Counted from the stretch's first letter, positions 1 to 64,000 are shown. The stretch is DNA of 64,000 nucleotides from Candidatus Latescibacterota bacterium (GCA_965206595.1 OZ242214.1:6144001-6208000), one strand, 5' to 3'. Program-made: numbers and translations. Notes: generated by a model from the letters alone, not told the origin.

Positions 1-59
1 CGAGTATCGCCGAGAACTCGCTGGAGTGGTGGGTGCGCGCCGAGGACCGCCAGTACTGA
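1..59 (+). CDS. 3' end of upstream gene (partial), probably an oligopeptide ABC substrate-binding protein
   Basis: Frame from position 3 reads SIAENSLEWWVRAEDRQY* (TGA 57-59) and abuts the next ATG; lies upstream of oppB/oppC-like genes. Product inferred from context only. Confidence 0.4.
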   Translation, partial: SIAENSLEWWVRAEDRQY

Positions 60-60
60 G

Positions 61-1101
61 ATGACGGATACCCGGGGAACCGCAAGGAATCGGCGAAGGG
101 CGGCGTTGGCCCTGCTGTGTCTCGCCGCGGCGATCGCGCTCGGCTGCCAGGGATCGGCCCTCACGGGGGCGAAACTGTACCTGAAGCAGGGGGATCCGGA
201 GAAGGCGAAAGAGCAACTGATGCTGGCCCTCGAAACGGAGCCGGGCAATCCGGAGGTTCATTTTCTGCTGGGACGACTCTACGGTGACCAGGGGGAATAC
301 GCGTCGATGTCCGAGTCGTTCGACCGGTCGCTCGAACAATCGGATGATTTCCGCCCTCAAATAGAGCAGCTCCGTCGCCAGTATTGGACGCGCCTGTATA
401 ACGAAGGGGTCGAGCGCGCCACCGCCGAGTCCCCGGATTTCACCGCGGCGGCGGCATCGTTCAAGCTTGCGACGGCAGTCGATCCGGAACCCCTCGACGC
501 CTGGCGCAATCTCGCCTACTCGCACTACCGCCTGCGCGATCTGGATGGCGCCATACAGGCTTACGACTTCGTGGCCACTAGGGCCCCGGAGGACAGTTCG
601 ACCTTTCAAAGCCTCGGGATGCTCTATCTCGAGAAAGGGGATCTCACCTCTGCGGAACGCACCTTCGAGCAGCTGCTCGAGTCCAATCCCCGGCACTTGG
701 GAGCCCTGAGCAGCCTGGCTTCCGTCTACATGGACAGCGAGCGCTACAGCGACGCCGAGGCCGCTTTCGGAAGGGCCCTCGAGGCGGCTCCCGATGTCTG
801 GCAGACACACTTCAACCTCGGCAATCTCTACTGGAAACAGGATCGCTTCGACAGTGCCCGGGACGCCTATCTCCGGGCACTGGAGCTGAATCCGGACGAC
901 ACCGACATCCGCTTCAACCTCGCCCTCACCTACCTCGCTCTCGAGAGTACGGACGAGGCCCTGCCCCATCTCGAGGGGCTGTCGCGGAGGACCCCCGATA
1001 ACGCCACCGTCTGGCGCGAGCTCGGTCGCGTCTATGCCCTCCAGGAGCGCATCGAAGAAAGCGAAGCCGCCTACGACACCGCCGCAGCCCTCGAAGAGTG
1101 A
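61..1101 (+). CDS. TPR-repeat lipoprotein
   Basis: Signal peptide with lipobox-like ALGC; many TPR units (e.g. PEVHFLLGRLY, AWRNLAYSHY, THFNLGNLY, IRFNLALTY). Confidence 0.85.
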   Translation: MTDTRGTARNRRRAALALLCLAAAIALGCQGSALTGAKLYLKQGDPEKAKEQLMLALETEPGNPEVHFLLGRLYGDQGEYASMSESFDRSLEQSDDFRPQIEQLRRQYWTRLYNEGVERATAESPDFTAAAASFKLATAVDPEPLDAWRNLAYSHYRLRDLDGAIQAYDFVATRAPEDSSTFQSLGMLYLEKGDLTSAERTFEQLLESNPRHLGALSSLASVYMDSERYSDAEAAFGRALEAAPDVWQTHFNLGNLYWKQDRFDSARDAYLRALELNPDDTDIRFNLALTYLALESTDEALPHLEGLSRRTPDNATVWRELGRVYALQERIEESEAAYDTAAALEE

Positions 1102-1164
1102 TCTGGAGAAGCGGTCCATTCTCCGACCCCGTGGCACTGCCAGCGGCGCGGCGATGATCGGGAG

Positions 1165-2268
1165 ATGATCCAGTACACGATCCAGCGTCTTCTGCTGGCG
1201 ATTCCGACACTAGTTGGGATCACCGTCATTTCGTTCCTGATCATGCACCTCGCTCCGGGGGATCCGGTGGATCTTTTCCTTGGGGGGGCAGCCGGCGGAG
1301 AGGGGTTGTCCACCGACCAGCGGGACCAGTTGGAGCGAACCCGCGCCGACCTGCGTCGGCAACTGGGACTCGACCGTCCGCTGTACGAACAGTACGCGCG
1401 CTGGATGTCGCGTCTTGTGCTCGCCGTCGAGTCCGTCGAAACGGGGGAGTACGACGGCGCCGGGATCGTGCTCTACGAGGGTTCGGGGTTGCTGCTTGCA
1501 ACCCTGGATTTCGGCCGTTCCTTCAAGGATCAGCAGCCGGTCATAGAGCACATAGCCAGCCGCCTGCCGATCACCGTCGAGATCGGCGTCATCAGTCTCG
1601 TCGTCGCCTACCTCATCGGGGTCCCGCTCGGAGTGCTTCTGGCTTCCAGACAGGACAGCACGCTCGATCGCGTCCTCACTGCAGGCACCTTCATGCTGTG
1701 GTCGATGCCGTCGTTCTGGGTCGGGATGCTGTTTATCATGTTCCTCTGCAACGAGGAGTTCCTGCACTGGTTTCCGGCATCCGGTATCGTCTCGCTCGAG
1801 GCTTCCGGAGACTGGGGGTTCTGGCGGATCCTGAAAGATCACGCCCACCACATGGTGCTTCCGGTGCTGGCCTCGTCGTACGCCAGCTTTGCCGGTATCT
1901 CGCGCTACATGCGAACAAGCATGCTCGAGAACATCCGCCTTGACTATGTGCGCACGGCCCGGGCAAAGGGATTGGCGGAGCGCTTGGTGCTCCTGCGCCA
2001 CGTCCTCCGCAACTCCCTCATTCCGATCGTGACCTTGATGGCCGGGCTGCTTCCCGGGTTGATCGCCGGATCGGTGTTCATCGAGACGATCTTCACGATT
2101 CCCGGGCTGGGTTTCCTCGGGTTTCAGTCCGTCATCGTACGCGACTACCCGATGGTCATGGCGATTCTCACCATCGGGTCGGCGCTGTCGCTGTTCGGCA
2201 TTCTCGCCGCCGACGTGCTTCTGAGGGCGATCGACCCGCGCATCGATTTCTCGCGAGTACCAGAGTAG
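1165..2268 (+). CDS. oppB: Oligopeptide/dipeptide ABC transporter permease (OppB/DppB family)
   Basis: N-terminal YTIQRLL...LAPGDP, DFGRSF, EAA-like DYVRTARAKGL, C-terminal RDYP...DPRI. Confidence 0.9.
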   Translation: MIQYTIQRLLLAIPTLVGITVISFLIMHLAPGDPVDLFLGGAAGGEGLSTDQRDQLERTRADLRRQLGLDRPLYEQYARWMSRLVLAVESVETGEYDGAGIVLYEGSGLLLATLDFGRSFKDQQPVIEHIASRLPITVEIGVISLVVAYLIGVPLGVLLASRQDSTLDRVLTAGTFMLWSMPSFWVGMLFIMFLCNEEFLHWFPASGIVSLEASGDWGFWRILKDHAHHMVLPVLASSYASFAGISRYMRTSMLENIRLDYVRTARAKGLAERLVLLRHVLRNSLIPIVTLMAGLLPGLIAGSVFIETIFTIPGLGFLGFQSVIVRDYPMVMAILTIGSALSLFGILAADVLLRAIDPRIDFSRVPE

Positions 2269-2275
2269 GTCCAGG

Positions 2276-3340
2276 GTGGGAACTCCGCGACAGACAGAAG
2301 AAGGCGCCCGAGCCGACCACCCCTTCCCTACCGCGGCCAGCCAGTCCTACAGCCGTTTCGTCATCCGGCAGTTCGCCAGGAACCGGGTGGCGGTATGGGC
2401 ATCCTTCGGCATCGCCGCCCTGGCGCTGGTAGCGGTCGCCGCCGACCTGATTGCCGGGAACAAGCCTTATTACATGGAATACCGCGGCAAGACGTACTTC
2501 CCCGCCTTTCGCCAGTACGCTGTTCAGGCCGGACTGATGGAATGGCCGCCGGAGCTGCGGCGCAGGCGCAACTTGAAGAGGTTGCAGGTCGAAGCCGCCC
2601 TGTATCCGCCGATTCCGTACGGCCCGGGGGAGATCCGGCTCGGGGAGAAATACCAGGAGCCGGGAGCCGAGCACTGGCTCGGAACCGATCGCCTGGGGCG
2701 AGACGTGCTGTCCGGGTTGATTCACGGGTGCCGCTATGCCCTGGTCATCGGCCTGGTGTCCGTAGGCATCTCGTTGATCGTCGGGGTTGTGCTCGGCGCC
2801 TTGGCCGGGTACTTCGGGGGATGGCTCGATCTGCTGTTGTCCCGGTTATTCGAGCTCTGGGCAGCCATTCCGGCGATATTCCTGATCATTGCAGTTGCCG
2901 CCTTCTTCCCGCCCAGTCTGATCTTCATCATGGTCATCATCGGCCTGATGAACTGGGTGCCGATCGCCCGCCTGACCCGCTCGCAGTTCCTGCAGGTGCG
3001 CAGCTTCGACTACGTCGCCGCGGCGAGATCGCTGGGTTGCTCGAGCCGCCGCATCATGGCACGGCATATACTGCCCAATGCGATCGCACCGGTCCTGATA
3101 CCGGCAGCCTTCGGTATTGCGGGTGCCATCCTCGCCGAATCGGGGCTCAGCTTTCTCGGCATCGGCGTCCCTGCAGAGGCGATCACCTGGGGGTCCATTC
3201 TCGCCGGAGCCCGCAGCAATGCCTCCGCCTGGTGGCTGGTGGTTGTGCCGGGAATGGCGATTTTCGCGACGGTGACGATGTACAACCTGCTAGGCGACGG
3301 CCTGCGGGACGCGCTCGATCCGAAGATGCGCGGGAACTGA
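2276..3340 (+). CDS. oppC: Oligopeptide/dipeptide ABC transporter permease (OppC/DppC family)
   Basis: HWLGTDRLGRDV, DYVAAARSLG, HILPNA, NLLGDGLRDALDPK motifs. Confidence 0.9.
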   Translation: MGTPRQTEEGARADHPFPTAASQSYSRFVIRQFARNRVAVWASFGIAALALVAVAADLIAGNKPYYMEYRGKTYFPAFRQYAVQAGLMEWPPELRRRRNLKRLQVEAALYPPIPYGPGEIRLGEKYQEPGAEHWLGTDRLGRDVLSGLIHGCRYALVIGLVSVGISLIVGVVLGALAGYFGGWLDLLLSRLFELWAAIPAIFLIIAVAAFFPPSLIFIMVIIGLMNWVPIARLTRSQFLQVRSFDYVAAARSLGCSSRRIMARHILPNAIAPVLIPAAFGIAGAILAESGLSFLGIGVPAEAITWGSILAGARSNASAWWLVVVPGMAIFATVTMYNLLGDGLRDALDPKMRGN

Positions 3341-3432
3341 CTCTGGAAAGAGGGACTGGCGGCGGCCGGTCCGGCCTGATATCCAGGATCTGCCCTGTAT
3401 GCAGGTGGAAGATTCCCGGGGTGGAAGCTCGC

Positions 3433-4710
3433 CTACAGAAAGTCCGGGATGATCTCGTTTTCCAGCATCTGCTCGAGCGTCTGCCGCCGGCGCAGCAGAT
3501 GCAGTTCGCCGGCCTTGTCGAGCAGGACCTCGGGAGCTTCCGGGAAGGAATTGTAGTTCTTGGCCGCCATGCCGGCGCAGTAGGCGCCGCTGCCGCCGAT
3601 GACGACGGCGTCGCCGATCTGTGCCTCGGTAAGCGGACGCGGCTGCAGACCCTCGGGATTTCCCGTTTCCGGGGTCAGGACATCGCCGCTTTCACAGCAA
3701 TGGCCGACCACCAGGTACTGCGCGCGCGCCCTCGGCTCCTCCGAGGCCGGGACAACGGCGATCGGGTGCTGGGCTCCGTACATGCTGGGCCGCAGCACTT
3801 CCGTCATTCCGGAGTCGACTTTGATGAACGAGTACCCCTCTTTGCCGGTATTCACGACATCGACGACGGAGCAGACGATCGCCCCGGCGTTGGCTGTGAA
3901 ATAGGTACCCGGCTCGATCTCGAGATGCAGCCGTCTGCCGGAATTGGCGGCAAAACGCCGGAACTCTTCGGCGACCGGTTCGCCGGCCACCGCCAGATCC
4001 GTGAAGACCTCGCCGGGGACGCGGCCCACCTTGAAGCCTCCGCCGAGGTTGACGGTGGCTACCTCGGGCAGCAGGGCGGCGATTCCGAGGGTCATCTTGG
4101 CGCAGCGCTGCCAGACCTCGGGATCGCTGCCGGACCCGACGTGGGAGTGGAGCAGACTAATGCGCAGCCCGTGGTCGCGCTGCAGGACCTCGACCTGGTC
4201 GAGCTGGGCGTGCCAGATGCCGAAACTGGCGGAAGGGCCGCCGACGTTGGTGCGGTTGCTGTGTCCGGAACCAAGTCCCGGGTTGAAGCGCACACCGAGT
4301 TCGCTGCCGGGAAAGCGGCTCCCGAAACAGGCGAGCTGGTGCAGGGAACAGGCGTTGAAGCGGATTCCCATGGAAGCCAGATCCTCGAAATCGCCGGGAA
4401 GTTGCTGAGCGGTCAGAAGAATCTGCCCAGGCTCCACCCCCGCCTCGAGAGCGCGGCGGACCTCCCATCCGCTGCTGGCGTCGATCTGCAGCCCCGCCCG
4501 GTTCAAGACGCGGATGACCCCGGCATTCGGGCAGGCTTTCATCGCGTAGCGCACCGTAAGCCCGAAGGCGTTGGGAAACTCGAGCGCAGCCCGGGCCTGG
4601 GCTTCGAGTGCGTCCTGATCGTAGACGAACACCGGGGTGCCGAAGCGCTCGCGGATGTTGCGAACCTGCTCCTCATCGAGAAACGAACCGGTCGTCGGGG
4701 AACTGTTCAT
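3433..4710 (-). CDS. lysA: Diaminopimelate decarboxylase
   Basis: GTPVFVYD, PLP lysine in YAMKAC, HSHVGS, NLGGG, EPG, CCESGD, GAYC...NYNS motifs. Confidence 0.9.
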   Translation of the reverse strand: MNSSPTTGSFLDEEQVRNIRERFGTPVFVYDQDALEAQARAALEFPNAFGLTVRYAMKACPNAGVIRVLNRAGLQIDASSGWEVRRALEAGVEPGQILLTAQQLPGDFEDLASMGIRFNACSLHQLACFGSRFPGSELGVRFNPGLGSGHSNRTNVGGPSASFGIWHAQLDQVEVLQRDHGLRISLLHSHVGSGSDPEVWQRCAKMTLGIAALLPEVATVNLGGGFKVGRVPGEVFTDLAVAGEPVAEEFRRFAANSGRRLHLEIEPGTYFTANAGAIVCSVVDVVNTGKEGYSFIKVDSGMTEVLRPSMYGAQHPIAVVPASEEPRARAQYLVVGHCCESGDVLTPETGNPEGLQPRPLTEAQIGDAVVIGGSGAYCAGMAAKNYNSFPEAPEVLLDKAGELHLLRRRQTLEQMLENEIIPDFL

Positions 4711-4798
4711 GAGTGTCGTATCTTACTATTTTTATTGAACGTTGGTGACTTCATGGGCACCGTCCGAGTATCGCCCCGGGCTTAGAATCCGTCAAGAC

Positions 4799-6622
4799 AT
4801 GGCCGTTGACATCCTCGGGATTTCCGCCTTCTACCACGACAGCGCCGCATGCCTGCTACGCGACGGAGAGATCATCGCCGCCGCCCAGGAAGAGCGCTTC
4901 TCGCGGGTGAAGCACGACCCCGGTTTTCCCTCGCAGGCGGTTCGCTACTGTCTCCGCGAAGGCGGGATCGGAGCTGCCGATCTCGAATGCGTCGGTTTTT
5001 ACGACAAGCCGCTGCTTACCTTCGAGCGCCTGCTCGAAACCCATCTCAGCACGGCGCCGATCGGCATCCGGCTGTTCTGGAAGTCGATGCAGGTGTGGCT
5101 CAAGAAGAAGCTCTGGATTCCGCAGCTGATACAAAAGGAGCTCGGCCGCGACGTTCCCGTCCTGTTCGGATACCACCACGAGTCGCACGCGGCCAGCGCC
5201 TTCTATCCCTCCCCCTATGACGAGGCCGCCATCATCACCCTCGACGGAGTGGGTGAGTGGACGACGACGAGCTACGGCTTCGGGCGCGGCGCCGAGGTGC
5301 ACTCGCTTGCCGAGATGAACTTCCCGCATTCGCTGGGACTGCTTTACAGCGCCCTGACCTATTTCGCCGGCTTCAAGCCGAACTCGGGAGAGTACAAACT
5401 CATGGGGTTGGCGCCCTACGGCGAGCCGAAGTACGCCGGGCGCCTGCTCGACCAAGTGATCGACCTCGCCTCAGACGGTTCGTTCCGCCTCGACATGAAG
5501 TTCTTCAACTACCTTTCGGGCCTCACCATGACCTCGCCTGCGATGGCTGACCTTCTCGACGGTCCCCCCAGGCCCGCGGAGAGCCTGATCACCCAACGGG
5601 AAATGGATATCGCCCGCTCCTGCCAGGTGGTGACGGAGGAGGTGATGCTGCGGATGGCCCGGCAGGTGCACGCCGAGACCGGTATGTCGAAGCTCTGTCT
5701 GGCGGGCGGTGTGGCATTGAACTGCGTCGGCAACGGCCGCATCCTGCGCGAGGGACCATTCGACGACATCTGGGTCCAGCCGGCCGCCGGGGATGCCGGG
5801 GGAGCGCTCGGCGTAGCGTTGTCGATATGGCATCGCCACCTCGGCAACGAGCGCACCGCGGACGGCGCACGCGATGCCATGAAGGGAGCCCACCTCGGTC
5901 CGGCTTACGGCGACGAGGAGATCGCCGACTATCTCGAACGCGTCGAGGCCCCAGCCCGGCGCCGGTCCGCGGAGGAGCTTTCTGCGGACGTCGCCGAGCT
6001 CCTCGACGAAGGCATGGTGATCGGCTGGTTCTGCGGCCGCATGGAGTTCGGGCCACGGGCCCTCGGGGCCCGAAGCATCCTCGGGGATCCGCGCTCACCG
6101 AGGATGCAGTCCCGGATGAATCTCAAGATCAAATACCGGGAGAGCTTTCGGCCTTTCGCTCCGAGCGTGCTGCGCGAGCACGTCGCCGACTACTTCGAAC
6201 TCGATGCCGACTCACCCTACATGCTTATGGTCGCGCCGGTGCGGGAAGATCGGCGTCTCCCGATATCGGAAGAACAGCGCCAACTCTTCGGAATCGAGCG
6301 GCTGAAGGTCCCGCGTTCCGAGATCCCGGCAGTAACCCATGTCGACTACTCGGCGCGCATACAGACGGTGGCGCGAGAGGACAATCCCCCCTATTACGAC
6401 CTCATCCGGGCTTTTTTCAGCCGTACAGGCTGCCCTCTGGTAGTAAACACTTCGTTCAATGTTCGCGGCGAGCCGATAGTCAATACCCCGGAAGAGGCCT
6501 ACCGCTGTTTCATGCGCACCGAGATGGACTACCTGGTACTCGGCAGCTTCCTGCTCGACAGGCGGGAGCAGCCAGCCTGGGTAGAGGGGCAGTCCTGGCA
6601 GCAGGAGTTCGCACCGGACTGA
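4799..6622 (+). CDS. O-carbamoyltransferase (NodU/CmcH/SxtI family)
   Basis: ILGISAFYHDSAAC, AQEERFSR, HHESHAASA, DGVGE, GEYKLMGLAPYG, GRMEFGPRALG, NTSFNVRGEP. ATG at 4799 preferred over the track start. Confidence 0.92.
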   Translation: MAVDILGISAFYHDSAACLLRDGEIIAAAQEERFSRVKHDPGFPSQAVRYCLREGGIGAADLECVGFYDKPLLTFERLLETHLSTAPIGIRLFWKSMQVWLKKKLWIPQLIQKELGRDVPVLFGYHHESHAASAFYPSPYDEAAIITLDGVGEWTTTSYGFGRGAEVHSLAEMNFPHSLGLLYSALTYFAGFKPNSGEYKLMGLAPYGEPKYAGRLLDQVIDLASDGSFRLDMKFFNYLSGLTMTSPAMADLLDGPPRPAESLITQREMDIARSCQVVTEEVMLRMARQVHAETGMSKLCLAGGVALNCVGNGRILREGPFDDIWVQPAAGDAGGALGVALSIWHRHLGNERTADGARDAMKGAHLGPAYGDEEIADYLERVEAPARRRSAEELSADVAELLDEGMVIGWFCGRMEFGPRALGARSILGDPRSPRMQSRMNLKIKYRESFRPFAPSVLREHVADYFELDADSPYMLMVAPVREDRRLPISEEQRQLFGIERLKVPRSEIPAVTHVDYSARIQTVAREDNPPYYDLIRAFFSRTGCPLVVNTSFNVRGEPIVNTPEEAYRCFMRTEMDYLVLGSFLLDRREQPAWVEGQSWQQEFAPD

Positions 6623-7107
6623 TGCCGGCCACGAACGGGGGCCCAGCCGCGAAGGGGAAGCATTCCTTCTGGATGATTCCGGCGCCTGCCGCGGGGCAGC
6701 TGCGCAGCTTTGGATTACTGATGGCGGCCGCCAGCGCATGTGCAGGAGGGGGTCTGTGGTTCCTTCAGTCACAGCCGGAGGCGCTGTGGGCCGGAGGCCT
6801 GGCCGTCTGGCTGCTGGCATGCGCCATGTTCTGGCTAGGGCCGCTGCGGCCTCTCTACCTCGTCTGGATGACGCTGGCAAGAGTTCTGGGGTTCGTCAAC
6901 TCTCACCTGCTTCTTGCCCTGGTTTTCTACTCGATTTTCACCGCGTTCGGGCTGATCATGCGCTTGGTGCGCTACGATCCCCTGCAGAAAGCCGGATCCG
7001 AGGAGGTGGGGCATGACCGGATCGACAGCGGCGAAGGAGAGAGGTCCTACTGGTTGAAGCGGGAGAATCCACTGCACTCCCGCGACCATTTTCAGCGTCA
7101 ATTTTGA
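6622..7107 (+). CDS. SxtJ-family membrane protein
   Basis: ATG overlaps the carbamoyltransferase stop; LRSFGL..., PLYLVWMTLARVLGFVNSHLLLALVFY, DPL, SYW and C-terminal RQF are typical of SxtJ. This is the 3' part of track ORF 5827..7107. Confidence 0.8.
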   Translation: MPATNGGPAAKGKHSFWMIPAPAAGQLRSFGLLMAAASACAGGGLWFLQSQPEALWAGGLAVWLLACAMFWLGPLRPLYLVWMTLARVLGFVNSHLLLALVFYSIFTAFGLIMRLVRYDPLQKAGSEEVGHDRIDSGEGERSYWLKRENPLHSRDHFQRQF

Positions 7108-7185
7108 ACGCGCGAGCAGTCGTAACTGTTTCTCCAGCTTGGCTCTACGCGGGCATTGGAGGGCTGCGCGCCACCTTCGGCGCTG

Positions 7186-7214
7186 TTGAAACCAAGCGCC
7201 GGTTCGGTTATATT
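7186..7214 (+). promoter_or_regulatory. Putative sigma70 promoter for the tadA-tRNA-SRP region
   Basis: TTGAAA (7186-7191), 17-nt spacer, TATATT (7209-7214) in an AT-rich patch. Confidence 0.55.
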
Positions 7215-7285
7215 AATTACCCTTTTGGAAGTCTTCTTCCCCAGCCCCCTCACCGGCCGTACCAGGGCAAGGGGGCAGTCGAACG

Positions 7286-7777
7286 ATGGCGTCGGAAGCA
7301 GCTGAAATGGACGGGCTCGATCGGCATTGGATGAGGGAGGCCGTCGAGTTGGCCGAGAGGGCGGCGGGTGCTGCGGAAGTGCCGGTCGGAGCCGTGCTCG
7401 TCAGCGGTGACAGGATAATCGGGCGGGGCTCCAACCGCGTAGAATCGACTCGCGATCCGACGGCACATGCCGAGATGATCGCAATCCGCGAGGCGGTTTC
7501 CGCCGCGGGTTCTCGACACCTTGACGATACTGTGTTGTACGTAACGCTGGAGCCCTGCGCCATGTGTGCAGGGGCTCTGGTCCTGGCACGCGTTTCGCGG
7601 CTGGTTTTCGGAGCTTGCGACCCGAAAGCCGGCGCCTGTGGAAGTGTCAGGGATGTCGTCCGGGACCCCCGCCTGAACCACACATGCGAGGTGCGCGGGG
7701 GCGTGTTGCAGGCGGAGTCCAGCGCCCTTCTCAGGTGCTTTTTCCGGCAGCTGAGAAGGGGTGAATGCAGGGATTGA
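7286..7777 (+). CDS. tadA: tRNA adenosine(34) deaminase
   Basis: EVPVGAV, DPTAHAE, TLEPCAMCAGA, DPKAGA, LNH motifs. Confidence 0.93.
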   Translation: MASEAAEMDGLDRHWMREAVELAERAAGAAEVPVGAVLVSGDRIIGRGSNRVESTRDPTAHAEMIAIREAVSAAGSRHLDDTVLYVTLEPCAMCAGALVLARVSRLVFGACDPKAGACGSVRDVVRDPRLNHTCEVRGGVLQAESSALLRCFFRQLRRGECRD

Positions 7778-7781
7778 TTTT

Positions 7782-7868
7782 GGAGAGGTGCCTGAGTGGA
7801 CGAAAGGGGCGGTCTCGAAAACCGTTGTGGCCGTCAGGTCACCGTGGGTTCGAATCCCACCCTCTCCG
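7782..7868 (+). tRNA. tRNA-Ser(CGA)
   Basis: GGAGAGG/CCTCTCC acceptor stem, anticodon loop CTCGAAA, long variable arm, GGTTCGAATCC T-arm; CCA not encoded. Confidence 0.95.
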
Positions 7869-7933
7869 AAGATTGCATCAAAACAGAGTACCGACAGCGG
7901 CACGCAGTCGGGTCGCCGTCAAGCCGAAGCGTC

Positions 7934-8024
<91 letters not shown>

Positions 8025-8040
8025 GCATTGAGGGTTGCGT

Positions 8041-8116
8041 GGGGCAGTAGCTCAGTAGGGAGAGCGCCAGGTTCGCAATCTGGAGGTCGTGGGTTCGATT
8101 CCCATCTGCTCCACCA
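8041..8116 (+). tRNA. tRNA-Ala(CGC)
   Basis: GGGGCAG/CTGCTCC acceptor with the G3:U70 identity pair, anticodon loop TTCGCAA, ends ACCA. Confidence 0.95.
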
Positions 8117-8183
8117 ATTTCTTTGCCGCATTCCGTATTTCGTCCCGCCCGTTTCTCGTCTGTCGGCGGGGCATTGAGCATCA

Positions 8184-8454
8184 GGTCGTGCTAGATGGGG
8201 AGTTAGCGGTGCCCTGTGACCCGCAATCCGCTACAGCGGGATCGAAGTCCCATCCGAGGCCCCAGCGTCTCTCAATCGTCCGATGAGAAGTGGCGTCGAA
8301 AGCCAGATTCCGCGCAACGGAAGGTTTCCGAACCCCGTCAGGACCGGAAGGTAGCAGCGGTAGGAACGCCATTGCGTGTGCCGCGGAGCCGTCTGGCTGG
8401 AGCCAACTGGCATCGGCCGAAACGGAGGCCGGGTTCGAAGATGGGTGCACGACC
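8184..8454 (+). ncRNA. ffs: Signal recognition particle RNA, large (Alu-domain) bacterial type
   Basis: Terminal helix GGTCGTGC/GCACGACC, Alu-like GGGGAGTTAGCGGTGCCCTGT..CCCGCAATCCGCT..AGCGG, helix-8 motif TCAGGACCGGAAGGTAGCAG, followed by a T-run; directly upstream of dnaX. Confidence 0.92.
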
Positions 8455-8484
8455 TTTTTTTAACCCGAAGAATCGCGACCCGAA

Positions 8485-10113
8485 ATGACGTACCAAGTCA
8501 CCGCCCGGAAATGGCGGCCCCAGACCTTTACCGAGGTGGTCGGCCAGGAGCACATCACCGCGACGCTGACCAATGCCCTCGACACCGGGCGGATCGCCCA
8601 CTGCTACCTGTTTTGCGGTCCTCGCGGGGTCGGCAAGACCACCACGGCCCGGATTCTCGCCAAGGCACTCAACTGCGGCAACCGCCGCGGAGCCGATCCC
8701 TGCCAGGAGTGCCCTTCCTGCATCAGCATCACCGACGGAACCAGCATGGACGTGCTGGAGATCGACGGAGCCTCCAACAACAGCGTCGACGATGTCCGCG
8801 AGTTGCGCGAGATCGTCCGCTACGTTCCCACCGCCGGCTCACACAAGATCTACATCATCGACGAAGTACACATGCTGTCCACGGCGGCCTTCAACGCCCT
8901 CCTGAAGACACTCGAAGAGCCCCCGAAGCGGGTCGTGTTCGTCTTCGCCACCACCGAGGTTCAGGACGTGCCCGACACGATTATTTCCCGTTGCCAGCGT
9001 TTCAATTTTCGCCGCATTCCAGCCGGGCGCATAGCAGAGCACCTGCGGATGATCGCCGAGACCGACGGCATCTCCGCGGATCAGGAAGCCCTCTACCTGC
9101 TGGCCCAACGCGCCGACGGGGCGCTCCGGGACGCCGAGAGCCTTATGGATCAGGTCGCCTCGTTCGAACGCAACGGCGTGACCCCGGGGGGCGTCAGGCA
9201 GGTACTGGGGCTGGTCGACCGCAATGCCTATTTCGAACTCTCCGACGCCGTAGTCAATGGCGACGGCGGCCGCGTTCTCGACGCAATAGCGACAGCAGCG
9301 GAGGAGGGGACCGATTTTGAGGAGTTCATCAAGGGATTCAGCGAACACGTCGGGCAATGGCTGTCGGTTCGGGTGCAAGGCACCGCGGACAGGCTCGAGA
9401 TCGCCGACGTCGAAAAGGCCCGCTTCGAGGAGCTCGCTCCCCGTCTCCCGGAAGAGGACATTCTGCGCATCCTCAAGGCGCTGCTGGACCTCGAGGCGGA
9501 ACTGCGGCGCTCGGTGCAACCTCGCTTTCGCGTCGAAATGACCCTCGTCCGCTTGTCCCGCATGGGTCGCAGCATGGAAGTCGGAGAGCTGCTGCGCAAG
9601 GTTCGGGACCTGGCCGCGGACGGGAGCCCGCCAGCCACAACCGGGAGGACGTCGGCCGCCGAGGCCCAAAGGCCTGAGAAACGGGCCAAACGCGAAGTCT
9701 CTCCGAAGCCCGCGGAACCCTCCCCTGAGTCAGGAGGGACACCGGAAGCCGCGGTCGAAGCCCCGGCGCCGAGCCTGGAGGCGATTCGCGCCTGTTGGGA
9801 CCAGGTTGTAGCCAGTCTCAAGCAGGAACAGCCCGGCACAGCCACCTCCCTGGGGGATGCGCGGCTGGACAGCCTGGAGGGCTCGACCCTGAAGCTGATG
9901 TTTTCACCCGAGGACAGTTTCAACAAGGACCGGGTCGACAAGAACCGGGCGGCGGTGGAGAAGGCTTTGTCGGCGGCGACAGGACAAACTGTCCGCATTC
10001 GCTGCGAGTCTGCCGAGCAACGGGAAGCGGCTGTCGGGAAGGCTGAGAAACCCCTGGCCGAGCACCCGAAGGTACGCGCCGTCCTCGACGCTTTCGACGG
10101 GGAGCTGGTGTAG
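8485..10113 (+). CDS. dnaX: DNA polymerase III subunit gamma/tau
   Basis: YQVTARKWRPQTF, GPRGVGKTT, Cys4 zinc module, IDEVHML, SRC motif. Confidence 0.96.
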   Translation: MTYQVTARKWRPQTFTEVVGQEHITATLTNALDTGRIAHCYLFCGPRGVGKTTTARILAKALNCGNRRGADPCQECPSCISITDGTSMDVLEIDGASNNSVDDVRELREIVRYVPTAGSHKIYIIDEVHMLSTAAFNALLKTLEEPPKRVVFVFATTEVQDVPDTIISRCQRFNFRRIPAGRIAEHLRMIAETDGISADQEALYLLAQRADGALRDAESLMDQVASFERNGVTPGGVRQVLGLVDRNAYFELSDAVVNGDGGRVLDAIATAAEEGTDFEEFIKGFSEHVGQWLSVRVQGTADRLEIADVEKARFEELAPRLPEEDILRILKALLDLEAELRRSVQPRFRVEMTLVRLSRMGRSMEVGELLRKVRDLAADGSPPATTGRTSAAEAQRPEKRAKREVSPKPAEPSPESGGTPEAAVEAPAPSLEAIRACWDQVVASLKQEQPGTATSLGDARLDSLEGSTLKLMFSPEDSFNKDRVDKNRAAVEKALSAATGQTVRIRCESAEQREAAVGKAEKPLAEHPKVRAVLDAFDGELV

Positions 10114-10129
10114 GAGGTCTGGCGTCGTC

Positions 10130-10726
10130 ATGGGACCTGAGGCATTGGAGGATATGATTTCGGCATTCGCCCGTCTTCCCGGGATAGGACGGAAGACCGC
10201 GCAGCGGCTTGTCTTTCATCTCATCAAAATGCCGCCGCGGGAGGCGGAGACCTTGGCGACGGCAATCGTCAACGGGCGCAGCGGCATTCAGTACTGCGAA
10301 AAATGCTATAATTTCACTGACAAAGGAGAAACCGCCTGCGCGATCTGCCGGGACGAAACCCGCGACCCGGGGATCATCTGCGTCGTCGAAGAAGCGAGCC
10401 ACGTGCTCGTCCTTGAACTCAGCCGGCTTTTCACAGGTACTTATCACGTTCTCGGCGGAGCCCTGTCGCCCCTTGACGGCATCGGGCCGGGTGATTTGCG
10501 CATCGACGAACTGGTGTCCCGGGTAAGCTCGCAGCAGGTAACGGAGGTGATTCTCGCCAACAATGCCAGCGCCGAGGGGGAGGCGACGGCAGAGTACATC
10601 CAGCGCAAGCTCGGGCAGCTCACCGTGGTCTCCAGGCTGGCGCGCGGGTTGCCGGTCGGGTCCGATCTGGATCTCGCGGACAAGGTCACGCTGGCACACG
10701 CCCTTCAGGGGCGGCGCTCCTTCTGA
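10130..10726 (+). CDS. recR: Recombination mediator RecR
   Basis: LPGIGRKTAQR HhH, C4 zinc finger, YHVLGG...PLDG, EGEATA Toprim. Confidence 0.96.
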   Translation: MGPEALEDMISAFARLPGIGRKTAQRLVFHLIKMPPREAETLATAIVNGRSGIQYCEKCYNFTDKGETACAICRDETRDPGIICVVEEASHVLVLELSRLFTGTYHVLGGALSPLDGIGPGDLRIDELVSRVSSQQVTEVILANNASAEGEATAEYIQRKLGQLTVVSRLARGLPVGSDLDLADKVTLAHALQGRRSF

Positions 10727-10735
10727 CTGAAAGCC

Positions 10736-11359
10736 ATGCAATCGCGGACAGATTTGCTCATGGCAATTCGAGAGATTGCAAACGTTCCAAACCTGCTGAC
10801 GATCTCCAGGATCTTCCTGACGCCGTTGTTCCTGGCGATGCTGTTTGCGGACACCTGGTACTGGCGGAGTATGGCCTGCGTCGTGTTCGCTCTGGCCTCG
10901 GTCACGGATTTCTACGACGGCCGCATGGCGAGGTCCAACAACCGGGTGACCGATTTCGGTCGCTTCATGGATCCACTGGCTGACAAGATCCTGGTTACGT
11001 CGGCACTGATCGCCCTGGTGCTGGGCCGCATCGTCCACTACTGGCTCGTTCTGCCGATTGTAGTGCGAGATATCATCATCACGGGAATGCGCCTCTACGG
11101 GGTTTACCACGGGCGTCAGATGGAGACTTCCAGGCTGGCCAAGTGGAAGACCTTCGCGCAGTTGCTGGCTGTCGTCATCATCCTGTTCGCGATCGGCCTT
11201 CAGGAAGTCTTCGGCCGCTTCGAGTGGAACCACCTGCTGCCGCTCGAGGAATCGCTGGTCCCCACCCTGTCGAACGGCCTGATGGCAGCGGTTCTCCTGC
11301 TTACGCTGGCCTCCGGCTTTCACTATTTTATCAGAACTGGGTACTCGGTTCGCTCTTGA
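10736..11359 (+). CDS. pgsA: CDP-diacylglycerol--glycerol-3-phosphate 3-phosphatidyltransferase (start may be 10760)
   Basis: NVPNLLTISRI, DFYDGRMAR, FGRFMDPLADK CDP-alcohol phosphotransferase motif. Confidence 0.9.
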   Translation: MQSRTDLLMAIREIANVPNLLTISRIFLTPLFLAMLFADTWYWRSMACVVFALASVTDFYDGRMARSNNRVTDFGRFMDPLADKILVTSALIALVLGRIVHYWLVLPIVVRDIIITGMRLYGVYHGRQMETSRLAKWKTFAQLLAVVIILFAIGLQEVFGRFEWNHLLPLEESLVPTLSNGLMAAVLLLTLASGFHYFIRTGYSVRS

Positions 11360-11904
11360 GACGCGGCGAGTCCAGTCCCCGGACGAGACCAGGTCGCGGT
11401 TTCGTCCGAGCGATTGCCACCCTTCTCTACTCCGGCCATGCGCCGGTCGCTCCGGGAACCGCTGGGAGCGCGGTGACGGCGGTCGGCTACTACTTCCTCT
11501 GTTCTTCCCTGACGGCCGTGCAATGGACATTCCTCCTGGTGGGGAGCTTTGCGGTGGCGGTATACACTGCCGGCGTCATGGCCCGCGACTGGGGACCGGA
11601 CCCCGGCCCGGTGGTCATCGACGAGTTCGTCGGCTATCTCGTCTCCGTGGCGTTCCTGCCGCACAGCATCTGGATCGCGGTCGCGGGATTCTTCCTCTTC
11701 AGGGCTCTTGATATTGTAAAACCTCCCCCGGCACGCCATCTAGAGCGGCTGCCCGGAGGCTGGGGGATCGTGCTGGACGACGTGGCGGCAGGGGTCTACT
11801 GCCAGTTGATACTGTGGGCGGCAGTCATCGCTGGCGGCTGGCCCGAAGTTCCGGGGATCGTCCAGGAAGCGGGGGGCGCGTTATTGGCAACGCTTGGGAA
11901 ATGA
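11356..11904 (+). CDS. pgpA: Phosphatidylglycerophosphatase A
   Basis: [38 protein letters not shown]; TTG at 11356 overlaps the pgsA stop. Confidence 0.9.
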
Positions 11905-11914
11905 CGATCGAGCC

Positions 11915-12982
11915 ATGGCGAAAGAGAACGACAGCAACCGAGACAAGAAGGTCAGGGATCGGGAAAATGCACTCGACCTCGCCCTCTCCCAGATCGAAAA
12001 GCAGCACGGCAAAGGGGCCGTCATGCGACTTGGGGAGCGAGGTGGTCGCGTAGATGTGGAAGCGATACCGAGCGGGTCCCTGGCGCTCGACCGGGCGCTC
12101 GGGATCGGGGGGTTTCCCAAAGGCCGCATCGTCGAGATCTACGGGCCCGAGGGATCGGGAAAAACGATGGTCTCCCTGCACGTCGTACGGGAGGCGCAGA
12201 GAGAGGGTGGGACGGCCGCTTTCATCGACGCCGAGCACGCTCTCGACGTCGGCTTCGCGCGCCGCATCGGCGTCGATGTCGACGGGCTCATCATCTCCCA
12301 GCCCGACAGCGGCGAGCAGGCGCTCGAGATAGTCGATACCCTGGTGCGCAGCGGAGCCTTCGATATCATCGTCCTCGACTCGGTGGCGGCGCTCGTGCCC
12401 CAGGCCGAGCTCGACGGCGAAATGGGGGATTCGCACATGGGGCTGCAGGCGCGTCTGATGTCACAGGCGTTGCGCAAGCTGGCCCCATCGATCAATCGTT
12501 CGCAGACATGCGTGGTTTTCATCAACCAGCTGCGCATGAAAATCGGAGTCATGTTCGGCAACCCGGAGACGACTACAGGCGGCAGGGCACTCGGTTTCTA
12601 CGCCTCGCTCCGCCTGGACATCCGGCGCGTCGCCCAGATCAAGGACGGCGACGAAGCCGTCGGAAGCCGCACCCGCGTCAAGGTGGTGAAGAACAAGCTT
12701 GCGCCCCCTTACCGGCAGGCGGAGTTCGACCTCTTTTTTCTGGGCGACCAGATCGGCATGTCGCGCGAGGGGGACATCGTCGACATCGGTGTCGACTGCG
12801 GGCTGATCCAAAAGAGCGGCACGTGGTTTTCCTACAACGGAGAACGTCTCGGACAGGGTCGCGAGAATGCCAAGGGGTTTCTCGCCGAGAATGAAGAACT
12901 CGCCGCGGCCCTCGAGTCCCGGCTGCGGACCGAGCTGGGTCTCGGCAACGGTTTGCAGCCGACCGCCGAACCAGTGGAGTGA
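11915..12982 (+). CDS. recA: Recombinase A
   Basis: [50 protein letters not shown]. Confidence 0.98.
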
Positions 12983-12986
12983 TGAA

Positions 12987-13499
12987 GTGCCGTCGCAGTA
13001 CGACAGCATATGCCAGGCCAAGGAGGTGGCGTTGCGCTACCTGAAAAACCAGGACCGAACCGAGCACCAGGTTCGGCGAAAACTGGTCGAGAAAGGTTTC
13101 CACCAGACCGTGATCGAGTCGACCCTTGCCGATCTCGGGCGTGCCCGTCTCCTCGACGACCGTGCCTTCGCGCGCCGCTGGATCGAAAGCAGGATGGCGA
13201 ACCGGCCGGCGGGGGAATCGCGTTTCGAGCAGGATCTGCAAAGCAGGGGGGTAGCCCCCGATGTCATTGCCGAGGTGCTCGCCGAGTGCGATACCGTCGG
13301 TTCGGAAGGGGCCGCGTTGCAGGTGCTCCGCCGGCACCGGTGGAGATTCGCCGGGTTGGCGGAAGAGAAGGCCAAGCGGCGAATGTGGGGATTGCTGGGC
13401 AGGCGGGGATTCGACGCCGATACCAGCCAGCGCGCCGTCGAACAGATGCTGGCCGAGACGACCGGTGAGAGCGTGGAAACAGCGGAGCAAATGCAGTGA
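12987..13499 (+). CDS. recX: Regulatory protein RecX
   Basis: ALRYL..RTEHQVRRKL, LLDDRAFA, LQSRGV, LGRRGF; follows recA. Start approximate. Confidence 0.85.
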   Translation: MPSQYDSICQAKEVALRYLKNQDRTEHQVRRKLVEKGFHQTVIESTLADLGRARLLDDRAFARRWIESRMANRPAGESRFEQDLQSRGVAPDVIAEVLAECDTVGSEGAALQVLRRHRWRFAGLAEEKAKRRMWGLLGRRGFDADTSQRAVEQMLAETTGESVETAEQMQ

Positions 13500-16108
13500 A
13501 GTCGGGGGAATTTCGCGAGACATTTCTGAGCTTTTTCGAGGAACGCGGCCACCGGCGTGTGCCGAGCGCCTCGATCGTGCCTGGAGACGACCCTACGCTC
13601 CTGTTCACGAACGCGGGCATGAACCAGTTCAAGGACGTGTTCCTCGGGCACGGGAAGCGGGGCTACAGCCGCGCCGTCGACACCCAGAAGTGCATCCGGG
13701 TCTCGGGCAAACACAACGATCTGGAGGAAGTAGGTGTCAGTCCCTGGCACCACACGTTTTTCGAGATGCTGGGCAACTGGTCGTTCGGCGACTACTTCAA
13801 GGAGGAGGCCATCACCTGGGGATGGGAGCTGGTGACCGAACGCCTCGGCCTGGAGAAGGAGCGACTCTGGGCGACGGTCTTCGAGGGCAGCGAGACGGAG
13901 CAGCTGCAACCGGATGATGAGGCGGAGAGCTTGTGGGTCGGGTGCACGGACCTTCCCGCGGACCGTGTCGTGCGCCTGGGCAGCAAAGAGAACTTCTGGG
14001 AAATGGGGGAGACAGGTCCCTGCGGCCCCTGCTCGGAGATCCACTACTTCCTCGGGGACGACCTCGACCGGCAGAGCGCAGAGCTGCTGCGCCGGGACAG
14101 CGGCGATTTCGTCGAGATCTGGAACCTCGTGTTCATCCAGTTCAACCGCGAGCCCTCCGGTAGTCTGCAGCCCTTGCCGGCCAGGCACGTCGATACCGGA
14201 ATGGGTTTCGAACGGATGTGCAGCCTGCTTCAGCGCCGGGAAAGCAACTACGACACCGATGTTTTCCAGCCGCTGATCGCGAGGATCGCCGATCTCACCG
14301 GAAAGCATCCCGTAGAAGGAAACCTGGTGCCGATGCGGGTGATCGCAGATCACGTCCGCACCCTGACGGTGGCGATTTCGGACGGCGTCCTGCCCTCGAA
14401 CGACGGCCGCGGGTACGTCATGCGGCGCCTGCTGCGCCGCGCCGCCCGCTTTGGCCGCAAGCTCGATCAGCACGGTCCGTTCATCTACAAGCTGACCTCC
14501 ACCGTCGTCGATCAGATGGGCGCCGTTTTCCCGGAGATGGCGCAGAAGTGCGACCACGCAGCCCGGGTCATCCGCTCGGAGGAGGAGAGCTTCGGCGCCA
14601 CCCTGGACCGCGGCCTCGACATCTTCGAAAAACTGAGCGCGAAGGGGGAACTGACCGGGGCCGACGCCTTCATGCTGCACGACACCTACGGTTTTCCGCT
14701 CGACCTGACGGAGCTATTGGCGAGGGAACGCGGCCTCGCCGTCGACACCGGGGGGTTCGAGCGCGAGCTCGAGGTGCAGCGAGCCCGCGCCCGGCGCGCC
14801 ACCAGGAACCAGTTCACCGCTGACGAGAGCATTGGGGTAATCATTGCCGGCGAGCACTCGCGATTCGTCGGCTACACCGAGCTGTCGTCAGCCGCAGAGG
14901 TAGTGAATGCCGAGGTCGATGGTGACGGCGGCGTAAGGCTGTTTCTCGATCGCACTCCTTTCTATGCCGAGGGGGGAGGTCAAATCGGCGATCGCGGTGT
15001 CATAGCAGGGTCCGGTTTTGCCGTCGATGTCGAGAATACGGTCAGGGCCCGCGGGGGTATCATGCACGTCGGCAGGGTTCGCAACGGGGGCGAGCCACCC
15101 GGTGGGGCGGTCAGCGCCGAAGTCGACGCCGCCTCCCGCTCGGCCGCGGCCCGCAACCACACGGCTACACACCTCCTGCACGAGGCGCTGCGTCGAACTC
15201 TGGGGGATCACGTGTCGCAAATGGGCTCGCTGGTCGTCCCCGGCCGCCTGCGTTTCGATTTTTCCCATTACGCCGCGGTGGAGCCGCAACAGATTCGCGA
15301 CGTCGAGGCGCTCGTCAACGAGCAGATTCGCGCCGACAGCGAGATCCTCGCCTTCGAGGAAGATCTCGACACCGCCAGGAAGATGGGTGCCCAGGCGCTG
15401 TTCGGAGAGAAGTATGACAGCCGCGTCAGCGTCGTGCGGATAGGGGAATTCAGCCTCGAACTCTGTGGAGGTACCCACGTCGAAACAACCGGCCGGATCG
15501 GTTCCTTCACCCTGGTTTCAGAAGGGGGTATTGCCGCCGGGACGCGCCGGGTGGAGGCGATCAGCGGCGATGTCGCCGTGGAGGATGCCCGGCGGCACCG
15601 TGACCTCGCCGGAGATCTCTCGCAGCTGCTCAACGCAGGTGCCGACGAGCTTGCCAACCAGATCTGCGAACTGATGCAGCGCAACAAGGAACTGGAGCGG
15701 CAGTTGGAGGAGAGCAGGCACCGAGCCGCGGGAGACGAAGCGGTCCGGCTGGTGGAGCAGGCTGAGCTCATCGAGGGTGTTCGGGTGGTCGCCGGCCGCG
15801 TCGAAACCGAAGATGCCGGGTCGATGCGCAACATGGCCGACGGGCTGCGCGACAACCTCGGCTCCGGCGTCGGCGTACTCGGGGCCGTCTTCAAGGGCAA
15901 GGCCTCGTTCATTGCCGTGGTAACCGACGACCTCATCGTCTCCAGGCGATTGCACGCGGGGGATATCGTGCGTGGGGTGGCCGAGTTGGCAGGGGGGTCC
16001 GGCGGCGGCAAGCCGCACATGGCCCAGGCGGGCGGCCGGGAGCCGGAGAAGGTGGAAGAGGCGCTGGCCGCGGTTCCCGGAATTCTGCACCGGATTCTGC
16101 AAAGGTAG
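13496..16108 (+). CDS. alaS: Alanine--tRNA ligase
   Basis: LLFTNAGMNQFK, FFEMLGN, GPCGPCSE, DTGMG, NHTATHLLH, ELCGGTH, GGG.P..AQAG. Confidence 0.98.
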   Translation: MKSGEFRETFLSFFEERGHRRVPSASIVPGDDPTLLFTNAGMNQFKDVFLGHGKRGYSRAVDTQKCIRVSGKHNDLEEVGVSPWHHTFFEMLGNWSFGDYFKEEAITWGWELVTERLGLEKERLWATVFEGSETEQLQPDDEAESLWVGCTDLPADRVVRLGSKENFWEMGETGPCGPCSEIHYFLGDDLDRQSAELLRRDSGDFVEIWNLVFIQFNREPSGSLQPLPARHVDTGMGFERMCSLLQRRESNYDTDVFQPLIARIADLTGKHPVEGNLVPMRVIADHVRTLTVAISDGVLPSNDGRGYVMRRLLRRAARFGRKLDQHGPFIYKLTSTVVDQMGAVFPEMAQKCDHAARVIRSEEESFGATLDRGLDIFEKLSAKGELTGADAFMLHDTYGFPLDLTELLARERGLAVDTGGFERELEVQRARARRATRNQFTADESIGVIIAGEHSRFVGYTELSSAAEVVNAEVDGDGGVRLFLDRTPFYAEGGGQIGDRGVIAGSGFAVDVENTVRARGGIMHVGRVRNGGEPPGGAVSAEVDAASRSAAARNHTATHLLHEALRRTLGDHVSQMGSLVVPGRLRFDFSHYAAVEPQQIRDVEALVNEQIRADSEILAFEEDLDTARKMGAQALFGEKYDSRVSVVRIGEFSLELCGGTHVETTGRIGSFTLVSEGGIAAGTRRVEAISGDVAVEDARRHRDLAGDLSQLLNAGADELANQICELMQRNKELERQLEESRHRAAGDEAVRLVEQAELIEGVRVVAGRVETEDAGSMRNMADGLRDNLGSGVGVLGAVFKGKASFIAVVTDDLIVSRRLHAGDIVRGVAELAGGSGGGKPHMAQAGGREPEKVEEALAAVPGILHRILQR

Positions 16109-16115
16109 ACGGAGA

Positions 16116-16940
16116 GTGGAACGGACTGCGCCATACGATCCTGATTCTCCATCCGCGGGACGCCGACCCTGGAACGAGTGCGACGGACAGAATAAAACCA
16201 CCGTCCATGAATACCTCCTCTCCGTGCGCGATTCCCGGGGAGCCGGGTACCTGCCTCTTCTCGATCCGGACCGACTGTCCCTCGACGAGCTGGAAGCAAG
16301 GGCGGAGGCGTGCGCCGAAGTGGGTGCCGACGCGATTCTCGTCGGCACGAGCCTGATGCTGTCGACGAGCCGGAATTCCGCCCTCTTCGAGCGCTTGAAG
16401 CAGTCTGTCGACATTCCCGTCATCAGCTTTCCAGGGGATGCCAGCCAGGTCGTGTCCACCGCCGATGCCCTGCTTTTTCTCGCAATGATAAGCGGCCGCA
16501 ATCCCGAGTTGCTCATCGGCCAGCACGTGCGCGCCGCGCCGCTGCTGAAGGAGTACGGCATCGAGGTCATCCCCACGGGGTACATGCTGATAGAATCCGG
16601 GACCCTGACGTCGGCGGAGTACATGAGTTCGACGCGGCCGATGCCCAAGGCGAAGAAGGACATCGCCATGGCGCATGCCCTCGCCGCGGAATATCTCGGC
16701 ATGAAGCTGATCTACATGGACACCGGCAGCGGCGCCGGCGATTCGGTTTCCGGGCAGCTCATTACCGCGGTGGTCGACTACGTCTCCCTCCCCGTGATCG
16801 TTGGCGGCGGTATTCGGGATCCGGAGACGGTGCGGGAAAAGGTCGACTCCGGGGCGAGCTTCGTCGTGACCGGGACCGCTGTCGAAGCCGATCCTGCACG
16901 GCTTCGACAGCTGAGCGACGCCGTGCACTTTAAAGGTTGA
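16116..16940 (+). CDS. Geranylgeranylglyceryl/polyprenylglyceryl phosphate synthase (PcrB family, group II-like)
   Basis: LLDPD, FPG, ISGRNP..LIG, PTGYMLI, AHALAAEYLG, GSGA, GGGIR motifs. Confidence 0.9.
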   Translation: MERTAPYDPDSPSAGRRPWNECDGQNKTTVHEYLLSVRDSRGAGYLPLLDPDRLSLDELEARAEACAEVGADAILVGTSLMLSTSRNSALFERLKQSVDIPVISFPGDASQVVSTADALLFLAMISGRNPELLIGQHVRAAPLLKEYGIEVIPTGYMLIESGTLTSAEYMSSTRPMPKAKKDIAMAHALAAEYLGMKLIYMDTGSGAGDSVSGQLITAVVDYVSLPVIVGGGIRDPETVREKVDSGASFVVTGTAVEADPARLRQLSDAVHFKG

Positions 16941-16968
16941 GCGAGATGCAGCAAGCGAGTCCGCAGCC

Positions 16969-17241
16969 GTGGTAGCAAAAGAAGCGGTCATAGCGAACCG
17001 GCTCGGGATTCACGCCCGTCCGGCAACCCTTCTGGTAAAGGAAGCGGCGAACTTCGAAGCGGACATCTTTCTGTCGAAGGGGAGCATCCGGCGCATCAAC
17101 GGCAAGAGCATCATGGGAGTGATGATGCTGGCCGCGGAAGAAGGTTCGACAGTGCTGGTCGAAGCCGAGGGCCCCGACGAAGAGGCGGCGGTCGCAGCGA
17201 TTGCCGGGCTTCTAACGAGCAGTTTCGAAGAGGCTGCGTGA
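16969..17241 (+). CDS. ptsH: Phosphocarrier protein HPr
   Basis: GIHARPA (His15) and GKSIMGVM (Ser46). Confidence 0.95.
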   Translation: MVAKEAVIANRLGIHARPATLLVKEAANFEADIFLSKGSIRRINGKSIMGVMMLAAEEGSTVLVEAEGPDEEAAVAAIAGLLTSSFEEAA

Positions 17242-19016
17242 GCGACGAAGTTCACATACTGCGAGGTATTCCGGCATCACCCGGTATCGGAATCGGGAAG
17301 GCCTTTCTCTACCGGGCGGAGTCTCCCCCCGTGGTGCGTCGCCGGGTTGCGCCACATCTTGCCGACAGCGAAGAGGATCGTTTCCTCAACGCCCTGCAGA
17401 TGGTTGGCGACGAGGTCCTGCGCACAAGACACCTCGTGGAGATCGAGCACGGGGACGACCTCGCCCAGATCTTCGATGCCCAGCTGGCCATGCTGGAAGA
17501 CGAGCAGGTCAAGGACCGAACCGTCGAGATCATTCGCAGGGAACACCTCGCCGCGGAGCCGGCCTTCGTTCAGAATATGCGATCACTGCAGGCGGCATTC
17601 GAGGATCCCGACAACGACTACCTCCGGGCCCGGGCGGCGGATGTCCGGGACATCGAGCACCAGGTGTTGATGCGCCTCCTCGGTGGTGGCCTTCACGGAC
17701 TGCACTCGTTGCGTTCCAACACGATCGTCGTCGCCCGCGACCTGTTGCCTTCCGAATCGGTGCGCCTGGGCCGCAGACTGGTCAAGGGGCTGGTTCTCGA
17801 CCAGGGGGGAGCGACGTACCACGCCGTCATCATTGCGCGCTCGCTCGGCCTGCCTTCGGTGGTCGGCACTGAGGTCGCTTCCCGATCCATCCGCTCCGGG
17901 GATCCCCTCGTCGTCGACGGCGACGAGGGCAGCGTGCACGTCTTACCGGGGGCGGAGAGGTTGCGATATTACCAGTCCGAGCTGCGCCGCCAGCACCGGC
18001 GGGAGCGCGACCTGCGCACGCGCCGGGATCTTCCGGCGACGACGCGGGACGGGACGGAGATCGACCTCATGGCCAACGTCGACCTGCAGCAGGAGGTCGA
18101 CGTCGCCCTCGAGAACGGCGCCGCCGGGGTCGGCATGTTCCGCACCGAGTTCCTCTTCATGGACCACCGCCCGCCAACGGAGGAGGAGCAGCTGGAAATC
18201 TATCGCGGCGCGGTGGAAGCAATGGCGCCACGCCCCGTCGTCATCCGCACCTTCGACCTGGGCGGGGACAAGCTCACCAGCTCGCTGGGGCCGGTTTCGG
18301 AACGCAACCCGTTCCTCGGGTTGCGGGGGATTCGTCTCTGTCTCGACAATCCGGAGTTCTTCAAGGTGCAACTGCGGGCACTCCTGCGCGCCGCGGCCGG
18401 GGCCGACCTGCGCATCCTGATTCCGATGATCACCACCCTGAACGAGTTGCGGCAGACGAAGAACCTGATCCGCGAAGCTGCACGGGAGCTGCGCGAACGG
18501 GGGCTGGAGCACTCGGCCGACTGCAAGGTCGGGATCATGGTCGAGGTGCCATCGACGGCAATCACCATAGACAGGTTCGTTCCGGAGGTCGACTTCCTGA
18601 GCCTCGGAACCAACGATCTGGTGCAGTACACCCTCGCGGTCGATCGCACGACCCCGAAAGTAGCGGATCTTTACGATCACTATGATCCAGCGGTCCTGAG
18701 GCTCATCAAGGATGTCGCGGACAGTGGCCGGCGCAACGGCGTGACGACAAGCATTTGCGGCGAGATGGCCGGGGATCCGCTGGCGGCCGTTCTCCTCCTC
18801 GGGTTGGGGGTCGAGACATTGAGTGTCAGTCCGGGGCTGATACCGGAGCTGAAGGAAGCGGTGCGGTCGATCGCGATCTCCCGGGCGCGGGAAATCGCCG
18901 CTCACTGCCTCACCCTGGAATCCGGAGCTGCAGTGCGCACCTGCCTTGAGAAAGCCTTTTCCGAAAGCGCCGTGCCGCGGCGAAAGCCACCGCGATTCCA
19001 AGAGCGGGGAGAGTGA
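17238..19016 (+). CDS. ptsI: PEP--protein phosphotransferase (enzyme I)
   Basis: [11 protein letters not shown], phospho-His in [44 protein letters not shown]. Confidence 0.95.
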
Positions 19017-19089
19017 AAGAAAACAGCCCCGGTTTCAGCGGCCGCTGGAACTTCAAAAGCGCGTCTGCGAGATTGCGAAAGGAAGAAGC

Positions 19090-20253
19090 GTGAGCAGATC
19101 CCTGTTTACTTCGGAATCGGTTTCGGAGGGACACCCGGACAAGGTGGCCGACCAGATCTCAGACGCCATCCTCGATGCCATGCTTGAGCAGGACCCCTCC
19201 TCGCGGGTGGCCTGCGAGTCGCTGGTCACGACGGGGCAGGTGGTCATTGCGGGAGAGGTGACCACTCGAGCCCAGGTCGACATCCAGGGACTGGTGCGCA
19301 AGACCATTCGAGAGATCGGCTACGACGACCCCGAATACGGGTTCGACTACCGCTCCTGCGGCATCTCGCTCGCCCTCGACCGGCAGTCTCCCGACATCTC
19401 CCAGGGGGTGGACGAAGAACAGGGGCTGCACGCGGAGATGGGTGCCGGGGACCAGGGGATGATGTTCGGATACGCCTGTCGCGAGACTTCGCAACTGATG
19501 CCGCTGCCTATCATGCTTGCGCACCAGCTGCTGCAACACCTGAGACGGCTGCGCAGACGCTCCGCGCTTCCCTACCTGAGACCGGACGCGAAATCGCAGG
19601 TGACCGTCGAGTACGTCGACGGCAGACCGAGCCGCGTCGACACTGTGGTGATATCCACACAGCACGGCCCGAAGGCATCCCACCAGTGCATTCGACGCGA
19701 CATGATCGCGCAGGTGATAAGGAAGGTGATTCCCGCGAGGCTTCTCGACCGGGACACGGTTTTTCACGTCAACCCGACCGGACGCTTCGTCGTCGGAGGT
19801 CCGCACGGCGACTGCGGGCTGACCGGTCGCAAGATCATCGTCGATACCTACGGCGGCATGTGCCCGCACGGTGGGGGAGCCTTTTCGGGAAAGGACCCGA
19901 CCAAGGTCGACCGCAGTGCCCACTACATGGCGCGCTACATCGCCAAGAATGTCGTCGCCTCCCGTCTCGCCGACCGTTGCCAGCTGCAGCTGGCCTACGC
20001 CATCGGCATCGCCGATCCGGTTTCCATCCATGTCGATACATTCGGTTCGGGGCGCCGTCCCGACGGCGAGATCGCCGACCTCGTACGCAAGGTCTTCGCC
20101 CTGACGCCGAAGGGCATTATCGAGCACTTGCGCCTGAGGCGTCCGATATTTCTGAAGACCGCCGCCTACGGCCACTTCGGTCGCTCCGGGCCGGGCTTCG
20201 CCTGGGAAAAGACCGATTGCGCCGCCGATCTGAAACAGCTGGCAAAACTGTAA
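19090..20253 (+). CDS. metK: S-adenosylmethionine synthetase
   Basis: [42 protein letters not shown] start at 19090. Confidence 0.97.
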
Positions 20254-20328
20254 GCGGCAGGCCTTTCGACGAGCGCGATCGCCGCCCGCGCCTCGAAGGA
20301 GTGTGATCATGCCGGAGAAAGCCCGCGA

Positions 20329-22381
20329 GCGAATCCGGCGGCTGGCCCGGCCTTTTTTGAGAGCACTGGCTCCGCCCTTCTTCTGTTCTTTCCTGTTCTG
20401 TTCTTTCCTGCTTGCCCTCCCCGGCTGCACGGTAAAGAGACCCCAGGTTCCGATACTCGATCTAACGGTGAGCATCTCGGTCGCCGACGATACGACGACG
20501 ATTCGCGACGTCGCCAAGCGCACGGAGTTTCTGCGGATCGACTCAGACGACCGCTTGGCTCTCGATTTTACCAGCGAGTTCGACGGGGGTGCCGAAGTCG
20601 GAGACAGCCTGCAGGTGACCCCGGGGCAGGGAACCTTCCGCACTCCGCTCGGGCCGATCTCGATCCCAGGTCAGGGAATTCCCGTTACCGGAATCTCCCT
20701 GAGCAGCCTGCTGGGAAAAGAGATCCCGGAAACCGACTCGGCGGTACCCCTTGCGGGAACCGATTTCGAAACCGAGGTCCGGTTCACACTCGAAGACGCG
20801 ACCTCGTTGACAATCGAGGAGGGCGGCTTCAACCTGTCCATCCACAGCAAACTGCCGATACCGGTCGCAATGAAGCTGGTCCTGGTCGACGCCGGCAAAG
20901 GCGGCGTCGAGGTGGAGGAGATCGACTTGGGAAGCATCGCTCCCGGCGACTCCGCGGCCGCCTACTTCGACCTGGGCGGAAAAAGGATTTCGGGCTCTCT
21001 GGTGTTTCGCGTCGCCGGGGCCACGGATGAAGCCGAGGTGCAGATCCAGGGGGAACCCGCTCTGGAGATTTCGGGCGTTCTGCGCGACCTGAAAGTGAGC
21101 GAGGTCACCGGGATGATTCCGCAACAGGTTTTGGCCGGCGTCCATATCCTGGAGATTGCCGACGACCGCATCCGGGCTACCCGCGCCGAGATCAGTGAAG
21201 GGGTAGTCGCTCTCGAGGTCGGGAACGGAACTTCAGTCCCTTTGTCCGTTACCCTGACACTAGACGACCTGCGCGCGTCTGACGGGGAGATTCGCACTTT
21301 CACCGTCGACAAGCTCCTTCCCGGCGAGGAAAGGCAGGTTCTCTTCGACCTCGCCGGCAACGAGTTCGTTCCCCTGGATCCGCTTTCGATCCGGCTTTCC
21401 TGGGAGGTCACGACGCTGGCGACGGAGACCGAGGCGACCATCCGGTCCGACGACGAGTTGCAGGTGGAGGCACGTCCCGGAAGAATCCTGTTCAACCGTC
21501 TTGAGGGGACTCTCGACAGGGTCGAGCTGCCAATGAATACGGTCACCGATACCATCGATTTTCCGAACGGCCTGAATCAAGTCGCGCTGAGTTCCACCTC
21601 GCTCGCCGTCTTCGTGACCTCGGCGGCCGCCTACAGCAGCGAGCTGAATCTGTCGATCATCGGTACCAACCTGTGGGGGGAAAGCAGCACCATATTGGAT
21701 TCACAGGTTCTCCCACCGGGAAATCCGGACGCCCCGGTCAGCATTGCGATCGAACGAGACTCCGAGGACCTGATCAGCTTCATGAACCTGCTGCCCACCG
21801 AAATCACCATCGTCCCGGAGGTCTTCCTCGGGGACGGCGCCAGCGCCGGCGAGATCGAGGCCGGTGACTGGGTCAGGCTCGACAGCCTCGTGTTCGATGT
21901 TCCTGCCCGCTTCCGGATCACCGGCGATACACGGATCGAGCCGGACCCGGTGCACCGCGAGTTCTCGGACGACGAATGGAGGCGGCGCATCCGCTCCAAT
22001 CTCAAGAGCGCCTCGGTCACAACGAAGATCGAGAGCCACATCCCCCTGGGATTGACGGTCAGCATCCAGGTCGGCAGGACCGAGGAGGGGGTGTACAGGA
22101 ATCCGGTGCTGACCATACCGACCGACGGGACCGGATTCGGCGTCGCCGCGGCTCCAGTCGACAAGGACGGGCGGGTCGTCGCAACGACACGGTCCGAGAA
22201 GGCCTTGGAGCTCACGGCAGAGGACGTTCTGGTCTTCCTGGAGGAAGGAGGCGTCTACACCGGAGTGCTAGTGCAGGTCGAGAGCACCGATGGCGAAATC
22301 GAGCTGTTCGGCAGCGACTTCTTCACCGTGCAGGCGGGGGCGCGGATCTTCATCGAGCTGAACGAGAGCCTGGTGGAGTAA
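20329..22381 (+). CDS. Large beta-rich lipoprotein of unknown function
   Basis: Hydrophobic signal ending LLALPGC (lipobox); acidic, beta-strand-rich body with internal repeats. Start may be 20303. Confidence 0.7.
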
Positions 22382-22396
22382 CGGGGCCGGCGAGAG

Positions 22397-23815
22397 ATGA
22401 CCGGGATACCGAAGGCCGGAATGCTTTCCATCCACTGGCGGGAAACAGCCACCGCGATGGTGCTGACGCTGGCCTTCGAAGGTTCCCTGTTCGCCCTCAG
22501 CGACACCGAACCGCGGGCGCTGGCGCTCGGGCAGGCGTACACCGCATTGGCGAGAGGGCCGGAAGCGGTCTTCTGGAATCCCGCCAACCTCGCCCTGGGC
22601 GGAGGGCCAAAATTAAAATGGGAGGTGTTTGGTGCCGGCCTGACCCTGATAACGGAAAACAACAGTTTCTCCGTCCGCACCTACAACGACAACTTCACCG
22701 ACGACACTCACAGGATCGGGACAGCCGAAAAGAAGGAGCTGCTCGGGGATATCCCCGCGGACGGATTGAGGTTCAATGCCGACCTCGTGCCGTTCATTTC
22801 CGCCGGTCTGCCCGTCAACGGGGGCATCTCCTTTCCCCTCAGGAATGGGATTCAGGCCGCGGTCACCACGAACGTCGCCTTCGGAGTGGAGGGGGAAATG
22901 CCGAAGGACATGTTCGATTTGATGTTGTTCGGCAACGAATTCGACCGCCCCTACGAAATCGCCAAGTGGGACGGGTCTTCCTGGCTAGTCGGGGGGGTGA
23001 ACTTTGCGGGGGCGAAACCCTGGATGCCCGCCAGGCTTGCCTCGCACCTGCGCGAGTTCACGGTTGGAGGGACCGTGAAGATTTCAGGAGGGGCCTACGG
23101 CGAAATCACCCGGTCCGATGGCGGCATGATCTCACGCATCCAGGGAACCGACCTGGAGGGGTTTGCGCTCGTCCGGCGCAGCGGTGGCATCGGACTCGGG
23201 GTGGACTTCGGGGTGGCCGGCGTCACCACGGACGGCAGGACCACCTTCAGCGCCGGCATGCTCAATCTTCTGGATTTCATCCGCTGGAACATCGGAGCGC
23301 GACAGGACTCGGTGTTTTCCAAGGCGACCAGCCTGCGGGTGACCCGCTTTCTCGAGCCGGACCAGGTCCGGATGAGGGACGTGCTCGAGAACGAGGACAT
23401 CGACGGCGACGGCGATCCCGATTTTCGCGAGAGCCTCAGCGAGGACGGCTTCTTTCGCTCGCTGCCGGCGATGCTGCGCGTGGGGTTCGCACACTGGCCG
23501 ATTCCCCACATGACGGTGGTCGGCAACTACGACCAGGCCTTGAGCTCCGGTTTCGGGATATCCCCGATGCCCAAGATCTCCACCGGAGCCGAGTACCGCC
23601 TGGTGCCGTGGTTTCCTACGCGAATCGGTTTGTCGATCGGGGGACGCAGCAGCAGCACCGGTGTGGGTTTCGCCTTCGGGCCGTTCAACGTCGGCCACGC
23701 GCAGCTAGAGTTTTTCGATCTCGCGCTGGTGACTCGCGGGGGATTGCTGCCGGGCTTTTCGAAAGGCTCCGCCATGTCGATCATGTTCTTCCGCTTCAAT
23801 TTCATCAATGCCTGA
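22397..23815 (+). CDS. Outer-membrane beta-barrel protein (DUF5723/FadL-PorV-like)
   Basis: Signal peptide, then PRALALGQAYTALARGPEAVFWNPANL (typical N-terminus of FadL/PorV-like barrels), amphipathic strands, GAEYRL and an aromatic C-terminal strand. Confidence 0.65.
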   Translation: MTGIPKAGMLSIHWRETATAMVLTLAFEGSLFALSDTEPRALALGQAYTALARGPEAVFWNPANLALGGGPKLKWEVFGAGLTLITENNSFSVRTYNDNFTDDTHRIGTAEKKELLGDIPADGLRFNADLVPFISAGLPVNGGISFPLRNGIQAAVTTNVAFGVEGEMPKDMFDLMLFGNEFDRPYEIAKWDGSSWLVGGVNFAGAKPWMPARLASHLREFTVGGTVKISGGAYGEITRSDGGMISRIQGTDLEGFALVRRSGGIGLGVDFGVAGVTTDGRTTFSAGMLNLLDFIRWNIGARQDSVFSKATSLRVTRFLEPDQVRMRDVLENEDIDGDGDPDFRESLSEDGFFRSLPAMLRVGFAHWPIPHMTVVGNYDQALSSGFGISPMPKISTGAEYRLVPWFPTRIGLSIGGRSSSTGVGFAFGPFNVGHAQLEFFDLALVTRGGLLPGFSKGSAMSIMFFRFNFINA

Positions 23816-23892
23816 AATCCACCGGTCCCCCTATCCCAGAAATACCAAAGCCCCCCGACACAAAATGGCGCCGAGGGCTCATAGAAATGAAC

Positions 23893-23920
23893 GAGGCCTC
23901 TGTAAAAATCCAAAGGCCTC
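23893..23920 (-). terminator. Putative intrinsic terminator downstream of the peptide precursor gene
   Basis: Minus-strand stem GAGGCCTTTG / CAGAGGCCTC with an 8-nt loop, followed by GTTCATTTCT. Confidence 0.45.
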
Positions 23921-23986
23921 GAATGTGAGAAGCGATGCTCCTCGTCAGACGGCTCCAAGACCGCGGTGCCGCCGGTGGGGGATCGC

Positions 23987-24163
23987 CTAACGGTTGGGGT
24001 TGCTCCACCAACCGGAACCGGAACCGGAACCGTCTGAAGTATCCTGCTGCCCCTGCTCGCCTGTCGTCCCGATACCGCCGCCGACCTTTTCAGCCTCGTT
24101 GTCTTCGAGGGGCTCAACCTCTGCGTCCTTCGCTTCTTCTTCGCGCTTCTTTTCTTCGCTCAT
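23987..24163 (-). CDS. Double-glycine-leader peptide precursor (58 aa)
   Basis: AGGAGGA RBS 7 nt before ATG 24163; MSEEKKREEEAKDAEVEPLEDNEAEKVGG|GIGTTGEQGQQDTSDGSGSGSGWWSNPNR. The leader end resembles the ELSDEELEAVAGG consensus; downstream of a C39 exporter. Confidence 0.85.
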   Translation of the reverse strand: MSEEKKREEEAKDAEVEPLEDNEAEKVGGGIGTTGEQGQQDTSDGSGSGSGWWSNPNR

Positions 24164-24279
24164 CGTTTCATCCTCCTGGGATTGAGTTGGTGGGGATGCC
24201 CGGTTACACAACCATCGCCAAAGTCGAGGGGGCGAACTTCTGCGGCCGCCTCTGTTTTCCGCTTCGTTTCTTTGCTCAT
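24160..24279 (-). CDS. Second small ORF (39 aa), paralog of the precursor leader lacking the GG site and core; possibly a truncated precursor
   Basis: GGGAGG RBS; MSKETKRKTEAAAEVRPLDFGDGCVTGHPHQLNPRRMKR*. The first 19 codons align with the precursor leader at protein and DNA level; the stop overlaps the precursor ATG (ATGA). Not in the ORF track. Confidence 0.7.
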   Translation of the reverse strand: MSKETKRKTEAAAEVRPLDFGDGCVTGHPHQLNPRRMKR

Positions 24280-24328
24280 TTCAACCTCCCTGGAATGAGG
24301 TCAGGGGCGATTAGGCGCTCGAATGCAC

Positions 24329-24373
24329 ACGCTATTAATAGCGTAGTAGTACACGTTTCCCCGGGATTGTCAA
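24329..24373 (-). promoter_or_regulatory. Putative promoter plus perfect 16-bp palindromic operator for the peptide genes
   Basis: TTGACA on the minus strand (24373-24368), imperfect -10 TACTAC after 16 nt, then ACGCTATTAATAGCGT (24329-24344). Confidence 0.55.
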
Positions 24374-24446
24374 GTATTTATTGGGGGCGGGGGATGAGAC
24401 ATCGAGCGACGACCGGATTGGCAGTCGAGCCGCGAAGCGAGGTGCA

Positions 24447-27378
24447 TTACCCATGCACCAGCTGCCGCCGGGAAAGGGCTGCGAAGACCCCGTCCCGTTT
24501 GATCAGCTGGTCGAAGCGGCCGCTTTCGACGATACGCCCGGCGTCGAGCACATAGATCCGGTCGACATCCCGGATCGAGCTGAGCCGGTGGGCGATCACC
24601 AGGCGGGTTACCCCGAGTTTTTTCAACGAGTCTTGAACAACGGCCTGGGCGCGATTGTCGAGCGCACTGGTGGCTTCGTCGAACAGGAGGACTCGCCGCT
24701 TGCGGGCGAGGGCGCGCGCGCGATCAGCAGCCGCTGCTTCTGTCCCACGGAAAGCCCGGTACCGCCCTCCGGCAGCACCGTGCGCATACCCATTGGCATC
24801 GCCCGGATATCCTCTTCGAGAGCGGCGGCACGCGCTGTCGCCCAGGCTTCATCCGCACTCAACGGGGACGGGCCCGCGATATTTTCGTAGATGCTGCCGG
24901 CGACAACCTGGCCGTTCTGCAGAACGACGCCCATGGGGCCGCGGACCGCGTTCAGATCGAGGCTCGAAAGATCGTGTCCGTCGAGAAACACGGTTCCGGA
25001 ATCCGGCTGCTCGAAGCCGAGCAGCAGGCGATAGATCGTCGATTTGCCGCAGCCGGACGGACCGACGAAGGCGACGTAGTCACCCTGTCTTATGCGGAAG
25101 GATATGCCGTCGATCGCCTTCGGACTTTCTGGAGAATAGCGGAAGGTCACGTTGGCGAACTCGATCTCTCCCTTGAGATCCCCCGGATCGATGCCGCCGT
25201 CCGCGGTTTCGGGACGCGCTTCGAGAATCGGCCGTACTCGCTCAAGAAGAGGGATGATCCCGACTGCTGTCGTGGCGGCAGTCGTCAGCCCGATCACCGC
25301 GCCCGTCAGCTGCCCGAACGCGGCATTGAAGGAAAGGAAGGCCGCCAGATCGAATGTCGGCTTTCCGCCACGTATGAGGGCATAGTGGACCGAGGCGAAA
25401 ATGGCGATCAGGGCAAGAGGCTGGAACATGCCGGCTACAACGTGCTGACCGGCGGCCCAGCGAAGCGCGGCCAGGCTTTCCCGTTTCTGCCCGGCGAAGC
25501 GCTGAGCCCAGCGCGCGAGTGCGTAGCTTTCGGCATTTGCAACCCGGAGCTTGGCGAGGCCGCCGATCATCTGAAAAACGAATCCATGGAGTTTTCCCTG
25601 GGTGCGGAACAGGGCGCGAAAGTGGCGAAGCTGCCCAGCGAAAGGATCCAGGTCGTGCCTGTCAAAACGAGCAGCAGGCCGCAGACACCCAGGGCCAGCG
25701 ACCAGCTGTAGTAGAACAGCAGCACCAGACTGAAGATCGAAAAGATCCCTCCCATCGCCGCCTGCACCGCAGCCCCGGTCAACGTCTGTCGGATTTCGCT
25801 GATGCCGTTTGCCCGGTTTTCGAGGTCGCCGGCGGTGAAGCGCCGAAAGAACGGCGCCGGCAGTGAGATCAGCCGGCTCCAGATCGCGGTCTGCAGGCGC
25901 TCGTCAACCCGGCCCTCGATCCTCAGCAGCGCGATTCCGCGCACGACTTCGAAGACCGCGTTGCCGAACGCGACCAACAGGAGAGCGCCCAGAGCGGCGA
26001 ACCAGAGCGGTATGTCCGCGCCGCGCGCGGGGATAATGCGGACGAGGAGCTCTCCCGTGAGGATCGGGGTCAGCAGCGCGGCGAGTCCTCCCAATACCCC
26101 CACCGCAAGCATGGCGCGCAGATCCCGCCCGCGCCGGTGCATGGAGAAGCCCAGGGCCGCCTTGCCGCTCTCGACGTGGTCGGGAAGCGGTGCGTAGAAC
26201 GTCAGCCCACCGGGTTTGAGTCCGGAGGCCATACCGTCGTCCAACGGAAAGGATGCGCCTGTTTCCGGATCCACTGCGCGGTAGGCCCCGCGACTGTCCG
26301 CAAGAATCCCGAGCGGCCTTTCGTGGCCTTCTTCCGCGGCTGCGAAGCCCACGAAGGAAGGACCATCCCGCCGCCACCAGCCCGGGGAGAGTGAAATCCA
26401 GCGCGTTCGTATGCCGGACCTGCGGGCGAGAGCCTCGATCTCTGCGAGCGGGTCGCGGGCTTCCTCCTGCCGAGGGGGGATCTGCAGCGACGCACCGCAG
26501 GATGAAGCGACCAGGGCCGCGGCCATTTGCAGCGGAGTGTGGCCACCCGTGCCGGCCGGTTCGCCGTCAGCAGTCGCCGCCATAACCCCCCCAAGGCCGC
26601 GCAGGGCCCCGGATACCGACGAGCGGCGGGCTTCATGGGCACTGCGCCGGCGTTCCTCGGAAGTCTCGGCCTCACTGAGGACGGCGAACTCGAGGACGAT
26701 CGCGCTGAAGCGGTCGAATCCGGGCCAGAGCCGCTCCGTCTGCAGGGCGGTCGGTGTATAGATCGCCGAAACCTCGGCGTCTGCGTCGATTTCGAACCAG
26801 GTCACCTCGGTGACAGGCAGCAGCGGTTCCCCCTCCGTTACGACGAGGTCGTGGCGTCCCGAAAGGCGCATCGGCGTGTTCGCAGAGACCCAGATGACGT
26901 CCATGTGCTGGGCGGAGAGGGCGGAGCCCGAGGGATAGGGCACGTCGGGATCGGCCTCGAGCAGCAGGGCGTCGCGAGGTGGAGGCCGATCGCGGACCAG
27001 GAATTCCGAGAAACTGGATATCCATTCGTCGATCCAGTTGGTCGCGGCGAGGTCGAAACTTTCCGAGGCGACACCGATGCGCTCACCTTCGACGAGGACC
27101 GCGTTCAGCGAGGGCACGGCGAGAAAGCCGAAAGTGCGCCCCGGTCGCGCCGGGTCCTCGATCCGCTCGCTGCCGAAAGCCATCTCTCCGGCCGGCACGC
27201 GGGCGACGTAGCGCCTCCTGCCGGCAACCTGGTCGGCCTTCATCTCGACGGCGAAAACGTCGAGATACCCCTGCTCGACAAAATGGACGCGCGTAGGGTC
27301 GTCCATCGAAAAGGGCCGGTTCGCCCCGGTCTCGATGCGGAGGCCGCGGATGCGCTCTATGAGCGGGACATCGGTCAT
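24447..27378 (-). CDS. NHLM/NHLP bacteriocin-system ABC transporter (cNMP-like N-terminus, TMD, NBD; TIGR03797-like), frameshifted as assembled
   Basis: Track ORFs 25567..27378 and 24623..25570 join with one extra G at ~25635 (LGQLRH). Removing 2 nt from the (GC)n run at ~24712-24722 restores ARALARKRRVLLFDEATSALD...AHRLS...LVHG* (TAA 24447). Walker A GPSGCGKST; signature LSVGQKQR. Confidence 0.85.
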
Positions 27379-27383
27379 CGCAA

Positions 27384-29575
27384 TCAGTCCGACATGACCA
27401 GGGTGCGATACAGACCGTCTTCGGCGATCAGCAGGTCATGGGTGCCGCGCTGGACGATACGGCCGCGGTCGAGAACGACGATTTCGTCAGCATCCCTTAT
27501 GGTGCTGAGCCGGTGGGCGACGATGAGGCAGGTGCAGCCGCGCTGCCGGAGCCGGTCGTCGATTTCGACCTCGGTTACCGGATCGAGCGCCGAGGTCGCC
27601 TCGTCGAGTACCAGGACCGCGGGGTTTCGCGCAAGAGCCCGGGCCAGCTCCAGGCGCTGGCGCTGGCCGCCGCTGAAATTGCGCCCGCCCTCGTCGACCG
27701 GGGAGTCGTACCTCAGGGGCCGCGCCGCGATAATTTCGTGGATTGCGGCGTCGCGCAGGGCCTGGACGATGTCTCGCTCTTCGATAGTCGGGTCCCACAG
27801 GGCGACGTTCTCGCGTACGCTCCCCTCGAAGAGGACGATATCCTGATCGACATGAGACACGGTTTCGGCAAATCGGGAGGGTGGAATGTCGTTGAAATCC
27901 TCGCCGTCGATACGAACGCTTCCGGACCAGGGCGTCAACATCCCGCAGATCAGCCTGGCAATGGTGGATTTGCCGCTGCCGGAGACCCCCACGAGCGCCA
28001 CGCGTCTGCCCGGCGGGATCGACAAGGTGAAATCCTCGATCAGGGGCGGCCCCATGGAATTGTACCCGAAGGTGACTTTGTCGAGTTCGACGAAGCCGCG
28101 CGGGGCGGGGGCGGGGGCGGACATGTCCGGCTCGCGTTCGTTGACGCCTCGATACGTGCGTTCGTCCGGGGAGTAGTTCAGCACGTCGTCGAGGCGGGCG
28201 ATATCCCCTTTATCATCTGGAGGTTGGCGCCGAATCGGAGGAGACCCTGCACCGGCTGCGAGAAGCTGACCGCCAGGCTCTGGAAAGCGATCAACCCGCC
28301 GATGGTGAGGGCACCTTCGAGGATGCGCAGCCCCCCGAAGCCGAGGATGGCGATAACGGTTAGCAGGGAGAGTAGCACCGGGACGACGTTGGCGAAGGTC
28401 GTAACCAGGCCGAGCCGTTGTTGAGCGTTCAGTGCGTTTGCATGAATGCCGGACCAGCGCGCGAAGAAGGCGCCATCGGTACCATTGGCCTTGAGCGTCT
28501 CGATAATCAGGATACCGTTTATCGAGACGCCGGAGACCCTGGACCGCTCCTTGAGCAGGCGGCGATTGGCATTCTCCCGGGCGCCGCCTGCAAGCCGCAG
28601 CACCAGGAGATTGACGGCGACCATGGCCAGGGCGATCAGGGTCAGCGGAACGTCGTATGAAAGCATCACCGCCGCGTAGAAGGTCATGGCCAGGGTTGAG
28701 GGCGTTGACCGCCAGCTCCCTGAGAGCAACCGCGCGACCCTGTCGTTCGACACGACCCGGCTGGTGATGTCGCCGGCATGACGCTGGCTGAAAAACAGCA
28801 TCGGCAGCGTCACCACGTGCCAGATGAATCGCGCCGTAGTGACGATGGACAGCTTGGTCTCCATGCGGGCGAGGAGGGTCCGCTGCAACCAGATCAAGGC
28901 GCCCTGAGCTGCTGCGGCCAGAGCCAGGCCGATCAGCAACGGCGCCATCCAGGCGCCGTTCTGCCGGACCAGGACATCGTCGATGAACACCTTGAGCATG
29001 GTCGGAACCGCCACGCCGGGAACGACCAGCGCCAACGTCGCCAGGGCGGCGAAGGCGAGGGGTCTCCGCGCCTGACCGAAACGGGCGTTCAGTCCTCGCA
29101 CCAGGTTCGGCCTTGCTCCGCCCCGGGTGAACCCGGGACCCGGTGCGAAACCGAAACAGACGCCCGTGAAGCTTTCATCGAACTCCTCCAGGGAGATTCG
29201 ACGAGGTCCCTCGCTCGGGTCGTTGATATAGGCTCTGTCACCCTTGATCCCCTCGAGCACGACGAAATGGTTGAACTCCCAGAAGAGGATCATCGGGAAG
29301 GGAAGGTCGAACAGACGGCTGCGAATGCTGCGGAAGCCCCGCGCGACGAGGCCGTATTCCCGGGCCGCGCGCAGGATATTGGCGGCATTGGCGCCGTCGC
29401 GCGAGACGCCGCAACGCACCCGCAGGGTCTCGAGCGGGACCCACCGGCCGTGATAGGCGAGGACCATGCCGAGGCAGGCTGCTGCGCACTCGGTGGACTC
29501 CATCTGCAGGATGGTAGGCACGGCGAGGCGGCCGCTGCGCCTCAGGTTGGGGCGGAGAGCCGCGTCCTGGCTCAA
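27384..29575 (-). CDS. NHLM/NHLP peptidase-containing ABC transporter (C39 + TMD + NBD; TIGR03796-like), frameshifted as assembled
   Basis: PTILQMESTECAAACL (catalytic Cys), FWEFNHFVV (His), YINDP (Asp), CGVSRDG. Frameshift at ~28205 (KGDIARLDDVL restored) plus a compensating pair at ~28720/28695. NBD GVSGSGKST, FSGGQRQR. Confidence 0.88.
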
Positions 29576-30819
29576 AAGGCCGAACGTCTCCTTGAACCAC
29601 GGCAGGACCAGCTCCGCGGGTGGCTGGGTGGAGACCTCGACCTCGACCTCGGCCAGGGTTTCGGGAGTGATGTCGATTCCAGCGGCCTGGGGCGAGTCCA
29701 GGCGAAACCGCTGGCGGTCGATGGGTCGAGGGTGAGCGCGACGCGGCCGGGGTAGGGAGGCCCGGCTTTCGAGAAGGTCCTTGCCAGGTCCTCGTTCTGC
29801 AGCACGGCGATCATGCCGTTGAGGCTCGCCGGGAATTCGGAGAGGCTCTCGACCGTGCCGATCATATACCCGAACTCCTCGTGCCGCGCAGTGGCCGGAG
29901 ACACCAGGGTGGGCATGCCCGCTTCGACGCGCTTGCCGTCGATAGGGGGAACGTAGATCAGCACGTCGAGACCCTCACTACCCGTCTCGATGCTGATTAC
30001 GGACTGGCCCTGGGCGAGGGTGGCGCCGACCTGCGCCTTGATCTCGGTGACGCGCCCCGATACCGGGGCCTGGATGCGCCAGGTTCTCATTACGGCCGCG
30101 AGCTCCTTTACCTGCCGTTCCGCCTCCTGGTGTTCCGCCTTCGCCAGGGTGACGCGTGCCTGGGTTTCGTTTCTGCGGAGGAGCTCCCACGCCTCCAGTT
30201 CGTCGCGACGGCGCATGGCGTCGAACAGGTTGCGCCGGGCGAGATCGAGGGCATGCTCGCTGCGCTCGACCGAAGCCCGGTTTACGATACCTCTTTCCAG
30301 CAGCGACTGATCGACTTGCAGGCGTTCGTCGGCCTTTTCGATCAGCTCGCGGCCGGTGCGCTCTAGCTCTCCCAGGCGGGCACGCTGCCTGGCGATGTTC
30401 TGCGACGCAAGTGCGTTTTCCTCCCTCGCCTCGGATTCCCGATCCTGAAGGATTCCGGCGCGTTCACCCGCCAGGGAGACGGCCCCGGAATAGCGCTCCA
30501 TGATCTCGGGGTCGAGGATCTCGGCCACGAGGTCCCCTTCGGCGGCCGCTTCCCCGACGGCGGGAAGAATCCGGGCCAGCTTGCCACCGTTGGAGGAAGC
30601 GGCGTCGAAAACCATACCGGCTCGGCTCAGGATGATCCCGTTGGCCTTCACGTAGCTGGAAACTTCCCCCCAGACCGCCCAGAGTATGACGGCAAGGGTC
30701 ATGGCGATGAGCACGCAGAGCGCCAGCCAGGCCTTGGCAGTCGTCACGAAAAGGGCGCGGTCGAGATGTTAAGGGGTTCCGAGACGTACTGTCGTGTCTT
30801 TTCCGACAGGTTTTTTCAT
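29572..30819 (-). CDS. NHLM/NHLP secretion membrane-fusion protein (HlyD family; TIGR03794-like), with in-frame stop and frameshift as assembled
   Basis: ATG 30819 gives MKKPVGKDTTVRLGTP*HLDRALFVTTAKAW (family RLSSPEQLD; TAA at 30769-30771). TM helix, coiled coil, IQAPVSGRV, EEFGYMIGTV, SGFAWT; a frameshift at ~29696 restores SPQAAGIDITPETLAEVEV...LPWFK. Confidence 0.85.
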
Positions 30820-31150
30820 GATGAAATCAATATGGTTTTAACCCGCCAACCGCATCAATCATTCCCTCTGGTGGATGTGCGCAGGGTCCTCGTGGTCAGC
30901 CTGGTGAGAAGCAGGATATTCCGCCCGATTCGATCCCGGGGCTGTACCGGCCTGTCTGAAAGGGAGTCCGAACACCTGCCAATGTGGCACTTGCATTATG
31001 CAGCAAATCGATCGATTGGTCCGAACTGAAAAATAAACAATAAGTTATGAATATCGTTCGCCTGCGGGTACGGGTTTTGTCTGAAGGAGGGCGCTGGCTT
31101 TAGCAGGTTTCGAAACAGGACGATCAAGGCGAGGATTTCAGAGGATTCAA

Positions 31151-33762
<2,612 letters not shown>

Positions 33763-33848
33763 CCGTTTCTTTGGGAACCGATCGGGCTCGCTTTAGTCTT
33801 GTATTGCTCGAAAAGACAACAACGAAACAGAATGGAGAGAAACCGGAA

Positions 33849-35258
33849 ATGAAAGGGACAGGAAACGGGAGGGCCCTCAAGATCGTCCTGGTCGCTGCAG
33901 TCTTCAGCTGCACGGGGACAGCCGGCGCCGGGAAAAACCTGGCGGAGCTGCAAAGGTGGAGCGACGGCTTCGCGGAGGTCGTCGCGCAGGTGAAGCCGGG
34001 GGTCGTCGCGATCTCGACCGAATCGAAGTCACGTGGTGAAGTTCCCAACTATCGCGGCACCCCCTTCGAGTTCTTCTTCCGGGGGCCACCACGGGAAATG
34101 CCGCGCCAGGGGCAGGGGTCAGGCGTGATCGTCAGCCACGAGGGGGAGTACTTCATCCTGACAAACTACCACGTGATCCGCGGCGCAGACGAGATCACCG
34201 TCGAGCTGACCGACCAGCGCCACTTCCCTGCCGAGGTGGTCGGTACCGATTCCCTCAGCGACCTCGCCGCCCTGCGCATCGACGCCGCAGAGCTTCCCTC
34301 GGTGTCCTGGGGGAGGTCGGCGGATCTAAAGGTCGGGGAGTGGGTGCTGGCGATCGGCAACCCGTTCGCCCTCGAGCACACCGTGACCCAGGGGATTATC
34401 AGCGCCCTCGGACGGGAGCGTTTCGGTGAGGAATACGGCTCCTTCATTCAAACGTCCGCGGCGATCAACCCGGGGAACAGCGGCGGTCCCCTGGTCAACC
34501 TGAAGGGGGAGCTGGTCGGCATAAACACCGCCATCGTCACCCGCAGCGGTGGGGATCAGGGAATCGGGTTCGCCATTCCCGTCGACCTCGCCCGCGACGT
34601 GCTGTCTCAACTGATCGACACCGGAGAAGTGAGGCGCGGGTTTTTGGGGATAGGAATCCGAGACATCCCCGCGTTGATGGCGGAAGCCATGAGCATGGAG
34701 AACACCCGCGGTGTCCTGGTAACGGGGGTCACGGAAGACAGCGGTGCCGAGGAGGCGGGCCTTCAGGTGGATGACGTGATCGTCGCCGTCGACGGGGATC
34801 CGGTGCGCAACAGCACCGAGCTTAGGAGCCGCATCGGTACGACTTTTCCCGGAACCAAGGTCGAGGTCGAGTTTCTGCGCGACGGCGAACGCAAGAGGGT
34901 AACCGTCAAGCTCGGGGAAGTGACGCAGGAGGCGCTCGCCGTGGGGCGGTCGGGCGGGGATGAAGTTTCAACCAACTCCCTCGGGATAAAACTCCGCAAT
35001 CCCAGCCCTGAGCTGACGCAGCTTTTCGGCTACGACGAGGGTGAGGGGGGCGTCTTCATCATCGGGGTCAGGCGCGGGAGCGAGGCGGCCCGCCGCGGAC
35101 TTCGTCGAGGCGACCTGATCGTCGAGGTCAACCGCCAGCCGGTGGCATCGGTGCAGGAGTATCGCGAAATCGTCGAGGAGCTCGAGTCCGGGGCTGCGGT
35201 CCTTTTTCGCGTTCGCCGCGGAAAGACAAACCGCCTGGTAGCCTTGCGCCTTCCGTAG
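33849..35258 (+). CDS. degP: HtrA/DegP (Do-family) periplasmic serine protease with two PDZ domains
   Basis: Signal peptide, GSGVIV, TNYHVI, DLAAL, AIGNPF, INPGNSGGPL, two PDZ domains. Confidence 0.93.
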   Translation: MKGTGNGRALKIVLVAAVFSCTGTAGAGKNLAELQRWSDGFAEVVAQVKPGVVAISTESKSRGEVPNYRGTPFEFFFRGPPREMPRQGQGSGVIVSHEGEYFILTNYHVIRGADEITVELTDQRHFPAEVVGTDSLSDLAALRIDAAELPSVSWGRSADLKVGEWVLAIGNPFALEHTVTQGIISALGRERFGEEYGSFIQTSAAINPGNSGGPLVNLKGELVGINTAIVTRSGGDQGIGFAIPVDLARDVLSQLIDTGEVRRGFLGIGIRDIPALMAEAMSMENTRGVLVTGVTEDSGAEEAGLQVDDVIVAVDGDPVRNSTELRSRIGTTFPGTKVEVEFLRDGERKRVTVKLGEVTQEALAVGRSGGDEVSTNSLGIKLRNPSPELTQLFGYDEGEGGVFIIGVRRGSEAARRGLRRGDLIVEVNRQPVASVQEYREIVEELESGAAVLFRVRRGKTNRLVALRLP

Positions 35259-35330
35259 TCGACCCGCCACCTTCCTTCCACGTCCCATCGCCAGGCGGTG
35301 GGACCGCCAACTTCAAATCCCTCGCGTAAG

Positions 35331-37475
35331 ATGATGGAAGGCCGTCCCATCTGGGACAGCGGCAACTCCGGCGGGCTGTACCTGCGGACGTCGATCGCGA
35401 CCTCCTCTGCCGAAAGAGTCGCTCTGAACTGCGCCAGCACCGGCCCCTTCGAGCTGAGCATCGACGGGGAGCTGGTCGCATGCCGCCGGGGGGGAGCGCT
35501 GACCGAGCGCCCCCTTCTGCACCGCATATCCCTGCAGTTGAGGCGTCCGGGTCGCCACACCCTCACCGTGCGCGCGGCCAACCTGCCCGCGGTAGAGGCG
35601 CCGTGGTTCGCCTGTTCCGCTTCTGCGGTTTTACCCACGGCAGGGGACGGCACCTGGAGCGTCCGGGCCATCTCCCTCCCCCTGAAGCAACTGGGGGTCG
35701 ACGAATTCCACGATGCCAGGGAGGATCCCGGAGAGGGGGACGCCAGCGATGCCGGGGACGGCTGGGAGCCCGCGGTCGAGGTAGCCGCGGCCATTGCGGC
35801 CGACGTCTGGGAGCCTGGCGGCATCGTGGAAGAACCGCAGGAGGCCGTGGCCGTAGCTGCGGCGGGTGAGTGGAGCGGCGACTCTCCGGAGCCGGAGCGA
35901 CTGCAGCCGCTGGCGGACTGCAAGTGCGTCCACCCACAGGGCCTTCTCTTTGGCGGCGTCGCCCGCACCATCATCAGGACCGCCCCGTACAAAGCGGTCG
36001 TCATCCAGCTCGATTTCGGGCGCATCCTCACCGGATGTCCGGAGGTGCGCCTGGAGGCGGAAGCGAGCGGCGGCATCGTCGACCTTTACTTCGGGTACGT
36101 CCCCGGACGCACGCACGCCCAGGTTCGCTACGTCGTCCGGGCAGGCAGGCAGGGCTGGGGCGCCTTGCAGGAACAGGCGGGCCGCTACCTGACCGTACGT
36201 CTCAGCCGGTTTGCGGAGAACTGCCACCTCGAAAAGGTGTCCGTGGTCACCCGTCGCGACCCCGGTCCGGGGGCGACTGCGGCCATGGAACAGGACGGGA
36301 TGGCGGCTCCGCACCTGGTCGGACGGCGAACACTCGAATCGGTGCGGCAGGAAATTTACTGCCTGCGGCTCCCGCCCCGGCCGTACGACTGGTTGGCGAT
36401 GCTGACTGCCTTCGCCACCGATTTCTACCTCACAGGCAACACCGCTACTGCGCGAACGGTGCTGAGAACCGCTGCCGGCCGCCAAGACAACGGGGACCTG
36501 CATTCAGATTGGACGGGATTTCCGATTTTTGTCGAGGCGTATCACTTGTTCAGCGGTGACGGCGAGACCGTGTCTGCACGGCTGTACGATCTGCTTCCAC
36601 CTGCAGGTGCGACACCGTCCCTTTCCTGCGGTGAGCTGCCGACCGCGGAGGCGGCCCTCGCCGCGGCCAGCGCCGCAGCCGCAGGGCGCGTATGCCGGCG
36701 CCTGGGCAATTCCCGGGCGGCGGCGGTCTGCAAGGCGGAAGCGAGGCGCTGGCGGGAACTGGTTCAGTCACGCTGGCGCGAGCAGGAGGGGATGTTCCCG
36801 GAGACGGCCGCAGAAGCGGGACGGTTTGGCCAGTGGACCAACGCCCTTGCCTTGTACGGCTCACTGGCGAAGGCGGATCAGAAGGAGCGCGTCGCGACCG
36901 CAGTCGGCGATGGGTCGCTGTCGCCGGTTGCCGGACTGACGCAGGCCTGGTTTCTCTGCGAAGGGTTGTGGCGCGCGGGGGCAGAACAGGCTGCCCTGGA
37001 TTACGCGGAGATGTACTGGGGGCGCATGGCGGCGACACCGGGGGAGACCTGGGCTGACCGGGCGCCGCGGCCCTCGGCGCCGTACGAACCCGGGCCGGAG
37101 TACATGGTCGGCGCCCACCTGCTTGGGGTGCAGCCGGTCGAACCCGGGTTCGCCGTTGCCCGCATCCGGCCTCCCCGCAGCGTCGCCACCCGTGCCTCCG
37201 GTTCGGTACCGACCCCGGCCGGGGCCATCGCCCTCGCCTGGAAAAGAGAAGAGGAAGACCTCGCGCTCGAGACGGAGCTGCCCGCCAGTATCGAGGCCCG
37301 CCTTGTCCTTCATCGCGGCGGCAGGAAGATGCCCACCATTCTGGTCAACGGGATCACCGTCTGGCGAAACGAGAAGATGTACCCCAACCCGTTCGTGCAG
37401 CGGATAGTCGCCGAAGAGGAGGATATCGTGATTGCCCTGACACAGGAGGGGCGCTTCCGGGTCGAGGTGGTCTGA
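35331..37475 (+). CDS. Alpha-L-rhamnosidase (GH78)-like protein, divergent
   Basis: LDFGRILTG, GRYL, (alpha/alpha)6-like helical core, C-terminal LLGVQPVEPGF...ASGSVPTPAGAIALAW domain. Start approximate. Confidence 0.6.
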   Translation: MMEGRPIWDSGNSGGLYLRTSIATSSAERVALNCASTGPFELSIDGELVACRRGGALTERPLLHRISLQLRRPGRHTLTVRAANLPAVEAPWFACSASAVLPTAGDGTWSVRAISLPLKQLGVDEFHDAREDPGEGDASDAGDGWEPAVEVAAAIAADVWEPGGIVEEPQEAVAVAAAGEWSGDSPEPERLQPLADCKCVHPQGLLFGGVARTIIRTAPYKAVVIQLDFGRILTGCPEVRLEAEASGGIVDLYFGYVPGRTHAQVRYVVRAGRQGWGALQEQAGRYLTVRLSRFAENCHLEKVSVVTRRDPGPGATAAMEQDGMAAPHLVGRRTLESVRQEIYCLRLPPRPYDWLAMLTAFATDFYLTGNTATARTVLRTAAGRQDNGDLHSDWTGFPIFVEAYHLFSGDGETVSARLYDLLPPAGATPSLSCGELPTAEAALAAASAAAAGRVCRRLGNSRAAAVCKAEARRWRELVQSRWREQEGMFPETAAEAGRFGQWTNALALYGSLAKADQKERVATAVGDGSLSPVAGLTQAWFLCEGLWRAGAEQAALDYAEMYWGRMAATPGETWADRAPRPSAPYEPGPEYMVGAHLLGVQPVEPGFAVARIRPPRSVATRASGSVPTPAGAIALAWKREEEDLALETELPASIEARLVLHRGGRKMPTILVNGITVWRNEKMYPNPFVQRIVAEEEDIVIALTQEGRFRVEVV

Positions 37476-37483
37476 CCCGCGTC

Positions 37484-38140
37484 ATGCCCCTCCATTACGT
37501 CGAAGGAGAACCACCGGCGCAAGGTGCTCCCCTGCTGGTGCTTCTGCACGGATATGGCAGCGACGAGGAGGACTTGATGGGTCTGGCGCCGGCCCTGGAC
37601 CCCCGCTTCCACGTCGTCAGCGCCCGCGCTCCCATGCGGCTCGCCGAGGGTGGCTTTGCCTGGTTCCCCCTGGCGATGACCGAGGGTGGCCTGGAGGTCT
37701 CGTTCCAAGAGGCAGAGGCGGCACGCGGCGAGGTGTGCGAGCTGCTCGCCGGACTTCAGCAACAGTACGACGCCTCCGGGCGCACGCTGTTGCTGGGTTT
37801 CAGCCAGGGAGCCGGGATGGCGCTCTACAGCGGCTTCCGGATCCCCGAGACCATTGCCGGAATCGCCTTCCTGAGCGGCCTGTGCCTCCCGGAGATGGTG
37901 CCCGAAGGGGCCGCCTCGAACTCATTGAACGACATGCCTGTCTTCATGTCCCACGGCCGGTTCGATCCCCTGATCCCGATCGCCAGGGGCAGGGAATCTC
38001 GCGACATGCTGGCCGGCCTGCCTCTGCGGACCATCTTCAACGAGTACGCCATGGGCCACGAGATTAATTCGGAATGCCTGCGGGATCTGCAGGAATGGCT
38101 GCGGCACAGGGCTGATGATCTGGTGCGTCCCGTGGAGTGA
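37484..38140 (+). CDS. Phospholipase/carboxylesterase (alpha/beta hydrolase)
   Basis: LLHGYG, GFSQG nucleophile, HGRFDPLIP, MGHEI. Confidence 0.9.
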   Translation: MPLHYVEGEPPAQGAPLLVLLHGYGSDEEDLMGLAPALDPRFHVVSARAPMRLAEGGFAWFPLAMTEGGLEVSFQEAEAARGEVCELLAGLQQQYDASGRTLLLGFSQGAGMALYSGFRIPETIAGIAFLSGLCLPEMVPEGAASNSLNDMPVFMSHGRFDPLIPIARGRESRDMLAGLPLRTIFNEYAMGHEINSECLRDLQEWLRHRADDLVRPVE

Positions 38141-38386
38141 ATCGCAGCTCCACCATGCAACTTGGACCGCTGATTTACCGCAGGGCGGTGCGGGGCTGTT
38201 CCCCCTCGCCAGGGAGCAGGCCCCAACGGGCCCCGTGCTCCGGTCAGGCCCCCACGCCCTCGAGGTTGGCTGTGAAACAGGTGCCGACCAAGATCCGGTG
38301 CCTTATGTACGCGAGCGCGCCATGCAAGGAAACGCCTCCGAGGGGTCGACAGGGCTCTCCGAGCCGGCGCTGCAATTCCCGCCGCT

Positions 38387-39400
38387 TCAGATCCAGCCGC
38401 TGCTTTCCCTGCGCACCAGGGAAGCCATGGCGTCGAGCCAGCGGGGATGACTGTTGAGACAGGGCACGAGGTGCAGGTGGCCGCCACCGGCAGCGCGGAA
38501 AATCTCGTCCCCCTCCCGGCCGAGCTCGTCCAGGGTCTCCAGGCAGTCGGCGGTGAATCCCGGCGCCACGACCACGAGACGTCCGCCGCCCTGGCGCCCT
38601 AGCTGCGCCAGCACATCCTCGGTGTAGGGCTGAAGCCACTCCTCCCTGCCGAAACGGGACTGGAACCCGAGGTGCCAGCGTTCGCGGTTCAGGCCGAGGG
38701 CCTCGGCGAGCAGGCCGGCGGTCGCCTCGCACTGGCGGCGATAGGGATCCCCTTCGTCGACGTAGCGTCTGGGAATGCCGTGGAAGGTGATGAGGAAGCG
38801 CTCCGGCGGATCCTCCAGGCGGAAGAGGGAGTTTTCGACGGCGGCCCTGAGACTGTCGATGTAGCCGCAGTCGTCGAAATAGGGCGGAACGAAGCGCAGC
38901 GCCGGCATGGTGCGCCTGCGGTCGAACAGGAACGCTCCGCTGCGTCCGAAAGCAGATCTGGTGACGGCGTCGTAGACCGATCCGGTGGTTGACGCCGAGA
39001 AGTGGGGGAACATCGGCAATACCACGATACGGTCGATCTCCTCCGCTTCCATCTGCCGCAGGGCCCGCTCGATGCTCGGTTCGCCGTAGCGCATCCCCAG
39101 AACGACCCGGTAGCGGTCTCCGAGACGCTGCTGCAGTTCCTTCTCCTGGGCGCGGGAGTGAAGCAGAAGCGGAGAGCCCCGGTCGGTCCAGACGTTTCGA
39201 TAGAGCGCCGCGGATCGCGCCGGCCGCCGCGAGAGGACGAGAAGGTACAGAACCGGCAGCCATTTCCACCGCGGCAGGTCGATGACGCGAGGGTCGGACA
39301 GGAACTGCTTCAGGTACGGCCGCAAGGCGGTTGCGCTCGGCGCGGCCGGAGTGCCCAGCTGGGCGACGAGAACGCCGACCGGTGGGGAAGCGCTACTCAT
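38387..39400 (-). CDS. hemH: Ferrochelatase
   Basis: LGTP, YLKQFLSDPRVI, GSPL, MRYGEPS, TFHGIP, FQSRFGREEWLQPYT, FTADCLETLDE, PCLN. Confidence 0.95.
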   Translation of the reverse strand: MSSASPPVGVLVAQLGTPAAPSATALRPYLKQFLSDPRVIDLPRWKWLPVLYLLVLSRRPARSAALYRNVWTDRGSPLLLHSRAQEKELQQRLGDRYRVVLGMRYGEPSIERALRQMEAEEIDRIVVLPMFPHFSASTTGSVYDAVTRSAFGRSGAFLFDRRRTMPALRFVPPYFDDCGYIDSLRAAVENSLFRLEDPPERFLITFHGIPRRYVDEGDPYRRQCEATAGLLAEALGLNRERWHLGFQSRFGREEWLQPYTEDVLAQLGRQGGGRLVVVAPGFTADCLETLDELGREGDEIFRAAGGGHLHLVPCLNSHPRWLDAMASLVRRESSGWI

Positions 39401-39543
39401 GGGTGAGCTGCTCGGCAAGTCGGGCTAAAACAGCGTTGATCCATGGGGTGCGGTGGGGTACTTTGCGCGCGGCCGCCTGGTAGAGCGCTGCCGAGGGCAG
39501 CAGTTGGCAATTTCCGTAATCTAACAAGGGAGCACTGACAATC

Positions 39544-40269
39544 ATGCGCTGCATTTTCGTCGGCATCGAGTACGCGGGCAAATCCACGCTCATCAATCTG
39601 CTCAAGGATTACTATGCGAAGCGCCGCCAGCCCGTCCACATGGACGATCACTTCACCCTTCCCGATTCGACACTTAGTCCCGCATCCCGCGAGCAGATGG
39701 TGAACTTTCCCGACGACGTCAAGGAGCGCATGCAGCGGATGCAGATCCAGTACCACGTAGAGGTGATCCGCAACTACGCCCACGTGCTGATAAGCGGCTG
39801 GCACATCGAGGAGAGCATCTACTCGGAGTTTTACGGCAACGACCCCGGCAGTTCCTACTATCCCAATTTCTGGCACGCCAACAAGCGCACCCACGAGGCC
39901 CTGGTCCACGAAGCCCGCGTCCCGGACATCGTTCTGGTCCACGTAACCGCCAGCGACGACGCCATTAGGGAGCGCATGGCCTCCGATCCCCATGAGTACC
40001 AGATCATCAGGGAGGGGGACATCGGCGCTTTGAAACGCCGCTTCGTGGAGGAATGCGATCAGTCGCTGCTGGCCAAGAGGGGCAGGATCGACCTCGATAC
40101 CACGGACAGGACACCCCGGCAATCCCTCGACGAGCTGCTGCTGAAATCCGAGCCGGTGATCACTTCGGGAGAGCTCGCCATCCGGACCATGGCGGTACCC
40201 GACGGCGACTACGAGGTCGCTTACGAGAACGGCGTGCGCAAAACCGTTCCGGTGGTCGGCGATAGTTGA
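39544..40269 (+). CDS. Nucleoside/nucleotide-kinase-like P-loop protein, function unknown
   Basis: N-terminal FVGIEYAGKST Walker A; VLVHVTAS..AIRER lid-like segment. Confidence 0.6.
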   Translation: MRCIFVGIEYAGKSTLINLLKDYYAKRRQPVHMDDHFTLPDSTLSPASREQMVNFPDDVKERMQRMQIQYHVEVIRNYAHVLISGWHIEESIYSEFYGNDPGSSYYPNFWHANKRTHEALVHEARVPDIVLVHVTASDDAIRERMASDPHEYQIIREGDIGALKRRFVEECDQSLLAKRGRIDLDTTDRTPRQSLDELLLKSEPVITSGELAIRTMAVPDGDYEVAYENGVRKTVPVVGDS

Positions 40270-40961
40270 TACGATCGGTCACGGTCGCGCCCCTCGCCGT
40301 CCTGGCCTGCCTTTGCGTCGCCGCGGAGGCAGCCCCCCTCGACAGCTTGAAAGCGGACGCTCGGCGACTGCTTGCCCCTCCTCAACTCCATCTGATCTTC
40401 GCCGGCGTAGCGGCCGGCGGCCTCGCCACTCGCCTCGACGACGAGCTGGCATGGGAACTGCCCGGGGATGGCGTCGCCTCGGCGGTGTTCGATCTGGCCG
40501 ATATCTACGGCTCCGCCGGGAAAACCATCGTCGTCGGCGCTGTTCTGTGGACCCTGGCCAAGTGGCGGGATTGGGGCGGATTGAAAACCCAGTCTGAAGA
40601 TGGGTTGCGCAGCATCGCCGCAGCCGCCCTCGTCGTCGGCCCCCTGAAGCTCGCCACCCGCCGGAGCCGTCCCGACGGCAGCGGCAGGCTTTCGTTTCCG
40701 TCCGGCCACACAGCCACGGCCTTCGCCCTCTCCACGGTGCTCGCCCGCGGCCACGGCCGGCGCATCGGATTGCCGGCGTACGCCTTGGCGGCGTTGGTGC
40801 CGGCGGCGCGGATCGGCGGAAAAAAACACCACTTTTCCGACGCAGTCGCAGGCGCCTGCATCGGCACCGCGGCCGGCTTGGCGGTCGGGATCGGGGGCAG
40901 CAGTCCGGCCCTGCAGGCCCGGATCAATCCTGCGGGATGGCGGATCTGCTGGACCTTCTGA
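40266..40961 (+). CDS. PAP2-family phosphatase
   Basis: KLATRRSRP, SFPSGH, RIGGKKHHFSD motifs. Confidence 0.88.
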   Translation: MIRSVTVAPLAVLACLCVAAEAAPLDSLKADARRLLAPPQLHLIFAGVAAGGLATRLDDELAWELPGDGVASAVFDLADIYGSAGKTIVVGAVLWTLAKWRDWGGLKTQSEDGLRSIAAAALVVGPLKLATRRSRPDGSGRLSFPSGHTATAFALSTVLARGHGRRIGLPAYALAALVPAARIGGKKHHFSDAVAGACIGTAAGLAVGIGGSSPALQARINPAGWRICWTF

Positions 40962-41614
40962 ATCCCGGTTGGCAGGTCGGGTCCCTGTTTCCCCTTTCAG
41001 GGTCGAATGCAATCGGTGCTCGACATGCTCCACCATGCACTAGAATTTGCGCTGAACCGGCTTGCCGGTTGCAAGGGGAAGGGAACATCCCCTGGTGAGG
41101 GGACGGGGACGGCTTGGAGCCGGCAAACCAATAGCAACAGGGGGAGGAAACCCGCCCGGATCCTGGGGAAAATCCTGTTGACGGCACCAAATATTCGGGG
41201 TGGAAGCGTTTAGCCACTCAACCGAAAAAACCAGCGATTCTTTCCCCCAGATCAGCCGCCTGGGAGAAGAACGCGACTGCTCGCGCCAGTATCTCCCAAA
41301 CCATGTCATTTACCGAATATCAACCATATGATGTTACCGGCCGATCATAGTGGCCGAGAATCGCGATTGTCAGTATGATTGTACGCATTCTTCTGAACGA
41401 TCGGCCGCAACAGGCAGGTCTCAACCGGATTGAAAATCGTGAACGCCTTGCCTCCGCGATCTCTCACTTCTTCCTCCAGAAGGAGAACTACCTGATGGAC
41501 ACGATTGCTGCAATATTCCTTGAAATCGCTCGGAAGGCAAAATCATTGATCTGCCGTCCAAATCTGCTCGCCGCAGAGAAAATCATCCCATCCGCGACGG
41601 AAAGGCGCCGGAAA

Positions 41615-44600
41615 ATGCAAATTGCTGACAACAGAATAAACGACGCGACAACGCTCAGCGTCCGTGGCGGATGCGCCGCCATAGCCACCTTTATCCTTCT
41701 GCTCGGTACGGCCTCCTCCTGGGCGCAGACCGACTCTCGGCCGTCTTTCGGCGACAGGGCCATTTCCGACCAGGTCTGGACAGCAGACTCGGCGATCGAG
41801 CCGCTGCAGCTGCCGGAGGCTTCGGATGGCGACGGCGAGCTTTCCTATGAGCTGACCCCTCAGCCGCCTCCAGGACTGTCGTTCAACACCGCGTCGCGGA
41901 CCCTGTCCGGCACACCGACCGCCGCGGGGCGCACTACATATACCTACACCGCTACCGATGGCGACGGCGAAGAAGATTCCCGCAGTTTCACCATCGTTAT
42001 CGTCGAAGACCTGATGCCGACACTCGAAGAGGTGATGGATCGGACCTGGACCCAGGATTCGGAGATCCTGTTGCCGCTTCCGGTGGCCGAAAGCGGCAAC
42101 GGCGAGGTGACCTATGAGTTGACTCCCGAACCACCACCGGGTATGACCTTCGAATTCCGAATGGTGGAGCCCGATCCTGCCCACCATATCGCCATGGAGA
42201 AGACGTGGGTTCTGATCGGCACGCCGACCGTGCCCATGGAGGGCACCGAATACACTTATTCGGCGACGGATGCCGACGGTGACATGACTCTGATTTCCTT
42301 CGGAATCACGGTGATTGAGGACTTGATGCCGGAATTCGTCGAGGATACCGGCGCCCGGACCTCGGTCGAGGGCTTCCCGGTGGAACTGGAGTTGCCGGGG
42401 GCCATGGGCGGCAACGGCGAACTCACCTATTCGCTGTCTCCGGGGTTGCCCGGAGGGCTGGATTTCGATGCGGCCTCCCGGACGATTTCGGGCACCCCGG
42501 AGGCTCCCCAGGCCCTGGTCGAGTACACATTGACGGCCACCGACGCCGACGCCGACGCGGCGGATCTGGTTTTCTCTCTGATGGTGGAAGAAGACGTAAA
42601 TCCCGAGTTCACCGAAGAGGTGCAGAATCAGACCTGGATCCAGGACTCGGAGATTGCGGTGCTGGATTTGCCGGGTGCGGAAGGGGGTAACGGCCCCTTT
42701 GCCTATTCGATATCTCCTGAGCTTCCGACAGGGCTGACCTTTTGGGCGGGCGACCAGACGATTTTGGGCACGCCCACGGAGGTCCAGGAACGGACCATCT
42801 TTGTGTACCGGGCGGTTGACGCCGACGGCGACGGGGTGGAACTGACTTTCTCACTGGAGGTGGTCGAGGACCTTATGCCCACAATCGCCGAAGGTGTGGG
42901 GGGGCAGACCTGGACCGAAGATTTCACGGTGGAGACGCTGGTTCTACCTGAAGGTTCGGGCGGAAACGGCGAGTTGACCTACGAGCTCTCCCCGGAACTG
43001 GCACAGGGCCTGGTTTTCGATCCGGAGACGCGGACGATTTCGGGAACGCCGGTGGTTCCAAAGGAACGGACCCGCTACGTGTACCGGGCGGTTGACGTCG
43101 ACGGCGACGCCGCGGAGTTGACCTTCTCGGTGATGGTGCTGAAGGATCTGATGCCGAGCTTCCCCGAGGCCGTGCAGAACCAGACCTGGATCCAGGACTC
43201 GGAGATTGCGCCGCTGGATCTGCCGGGTGCAGAAAGTGGCAACGGGGCCATCTCCTATTCGATAATTCCCGATCTTCCCGCGGGGCTGACCTTTCAAGCG
43301 GGCGACCAGACGGTGTTGGGAACGCCGACGGAAGTCCGGGAACGCACCCTTTACGTGTACCGGGCAGTTGACGCCGACGGGGACGCGGTGGAAATGACCT
43401 TCTCGTTGGTGGTGTTGGAAGACTTGATGCCGAGCTTTGCAGAGAGCGTGGAGGCTCAGATCTGGACGGAGGATTCGCTGATCGAGCCGCTGCAGTTGCC
43501 GGCGGCCGGAGGGGGCAACGGCGCCCTGTTCTATTCCCTGTCTCCTGAGCTTCCTGCGGAGATGTCATTCGATGCGAAGACACGGACGATTTCAGGCAGG
43601 CCAACGGATCCCCATGATGAAACCGAGTACACACTGACGGCAACCGACGGCGACGGCGACCCGGTGGGGTTGGCCTTCTCCCTGACGGTGAGAAAGGATC
43701 TGATGCCGAGCTTTTCGGAAACGGTGAGGAATCAGACCTGGACGCAGGATTCGGCGGTTGAGCTGGAGTTGCCGGCGGCCGAGGGTGGCAACATCGAGTT
43801 GACCGGTGAGTTGAGATATACAATAACGCCGGCGTTGCCGGCGGGGGTGACGTTTGACGAGGGGTCGCTGACGATATCGGGCACCCCGGAGAATCCGCAG
43901 GATCTGACGCGCTACGTGTTCCGGGCGATCGACGCGGACGGGGACGTGGTGGGGCTCGCGTTTACCGTGAAGGTGTTGGAGGACCTGATGCCGAGCTTCA
44001 CCGAGAGCGTGGAGGGTCAGGTCTGGACGCAGGATTCGCCGGTTGCGCTGGCGCTTCCGGTGGGGGAGGGTGGCAACGGCGTCGACGGCGTCGAGGGTCT
44101 TCTGAGGTATACGCTGTCACCGGATCTTCCGGACGGTCTGATGTTCGAGGGTTCCCGTCAGCGCATCCGGGGCACGCCGACGGTGCCGATGGGTGAGACG
44201 ACGTTCACCTACACGGCCACGGACAACGACGGCGACGCGGTGGAGCTGACCTTCTCGCTGACGGTGCTGGAAGACCTGACGTCGAGCTTCTCGCAAGAGG
44301 TCAAGAATCAGATCTGGACGCAAGATTCGGAGGTCGAGCCGATTGTGCTGCCGGAGGCAGAGGACGGCAACCGTGAGTTAGCCTCCATGAGGTATACGGT
44401 TATCCCGGCGTTGCCGGCGGGGGTGACGTTTGACGAGGGGTCGCTGACGATATCGGGCACCCCGGAGAATCCGCAGGATCTGACGCGCTACGTGTTCCGG
44501 GCGATCGACGCGGACGGGGACGTGGTGGGGCTCGCGTTTACCGTGAAGGTGTTGGAGGACCTGATGCCGAGCTTCACCGAGAGCGTGGAGGGTCAGGTCT

Positions 44601-47600
44601 GGACGCAGGATTCGCCGGTTGCGCTGGCGCTTCCGGTGGGGGAGGGTGGCAACGGCGTCGACGGCGTCGACGGCGTCGAGGGTCTTCTGAGGTATACGCT
44701 GTCACCGGATCTTCCGGACGGTCTGATGTTCGAGGGTTCCCGTCAGCGCATCCGGGGCACGCCGACGGTGCCGATGGGTGAGACGACGTTCACCTACACG
44801 GCCACGGACAACGACGGCGACGCGGTGGAGCTGACCTTCTCGCTGACGGTGCTGGAAGACCTGACGTCGAGCTTCTCGCAAGAGGTCAAGAATCAGATCT
44901 GGACGCAAGATTCGGAGGTCGAGCCGATTGTGCTGCCGGAGGCAGAGGACGGCAACCGTGAGTTAGCCTCCATGAGGTATACGGTTATCCCGGCGTTGCC
45001 GGCGGGGGTGACGTTTGACGAGGGGTCGCTGACGATATCGGGCACCCCGGAGAATCCGCAGGATCTGACGCGCTACGTGTTCCGGGCGATCGACGCGGAC
45101 GGGGACGTGGTGGGGCTCGCGTTTACCGTGAAGGTGCTGGAGGACCTGATGCCGAGCTTCACCGAGAGCGTGGAGGGTCAGGTCTGGACGCAGGATTCGC
45201 CGGTTGCGCTGGCGCTTCCGGTGGGGGAGGGTGGCAACGGCGTCGACGGCGTCGAGGGTCTTCTGAGGTATACGCTGTCACCGGATCTTCCGGACGGTCT
45301 GATGTTCGAGGGTTCCCGTCAGCGCATCCGGGGCACGCCGACGGTGCCGATGGGTGAGACGACGTTCACCTACACGGCCACGGACAACGACGGCGACGCG
45401 GTGGAGCTGACCTTCTCGCTGACGGTGCTGGAAGACCTGACGTCGAGCTTCTCGCAAGAGGTCAAGAATCAGATCTGGACGCAAGATTCGGAGGTCGAGC
45501 CGATTGTGCTGCCGGAGGCAGAGGACGGCAACCGTGAGTTAGCCTCCATGAGGTATACGGTTATCCCGGCGTTGCCGGCGGGGGTGACGTTTGACGAGGG
45601 GTCGCTGACGATATCGGGCACCCCGGAGAATCCGCAGGATCTGACGCGCTACGTGTTCCGGGCGATCGACGCGGACGGGGACGTGGTGGGGCTCGCGTTT
45701 ACCGTGAAGGTGCTGGAGGACCTGATGCCGAGCTTCACCGAGAGCGTGGAGGGTCAGGTCTGGACGCAGGATTCGCCGGTTGCGCTGGCGCTTCCGGTGG
45801 GGGAGGGTGGCAACGGCGTCGACGGCGTCGAGGGTCTTCTGAGGTATACGCTGTCACCGGATCTTCCGGACGGTCTGATGTTCGAGGGTTCCCGTCAGCG
45901 CATCCGGGGCACGCCGACGGTGCCGATGGGTGAGACGACGTTCACCTACACGGCCACGGACAACGACGGCGACGCGGTGGAGCTGACCTTCTCGCTGACG
46001 GTGCTGGAAGACCTGACGTCGAGCTTCTCGCAAGAGGTCAAGAATCAGATCTGGACGCAAGATTCGGAGGTCGAGCCGATTGTGCTGCCGGAGGCAGAGG
46101 ACGGCAACCGTGAGTTAGCCTCCATGAGGTATACGGTTATCCCGGCGTTGCCGGCGGGGGTGACGTTTGACGAGGGGTCGCTGACGATATCGGGCACCCC
46201 GGAGAATCCGCAGGATCTGACGCGCTACGTGTTCCGGGCGATCGACGCGGACGGGGACGTGGTGGGGCTCGCGTTTACCGTGAAGGTGCTGGAGGACCTG
46301 ATGCCGAGCTTCACCGAGAGCGTGGAGGGTCAGGTCTGGACGCAGGATTCGCCGGTTGCGCTGGCGCTTCCGGTGGGGGAGGGTGGCAACGGCGTCGACG
46401 GCGTCGAGGGTCTTCTGAGGTATACGCTGTCACCGGATCTTCCGGACGGTCTGATGTTCGAGGGTTCCCGTCAGCGCATCCGGGGCACGCCGACGGTGCC
46501 GATGGGTGAGACGACGTTCACCTACACGGCCACGGACAACGACGGCGACGCGGTGGAGCTGACCTTCTCGCTGACGGTGCTGGAAGACCTGACGTCGAGC
46601 TTCTCGCAAGAGGTCAAGAATCAGATCTGGACGCAAGATTCGGAGATCGAGCCGATTGCGTTGCCGCAGGCTTCGGGTGGCAACGTGGAGTTGACCGGTG
46701 AGTTGAGGTATACGCTGACCCCCGAGCTGCCAGCAGGGGTGACGCTGAACGAGGGGACGATATCAGGCACCCCGACGGTGGCTCAGGAGCTGACCCGTTA
46801 TGTGTACCGGGCGATTGACGCGGACGGGGACGTGGCCGGGGTGGCCTTCTGGGTGGTGGTTGCGCAGGATCTGACGCCGGAGTTCACCGAAAGCGTGGAG
46901 GACCGGAACTACATCACCGATGTTGCGATTGCCGCATGGGTGCTGCCGAAAGCCACCAGTGGCAACGGCCTCCTTGTTTACACGCTGACCCCCGATTTAC
47001 CGGAGGGCCTGTCGTTCGACCCGCCGTCGCGAAAGATAACGGGAACCCCGACGGTAGCTCAGGATCGCAAGGAATACACCTATACGGCGACGGATGCCGA
47101 CGGGGACACAGGTTCGTTGACCTTCGGGCTGACCATTACACTGGCGAAGCCCACGGCGTTGAATTTACTGCCTTCTCTAGATTTGCTGGCCGGCGGCAAT
47201 GCGGTCAGTGTCAATGTAGACGGGCTGTTCAGTGGTCAGGAACTGGCCTACCAGTTCGAGTCGAGCGACACCGAGGTCGCCTCGGTGCAGCCCGACGGGG
47301 CTTCTGCCGAGGTGACGCCGAAACGTGAAGGCTCGGCCATGGTGACAGTGACGGCGACCAATTCGAGCGGATCGGCGGACATTCAGTTTTCCGTCACGGT
47401 CAGCACCGCCCCGGAAGAGCGCGCGGTGCTCAATGATGTCCTCGCCGGTCTGGCGCGGGCACGGCTGAGCAGTCTGACCGGGGTGATCGGACGTCGCTTC
47501 GAGGCCGGAGCGGCCTCACCCATGAGCGCTTCCCAGGCCTCTAGGTACGAGGCTCGCCGAGGGGCTCAGTGGTTCGATCTGGACGCGGTCCTGGGTGGCC

Positions 47601-48877
47601 CCGGGGATTCCCATCGGAAGCCGACCTCCATGCTGTGGGGCCGCACCTTTGCGGTTGCCCTCGGCAGCGGAGAGAGTGGGAAGGGCGGAGAGTGGACCGG
47701 GGCCATGAGTGACCAGTCCATGTCCGAGCCGTCATCCAAGATGCGCTGGAGCCTGTGGGGTGCCGGAGATCAGCAGGCTTTCAGTGGCGGTGAGTCCAAC
47801 TCGTACGAGGGCGATCTGCGCTCGGTGTACCTGGGCCTGGACGGCGAATTCGGAAAGAGCTGGCTGGGCGGCAGTCGCTGGCTGACCGGGGTCTCGGTGG
47901 CCAGCAGCAGCGGAGAGGCGGAGTACGATTTCAGCGATTCCGACATGAGTGGCAGCGGTATCTTCAAGACGAGTCTGACGAGCGTCTATCCTTACATGCG
48001 AGGTGCACTGGCTTCGGGTCTGGAGCTGTGGTCCATCGCCGGGGTAGGCTCGGGTGAGGTAACAAACGAACGCGCCCATCTGGGCGGCACGACGGACGAG
48101 GGAGACCTCACCATGGGGCTGTTGATGTTGGGCATGCGCAAACCATTGACTGGCATGGAGACTCGACTGACCCTGTTGGGAGATGCTGCGCAGGAGTGGC
48201 TTTCCGCCAACGGCACCGGTTCCCTGTCCTACAGTCCGGTGTCGTCGGTACAGCGCGCTCGTATGGGTGTGGAGCTGGCGCGCCAAATGGCAAGCGGTCT
48301 GGAACCGTTTGGCGAGTTGAGCGGCCGTTACGACGGCGGTGACGGGGAGGCAGGATCCGGCGTCGAGGTGGCGGCCGGTTCGCGCTACCGCAGCGCCCGC
48401 CTCGACATTGAGGCCCGGGGACGCATGCTGGCCATGCACTCGGCCTCGGGCTATAAGGAAACCGGCTTCGGAGCGCGCATTCGGGTGCGGTCGCACGCGG
48501 ATGGCACGGGGATGTCGATGTCGCTGTCGCCGCGCTGGGGCCGGGCCGAAGGTAGCGGCGCCTTGTGGAGGGATCAGGCACTGCAGCTGAAGAGCGGGGT
48601 GGCTGGCGCTTCCAGACTTCGAGCTCCGACGCTGGGGGGCGGGATCGGTTACGGTCTCGCTGCAGCGCGGGGTGTAGTGACCCCGGTGCTGGAGATGGAC
48701 CGCAACGACTATGGCCGCACGCGGTTGCGGCTGGCGCTGGGTTACACCCCCACGCCGGCATTGATGCGAGCCTTGGACATGCACGGTGCGATGCTGGACC
48801 TCTGCATCAGCCGGGCAGAAGGCCACGGTTCTGACCCGGATCACGAGATCCGTATGAGGGGCCGGCTGCGGTTGTGA
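41615..48877 (+). CDS. Giant Ig-like (He_PIG-type) repeat adhesin with C-terminal autotransporter-like beta domain
   Basis: Signal peptide ...LLLGTASSWA; ~19 repeats of LPxAxGGNGxLxYxLxPxLPxGLxFD...ISGTPT...YTYTATDxDGD; C-terminal barrel strands (WSLWGAGD, YEGDLRSVYLGLD, final RMRGRLRL). ATG 41615 preferred. Confidence 0.85.
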   Translation: MQIADNRINDATTLSVRGGCAAIATFILLLGTASSWAQTDSRPSFGDRAISDQVWTADSAIEPLQLPEASDGDGELSYELTPQPPPGLSFNTASRTLSGTPTAAGRTTYTYTATDGDGEEDSRSFTIVIVEDLMPTLEEVMDRTWTQDSEILLPLPVAESGNGEVTYELTPEPPPGMTFEFRMVEPDPAHHIAMEKTWVLIGTPTVPMEGTEYTYSATDADGDMTLISFGITVIEDLMPEFVEDTGARTSVEGFPVELELPGAMGGNGELTYSLSPGLPGGLDFDAASRTISGTPEAPQALVEYTLTATDADADAADLVFSLMVEEDVNPEFTEEVQNQTWIQDSEIAVLDLPGAEGGNGPFAYSISPELPTGLTFWAGDQTILGTPTEVQERTIFVYRAVDADGDGVELTFSLEVVEDLMPTIAEGVGGQTWTEDFTVETLVLPEGSGGNGELTYELSPELAQGLVFDPETRTISGTPVVPKERTRYVYRAVDVDGDAAELTFSVMVLKDLMPSFPEAVQNQTWIQDSEIAPLDLPGAESGNGAISYSIIPDLPAGLTFQAGDQTVLGTPTEVRERTLYVYRAVDADGDAVEMTFSLVVLEDLMPSFAESVEAQIWTEDSLIEPLQLPAAGGGNGALFYSLSPELPAEMSFDAKTRTISGRPTDPHDETEYTLTATDGDGDPVGLAFSLTVRKDLMPSFSETVRNQTWTQDSAVELELPAAEGGNIELTGELRYTITPALPAGVTFDEGSLTISGTPENPQDLTRYVFRAIDADGDVVGLAFTVKVLEDLMPSFTESVEGQVWTQDSPVALALPVGEGGNGVDGVEGLLRYTLSPDLPDGLMFEGSRQRIRGTPTVPMGETTFTYTATDNDGDAVELTFSLTVLEDLTSSFSQEVKNQIWTQDSEVEPIVLPEAEDGNRELASMRYTVIPALPAGVTFDEGSLTISGTPENPQDLTRYVFRAIDADGDVVGLAFTVKVLEDLMPSFTESVEGQVWTQDSPVALALPVGEGGNGVDGVDGVEGLLRYTLSPDLPDGLMFEGSRQRIRGTPTVPMGETTFTYTATDNDGDAVELTFSLTVLEDLTSSFSQEVKNQIWTQDSEVEPIVLPEAEDGNRELASMRYTVIPALPAGVTFDEGSLTISGTPENPQDLTRYVFRAIDADGDVVGLAFTVKVLEDLMPSFTESVEGQVWTQDSPVALALPVGEGGNGVDGVEGLLRYTLSPDLPDGLMFEGSRQRIRGTPTVPMGETTFTYTATDNDGDAVELTFSLTVLEDLTSSFSQEVKNQIWTQDSEVEPIVLPEAEDGNRELASMRYTVIPALPAGVTFDEGSLTISGTPENPQDLTRYVFRAIDADGDVVGLAFTVKVLEDLMPSFTESVEGQVWTQDSPVALALPVGEGGNGVDGVEGLLRYTLSPDLPDGLMFEGSRQRIRGTPTVPMGETTFTYTATDNDGDAVELTFSLTVLEDLTSSFSQEVKNQIWTQDSEVEPIVLPEAEDGNRELASMRYTVIPALPAGVTFDEGSLTISGTPENPQDLTRYVFRAIDADGDVVGLAFTVKVLEDLMPSFTESVEGQVWTQDSPVALALPVGEGGNGVDGVEGLLRYTLSPDLPDGLMFEGSRQRIRGTPTVPMGETTFTYTATDNDGDAVELTFSLTVLEDLTSSFSQEVKNQIWTQDSEIEPIALPQASGGNVELTGELRYTLTPELPAGVTLNEGTISGTPTVAQELTRYVYRAIDADGDVAGVAFWVVVAQDLTPEFTESVEDRNYITDVAIAAWVLPKATSGNGLLVYTLTPDLPEGLSFDPPSRKITGTPTVAQDRKEYTYTATDADGDTGSLTFGLTITLAKPTALNLLPSLDLLAGGNAVSVNVDGLFSGQELAYQFESSDTEVASVQPDGASAEVTPKREGSAMVTVTATNSSGSADIQFSVTVSTAPEERAVLNDVLAGLARARLSSLTGVIGRRFEAGAASPMSASQASRYEARRGAQWFDLDAVLGGPGDSHRKPTSMLWGRTFAVALGSGESGKGGEWTGAMSDQSMSEPSSKMRWSLWGAGDQQAFSGGESNSYEGDLRSVYLGLDGEFGKSWLGGSRWLTGVSVASSSGEAEYDFSDSDMSGSGIFKTSLTSVYPYMRGALASGLELWSIAGVGSGEVTNERAHLGGTTDEGDLTMGLLMLGMRKPLTGMETRLTLLGDAAQEWLSANGTGSLSYSPVSSVQRARMGVELARQMASGLEPFGELSGRYDGGDGEAGSGVEVAAGSRYRSARLDIEARGRMLAMHSASGYKETGFGARIRVRSHADGTGMSMSLSPRWGRAEGSGALWRDQALQLKSGVAGASRLRAPTLGGGIGYGLAAARGVVTPVLEMDRNDYGRTRLRLALGYTPTPALMRALDMHGAMLDLCISRAEGHGSDPDHEIRMRGRLRL
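43829..46658 (+). repeat. Five near-identical 576-bp tandem repeats (192 aa, two Ig-like domains each)
   Basis: Units start at 43829, 44405, 44990, 45566 and 46142. Unit 2 is 585 bp (extra GGCGTCGAC); unit 5 is slightly shorter. Confidence 0.97.
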
Positions 48878-48903
48878 GCTGACCGGGCCTTTCAGTCGAA
48901 TCG

Positions 48904-48937
48904 AAACCCGCGCGGAAGTGATTCCGCGCGGGTTTTT
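48904..48937 (+). terminator. Rho-independent terminator after the adhesin
   Basis: AAACCCGCGCGGAA-GTGA-TTCCGCGCGGGTTT perfect stem followed by a T-run. Confidence 0.9.
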
Positions 48938-49083
48938 CAGTATGGTTCCCGATCCTCGGTGAACGCCTTCACATGGCTCCAACTTTCCAGGAATGGACCC
49001 ATGCCTAGGTGGCATAACCTGCGGGCCAGGCAACAGGGGCCACCATCGGTTGCCAATCACGCGACCCAGCAAAGGAAGTTCCA

Positions 49084-49554
49084 TTGATCGACCGAGAGCA
49101 CACCCTGTCCCGGCCGCGGGCAACCGAAATTCTCGCCTGCTGCCTGATTTCCCTCGCAGTCGGCGCCGATGCCCGCAGCAGTCGGGTTGCCCAGATTCCC
49201 AACGGAGGGGAAAACGGCTGCGCCAACTGCCACGTTAACTCGTCCGGCGGGGGCGCCCGCAATTCTTTCGGGGAGATGATCGATAATGGCTTCCTTTCCG
49301 AGGCTGGTCTTTCCGGTTCGGTCGTCTGGGGTCCCGAGCTCGCCGGGCTCGACGCCGACAAAGACGGCTTCACCAACGGCGAAGAGCTCGGAGACCCGGA
49401 GGGAACCTGGACCTCCGGCAACGATCCCCCGGGAGACCCGGAAGCGGCAACCAATCCCGCGGATCCGGACAGCCACCCACCGGAACCGGAAACGACTGCA
49501 GTCGCGATGTCGACGTGGGGCCGGATCAAGGGCATCCTGCCGCTTCTTCGTTAG
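49084..49554 (+). CDS. Secreted temptin-like protein with a CxxCH heme motif and C-terminal TWGRIK motif
   Basis: Signal peptide ending ADA; QIPNG..CANCH..GGGARNSFG..W..LAGLDADKDGFTNGEELGDP..W; Pro/Asp-rich linker; TAVAMSTWGRIK. Confidence 0.7.
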   Translation: MIDREHTLSRPRATEILACCLISLAVGADARSSRVAQIPNGGENGCANCHVNSSGGGARNSFGEMIDNGFLSEAGLSGSVVWGPELAGLDADKDGFTNGEELGDPEGTWTSGNDPPGDPEAATNPADPDSHPPEPETTAVAMSTWGRIKGILPLLR

Positions 49555-49775
49555 AAGGGCCCCCGGCCTTGCACGCAGGTAAAACGCTCCCCGTTACAGG
49601 GGACGCCTCGGACAGTCACCGGCCCGAAACGCCTTGACAGCCGAGATGCAGGCGGCGATCCTCCTGCCTTCTGCCAAGGCGGGAACAGCGCCGGTTCAAA
49701 CTCCTTCATCCGGTCCGTGGACGGCATTCGCTCAAGGGCGAATTCCTTCTGCCTGCCGGTAATGGAGAAACGCGG

Positions 49776-51008
49776 ATGAGCAAGACAATCCTGCTGATCG
49801 GAGCATTCGATACCAAGGGAACGGACTACGATTTCGTCCGCTCCGAGATCACAGGACGGGGGCACTCCGTACTGACGGTGAACTGCGGCGTGCTCGGGAT
49901 CACCGATCTGTTCCCCGTTGATGTCGAGGCCTCCGAGGTCGCCAGCGCCGGGGGTGGCAGCCTCGGGGAGCTGCGGGCAAGCCGGGACCGCGGCGCGGCG
50001 ATGAAGGTCATGACCGCCGGGGCCGGAGTCATCGCCGCCAGACTGCATGCGGAGGGCCGATTCGACGGCGTAATCGGATTGGGAGGGAGCGGCGGAAGCA
50101 CGGTAGTCACCTCGGCAATGCGTGCCCTTCCGCTCGGTGTCCCCAAGCTCTGCGTCTCGACAGTGGCTTCGGGCGACACGTCGGCGTACGTCGGGCTCAA
50201 GGACGTCACCCTGATGCCGTCGGTCGTAGACGTCGCCGGGCTCAACCGCGTCTCGCGGATCATTTACACGCGCGCCGCGGGAGCGATCTGCGGTATGGTC
50301 GAGGCGGAGCCGGAAACAGGAGGAGGCCGCGACAGGCCGGTGGTCGCCGCGTCGATGTTCGGCAACACCACCGAATGCGTCGAAGCGTGCGTCGAGGCGC
50401 TTTCCGACCACGGCTATGAGGTTCTGGTTTTCCACGCCACGGGAACCGGCGGGAAAACGATGGAGGCTCTCGTCGACGAGGAACTGGTCGACGCCGTTCT
50501 CGACATCACGACAACCGAATGGGCTGATACAGTATGCGGCGGGTTTTTCGACGCCGGTGAGGGTCGCCTGTCGGCCCCGGGCCGCCGCGGCATACCGCAC
50601 CTGATCGTGCCCGGATGTGTCGACATGGCCAATTTCCACGGCATCGGGACGGTGCCCCGGCACTACCGGGATGCCGGCCGGACACTGTACGAGTGGAACC
50701 CATCGGTGACCTTGCTGCGCACGAATGTCGAGGAAAACCGGCGCATGGGGGCCGCCTTTGCAGAGAAGGCGAACCAGGCGCAGGGCCCGGTTGCCTTCCT
50801 GCTGCCATTGAAGGGAGTGTCGATCCTGGACGGAGAAGGGCAGCCGTTCTGCGATCGCGAGGCGGATTTCGCCATGTTCGAGGCGATCAGGTCCGGGCTC
50901 AGGGAGGACATCCCCGTTCACGAGATCGATGCAAACATCAACGATCCCGAGTTCTCCGCTCGGGCCGTCGAGCTGATGCTGGAGCTGATAGCGCGGACCC
51001 GGGATTGA
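49776..51008 (+). CDS. Tm-1-like ATP-binding domain protein (UPF0261)
   Basis: IGAFDTKG, GLGGSGGS, LPLGVPK, SVVDVAGLN, SMFGNTT, FHATGTGG, LDITTTEWAD, PGCVDM.NF, NINDPEF. Confidence 0.9.
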   Translation: MSKTILLIGAFDTKGTDYDFVRSEITGRGHSVLTVNCGVLGITDLFPVDVEASEVASAGGGSLGELRASRDRGAAMKVMTAGAGVIAARLHAEGRFDGVIGLGGSGGSTVVTSAMRALPLGVPKLCVSTVASGDTSAYVGLKDVTLMPSVVDVAGLNRVSRIIYTRAAGAICGMVEAEPETGGGRDRPVVAASMFGNTTECVEACVEALSDHGYEVLVFHATGTGGKTMEALVDEELVDAVLDITTTEWADTVCGGFFDAGEGRLSAPGRRGIPHLIVPGCVDMANFHGIGTVPRHYRDAGRTLYEWNPSVTLLRTNVEENRRMGAAFAEKANQAQGPVAFLLPLKGVSILDGEGQPFCDREADFAMFEAIRSGLREDIPVHEIDANINDPEFSARAVELMLELIARTRD

Positions 51009-51247
51009 CTGCAGGGTATAGCAGCCGAAACGACAGAAAGGGGCTCGTGCATCCTACACCCTTTCCGGATGCGTTGGATGCCCCAACCCGAGCTGTCGGA
51101 AGCGGCCGGCCGAATCCGGCAGAAATGGTTCCGGACAAGGGGGAATCACACCCCGCCATTTGTCAGCATCTGTATGAAGCGGTGGATTTTCAGGGGGTCG
51201 TCGAATCGGCAACCCGCCTTGAGGATAAGGAGATCGGGAGAGAATCC

Positions 51248-51670
51248 ATGTCCAGAAAACTGACTTTCGTCCAGCCCGAAGATGTCGAGACCCAGATATT
51301 CGACTGGGGCAGGCTTTCGTGGCTGTCCGAGCCGAACGTCACCGCTGCCGAACGCTTTAGTGCCGGCGTCGTCCGGCTCGAGCCCGGCAAGGGGCACGAG
51401 CGCCACAACCATCCGTACAGCGAGGAGATCCTCTACGTGATTTGCGGCACCGGCCTGCAGACGGTCGAGGTGCCCGAAGGCAAGATAGAGGAAGAGATCG
51501 GCCCTGGAACCCTGGTCCACATCCCGACGGCGCTGTACCACTCGACGATCAACAGCGGCGAGGATGCCCTGGAGATGATCGCCATCTACGCCCCCTTCGG
51601 GCCGGAGGCGGAGCTGCGCCGCCTGGATGGAGTGGCACTGGAACCCCCGCGGCGATTGCGACAGGAGTAA
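51248..51670 (+). CDS. Cupin-domain protein
   Basis: GHERHNHPYSEEILYVICG and IPTALYHSTIN cupin motifs; RBS upstream of ATG 51248. Confidence 0.88.
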   Translation: MSRKLTFVQPEDVETQIFDWGRLSWLSEPNVTAAERFSAGVVRLEPGKGHERHNHPYSEEILYVICGTGLQTVEVPEGKIEEEIGPGTLVHIPTALYHSTINSGEDALEMIAIYAPFGPEAELRRLDGVALEPPRRLRQE

Positions 51671-51675
51671 ATGCA

Positions 51676-52503
51676 ATGGCTTTCACGAGAGATGAAGTTC
51701 TGGCGCGCCTGCGAAAGCTGATCGATCAGGGGACGCCGATCCTCGGTGCGGGAGCCGGCACCGGAATCAGCGCCAAGTTCGAAGAGGCAGGTGGCGTCGA
51801 CCTGATCATCATCTACAACTCCGGCCGCTTTCGCATGGCAGGCCGCGGTTCCCTAGCTGGCCTGATGCCGTACGGCGACGCCAACGCCATCGTCATGGAT
51901 ATGGCAGGAGAGGTGCTTACGATCGTCGAGGACACTCCGGTGCTTGCCGGAGTCTGCGGCACCGATCCGTTTCGCCGCATGGAGGTGTTCCTGAAACAGG
52001 TCGAGGAGGTCGGTTTCTCGGGGGTGCAGAATTTCCCGACGGTGGGGCTGTTCGATGGCATGATCCGCCGGAACCTCGAGGAGACCAACATGGGGTACGG
52101 CCTCGAGGTCGAGATGATCCGCCTGGCATCAGAGATGGGGATGCTGACCACGCCGTACGCCTTTGACCCCGGCGAGGGTGCGCGGATGGCCGCGGCCGGG
52201 GCCGACATCGTCGTCGCTCACATGGGACTGACCACCAGTGGTTCGATCGGGGCGGAGACCTCGCTGAGCCTGGAGGAATCGGCAGAGCGGGTGCAGGCGA
52301 TATGCGAAGCCGCGCGGGAAGTGAATTCCGAGGTCATTGTCCTCTGCCATGGCGGACCGATCGCGATGCCGGCCGACGCCGAATACGTCCTCCGCAACAC
52401 CGACGGAGTCAACGGTTTTTACGGCGCCTCCAGCATGGAGCGGCTGCCGGTGGAAACCGCCATGGTCGAGCACATCCGCAAATACAAGCAGATCGAATTC
52501 TGA
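51676..52503 (+). CDS. PEP-hydrolase-like / TIM-barrel signal transduction family protein (Tm-1 C-terminal domain homolog)
   Basis: GAGAGTGISAK, IYNSGRFRMAGRGSLAGLMPYGDAN, GVCGTDPF, VQNFPTVG, HMGLT, CHGGPI, GASSMERLP. Confidence 0.9.
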   Translation: MAFTRDEVLARLRKLIDQGTPILGAGAGTGISAKFEEAGGVDLIIIYNSGRFRMAGRGSLAGLMPYGDANAIVMDMAGEVLTIVEDTPVLAGVCGTDPFRRMEVFLKQVEEVGFSGVQNFPTVGLFDGMIRRNLEETNMGYGLEVEMIRLASEMGMLTTPYAFDPGEGARMAAAGADIVVAHMGLTTSGSIGAETSLSLEESAERVQAICEAAREVNSEVIVLCHGGPIAMPADAEYVLRNTDGVNGFYGASSMERLPVETAMVEHIRKYKQIEF

Positions 52504-52534
52504 GACCGCACCGGTTCCGGTAACCGGGCAAGTG

Positions 52535-53057
52535 ATGTTTCCTCTCCGCAAGGTAGAGATCCGCCGGCTCTTCGAGCAGACCCCCCGTGACTACCCACCC
52601 CGGTGCGAGATCTCCTTCCTGCTTCAGAACTTCGATGACCGCAACGTCGGTTCGATGTTCCGCATCGCCGACGCGGTCGGGGCCAGCGAGATCGTCTGCA
52701 CGGGACAAACCCCACTCCACCTCACGAAGAGATCGACCGCACTTCGAGAGGACACGACCGCCGCGTTTCCTGGCGCCGCCTTCCGAGGATCGATGAGGCA
52801 CGAAGAAACTAAAGGCGGAAGGGCATCATCTGGTGGCTCTCGAGACGGCGCGGGAAACCTGTTGCTATCTCGACTATCCGTATCCCGAGCGCACCTGTCT
52901 GGTCCTCGGCAACGAAACGAAGAGAGTCCTGGCGGCGGACCCTGGGGGACTCTGCGACGGCGCAGTTTTCGTCCCGATGTACGGAAAGGGGCCGTCGATG
53001 AACGTCCACGTCGCCGCCGCCATCGTCGCCTACCAGGCACGGATCGGACACCGCTGA
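52535..53057 (+). pseudogene. TrmH/SpoU-family RNA methyltransferase, multiply frameshifted (pseudogene or assembly error)
   Basis: NVGSMFRIADAVG in one frame; TPPHEEIDRTSRG after +1 C at ~52710; LVLGNE..VFVPMYGKGPSMNVHVAAAI in another frame. Confidence 0.75.
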
Positions 53058-53184
53058 TCAGCGGGCAGGACGAATCGGTTGGAGAGTTATTCAGTTGGCG
53101 GGCAGCCGTGAAAACCGGGTAAGGTTACAGCGGCATCCAGATAGAAGAAGCACCAACCTTCCCATCCCTGGGGTTTGATCGAGG

Positions 53185-54753
53185 TCATCCCGCGAGCTGG
53201 TTCTCCAGGCGGCGGTACTCCTCGGCCAGATCGTCGTAGACGGCCCGGGCAGCAGCGTCAGGCTGCAGCGTCGAACCAGGAACCGGTTTTGCGAACGGAG
53301 CGACTGTGTCGGGCCAGCTGCGCTCCGTCCCCACCTGCTTGAAGTGGCCGTGGGCGGCGCGCAGCGCCGCCCCAAGGGCGGCGGAGTTGGTCGTCTGGAA
53401 GCGATGCACGGGAGCTCCGTGCACGTTGGAGAAGATGCGCAGGATTTCGGTGTTTGCCGATGCCCCTCCGGTCACCGAAAGCGAACCTACCGGCACCTGC
53501 ATCCACTCGCAGTGAATCCGCGAGGATAGGGCCTGCGCCTCGATTACCGCCCTGACGTTTGCGTCGGCATCGGTGGGGTCGAGTCCCTTGCGAACCACCC
53601 CTGGCAGGGTGACGCGGGGAACGATCTCGGCGTCGAAGTAGGGAAGCATGAGGGCGCCTCCGTTCCCCGCTCCGGTGCGCTGCAGGGCGGCTGTGAACGT
53701 CGTCCAGTCGAGGCTGTGTTCGTCCCTGACGGCCTCCCTCGCAAGGCTGCCGTTCATGAAACAGACGAGGGCCATATAGTTGCGCCCATCGGGAGATGCG
53801 AAGACCGCCCCCTCTCCCGAAGCGGAAACCCGCGGTTCCCCCATGCAGGCAAACAGCGTGTCCGAGGTGCCGAGACTCAGCGCCACCTGCCCCGGCTCGA
53901 CCAGCCCCAGGCCGATCAGGCTGCTGGGGTTGTCCCCCGAAAAAGGTAGCACCTGGCATCCAGGAGCGAAGCCGTAGCAGCCGGCGAACCGGGGGCTGAT
54001 GGTGCCGGCAGAGCGGTCGGAGGGGGTGACCGGAAGGAGCTTGGCGGACAACCCGGGTGCGGTCGCCGCCATCGCCTCGGGGCTCCACCGGCGCGTTCGG
54101 ATCTCCATGAGGTTGGTGCCGCTGCCGTCGCCGGGATCGACTCCGATCAGCCGTCCTGCAAGGAGACTGGCGATAAACGAGCTGACCAGGCAGACCGTTG
54201 CGGTTGCCCGGTAGCCTTCGGGGTCGGTCTGGAAGAATTTGCGAATCTGAGGGCCGCTGAAGCGCTCGAATGCGGCGTTGCCGGTCAGCTCCAGGAGCCA
54301 TTCCCGGCCTCCGACGCCAGCCTCGATCTCCCGGCACTGAGCCGCGGTCGACGAGTCCATCCAGATCGGAGCGGTGGCGCGCGAGAAGATGCCGGAAAGC
54401 GCCTCGACAGGGGACTCCCCTGAATCGAACCGCGCCAGGGAAGAGCCTGCGGTTGCGTTCAGGTAGACGGTTCCGTGCTGTTGTCCGCAGCCGGAAACCG
54501 CGGCTATGGAAGCGAGATCGCATCTGTCTCTCAGCCTTTGGAGCAGAAGGTCGAGGGCCTCGACCCACATCAGGGGAGGGGCGTGCACTACTCCCGGAGC
54601 GAGCTCGAGGACCCCGTTCTCAACGCCGTAGCGGTCGCCGAAGTGCTCGTCGAACAGAACGGACTCCTCGGCGACGATGGCTTCCGTCGCGCAATCGATG
54701 ACCAATCCGGTCATCGATTGCGTGCTGGCATCGATGCCGAGAAACTTGCTCAT
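53185..54753 (-). CDS. xylB: Xylulokinase (FGGY family, eukaryote-XYLB-like subgroup)
   Basis: LGIDASTQS, VSGCGQQHGTVY, PIWMDSST..QC, AFERFSGPQIRK, GDGSGTNL, GDNPSSL, SLGTSDT, TGGAS.N. Confidence 0.8.
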   Translation of the reverse strand: MSKFLGIDASTQSMTGLVIDCATEAIVAEESVLFDEHFGDRYGVENGVLELAPGVVHAPPLMWVEALDLLLQRLRDRCDLASIAAVSGCGQQHGTVYLNATAGSSLARFDSGESPVEALSGIFSRATAPIWMDSSTAAQCREIEAGVGGREWLLELTGNAAFERFSGPQIRKFFQTDPEGYRATATVCLVSSFIASLLAGRLIGVDPGDGSGTNLMEIRTRRWSPEAMAATAPGLSAKLLPVTPSDRSAGTISPRFAGCYGFAPGCQVLPFSGDNPSSLIGLGLVEPGQVALSLGTSDTLFACMGEPRVSASGEGAVFASPDGRNYMALVCFMNGSLAREAVRDEHSLDWTTFTAALQRTGAGNGGALMLPYFDAEIVPRVTLPGVVRKGLDPTDADANVRAVIEAQALSSRIHCEWMQVPVGSLSVTGGASANTEILRIFSNVHGAPVHRFQTTNSAALGAALRAAHGHFKQVGTERSWPDTVAPFAKPVPGSTLQPDAAARAVYDDLAEEYRRLENQLAG

Positions 54754-54827
54754 GAAAATGGCCTTGGTTAGGTTGACTGGCCCCCCGAAAACGTCCAGCA
54801 GCGAAATACTCGCACAGATCAGGCTGC

Positions 54828-56174
54828 ATGCCAAGCCTCAGAGAGACCGATCCGGATGTCGCCGGCATCCTGGACGCCGAGAACCGCCGCCAGCATCAGA
54901 AAATCCGCCTGATTCCGTCGGAGAACTACAGCAGCCGCGCGGTGCTCGAGGCGACCGGCTCAATCCTGGCCAACAAGTACTTAGAAGGGTACGCCGGCGA
55001 CCGCTATTACGAGGGGCAGCAGCAGATAGACCGCCTCGAGGAGCTGTGCGTGCAGCGGGCGAAGGAGCTGTTCGGAGCAGAGCACGTCAACGTCCAGCCG
55101 TACTCGGGATCCCCGGCAAACCAGGCGGTCTACGTCGCCTTCGCAAAACCGGGGGACAAGGTCATGGGTATGTCGCTGGCTCACGGCGGCCACCTGACGC
55201 ACGGGGCCGAGGTCAGCGTCTCGGGCCGGTTTTACGAACCGGTGTCCTACGGGGTCGATCCGGCGAGCGGCCGGCTCGACTACGGTGAAATCGCCGACCT
55301 GGTCCAGTGCCACCGGCCGAAGCTCCTCTTCTGCGGCGCCACTGCCTATCCGCGCGTCATCGATTTCGAGCGCTTTGCCGAGATCGGGCGGGAGGCCGGC
55401 GCCGTCGTGGTGGCCGACATCGCCCACATCTCCGGCCTCGTCGCCGCCGGTGTCCACCCCAGCCCGGTGCCGCACGTCGACATCGTGACGACGACGACCC
55501 ACAAGACCCTGCGGGGTCCGAGGGGCGGCATGATCATGTGCCGCGCCGAATACGCGGAGGCGGTCGACAAGGCCGTGTTTCCCGGGTTGCAGGGAGGTCC
55601 CCACAACCACGCGACTGCGGCGACCGCGGTGGCGCTGAAGGAAGCGGGGTCCGAGGAATTCCGGGAGTACGCAGCGCGGGTGGTCAGCAACGCGAGAACC
55701 CTTGCGGGCGCGCTGAGCGCGCGCAACTTCGACCTGGTCTCCGGGGGCACCGACAATCACCTGCTGCTGATCGACGTGACCAACAAGCGGCTCACCGGCC
55801 ACCAGATGGCCAAGGCCCTCGACGCAGCCGGCATCGTCTGCAATCGCAACCTGGTACCGGGAGATCCGCGGCCGGCGCGCCGGCCCAGCGGTATCCGCAT
55901 CGGCACGCCTGCGATCACCAGCCGGGGCTTCGGTGACGAGCAGATGGTGCAGCTGGCGGGCTGGATGGAGCAGGTGGCGGCCGCCAGGGCTGATGACGCC
56001 TTGGACCTGGAGGGACGGCGGACGCTATACAGAGAGATTGCCGGGCAGGTGAGGAAACTGTGCGACCCCTTCCCGGCGCCCGGTCTGGACTACCCGGCGG
56101 GCCGGGCGAGTGAGAACCGCGGTTGCACGGATACCCAGGAAAGGGCGGATCCCAGGAGGCGGCACAGTCGATGA
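54828..56174 (+). CDS. glyA: Serine hydroxymethyltransferase
   Basis: LIPSENY, NVQPYSGSPAN, GGHLTHG, TTTTHKTLRGPRGG, FPGLQGGP, GGTDNHL, SGIRIGTPA. Confidence 0.96.
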   Translation: MPSLRETDPDVAGILDAENRRQHQKIRLIPSENYSSRAVLEATGSILANKYLEGYAGDRYYEGQQQIDRLEELCVQRAKELFGAEHVNVQPYSGSPANQAVYVAFAKPGDKVMGMSLAHGGHLTHGAEVSVSGRFYEPVSYGVDPASGRLDYGEIADLVQCHRPKLLFCGATAYPRVIDFERFAEIGREAGAVVVADIAHISGLVAAGVHPSPVPHVDIVTTTTHKTLRGPRGGMIMCRAEYAEAVDKAVFPGLQGGPHNHATAATAVALKEAGSEEFREYAARVVSNARTLAGALSARNFDLVSGGTDNHLLLIDVTNKRLTGHQMAKALDAAGIVCNRNLVPGDPRPARRPSGIRIGTPAITSRGFGDEQMVQLAGWMEQVAAARADDALDLEGRRTLYREIAGQVRKLCDPFPAPGLDYPAGRASENRGCTDTQERADPRRRHSR

Positions 56175-57385
56175 GCAACGTGCGAGGAAACGTGTACTCC
56201 CGGCTCGGAGTGCGCACCATCATCAATGCCGCAGGGCCGTCGACGCGCCTCAGTGGTTCGATCATGCCTCCGGAAGTAGCGGCGGCGATGAGCGAGGCAT
56301 CGCAGTTCTGCGTAGATATCGCCGAACTGCAGGGGAGGGCCTGCGAGAGGATCGCCGGGATCACCGGGGCGGAGGCGGGCTACGTGACCAGCGGGGCCGC
56401 CGCCGGGCTGCTGCTCGGCACCGCTGCCTGCGTCACCGGTCTCGACCCGGACAGGATGAACCGGCTTCCCGACACGACCGGCATGCGCAACGAAGTGATC
56501 ATGGCGCGCAGCCATCGCAACTTCTACGACCACGCGATTCGCACGACCGGAATACGGTTAGTGGAGGTGGGCATTGCCGACCGCTTCAGCGGCGCCGGGG
56601 TCAGGGACGCCGAACCCTGGGAAATCCAGGCGGCGATCAACGACAAGACCGCGGCGATCTGCTACGTAGCGTACAGCCATACGCAACCGCCACTGCCCGA
56701 GGTCGCCGTTGTCGGGCGCGCCGCAGGGGTCCCGGTCATCGTCGACGCCGCCGGTCAGCTGCCGCCGGCAGGTAACCTGAAGCGCTTCATCGCCGAGGGC
56801 GCCGACCTCGTGGTCTTCAGCGGCGGCAAGGCGATACGGGGTCCGCAGAGTTCGGGCATACTGTGCGGACGACGTGACCTCGTCCAGGCCGCGGCCCTGC
56901 AGCACCTCGATCTCGACATCTACTGGGAGCAGTGGAATCCGCCGGCGGTCCTGATCGACAAGGAGCGCCTGCCCGGAGCGCCGCATCACGGCATCGGACG
57001 TCCTTGCAAGGTGGGCAAGGAGGAGATCGTCGGACTGCTGACGGCGTTGGAGTTGTTCGTCGAGGAGGATGGGGAAGCGCGCCGGAAGCGCTGGTTCGAC
57101 CTGATGCAATCGCTGCAGGAATCGCTCACCGGCCTGCGGTGGAGCGAGGCCCTTCTGGTCGACGATCCGAAGCGCTCGGAGATTCCGGTGGTACACCTGA
57201 AACTGGACGAGGCCAACCTGGGAAAGACGGCGATGCAGGTCGTCTGCGAGCTTCAGGAAGGGGACCCGGCCATTCACGCCAACCCATCGCATGTGCGCGA
57301 CGGCATCGTCGCCTTCGGGCCGCTCTGCCTGAAGGAGGAGGAGCTGGGCAAGATCGCCGCCCAGCTGGTCCGGATCATCGGCTAG
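56171..57385 (+). CDS. SelA/DgaE-like PLP-dependent enzyme
   Basis: LGVRTIINAAG, VTSGAAAG, IVDAAG, GADLVVFSGGKAIRGPQ (PLP Lys), IGRPCKVGKEEIVG. Confidence 0.85.
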   Translation: MSNVRGNVYSRLGVRTIINAAGPSTRLSGSIMPPEVAAAMSEASQFCVDIAELQGRACERIAGITGAEAGYVTSGAAAGLLLGTAACVTGLDPDRMNRLPDTTGMRNEVIMARSHRNFYDHAIRTTGIRLVEVGIADRFSGAGVRDAEPWEIQAAINDKTAAICYVAYSHTQPPLPEVAVVGRAAGVPVIVDAAGQLPPAGNLKRFIAEGADLVVFSGGKAIRGPQSSGILCGRRDLVQAAALQHLDLDIYWEQWNPPAVLIDKERLPGAPHHGIGRPCKVGKEEIVGLLTALELFVEEDGEARRKRWFDLMQSLQESLTGLRWSEALLVDDPKRSEIPVVHLKLDEANLGKTAMQVVCELQEGDPAIHANPSHVRDGIVAFGPLCLKEEELGKIAAQLVRIIG

Positions 57386-57435
57386 CGACACCTCTTGGGA
57401 TGTCGGGAATCAGGGTTCCCGCAAGGCCTTGCGGT

Positions 57436-57975
57436 TCACCTTGCCCCGTATTTGGCCAGCACTACCCCCCAGGTCCCCTGCGCCTTCATCACCAGCTCGA
57501 TTACTTCCCTGATCGCCCCGCTGCCCCCCGGCGTGGTCGTTACGTAGTCCGCCCGCTCCTTGACCTCCGGACGAGCGTTGGCCACGGCGACGCCGAGGCC
57601 CACCCTGTCGATGAGGGGAATGTCGGGAAGGTCGTCTCCTAGGTAGGCGACCTCCTCGTCACCCACACCGGCGGCGGCGCAGATCTCCTCGTAGGGAGGT
57701 GTTTTCTCCAGGTATCCCTGGCGGATGTAGGTGATGCCGAGCATCTGCGCGCGATGGGTCACCCCCGGGGAATCGCGCCCGCTTATCAGACCGCTCGGCA
57801 GTCCCGACCCGTGCGCCCAGCGCAGCGCCATGCCGTCCTGGGCGTGCGACTGCTTGACCTCGACCATGCCTCCGTCCGGTCCGGGAACGTAGAACAGGTT
57901 CCCGTCGGTCCAGACCCCGTCGACGTCCATAAGCAGCAGGCGGATTCCGGCTGCCTTTCGTTCCGCGTCGTTCAT
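57436..57975 (-). CDS. kdsC: KDO-8-phosphate phosphatase (HAD, KdsC family)
   Basis: LLMDVDGVWTDG, DG, ISGR, K, YLGDDLPD, GGSGAIRE. Confidence 0.88.
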   Translation of the reverse strand: MNDAERKAAGIRLLLMDVDGVWTDGNLFYVPGPDGGMVEVKQSHAQDGMALRWAHGSGLPSGLISGRDSPGVTHRAQMLGITYIRQGYLEKTPPYEEICAAAGVGDEEVAYLGDDLPDIPLIDRVGLGVAVANARPEVKERADYVTTTPGGSGAIREVIELVMKAQGTWGVVLAKYGAR

Positions 57976-59126
57976 GTCGCCGGTCCGCCGGGCTCAGGCC
58001 GGAGCGGGACTGCTCCGCTCTGCGATTCGATGGCAGCGAGAAGCTTGTCGAACGGCTCGACGAACAGCCGCACCGCGTCCACCTGGAGTTGGTCGGTCAC
58101 CTCCTTCATCGAGATCCCCAGTTCCTCGATCCGGTCCATGATTCGCTGCGCCTCGTCGAGGTTCTCTTCCAGGGAAGGCCGCACCTCCCCGTGGTCCCTG
58201 AATGCCTTCAGCGTCGCCTCGGGCATGGTGTTTACCGTGTCTGCTCCGATAAGCTCCTCGACGTACATCACGTCGCGGTATTCGGGATTCTTGGTGCTGG
58301 TGCTTGCCCACAGCAACCGCTGCGGCCTGCCCCCCTGCGCCGCCAGGGTGCGCCAGCGCTCTCCGGCGAACAGTTCGCCGTAGCGGCGGTACGCCAGCTT
58401 GGCGTTGGCAACGGCGGTCTTTCCGATCAGGCTGCGCAGCTCCTCCGCTTCGGAGGCGGACGCTCCTTCCATGCGCTGCTCGATGAGCCCATCGACCATG
58501 GTGTCGATGCGGCTGACGAAGAAACTCGCGACGCTTGCCACCGCACCCGGGTCGCCGCCGCGGCTAATGAGCTTTTCGAGGCCGGCCATATAGGCCTCGA
58601 CGACCTCGACGTAGTTCCGGCGCGAGAACAGCAAGGTGATGTTGATGTTGAGTCCTTCTCCTATCAGGCACTCGACAGCCGGCACTCCCTCCGGGGTGCC
58701 CGGGACTTTTATCATCAGGTTCGGGCGACCCACTGCGGCGGCCAGTCTCAGGGCTTCGTCGATGGAGGCCTGAGTGTCCCTGGCCAAGTGTGGCGAAACT
58801 TCGAGAGATATGAAACCGTCCCACCCTCCGGTCTCTTCATGTACGGGCAGCAGCAAGTCGGCTCCCCACTGGATATCCTCGACAGCGATCGTCTCGTAGA
58901 TCTCCACCGGCGACCGGCCCGACCCCGCCAGGTGTCCCAGGGCTCCTTTGTAGTCACTCGATCCCGCGATCGCTTTCTCGAAGATCGCTGGGTTCGAGGT
59001 CACTCCGCGCACGCCGTCAGCGGCGATCAACCGCTGCAGCTCGCCGGCAGTGATCATGCCGCGGCTGATGGTGTCGTACCAGACGCTCTGCCCGCGACTT
59101 TGGAGGTCCAGCAGTGGGTTCGACAT
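57972..59126 (-). CDS. tal: Transaldolase
   Basis: GQSVWYD, GVTSNPAIF, SLEVSP, MIKVPGT (Schiff-base Lys), NITLLF, SFFVSRID, LLWASTSTK, NTMP. Confidence 0.95.
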   Translation of the reverse strand: MSNPLLDLQSRGQSVWYDTISRGMITAGELQRLIAADGVRGVTSNPAIFEKAIAGSSDYKGALGHLAGSGRSPVEIYETIAVEDIQWGADLLLPVHEETGGWDGFISLEVSPHLARDTQASIDEALRLAAAVGRPNLMIKVPGTPEGVPAVECLIGEGLNINITLLFSRRNYVEVVEAYMAGLEKLISRGGDPGAVASVASFFVSRIDTMVDGLIEQRMEGASASEAEELRSLIGKTAVANAKLAYRRYGELFAGERWRTLAAQGGRPQRLLWASTSTKNPEYRDVMYVEELIGADTVNTMPEATLKAFRDHGEVRPSLEENLDEAQRIMDRIEELGISMKEVTDQLQVDAVRLFVEPFDKLLAAIESQSGAVPLRPEPGGPAT

Positions 59127-59436
59127 TTTGATTTTCTCCGGGTCGCCGTCAGGACGCGGCACCGGAAAACCGGGGCAGCGACAGAGGGGGACGGCTGTTG
59201 TTAGGGTCCGAAATATCCCGCTTGCAGCCCTCCCTCGCAAACGCCTGAGGCCCCCTGCGGCAGTCCTTTCCGGAGCGGATTTCCCGCTCCGGCATCAGGC
59301 GGCAAGCCGGGCGGCCAGCAGCCGGGTCGAACCGGGAACGCTTCTTGCCCGGCCCGCCGAAGTCGATGTATACTTACCACAAACAACAACATATGAATAT
59401 TTGACCCCGGCAGTTTCTCGCGATTCACGCGGTGGT

Positions 59437-60669
59437 ATGGCGACCATAATCGACGGCAAGAGGCGCATTCCCTTCATGCGGGGAATGCTCGTGCATCACC
59501 TGATTCAGCTCGGTTTCGATTACGACCAGGCCTACGAGCTGGCGGATGATGTGCGCGCCGCTCTGCGCGAGAAAACGGATGTCGACAAGAAGGAGATCAC
59601 CCGCGTCATCCGGCAGCTGCTCGTCACCCATCACAAGGACCAGCCGGTTGGCGACCTCGTTTTCTGGGAACCGCGGCCCATGAGCGTTACCGTCGGCAGC
59701 AGGCCGTTCTCCGGGGAAATGTTGTCCAACTCGATCCAGGCTTCCGGCCTGCCGGCGGACCAGTCGTTCGAAATCGCCCGGGACATCGAGACCCCGCTGA
59801 TAGACAGCCGGCGCGGAAACATACCGGACGGGGAATTGCAGCTGCTCGTCGCGGGCCTACTCGCGGAACGGCACGGCGTGGACTATTCCGATCGCTACCA
59901 GGTCTGGCGGGCGTGGGGAGACCTCGACAAGCCGCTGGTAATTCTCATCGGGGGAGCGAGCGGGGTCGGCAAGACATCGCTGGCGACCGACCTTGCCCAC
60001 CTGCTGAACATCCCCCGCGTGGTGGCCACCGACGATATCCGGCAGATCATGCGTCTGACGCTGGCGCCCGAGTTCGTGCCAGCGATTCACACCTCCTCCT
60101 ATTCGGCGTGGTCCTCCCTTCGGGATTCAGGCACATCCGATGCCGTCATCGAGGGATACAACGAACAGGCCCGGGTCGTCGCCGTCGGCGTTCAGGCCAT
60201 CCTCGCCCGTTGCATCGAGGAGAACAGCAGCGTCATCATCGACGGCGTGCACGTCCTTTCCCCGTACATAGATCTCTCCTCGACCCGGGACGCGGCGTTC
60301 GTGGCTCCTCTCTGCCTGGCCGTGAGCGACCGCGCTTCCTACGCGGCGCGTTTCGCCAAACGCGCTCGCGAAGCCCCCAGGCGGCAGCGCAATCGATATC
60401 TCGACAACCTCGATCATATCATGCACATCCAGGAATACCTAGTTGGCCGCTGCGTGCAGGAGGACATTCCGGTGATCGACGCCGATGCGGTCGAGGATGA
60501 GACGAGCGCCGCGGTCATGGTGGTGGTAGAGCGGCTGCAGGAGCAGGAGGAGGTGCGCGCAAGGCTGGCGGTAACCGGAAAAAACGGCAAATCCGCGGGA
60601 AAGAAGAAGAGGCAAAGGCAAAACGCAGGCAGGCAGTCAAGGCCGCAACAAGGGAAAGTGAGGGCGTAA
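59437..60669 (+). CDS. 2-phosphoglycerate kinase-like protein (two ATP-cone-like domains plus P-loop)
   Basis: RIPFMRGML and RPFSGEML ATP-cone starts; KPLVILIGGASGVGKT, VATDDIRQIMR, HTSSY, IIDGVH. Confidence 0.78.
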   Translation: MATIIDGKRRIPFMRGMLVHHLIQLGFDYDQAYELADDVRAALREKTDVDKKEITRVIRQLLVTHHKDQPVGDLVFWEPRPMSVTVGSRPFSGEMLSNSIQASGLPADQSFEIARDIETPLIDSRRGNIPDGELQLLVAGLLAERHGVDYSDRYQVWRAWGDLDKPLVILIGGASGVGKTSLATDLAHLLNIPRVVATDDIRQIMRLTLAPEFVPAIHTSSYSAWSSLRDSGTSDAVIEGYNEQARVVAVGVQAILARCIEENSSVIIDGVHVLSPYIDLSSTRDAAFVAPLCLAVSDRASYAARFAKRAREAPRRQRNRYLDNLDHIMHIQEYLVGRCVQEDIPVIDADAVEDETSAAVMVVVERLQEQEEVRARLAVTGKNGKSAGKKKRQRQNAGRQSRPQQGKVRA

Positions 60670-60670
60670 A

Positions 60671-61087
60671 ATGCTTGGAAGGAAAGAGAACGGCACCGCA
60701 AACGGAAGCGGACAACCCCTCAACACGATCATTGGCAGCGGCACCTTGTTCGAGGGCACCATGAAGGTGGACAACAGCGTCCGCGTCGACGGCATCTTCA
60801 AGGGCGAGCTATCCTGTTCCGGAGCCCTGACCATCAGTCAGTCGGGGGAAGCCTACGCCCAGATCGAAGGGGTGGACATCTACATAAACGGCACAGTCAG
60901 GGGTACCGTGCGCGCCGAAAAGGTCCGCCTCGACAGCCAGGCGCGCTTCGTCGGCGATGTCCATACCAGCTCCCTGTCGGTCTCCGAAGGAGCCGTCTTC
61001 CACGGCAACTGCGTCATGGAGGCGGCCGGCGAAGTCGAAGAGCCGGAAAACCTGGAGCCGGCAAAGCTGCTGCCGATGGAGGGGTAG
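60671..61087 (+). CDS. Bactofilin (polymer-forming cytoskeletal protein)
   Basis: NTIIGSGTLFEG, VRVDG, INGTVRG, GAVFHGNC beta-helix pattern. Confidence 0.9.
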   Translation: MLGRKENGTANGSGQPLNTIIGSGTLFEGTMKVDNSVRVDGIFKGELSCSGALTISQSGEAYAQIEGVDIYINGTVRGTVRAEKVRLDSQARFVGDVHTSSLSVSEGAVFHGNCVMEAAGEVEEPENLEPAKLLPMEG

Positions 61088-61182
61088 TATTCCGGCGTCG
61101 GGCGGCCATCCCGGAGCACGCCGGCCAGACGATCCGTCCGCAAGGGAGAATCCGCAGCTCCCGCCGCCGTTGACCGCCTCAC

Positions 61183-62205
61183 CTACCTGCGCATCAGGAA
61201 GAACCTGAGATCGGGGTACACCCGGATCGCAGGGGCGGGCAGGTGGATCCAGTTGAGCTGGGATTTCAGCGGTTTCAACCAGGCCGCCTCACCAGGGAAT
61301 GGACGGACATCGAAGTCGAAGGCGATCAGGATCTCCGGTCGCCCGTCCGGCAGATCTTCGTACTCCCGGAAAGCCCCCTTGCTTTTGACGTTGCTTCCGT
61401 GGAGGCCGATGGCGCTGTATCCCAGCGCCAGTCCGAGAAAACCAGGCCAGATGCGAGCCCCCCGTTCCGGAAGAAGCTGCTCGACGGCCACTGTCATCCA
61501 GAACGTCATGCCCTGGTAGTCGTCGATCAGGTGATCGGTGTGGGGCCGCTCCGCTCGCGAGCGCTGGATGCGCTCGCGATAGAGTGGGGACGGCCAGTAG
61601 CTGAATTTGAAGCCCAAGGCGCGGCTCGGTGGACAGGTGGCGTAAACCAGCGGCACCGCCGCTCCCAAGGTGTTGAAAACGAAATCCGGGACGCTGAAGC
61701 CCCAGTGGACGAAATAGGCGTCGCGCATTTCGATTTCGAACAGGGCCCCCCAGCTCGTGAGGGTACCTAGGGCCGTAGCAGGCATGGGGCGGAACCCCGC
61801 CCAGGAATAGGCATTGGTGAACAGGCTCGACAGAAACAGGCCGCCCATGAAGTGGCCGCCCTTGTCTAGGTTGAGGTAGGTGTCGCCCGACCAGTCGTTG
61901 ATCCAGCGGATCGAGTTGCGCTTTTCCCCCTGGTACCAGGCGCGGTCGAAATAGCGGAACCCGAGATAGTGGATGGCGGCGCCGGCACCGCACAGGGCAA
62001 GCAACCGGTTGAGGCGGACGCGATGGTTTCCCGCCGGTTCGTGCTCCTGGCCCTCGATACCGGACGCCTCATCGCTGGAGGCGGCTTCGGCGGCAACGGG
62101 GCAGGCGGTGGCGGCGACCGCCAGGAACAGGGCAGGAGAACACCGCAAACAGGCCGCCAGCTTGTATCGCAATCGTCGGAACCGCTTTACCTTACAGGTG
62201 TTCAA
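61183..62205 (-). CDS. DUF2279/YfiM-like exported protein
   Basis: WY..., NDW...LDKGGHF, IEMRDA..WGFS..D...N.LG, FKFSYWPS, IDDYQGMTFW. Start uncertain. Confidence 0.7.
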   Translation of the reverse strand: MNTCKVKRFRRLRYKLAACLRCSPALFLAVAATACPVAAEAASSDEASGIEGQEHEPAGNHRVRLNRLLALCGAGAAIHYLGFRYFDRAWYQGEKRNSIRWINDWSGDTYLNLDKGGHFMGGLFLSSLFTNAYSWAGFRPMPATALGTLTSWGALFEIEMRDAYFVHWGFSVPDFVFNTLGAAVPLVYATCPPSRALGFKFSYWPSPLYRERIQRSRAERPHTDHLIDDYQGMTFWMTVAVEQLLPERGARIWPGFLGLALGYSAIGLHGSNVKSKGAFREYEDLPDGRPEILIAFDFDVRPFPGEAAWLKPLKSQLNWIHLPAPAIRVYPDLRFFLMRR

Positions 62206-62275
62206 GTAGTTGTAGTTAATGTATTAAGGGACAACGGCAATCGAAAACGCCGCCGACAGACCGGCAGCCGGGTAG

Positions 62276-64000
62276 ATGGCCGGGAGCGAGAGCATCAGCT
62301 CCGCAGGTGTCCGCCAGCGGGACAGGGGGACAGAGAGCGGTGCACAGGTCCGCAGGCGCCGCCGTCCCGGCAGCCGGACCGATTCTCCGCCGCCGTTTGC
62401 TGCCCCGGAAGCCGCCCGGTCGTCTCGAGCGCGCCGGTGGCTCTCGAAGATTGTGTCTTCATGGGGGCCGTCACCGACCTTCCGCATCTTCCTCTTCCTC
62501 GGCGGCATCGTCGCCATCATGGGTTTTTTCCTCTACAACGAGTACGTCATCGGCCAGCTGAGGCGGCAGGAGAGAAACAGGGCTGCCCTATACGCCAACC
62601 TCTACGGCCTGGCCTCTTCCCATCATCTGCACGAGGACTTCTCCGAGCAGATCTGGAACACCGTTATCACCAATCCGGAAATCGACTTCCCCATAGTCGT
62701 CACCGACCACCGGGGAGAGATCGTGCTGGTGAAAGGCGAAGGCCTCCCCGCGGCGGGCGACACGTCCGCAGCGGCCGCGGCGCGCCTGCGCGGGATCGTC
62801 GAGCAGATGGACGCCCGCCACAAACCAGTGCGCTTTTTCGAGTCCCCCCTGGCCCTGGGCCTGGTATACTTCGACGGTGGCAACCTCGTTCTGACCGATC
62901 TGTCGGGCCGGGTCGTCACCTGGGGGGGACCGGACCTTCCCGCCGGTGATTCGACAAAGGCGGCAGCTGCAGAGGCGGCGGCAATGCTGCGGGTTCTTGG
63001 CGCTACGGTGACTCCGGATTCGCTGGCAGTCGCCGCAGACGGCCGCAGCAGTCTGTACCTGGACGAAAACGGTTTCCTCGTCGTCGATGCCTCGGGAAAG
63101 GTCGCGGCATGGGGCGGCGGCCGGCTTCCCGTCGATCGTTCTCCCGCTGCCCTGGAGGAGGTACAGCGCGCCGCCGCGGCATGGCCAGCCGGGTCCCCGC
63201 CGGTTTCGTTCCGCGTCCGTACGGAAAAGTTCATCCACTTCGGTCAGTCCGACATGATCGGGCAGATATCTTTCGCACCACTGGTCTCACTGGCAGTCCT
63301 GGGGATCTTCAGCCTGATCGGCTACATCGGTTTCCGCAACATCCGCCGCAGCGAACAGCGCTCGATATGGGTCGGCATGGCGAAGGAGACTGCGCATCAG
63401 CTCGGCACCCCCCTGTCGTCGCTGGCGGGGTGGCTGGAGCTGATGTCGGGAGGTCGCGGGGAGATGCGGGAGGAAAGGGATGGCATCGTTCAGGAGATGC
63501 AGAAGGACATGCGGCGGCTGAACCAGATCGCATCCCGTTTCAGCCAGATCGGCTCGGTGCCGGAACTGCGCCCTTCCGACCTCGGCTCGGTTCTCAGGGA
63601 AACCATCGGCTATTTCCGCGGACGCGGTCCCCAGTTCGGGCGCCATGCTTTCGAAGTCGACCTCGGCGATCTTCCTCCGGTTCCGTTGAACGCGGAGCTG
63701 ATGGGCTGGGCATTCGAGAATCTTTTCAAGAATGCCATGGATGCCATCGGCGGGAACAACGGAACCATCGCCGTGCGCGCCCGCCTGCGCGACCCCGACA
63801 CGGTGTGCATCACCGTCCGCGACAACGGGCGCGGCATCGATGCGGACAGCATCGCCCGCGTTTTCGAACCGGGATTCAGCACCCGCAAGCGGGGTTGGGG
63901 ACTGGGCTTGGCTTTTGTGAAACGAATCGTGGAGGAGTACCACGGAGGCCGCATCCAGATCGCCCACAGCGCCGCGGGCTGGGGGACGACCTTCGAGGTA
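62276..64000 (+). CDS. Sensor histidine kinase (partial, runs off the window end)
   Basis: Open frame not in the track (no stop before the window end): TM FRIFLFLGGIVAIMGFFLY, second TM, H-box WVGMAKETAHQLGTPLSSL, N-box ENLFKNAMDA, DNGRG, GFSTRKRGWGLGL. Confidence 0.9.
   Translation, partial: MAGSESISSAGVRQRDRGTESGAQVRRRRRPGSRTDSPPPFAAPEAARSSRARRWLSKIVSSWGPSPTFRIFLFLGGIVAIMGFFLYNEYVIGQLRRQERNRAALYANLYGLASSHHLHEDFSEQIWNTVITNPEIDFPIVVTDHRGEIVLVKGEGLPAAGDTSAAAAARLRGIVEQMDARHKPVRFFESPLALGLVYFDGGNLVLTDLSGRVVTWGGPDLPAGDSTKAAAAEAAAMLRVLGATVTPDSLAVAADGRSSLYLDENGFLVVDASGKVAAWGGGRLPVDRSPAALEEVQRAAAAWPAGSPPVSFRVRTEKFIHFGQSDMIGQISFAPLVSLAVLGIFSLIGYIGFRNIRRSEQRSIWVGMAKETAHQLGTPLSSLAGWLELMSGGRGEMREERDGIVQEMQKDMRRLNQIASRFSQIGSVPELRPSDLGSVLRETIGYFRGRGPQFGRHAFEVDLGDLPPVPLNAELMGWAFENLFKNAMDAIGGNNGTIAVRARLRDPDTVCITVRDNGRGIDADSIARVFEPGFSTRKRGWGLGLAFVKRIVEEYHGGRIQIAHSAAGWGTTFEV

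Follow-up and report, generated by a model that had tools for sequence, protein, structure and literature searches.

The stretch of DNA analysed here (64 kb in full, hereafter the window) carries a secretion module of the NHLM type, which in our reading, with a probability of roughly 60%, encodes its own short substrate and would export this peptide unmodified. On the minus strand, a HlyD-type adaptor, a C39-peptidase ABC subunit and a second ABC subunit (TIGR03794/03796/03797) follow one another in this order, and are themselves followed by a small peptide unit and a terminator. The peptide belongs to a real family that is covered by no Pfam or NCBIfam model. As assembled, none of the three exporter genes could yield a full-length product, and on the face of the sequence the module would not work. 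Since disabling lesions are present in all three genes, the module is either decaying or locally mis-assembled. The features discussed are the following.

29572..30819, minus strand: HlyD-type membrane-fusion adaptor of the NHLM type (TIGR03794)
27384..29575, minus strand: C39-peptidase/permease/ATPase subunit (ABC1), in two ORFs, 28178-29575 and 27384-28184
24447..27378, minus strand: peptidase-less second ABC subunit (ABC2), in three ORFs, 25567-27378, 24623-25570 and 24447-24626
24329..24373, minus strand: promoter-like TTGACA at 24368-24373 with a weak -10 candidate at 24346-24351, read from the sequence
24329-24344, minus strand: perfect 16-bp palindrome upstream of the peptide ORFs, read likewise
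24160..24279, minus strand: small ORF 1, 39 aa, preceded by GGGAGG
23987..24163, minus strand: small ORF 2, the precursor, 58 aa, MSEEKKREEEAKDAEVEPLEDNEAEKVGGGIGTTGEQGQQDTSDGSGSGSGWWSNPNR, with relatives aligned in family alignments A1 and A2
23892..23921, minus strand: terminator-like hairpin after the precursor gene, with an 11-pair stem (7 GC pairs) and a T-rich tail
31151..33762, plus strand: clpB, a neighbour outside the system but inside the lesion cluster, with a -1 frameshift near 31700

The exporter genes and their lesions

The family assignments of the three exporter genes rest on profile matches. The adaptor scores 179.8 bits against TIGR03794, above the cut-off of 156.2, with residues 3-353 aligned to positions 16-387 of 421. 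ABC1 is split by a frameshift and its two pieces score 549.2 and 401.4 bits against TIGR03796 (profile positions 2-441 and 462-709 of 710), so that no single ORF reaches the cut-off of 853.3 bits. ABC2 is split by two frameshifts, and TIGR03797 (cut-off 709.4 bits) is the best family for each of its three pieces, at 246.7, 362.8 and 81.2 bits (positions 2-297, 320-602 and 632-686 of 686). The N-terminal domain of ABC2 (280 aa) is unmatched in Pfam at E ≤ 1 and corresponds to no known family. In ABC1, Pfam Peptidase_C39 is matched at 5.1e-34, and Cys30, His103 and Asp119, as well as Gln24, are invariant across the 36-sequence alignment A3, in which the window is included. Among solved structures, the N-terminal 146 residues are closest to 6mpz_A (E 1.3e-48), a double-glycine motif protease domain, and sequence comparison matches residues 12-448 to PCAT1 at 2.5e-36. 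The arrangement of the three families and the intact Cys/His/Asp of the peptidase, both proposed when the DNA was read from sequence alone, are thus borne out by NCBIfam and Pfam matches and by the alignment. An outer-membrane channel gene was not identified among the window ORFs scanned. Neither direct nor inverted repeats bounding the island were found; the nearest tRNA genes, which are the sole ones found, are 16 kb off, and an Rfam search of 23700-31300 gave no match at E ≤ 1.

The sequence-only reading had taken the exporter as intact, and this assumption falls. As assembled, all three exporter genes are interrupted, by an in-frame TAA, by four frameshifts without compensation and by one compensated pair. 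In the adaptor, the TAA occupies 30769-30771, where 14 of 14 orthologues keep Glu; the start chosen earlier, at 30819, is an ATG upstream of this stop, and the longest adaptor ORF begins with a GTG at 30747. Frameshift-aware alignment to the intact orthologue of L001 places a net -1 frameshift near 29693 in the same gene. ABC1 carries a net -1 shift in a G-run at ~28205-28212 and the compensated pair, at ~28716 and ~28691, by which 9 residues are garbled, and ABC2 has net -1 shifts at ~25637 (G-run) and ~24720 (GC-repeat). A frame break is also seen in the ABC2 gene of L013, another genome of the exporter clade. The cluster extends into clpB, which matches TIGR03346 in two frames (positions 1-174 and 168-852 of 853). 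All seven indels counted (four net shifts, two in the compensated pair and one in clpB) and the TAA lie within 24.4-31.8 kb. The frame plot reveals no comparable frame switch elsewhere in the window, where a 7.5-kb ORF (41375-48877) and ~23 kb of genes that match their profiles over the full length are free of lesions.

Two explanations of these lesions have to be weighed. If decay is genuine, which we put at a little under even odds, the locus would be a dying, horizontally acquired island and the precursor gene an orphan left without its exporter. The TAA, a substitution at a Glu kept by all 14 orthologues, points in this direction, as do the confinement of the lesions to one segment and the clean frame, including the 7.5-kb ORF, around it. 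Furthermore, P0128, a protein of 297 aa from another assembly, aligns with 63% of the query at 100% identity, and its end lies in the same out-of-frame stretch, so that the G-run shift near 28716 is common to both assemblies. That other assembly, however, departs from the window at an indel site lying 25 nt beyond this shift, and most of the indels fall in sequence contexts where consensus errors are typical, namely G-runs, a CC pair or a GC-repeat. Outside the lesions the exporter proteins are pristine, with 69-86% identity to intact orthologues and all ATPase and peptidase motifs kept, and even the highly conserved clpB is frameshifted; the ABC2 frame break of L013 likewise counts against decay. 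We slightly prefer a local consensus error.

The precursor peptide and its family

Two paralogous peptide ORFs had been proposed downstream of the exporter genes. Both are there, the stop of ORF 1 overlapping the start of ORF 2 (ATGA), but their likeness is confined to the first 19-20 codons. A local alignment of the DNA scores 46, against 16.6 ± 2.5 in shuffles of which none of 2000 reaches 46, and the protein alignment scores 49, against 20 ± 3.9 (0 of 5000 shuffles reach 49); standard BLASTP gives E = 2. ORF 1 is without the Gly-Gly site, with Asp at -2 and the spacing lost, has no homologue in 80 loci (best tblastn E 0.010) and matches neither Pfam nor NCBIfam. It probably represents either a relic or a coupling ORF, and ORF 2, which has an AGGAGG box upstream, is the only credible precursor of the two.

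Double-glycine leaders are acidic and carry Gly-Gly at -2/-1 and hydrophobic residues at -4, -7, -12 and -15. ORF 2 fits this pattern: counted back from Gly30, its residues at these four positions are Val, Ala, Leu and Val. The leader, estimated earlier at ~29 aa, is indeed short and reaches the aligned Gly-Gly at 30 aa. The predicted cut, behind Gly30, would leave a 28-aa acidic Gly/Ser-rich peptide of net charge ~-2, hydrophilic and of low complexity, with no Cys in the core. A regex search of the window returns this precursor as the sole ORF with a Gly-Gly leader, and no NHLP-like ORF better than E 3.7 emerges when the window is scanned with a profile built on the NHLP precursors of related loci. 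Neither of the two small ORFs has an NCBIfam match, so that neither is NHLP (TIGR03793) or Nif11 (TIGR03798). Between 23815 and 24447, no further small membrane ORF that could be an immunity candidate was seen.

The promoter/operator ascribed to the peptide unit is upheld in part. The TTGACA is present, and so is the palindrome, which is unique in the window (0.02 matches expected when up to 3 mismatches are allowed); similarly spaced TTGAC(A/G) boxes also lie upstream of the homologous peptide genes in L007, L010 and L014. A strict sigma-70 scan of 23700-31200, on the other hand, returned 0 promoters, and the -10 element is accordingly weak. The terminator claimed at the other end of the unit was recovered as the 11-pair hairpin with its T-rich tail, 65 nt past the peptide stop, and the fold of 23880-24000 has -51 kcal/mol (z -5.23).

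Profile searches in a library of 1.84 billion proteins place 24 clusters in the precursor family at E ≤ 1e-3, 3 of them at ≤ 1e-10, and relatives occur as predicted proteins with 100%, 86% and 81% identity. None of 32 family members matches the NHLP (TIGR03793) or Nif11 (TIGR03798) models. When the related loci were searched by tblastn and profile, as the sequence-only reading had suggested, further precursors were found beside exporters: family members adjoin orthologous exporters in four other genomes, L007 (two copies), L010, L011 and L014, and conservation of the precursor next to orthologous exporters, the test named in advance, is thereby observed. The L010 peptide, which had been excluded from profile building, was recovered at 5.4e-9 beside the L010 exporter. 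Near the exporters of L001, the closest, and L003, no precursor of the 58-aa family was found. All 8 sequences of alignment A1 share Glu20, Asp21, Glu23, Ala24, Glu25, Gly29 and Gly30. Relatives differ with a synonymous excess: between L014 and L011, for instance, the change is synonymous in 15 codons and non-synonymous in 7. In the wider family (A2), the core consists of Tyr/Phe-Asp-x-Trp-His, then LPDGSGSG and a terminal Gly-Glu, and is conserved over many clusters; the subfamily of the window has a different core ending. The open-access literature searched yielded no mention of the four core motifs.

Proposed export of the peptide and alternative readings

The orthologous exporters form a tight clade with 68-80% identity that covers five phyla. 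In the exporter tree, this clade of 15 rows has a support of 100/99 and a stem of 0.46, with members from Nitrospirales, Alpha- and Gammaproteobacteria, Arenicellales, Gemmatimonadota, Latescibacterota and Vicinamibacterales, many of which sit in contigs of 2.4-5.8 Mb. The RecA of the window is closest (93%) to one named Gemmatimonadetes. As the closest relatives of the module are found in genomes of five phyla, the module was, in our reading, acquired horizontally. Exporters of the same clade adjoin true long-leader NHLP precursors in L002, L004, L005, L008 and L009, each then followed by a 416-457-aa ORF without Pfam match; the precursor of L002, on which this was checked, has a Pfam NHase_alpha match.

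In the mechanism that we propose, the C39 domain would recognise the 30-aa double-glycine leader of the precursor, for which the family alignment displays hydrophobic side chains at -4, -7, -12 and -15, counted from the predicted cut, and would cleave it after Gly30. The 28-aa acidic Gly/Ser-rich peptide would then be pumped out unmodified, passing both ABC subunits and the adaptor and leaving by an outer-membrane channel that is not linked to the locus. The unit encoding the peptide is apparently under its own promoter/operator and would end at the hairpin. As to the role outside the cell, we favour a signal or a community/host-interaction peptide over a pore-forming bacteriocin.

The absence of tailoring enzymes from the 64-kb window had been claimed beforehand, and it stands for the ORFs scanned: YcaO, LanM, LanB/C, radical SAM, RRE and P450 are absent from the 46 GC3-supported window ORFs, 4 of which are without any match. 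The same domains are absent from 69 distinct flanking ORFs of related loci, some of which have no Pfam match, so that known tailoring enzymes do not regularly accompany the homologous loci, as they should if the system belonged to a described class of modified peptides. The flanks of the four loci carrying the peptide family have nothing in common. Individual candidates were considered and rejected: PhyH-family oxygenases ~3 kb downstream in L010 and L014 are 24% identical, have unrelated neighbours and are absent from L007, L011 and the window; a GNAT gene that immediately follows the L014 peptide, and a glutathione synthetase of the ATP-grasp fold near the L007 peptide, are not conserved in the other loci.

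The conserved core motif could equally mean recognition by an enzyme encoded elsewhere, and the peptide would then be a RiPP that is tailored in trans and subsequently exported here. The core of the wider family is conserved more strongly than is usual among bacteriocins that carry no modification, in five loci the exporter clade serves true NHLP precursors, and, as Haft et al. note (PMC2887384), the enzymes that act on NHLP and Nif11 precursors may be encoded at a distance from them. We nevertheless consider tailoring in trans unlikely, with no such enzymes in the window ORFs or the 69 flanking ORFs, no flanking genes shared by the four family loci, PhyH genes of only 24% identity and a window core without Cys.

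Still somewhat less probable is a toxin resembling class II microcins, by which competitors would be killed. Validated class II microcins have mature products larger than the 28-aa peptide predicted here. An antibacterial role is doubtful because the core is short, acidic and hydrophilic, unlike theirs; in addition, a small membrane immunity gene was not seen beside the low-complexity peptide, and its core is near-fixed across phyla, as opposed to the diversifying pattern expected of toxins. The export logic, with C39-ABC, adaptor, double-glycine signal and no tailoring, is shared with these systems (PMC12219008). That the 58-aa ORF is a chance ORF, the true exporter substrate lying elsewhere, would agree with the lack of such an ORF near the closest exporter (L001) and with the frequency of short ORFs in GC-rich DNA, but is highly improbable and largely refuted by 81-86% identical homologues among predicted proteins, the 24 profile clusters, the position beside exporters in four other loci, the synonymous excess and the upstream AGGAGG.

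Returning to export of an unmodified peptide, a more far-reaching and rather improbable extension may be put forward. An uncurated peptide family with a near-fixed core would travel together with its exporter across unrelated phyla, the exporter clade switching its substrate among the present peptide, further short peptides with Gly-Gly and precursors of the true NHLP type, and the product would be an extracellular signal shared among distant members of one community, or a community- or host-directed peptide, and not a bacteriocin.

What the locus means depends on the lesions. If the exporter is truly intact, it represents a small peptide secretion unit, complete in itself, that passes from phylum to phylum with a peptide family absent from Pfam and NCBIfam. 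It would then offer a tractable case for the role of short, acidic, conserved double-glycine peptides in Gram-negative communities, and for showing that an NHLM exporter need not go with long NHLP/Nif11 leaders. If the lesions are real, the loss of such a module is documented, with its precursor gene surviving. Either way, an annotation trap is corrected, as the three exporter genes would be called pseudogenes or fragments.

Comparison with known secretion systems

The closest described counterpart is the NHLM cassette, in which the same three families occur in the same order as in the window (Haft, Basu, Mitchell 2010, PMC2887384). The present locus differs in its precursor, which has a 30-aa leader and no NHLP/Nif11 match, in having no TOMM or lanthionine enzymes, and in its interrupted genes. 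Leader conservation follows the transporter and not the tailoring enzyme, as that study notes (Haft et al., PMC2887384).

Groups IV/V of the cyanobacterial bacteriocins likewise combine HlyD, a short-type C39-ABC and a peptidase-less ABC (Wang, Fewer, Sivonen 2011, PMC3140520). Their precursors are described there as 28-151 aa long, and 15-16 per group are classed as 'Other', neither NHLP nor Nif11 (PMC3140520). In contrast to these groups, the family considered here occurs in other phyla and has one conserved precursor in place of arrays.

Class II microcin systems (PCAT, MFP and TolC, e.g. microcin V) export an unmodified double-glycine peptide that is cut by C39 during export, without tailoring genes (PMC12219008). 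The window conforms to this type, with PCAT and MFP beside a small double-glycine pre-peptide and no tailoring genes. It has two ABC proteins and a 30-aa signal, whereas the microcin systems have one ABC protein and signals of 15-18 aa, and an immunity gene lies alongside theirs and none was seen here; the survey allowed pre-microcins of up to 150 aa (PMC12219008). The likeness of ABC1 to the solved 6mpz and to the PCAT1 and ComA transporters (4ry2, 8hf4) is one of sequence only. An undescribed kind of system, as originally suggested, is therefore not what we see, given that export of unmodified double-glycine peptides is already known from both sources (PMC12219008, PMC3140520): the arrangement fits a well-known kind of secretion system and is not a new one.

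Exporter genes and the adjoining peptide unit

The minus strand at 23.9-30.8 kb carries three exporter genes and, after them, a small peptide unit (NCBIfam, Pfam). In NCBIfam, the first (HlyD) matches TIGR03794, the NHLP bacteriocin system secretion protein, with 179.8 bits against a cut-off of 156.2; the second gene lies in two ORFs with matches to TIGR03796 (peptidase/permease/ATPase subunit, ABC1; profile positions 2-441 and 462-709 of 710), and the third in three ORFs with matches to TIGR03797 (peptidase-less subunit, ABC2; positions 2-297, 320-602 and 632-686 of 686). The Pfam domains present are Peptidase_C39 (5.1e-34), ABC_membrane and ABC_tran. These matches confirm the gene identities proposed by the sequence-only reading. 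Its intact Cys/His/Asp set is confirmed as well: across 36 aligned sequences the peptidase does not vary at Gln24, Cys30, His103 or Asp119. The closest solved structure is 6mpz_A, the double-glycine motif protease domain of a PCAT transporter (1.3e-48), with PCAT1 and ComA ranking behind.

After the ABC2 stop come, in order, a TTGACA box, a weak -10 candidate, a palindrome, GGGAGG, a 39-aa ORF, AGGAGG, a 58-aa ORF and a strong hairpin with a T-rich tail, which ends the unit:

24368-24373, minus strand: promoter-like TTGACA box, from reading the sequence
24329-24344, minus strand: perfect 16-bp palindrome, unique in the window (0.02 matches expected)
24160-24279, minus strand: ORF 1, 39 aa, preceded by GGGAGG and containing the AGGAGG that precedes ORF 2
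23987-24163, minus strand: ORF 2, 58 aa, its ATG overlapping the ORF 1 stop

The promoter/operator and terminator suggested earlier are backed by the TTGACA box, the unique palindrome and the hairpin, but a strict sigma-70 scan of 23700-31200 found no promoter and the -10 is weak. Homologous peptide genes in three related loci (L007, L010, L014) have TTGAC(A/G) boxes upstream at similar spacing.

The two small ORFs had been taken for paralogues. Their likeness is limited to the first 19-20 codons, where the observed score was reached by none of 2000 DNA and none of 5000 protein shuffles (BLASTP, E = 2); beyond these, the acidic Glu-Ala-Glu run is missing from ORF 1, and its residue at -2 is Asp, not the expected Gly. 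No homologue of ORF 1 was found across the 80 loci with related exporters. In our reading ORF 1 is no second substrate but a duplicated leader fragment, which may have been retained for coupling.

A precursor family carried with its exporter

ORF 2 is a genuine gene and belongs to a genuine family. Among 5.8 billion proteins, a word-based search gave five candidates, three of which are ORF 2 itself and two relatives (86% and 81% identity), and an eight-sequence profile run against 1.84 billion representatives found 24 proteins at E <= 1e-3, three of them at <= 1e-10, all of 49-74 aa. Whether the precursor is conserved beside orthologous exporters had been proposed as a check, and by tblastn and profile across the 80 loci relatives do adjoin them in L007 (two copies), L011, L014 and L010, the last scoring 5.4e-9 though absent from the profile. 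Members start with Met-Ser and a charged N-terminal stretch, and their leader ends in Arg-Pro-(Leu/Ile)-Glu-Asp-x-Glu-Ala-Glu-x-Val-x-Gly-Gly. In most members the core runs to about 22 aa and holds Tyr/Phe-Asp-x-Trp-His and LPDGSGSG, with Gly-Glu at its end; in a subfamily comprising the window copy and three library proteins (P0002, P0003, P0007) it retains the Asp/Glu-Gly-Ser-Gly part and ends in Trp-Trp-Ser/Thr-Asn-Pro-Asn-Arg. Synonymous changes are frequent among close relatives (15 against 7 non-synonymous over 49 codons between L014 and L011), which points to purifying selection on the precursor protein. The family is covered by neither Pfam nor NCBIfam, chance-level matches occurring in at most 2 of 32 members, and no mention of four of its core motifs was found in the open-access literature searched.

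Exporter relatives were collected from 363 pattern matches (one genome per species), of which 301 encode relatives and 80 were kept. In 14 of these the C39-ABC is 68-80% identical to that of the window, the next best reaching 49%. In a tree of the window and 29 loci (L001-L018, L020, L021, L026, L027, L030, L033, L036, L052, L056, L063, L065), which omits L019 and the remainder of the 80, the window and L001-L014 form one clade (support 100/99, stem 0.46). By record titles it spans Nitrospirales, Alpha- and Gammaproteobacteria, Arenicellales, Gemmatimonadota, Latescibacterota and Vicinamibacterales, and mis-binning is unlikely since a number of these loci are embedded in contigs of 2.4-5.8 Mb. 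Although the window RecA has its closest match (93%) in a protein named as Gemmatimonadetes, the tree places the window exporter outside the Gemmatimonadota/Latescibacterota subclade (100/100). The simplest reading is that the exporter module was transferred horizontally. In L006 the module is preceded by an IS66 transposase and two tyrosine integrases (1387-7122), and in L012 it is followed by an IS110 transposase (18600-19733), consistent with cassette mobility; in the window, neither repeats nor tRNA genes border the island.

Different exporter subclades come with different substrates. The ORF 2 family is carried by the window, L007, L010, L011 and L014, and other short Gly-Gly peptides by L006, L012 and L013; no precursor was seen near L001 or L003. 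In L002, L004, L005, L008 and L009, a true long-leader NHLP precursor with a His/Asp-rich core of 23 aa directly follows ABC2 (Pfam NHase_alpha, checked on L002). Behind it stands a 416-457-aa ORF without Pfam match at E <= 1 (the two together at L002 15291-16977, same place in the others), and in L008 a WelO5-like Fe/2OG enzyme lies about 2 kb beyond; these loci may encode an undescribed tailoring enzyme or a metal-binding peptide. Among more distant exporters (42-43% identity; L033 6392-7759, L041, L046, L047, L060; records mostly titled Planctomycetota), short Gly-Gly peptides occur upstream in arrays; their basic cores are rich in Lys, Gly and Pro, and they make up another uncurated substrate type.

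YcaO, lanthionine synthetase, radical SAM/SPASM, RRE and P450 domains were absent from the 46 GC3-supported window ORFs scanned (sets of 25 and 21, one ORF in both), and for known domains in these ORFs the earlier claim of no modifying enzyme in the window is supported. The same domains were absent from 69 distinct flanking ORFs of L001, L002, L006-L008 and L010-L014 (sets of 48, 5 and 18; two scanned twice); ORFs without Pfam match, such as that following the NHLP precursors, remain candidates. The flanks of the four loci with an ORF 2-family precursor hold unrelated housekeeping genes. PhyH (L010, L014), the sole recurring flank domain, was rejected as a conserved tailoring gene (24% mutual identity, unrelated neighbours).

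Lesions in the exporter and clpB

Because the profile matches are split over several ORFs, the window was compared with intact orthologues, whose proteins were aligned to its DNA in a frameshift-aware manner (the basis of each shift listed unless another is given), complemented by reading the raw sequence:

30769-30771, minus strand: in-frame TAA in HlyD, replacing a Glu kept by 14 of 14 orthologues in a conserved Pro-Glu-His-Leu-Asp-Arg motif
near 29693, minus strand: -1 shift in HlyD
near 28716, minus strand: -1 shift in a G-run of ABC1, compensated about 25 nt on, with 9 residues garbled
near 28205-28212, minus strand: -1 shift in a G-run of ABC1
near 25637, minus strand: -1 shift in a G-run of ABC2
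near 24720, minus strand: extra GC within a GC-repeat of ABC2
31151-33762, plus strand: clpB, the exporter's neighbour, with a single-base -1 frameshift near 31700 (TIGR03346 positions 1-174 and 168-852 in different frames)

As assembled, then, the exporter is interrupted. Of the 14 close loci, 12 have ABC1 and ABC2 each in a single frame; the ABC2 orthologue of L013 (12200-13889) also switches frame, between about 12877 and 12978, so the window is not alone in having interrupted exporter genes. clpB directly adjoins the lesion-rich island. Counting the compensated pair as two, together with the four net shifts and the one in clpB, seven indel events lie within 7.4 kb, against roughly 23 kb of clean genes, a clustering far from random (about 5e-5, a rough estimate from gene lengths). 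A GC-phase frame plot of the window showed no same-strand frame switch without a gene boundary outside 24.4-31.8 kb; dnaX, recA, alaS, ptsI, metK, degP, hemH, SHMT and others match their profiles nearly end to end, and a 7.5-kb ORF (41375-48877) is uninterrupted.

We give consensus error a probability of roughly 0.55. Homopolymers or short repeats host most of the indels, the proteins are otherwise pristine (69-86% identity to intact orthologues, every motif retained), and a conserved housekeeping neighbour, clpB, is also affected. The alternative, real decay of the exporter genes, draws on the TAA in HlyD, which is a substitution, and on the clustering of the lesions in an accessory island. 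It also draws on P0128, a 297-aa library protein from another assembly with 100% identity over 63% of the query, whose end lies in this out-of-frame stretch too, so both assemblies share the shift near 28716 but not the compensating change after it.

Elsewhere on the plus strand, the ORF at 41375-48877 encodes 2500 aa that include no fewer than 10 He_PIG (putative Ig) domains, with internal repeats spaced by about 576-585 nt, an identical 24-residue stretch recurring at 44291, 44876, 45452 and 46028. Between alaS and ptsI stands a geranylgeranylglyceryl/heptaprenylglyceryl phosphate synthase homologue (16195-16940; NF003198, 7.5e-78), an enzyme of ether-lipid type among bacterial housekeeping genes. 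A NodU-like carbamoyltransferase (Carbam_trans_N/C) and then an ORF with an SxtJ-like domain (3.2e-8) occupy 4742-7107, and three consecutive tRNA genes (Ser-CGA, Ser-GGA, Ala-CGC; 7781-8116) precede dnaX.

Proposed working and known systems

By analogy with PCAT systems (PMC12219008, PMC2887384), the precursor would be made from its own promoter, its amphipathic acidic leader would dock on the C39 domain, and a cut after Gly30 would remove the leader. The resulting 28-aa acidic peptide would then exit unmodified, passing both ABC subunits, the HlyD adaptor and an outer-membrane channel not linked to the locus. Since the core is short, hydrophilic and free of Cys, adjoins no immunity gene and is nearly fixed across many clusters of the wider precursor family, we tentatively favour, with low confidence, a role in signalling or community/host interaction over that of a pore-forming bacteriocin.

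The window exporter is the same cassette as the NHLM cassette of Haft et al. (2010; PMC2887384), where leader conservation is reported to follow the transporter and not the tailoring enzyme. The same three-gene arrangement occurs in the cyanobacterial clusters catalogued by Wang et al. (2011; PMC3140520), with precursors of 28-151 aa, 15-16 per group being neither NHLP nor Nif11, and the class II microcin scheme (PMC12219008) has unmodified double-glycine peptides exported by a PCAT and an adaptor. This kind of system is therefore already known, and of the possibly undescribed exporting family envisaged by the sequence-only reading, the peptide family is new but the exporter cassette and the export of unmodified peptides have been described. 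What is added to these known systems is the precursor family, its probable spread between phyla together with the exporter, and the condition of the window copy.
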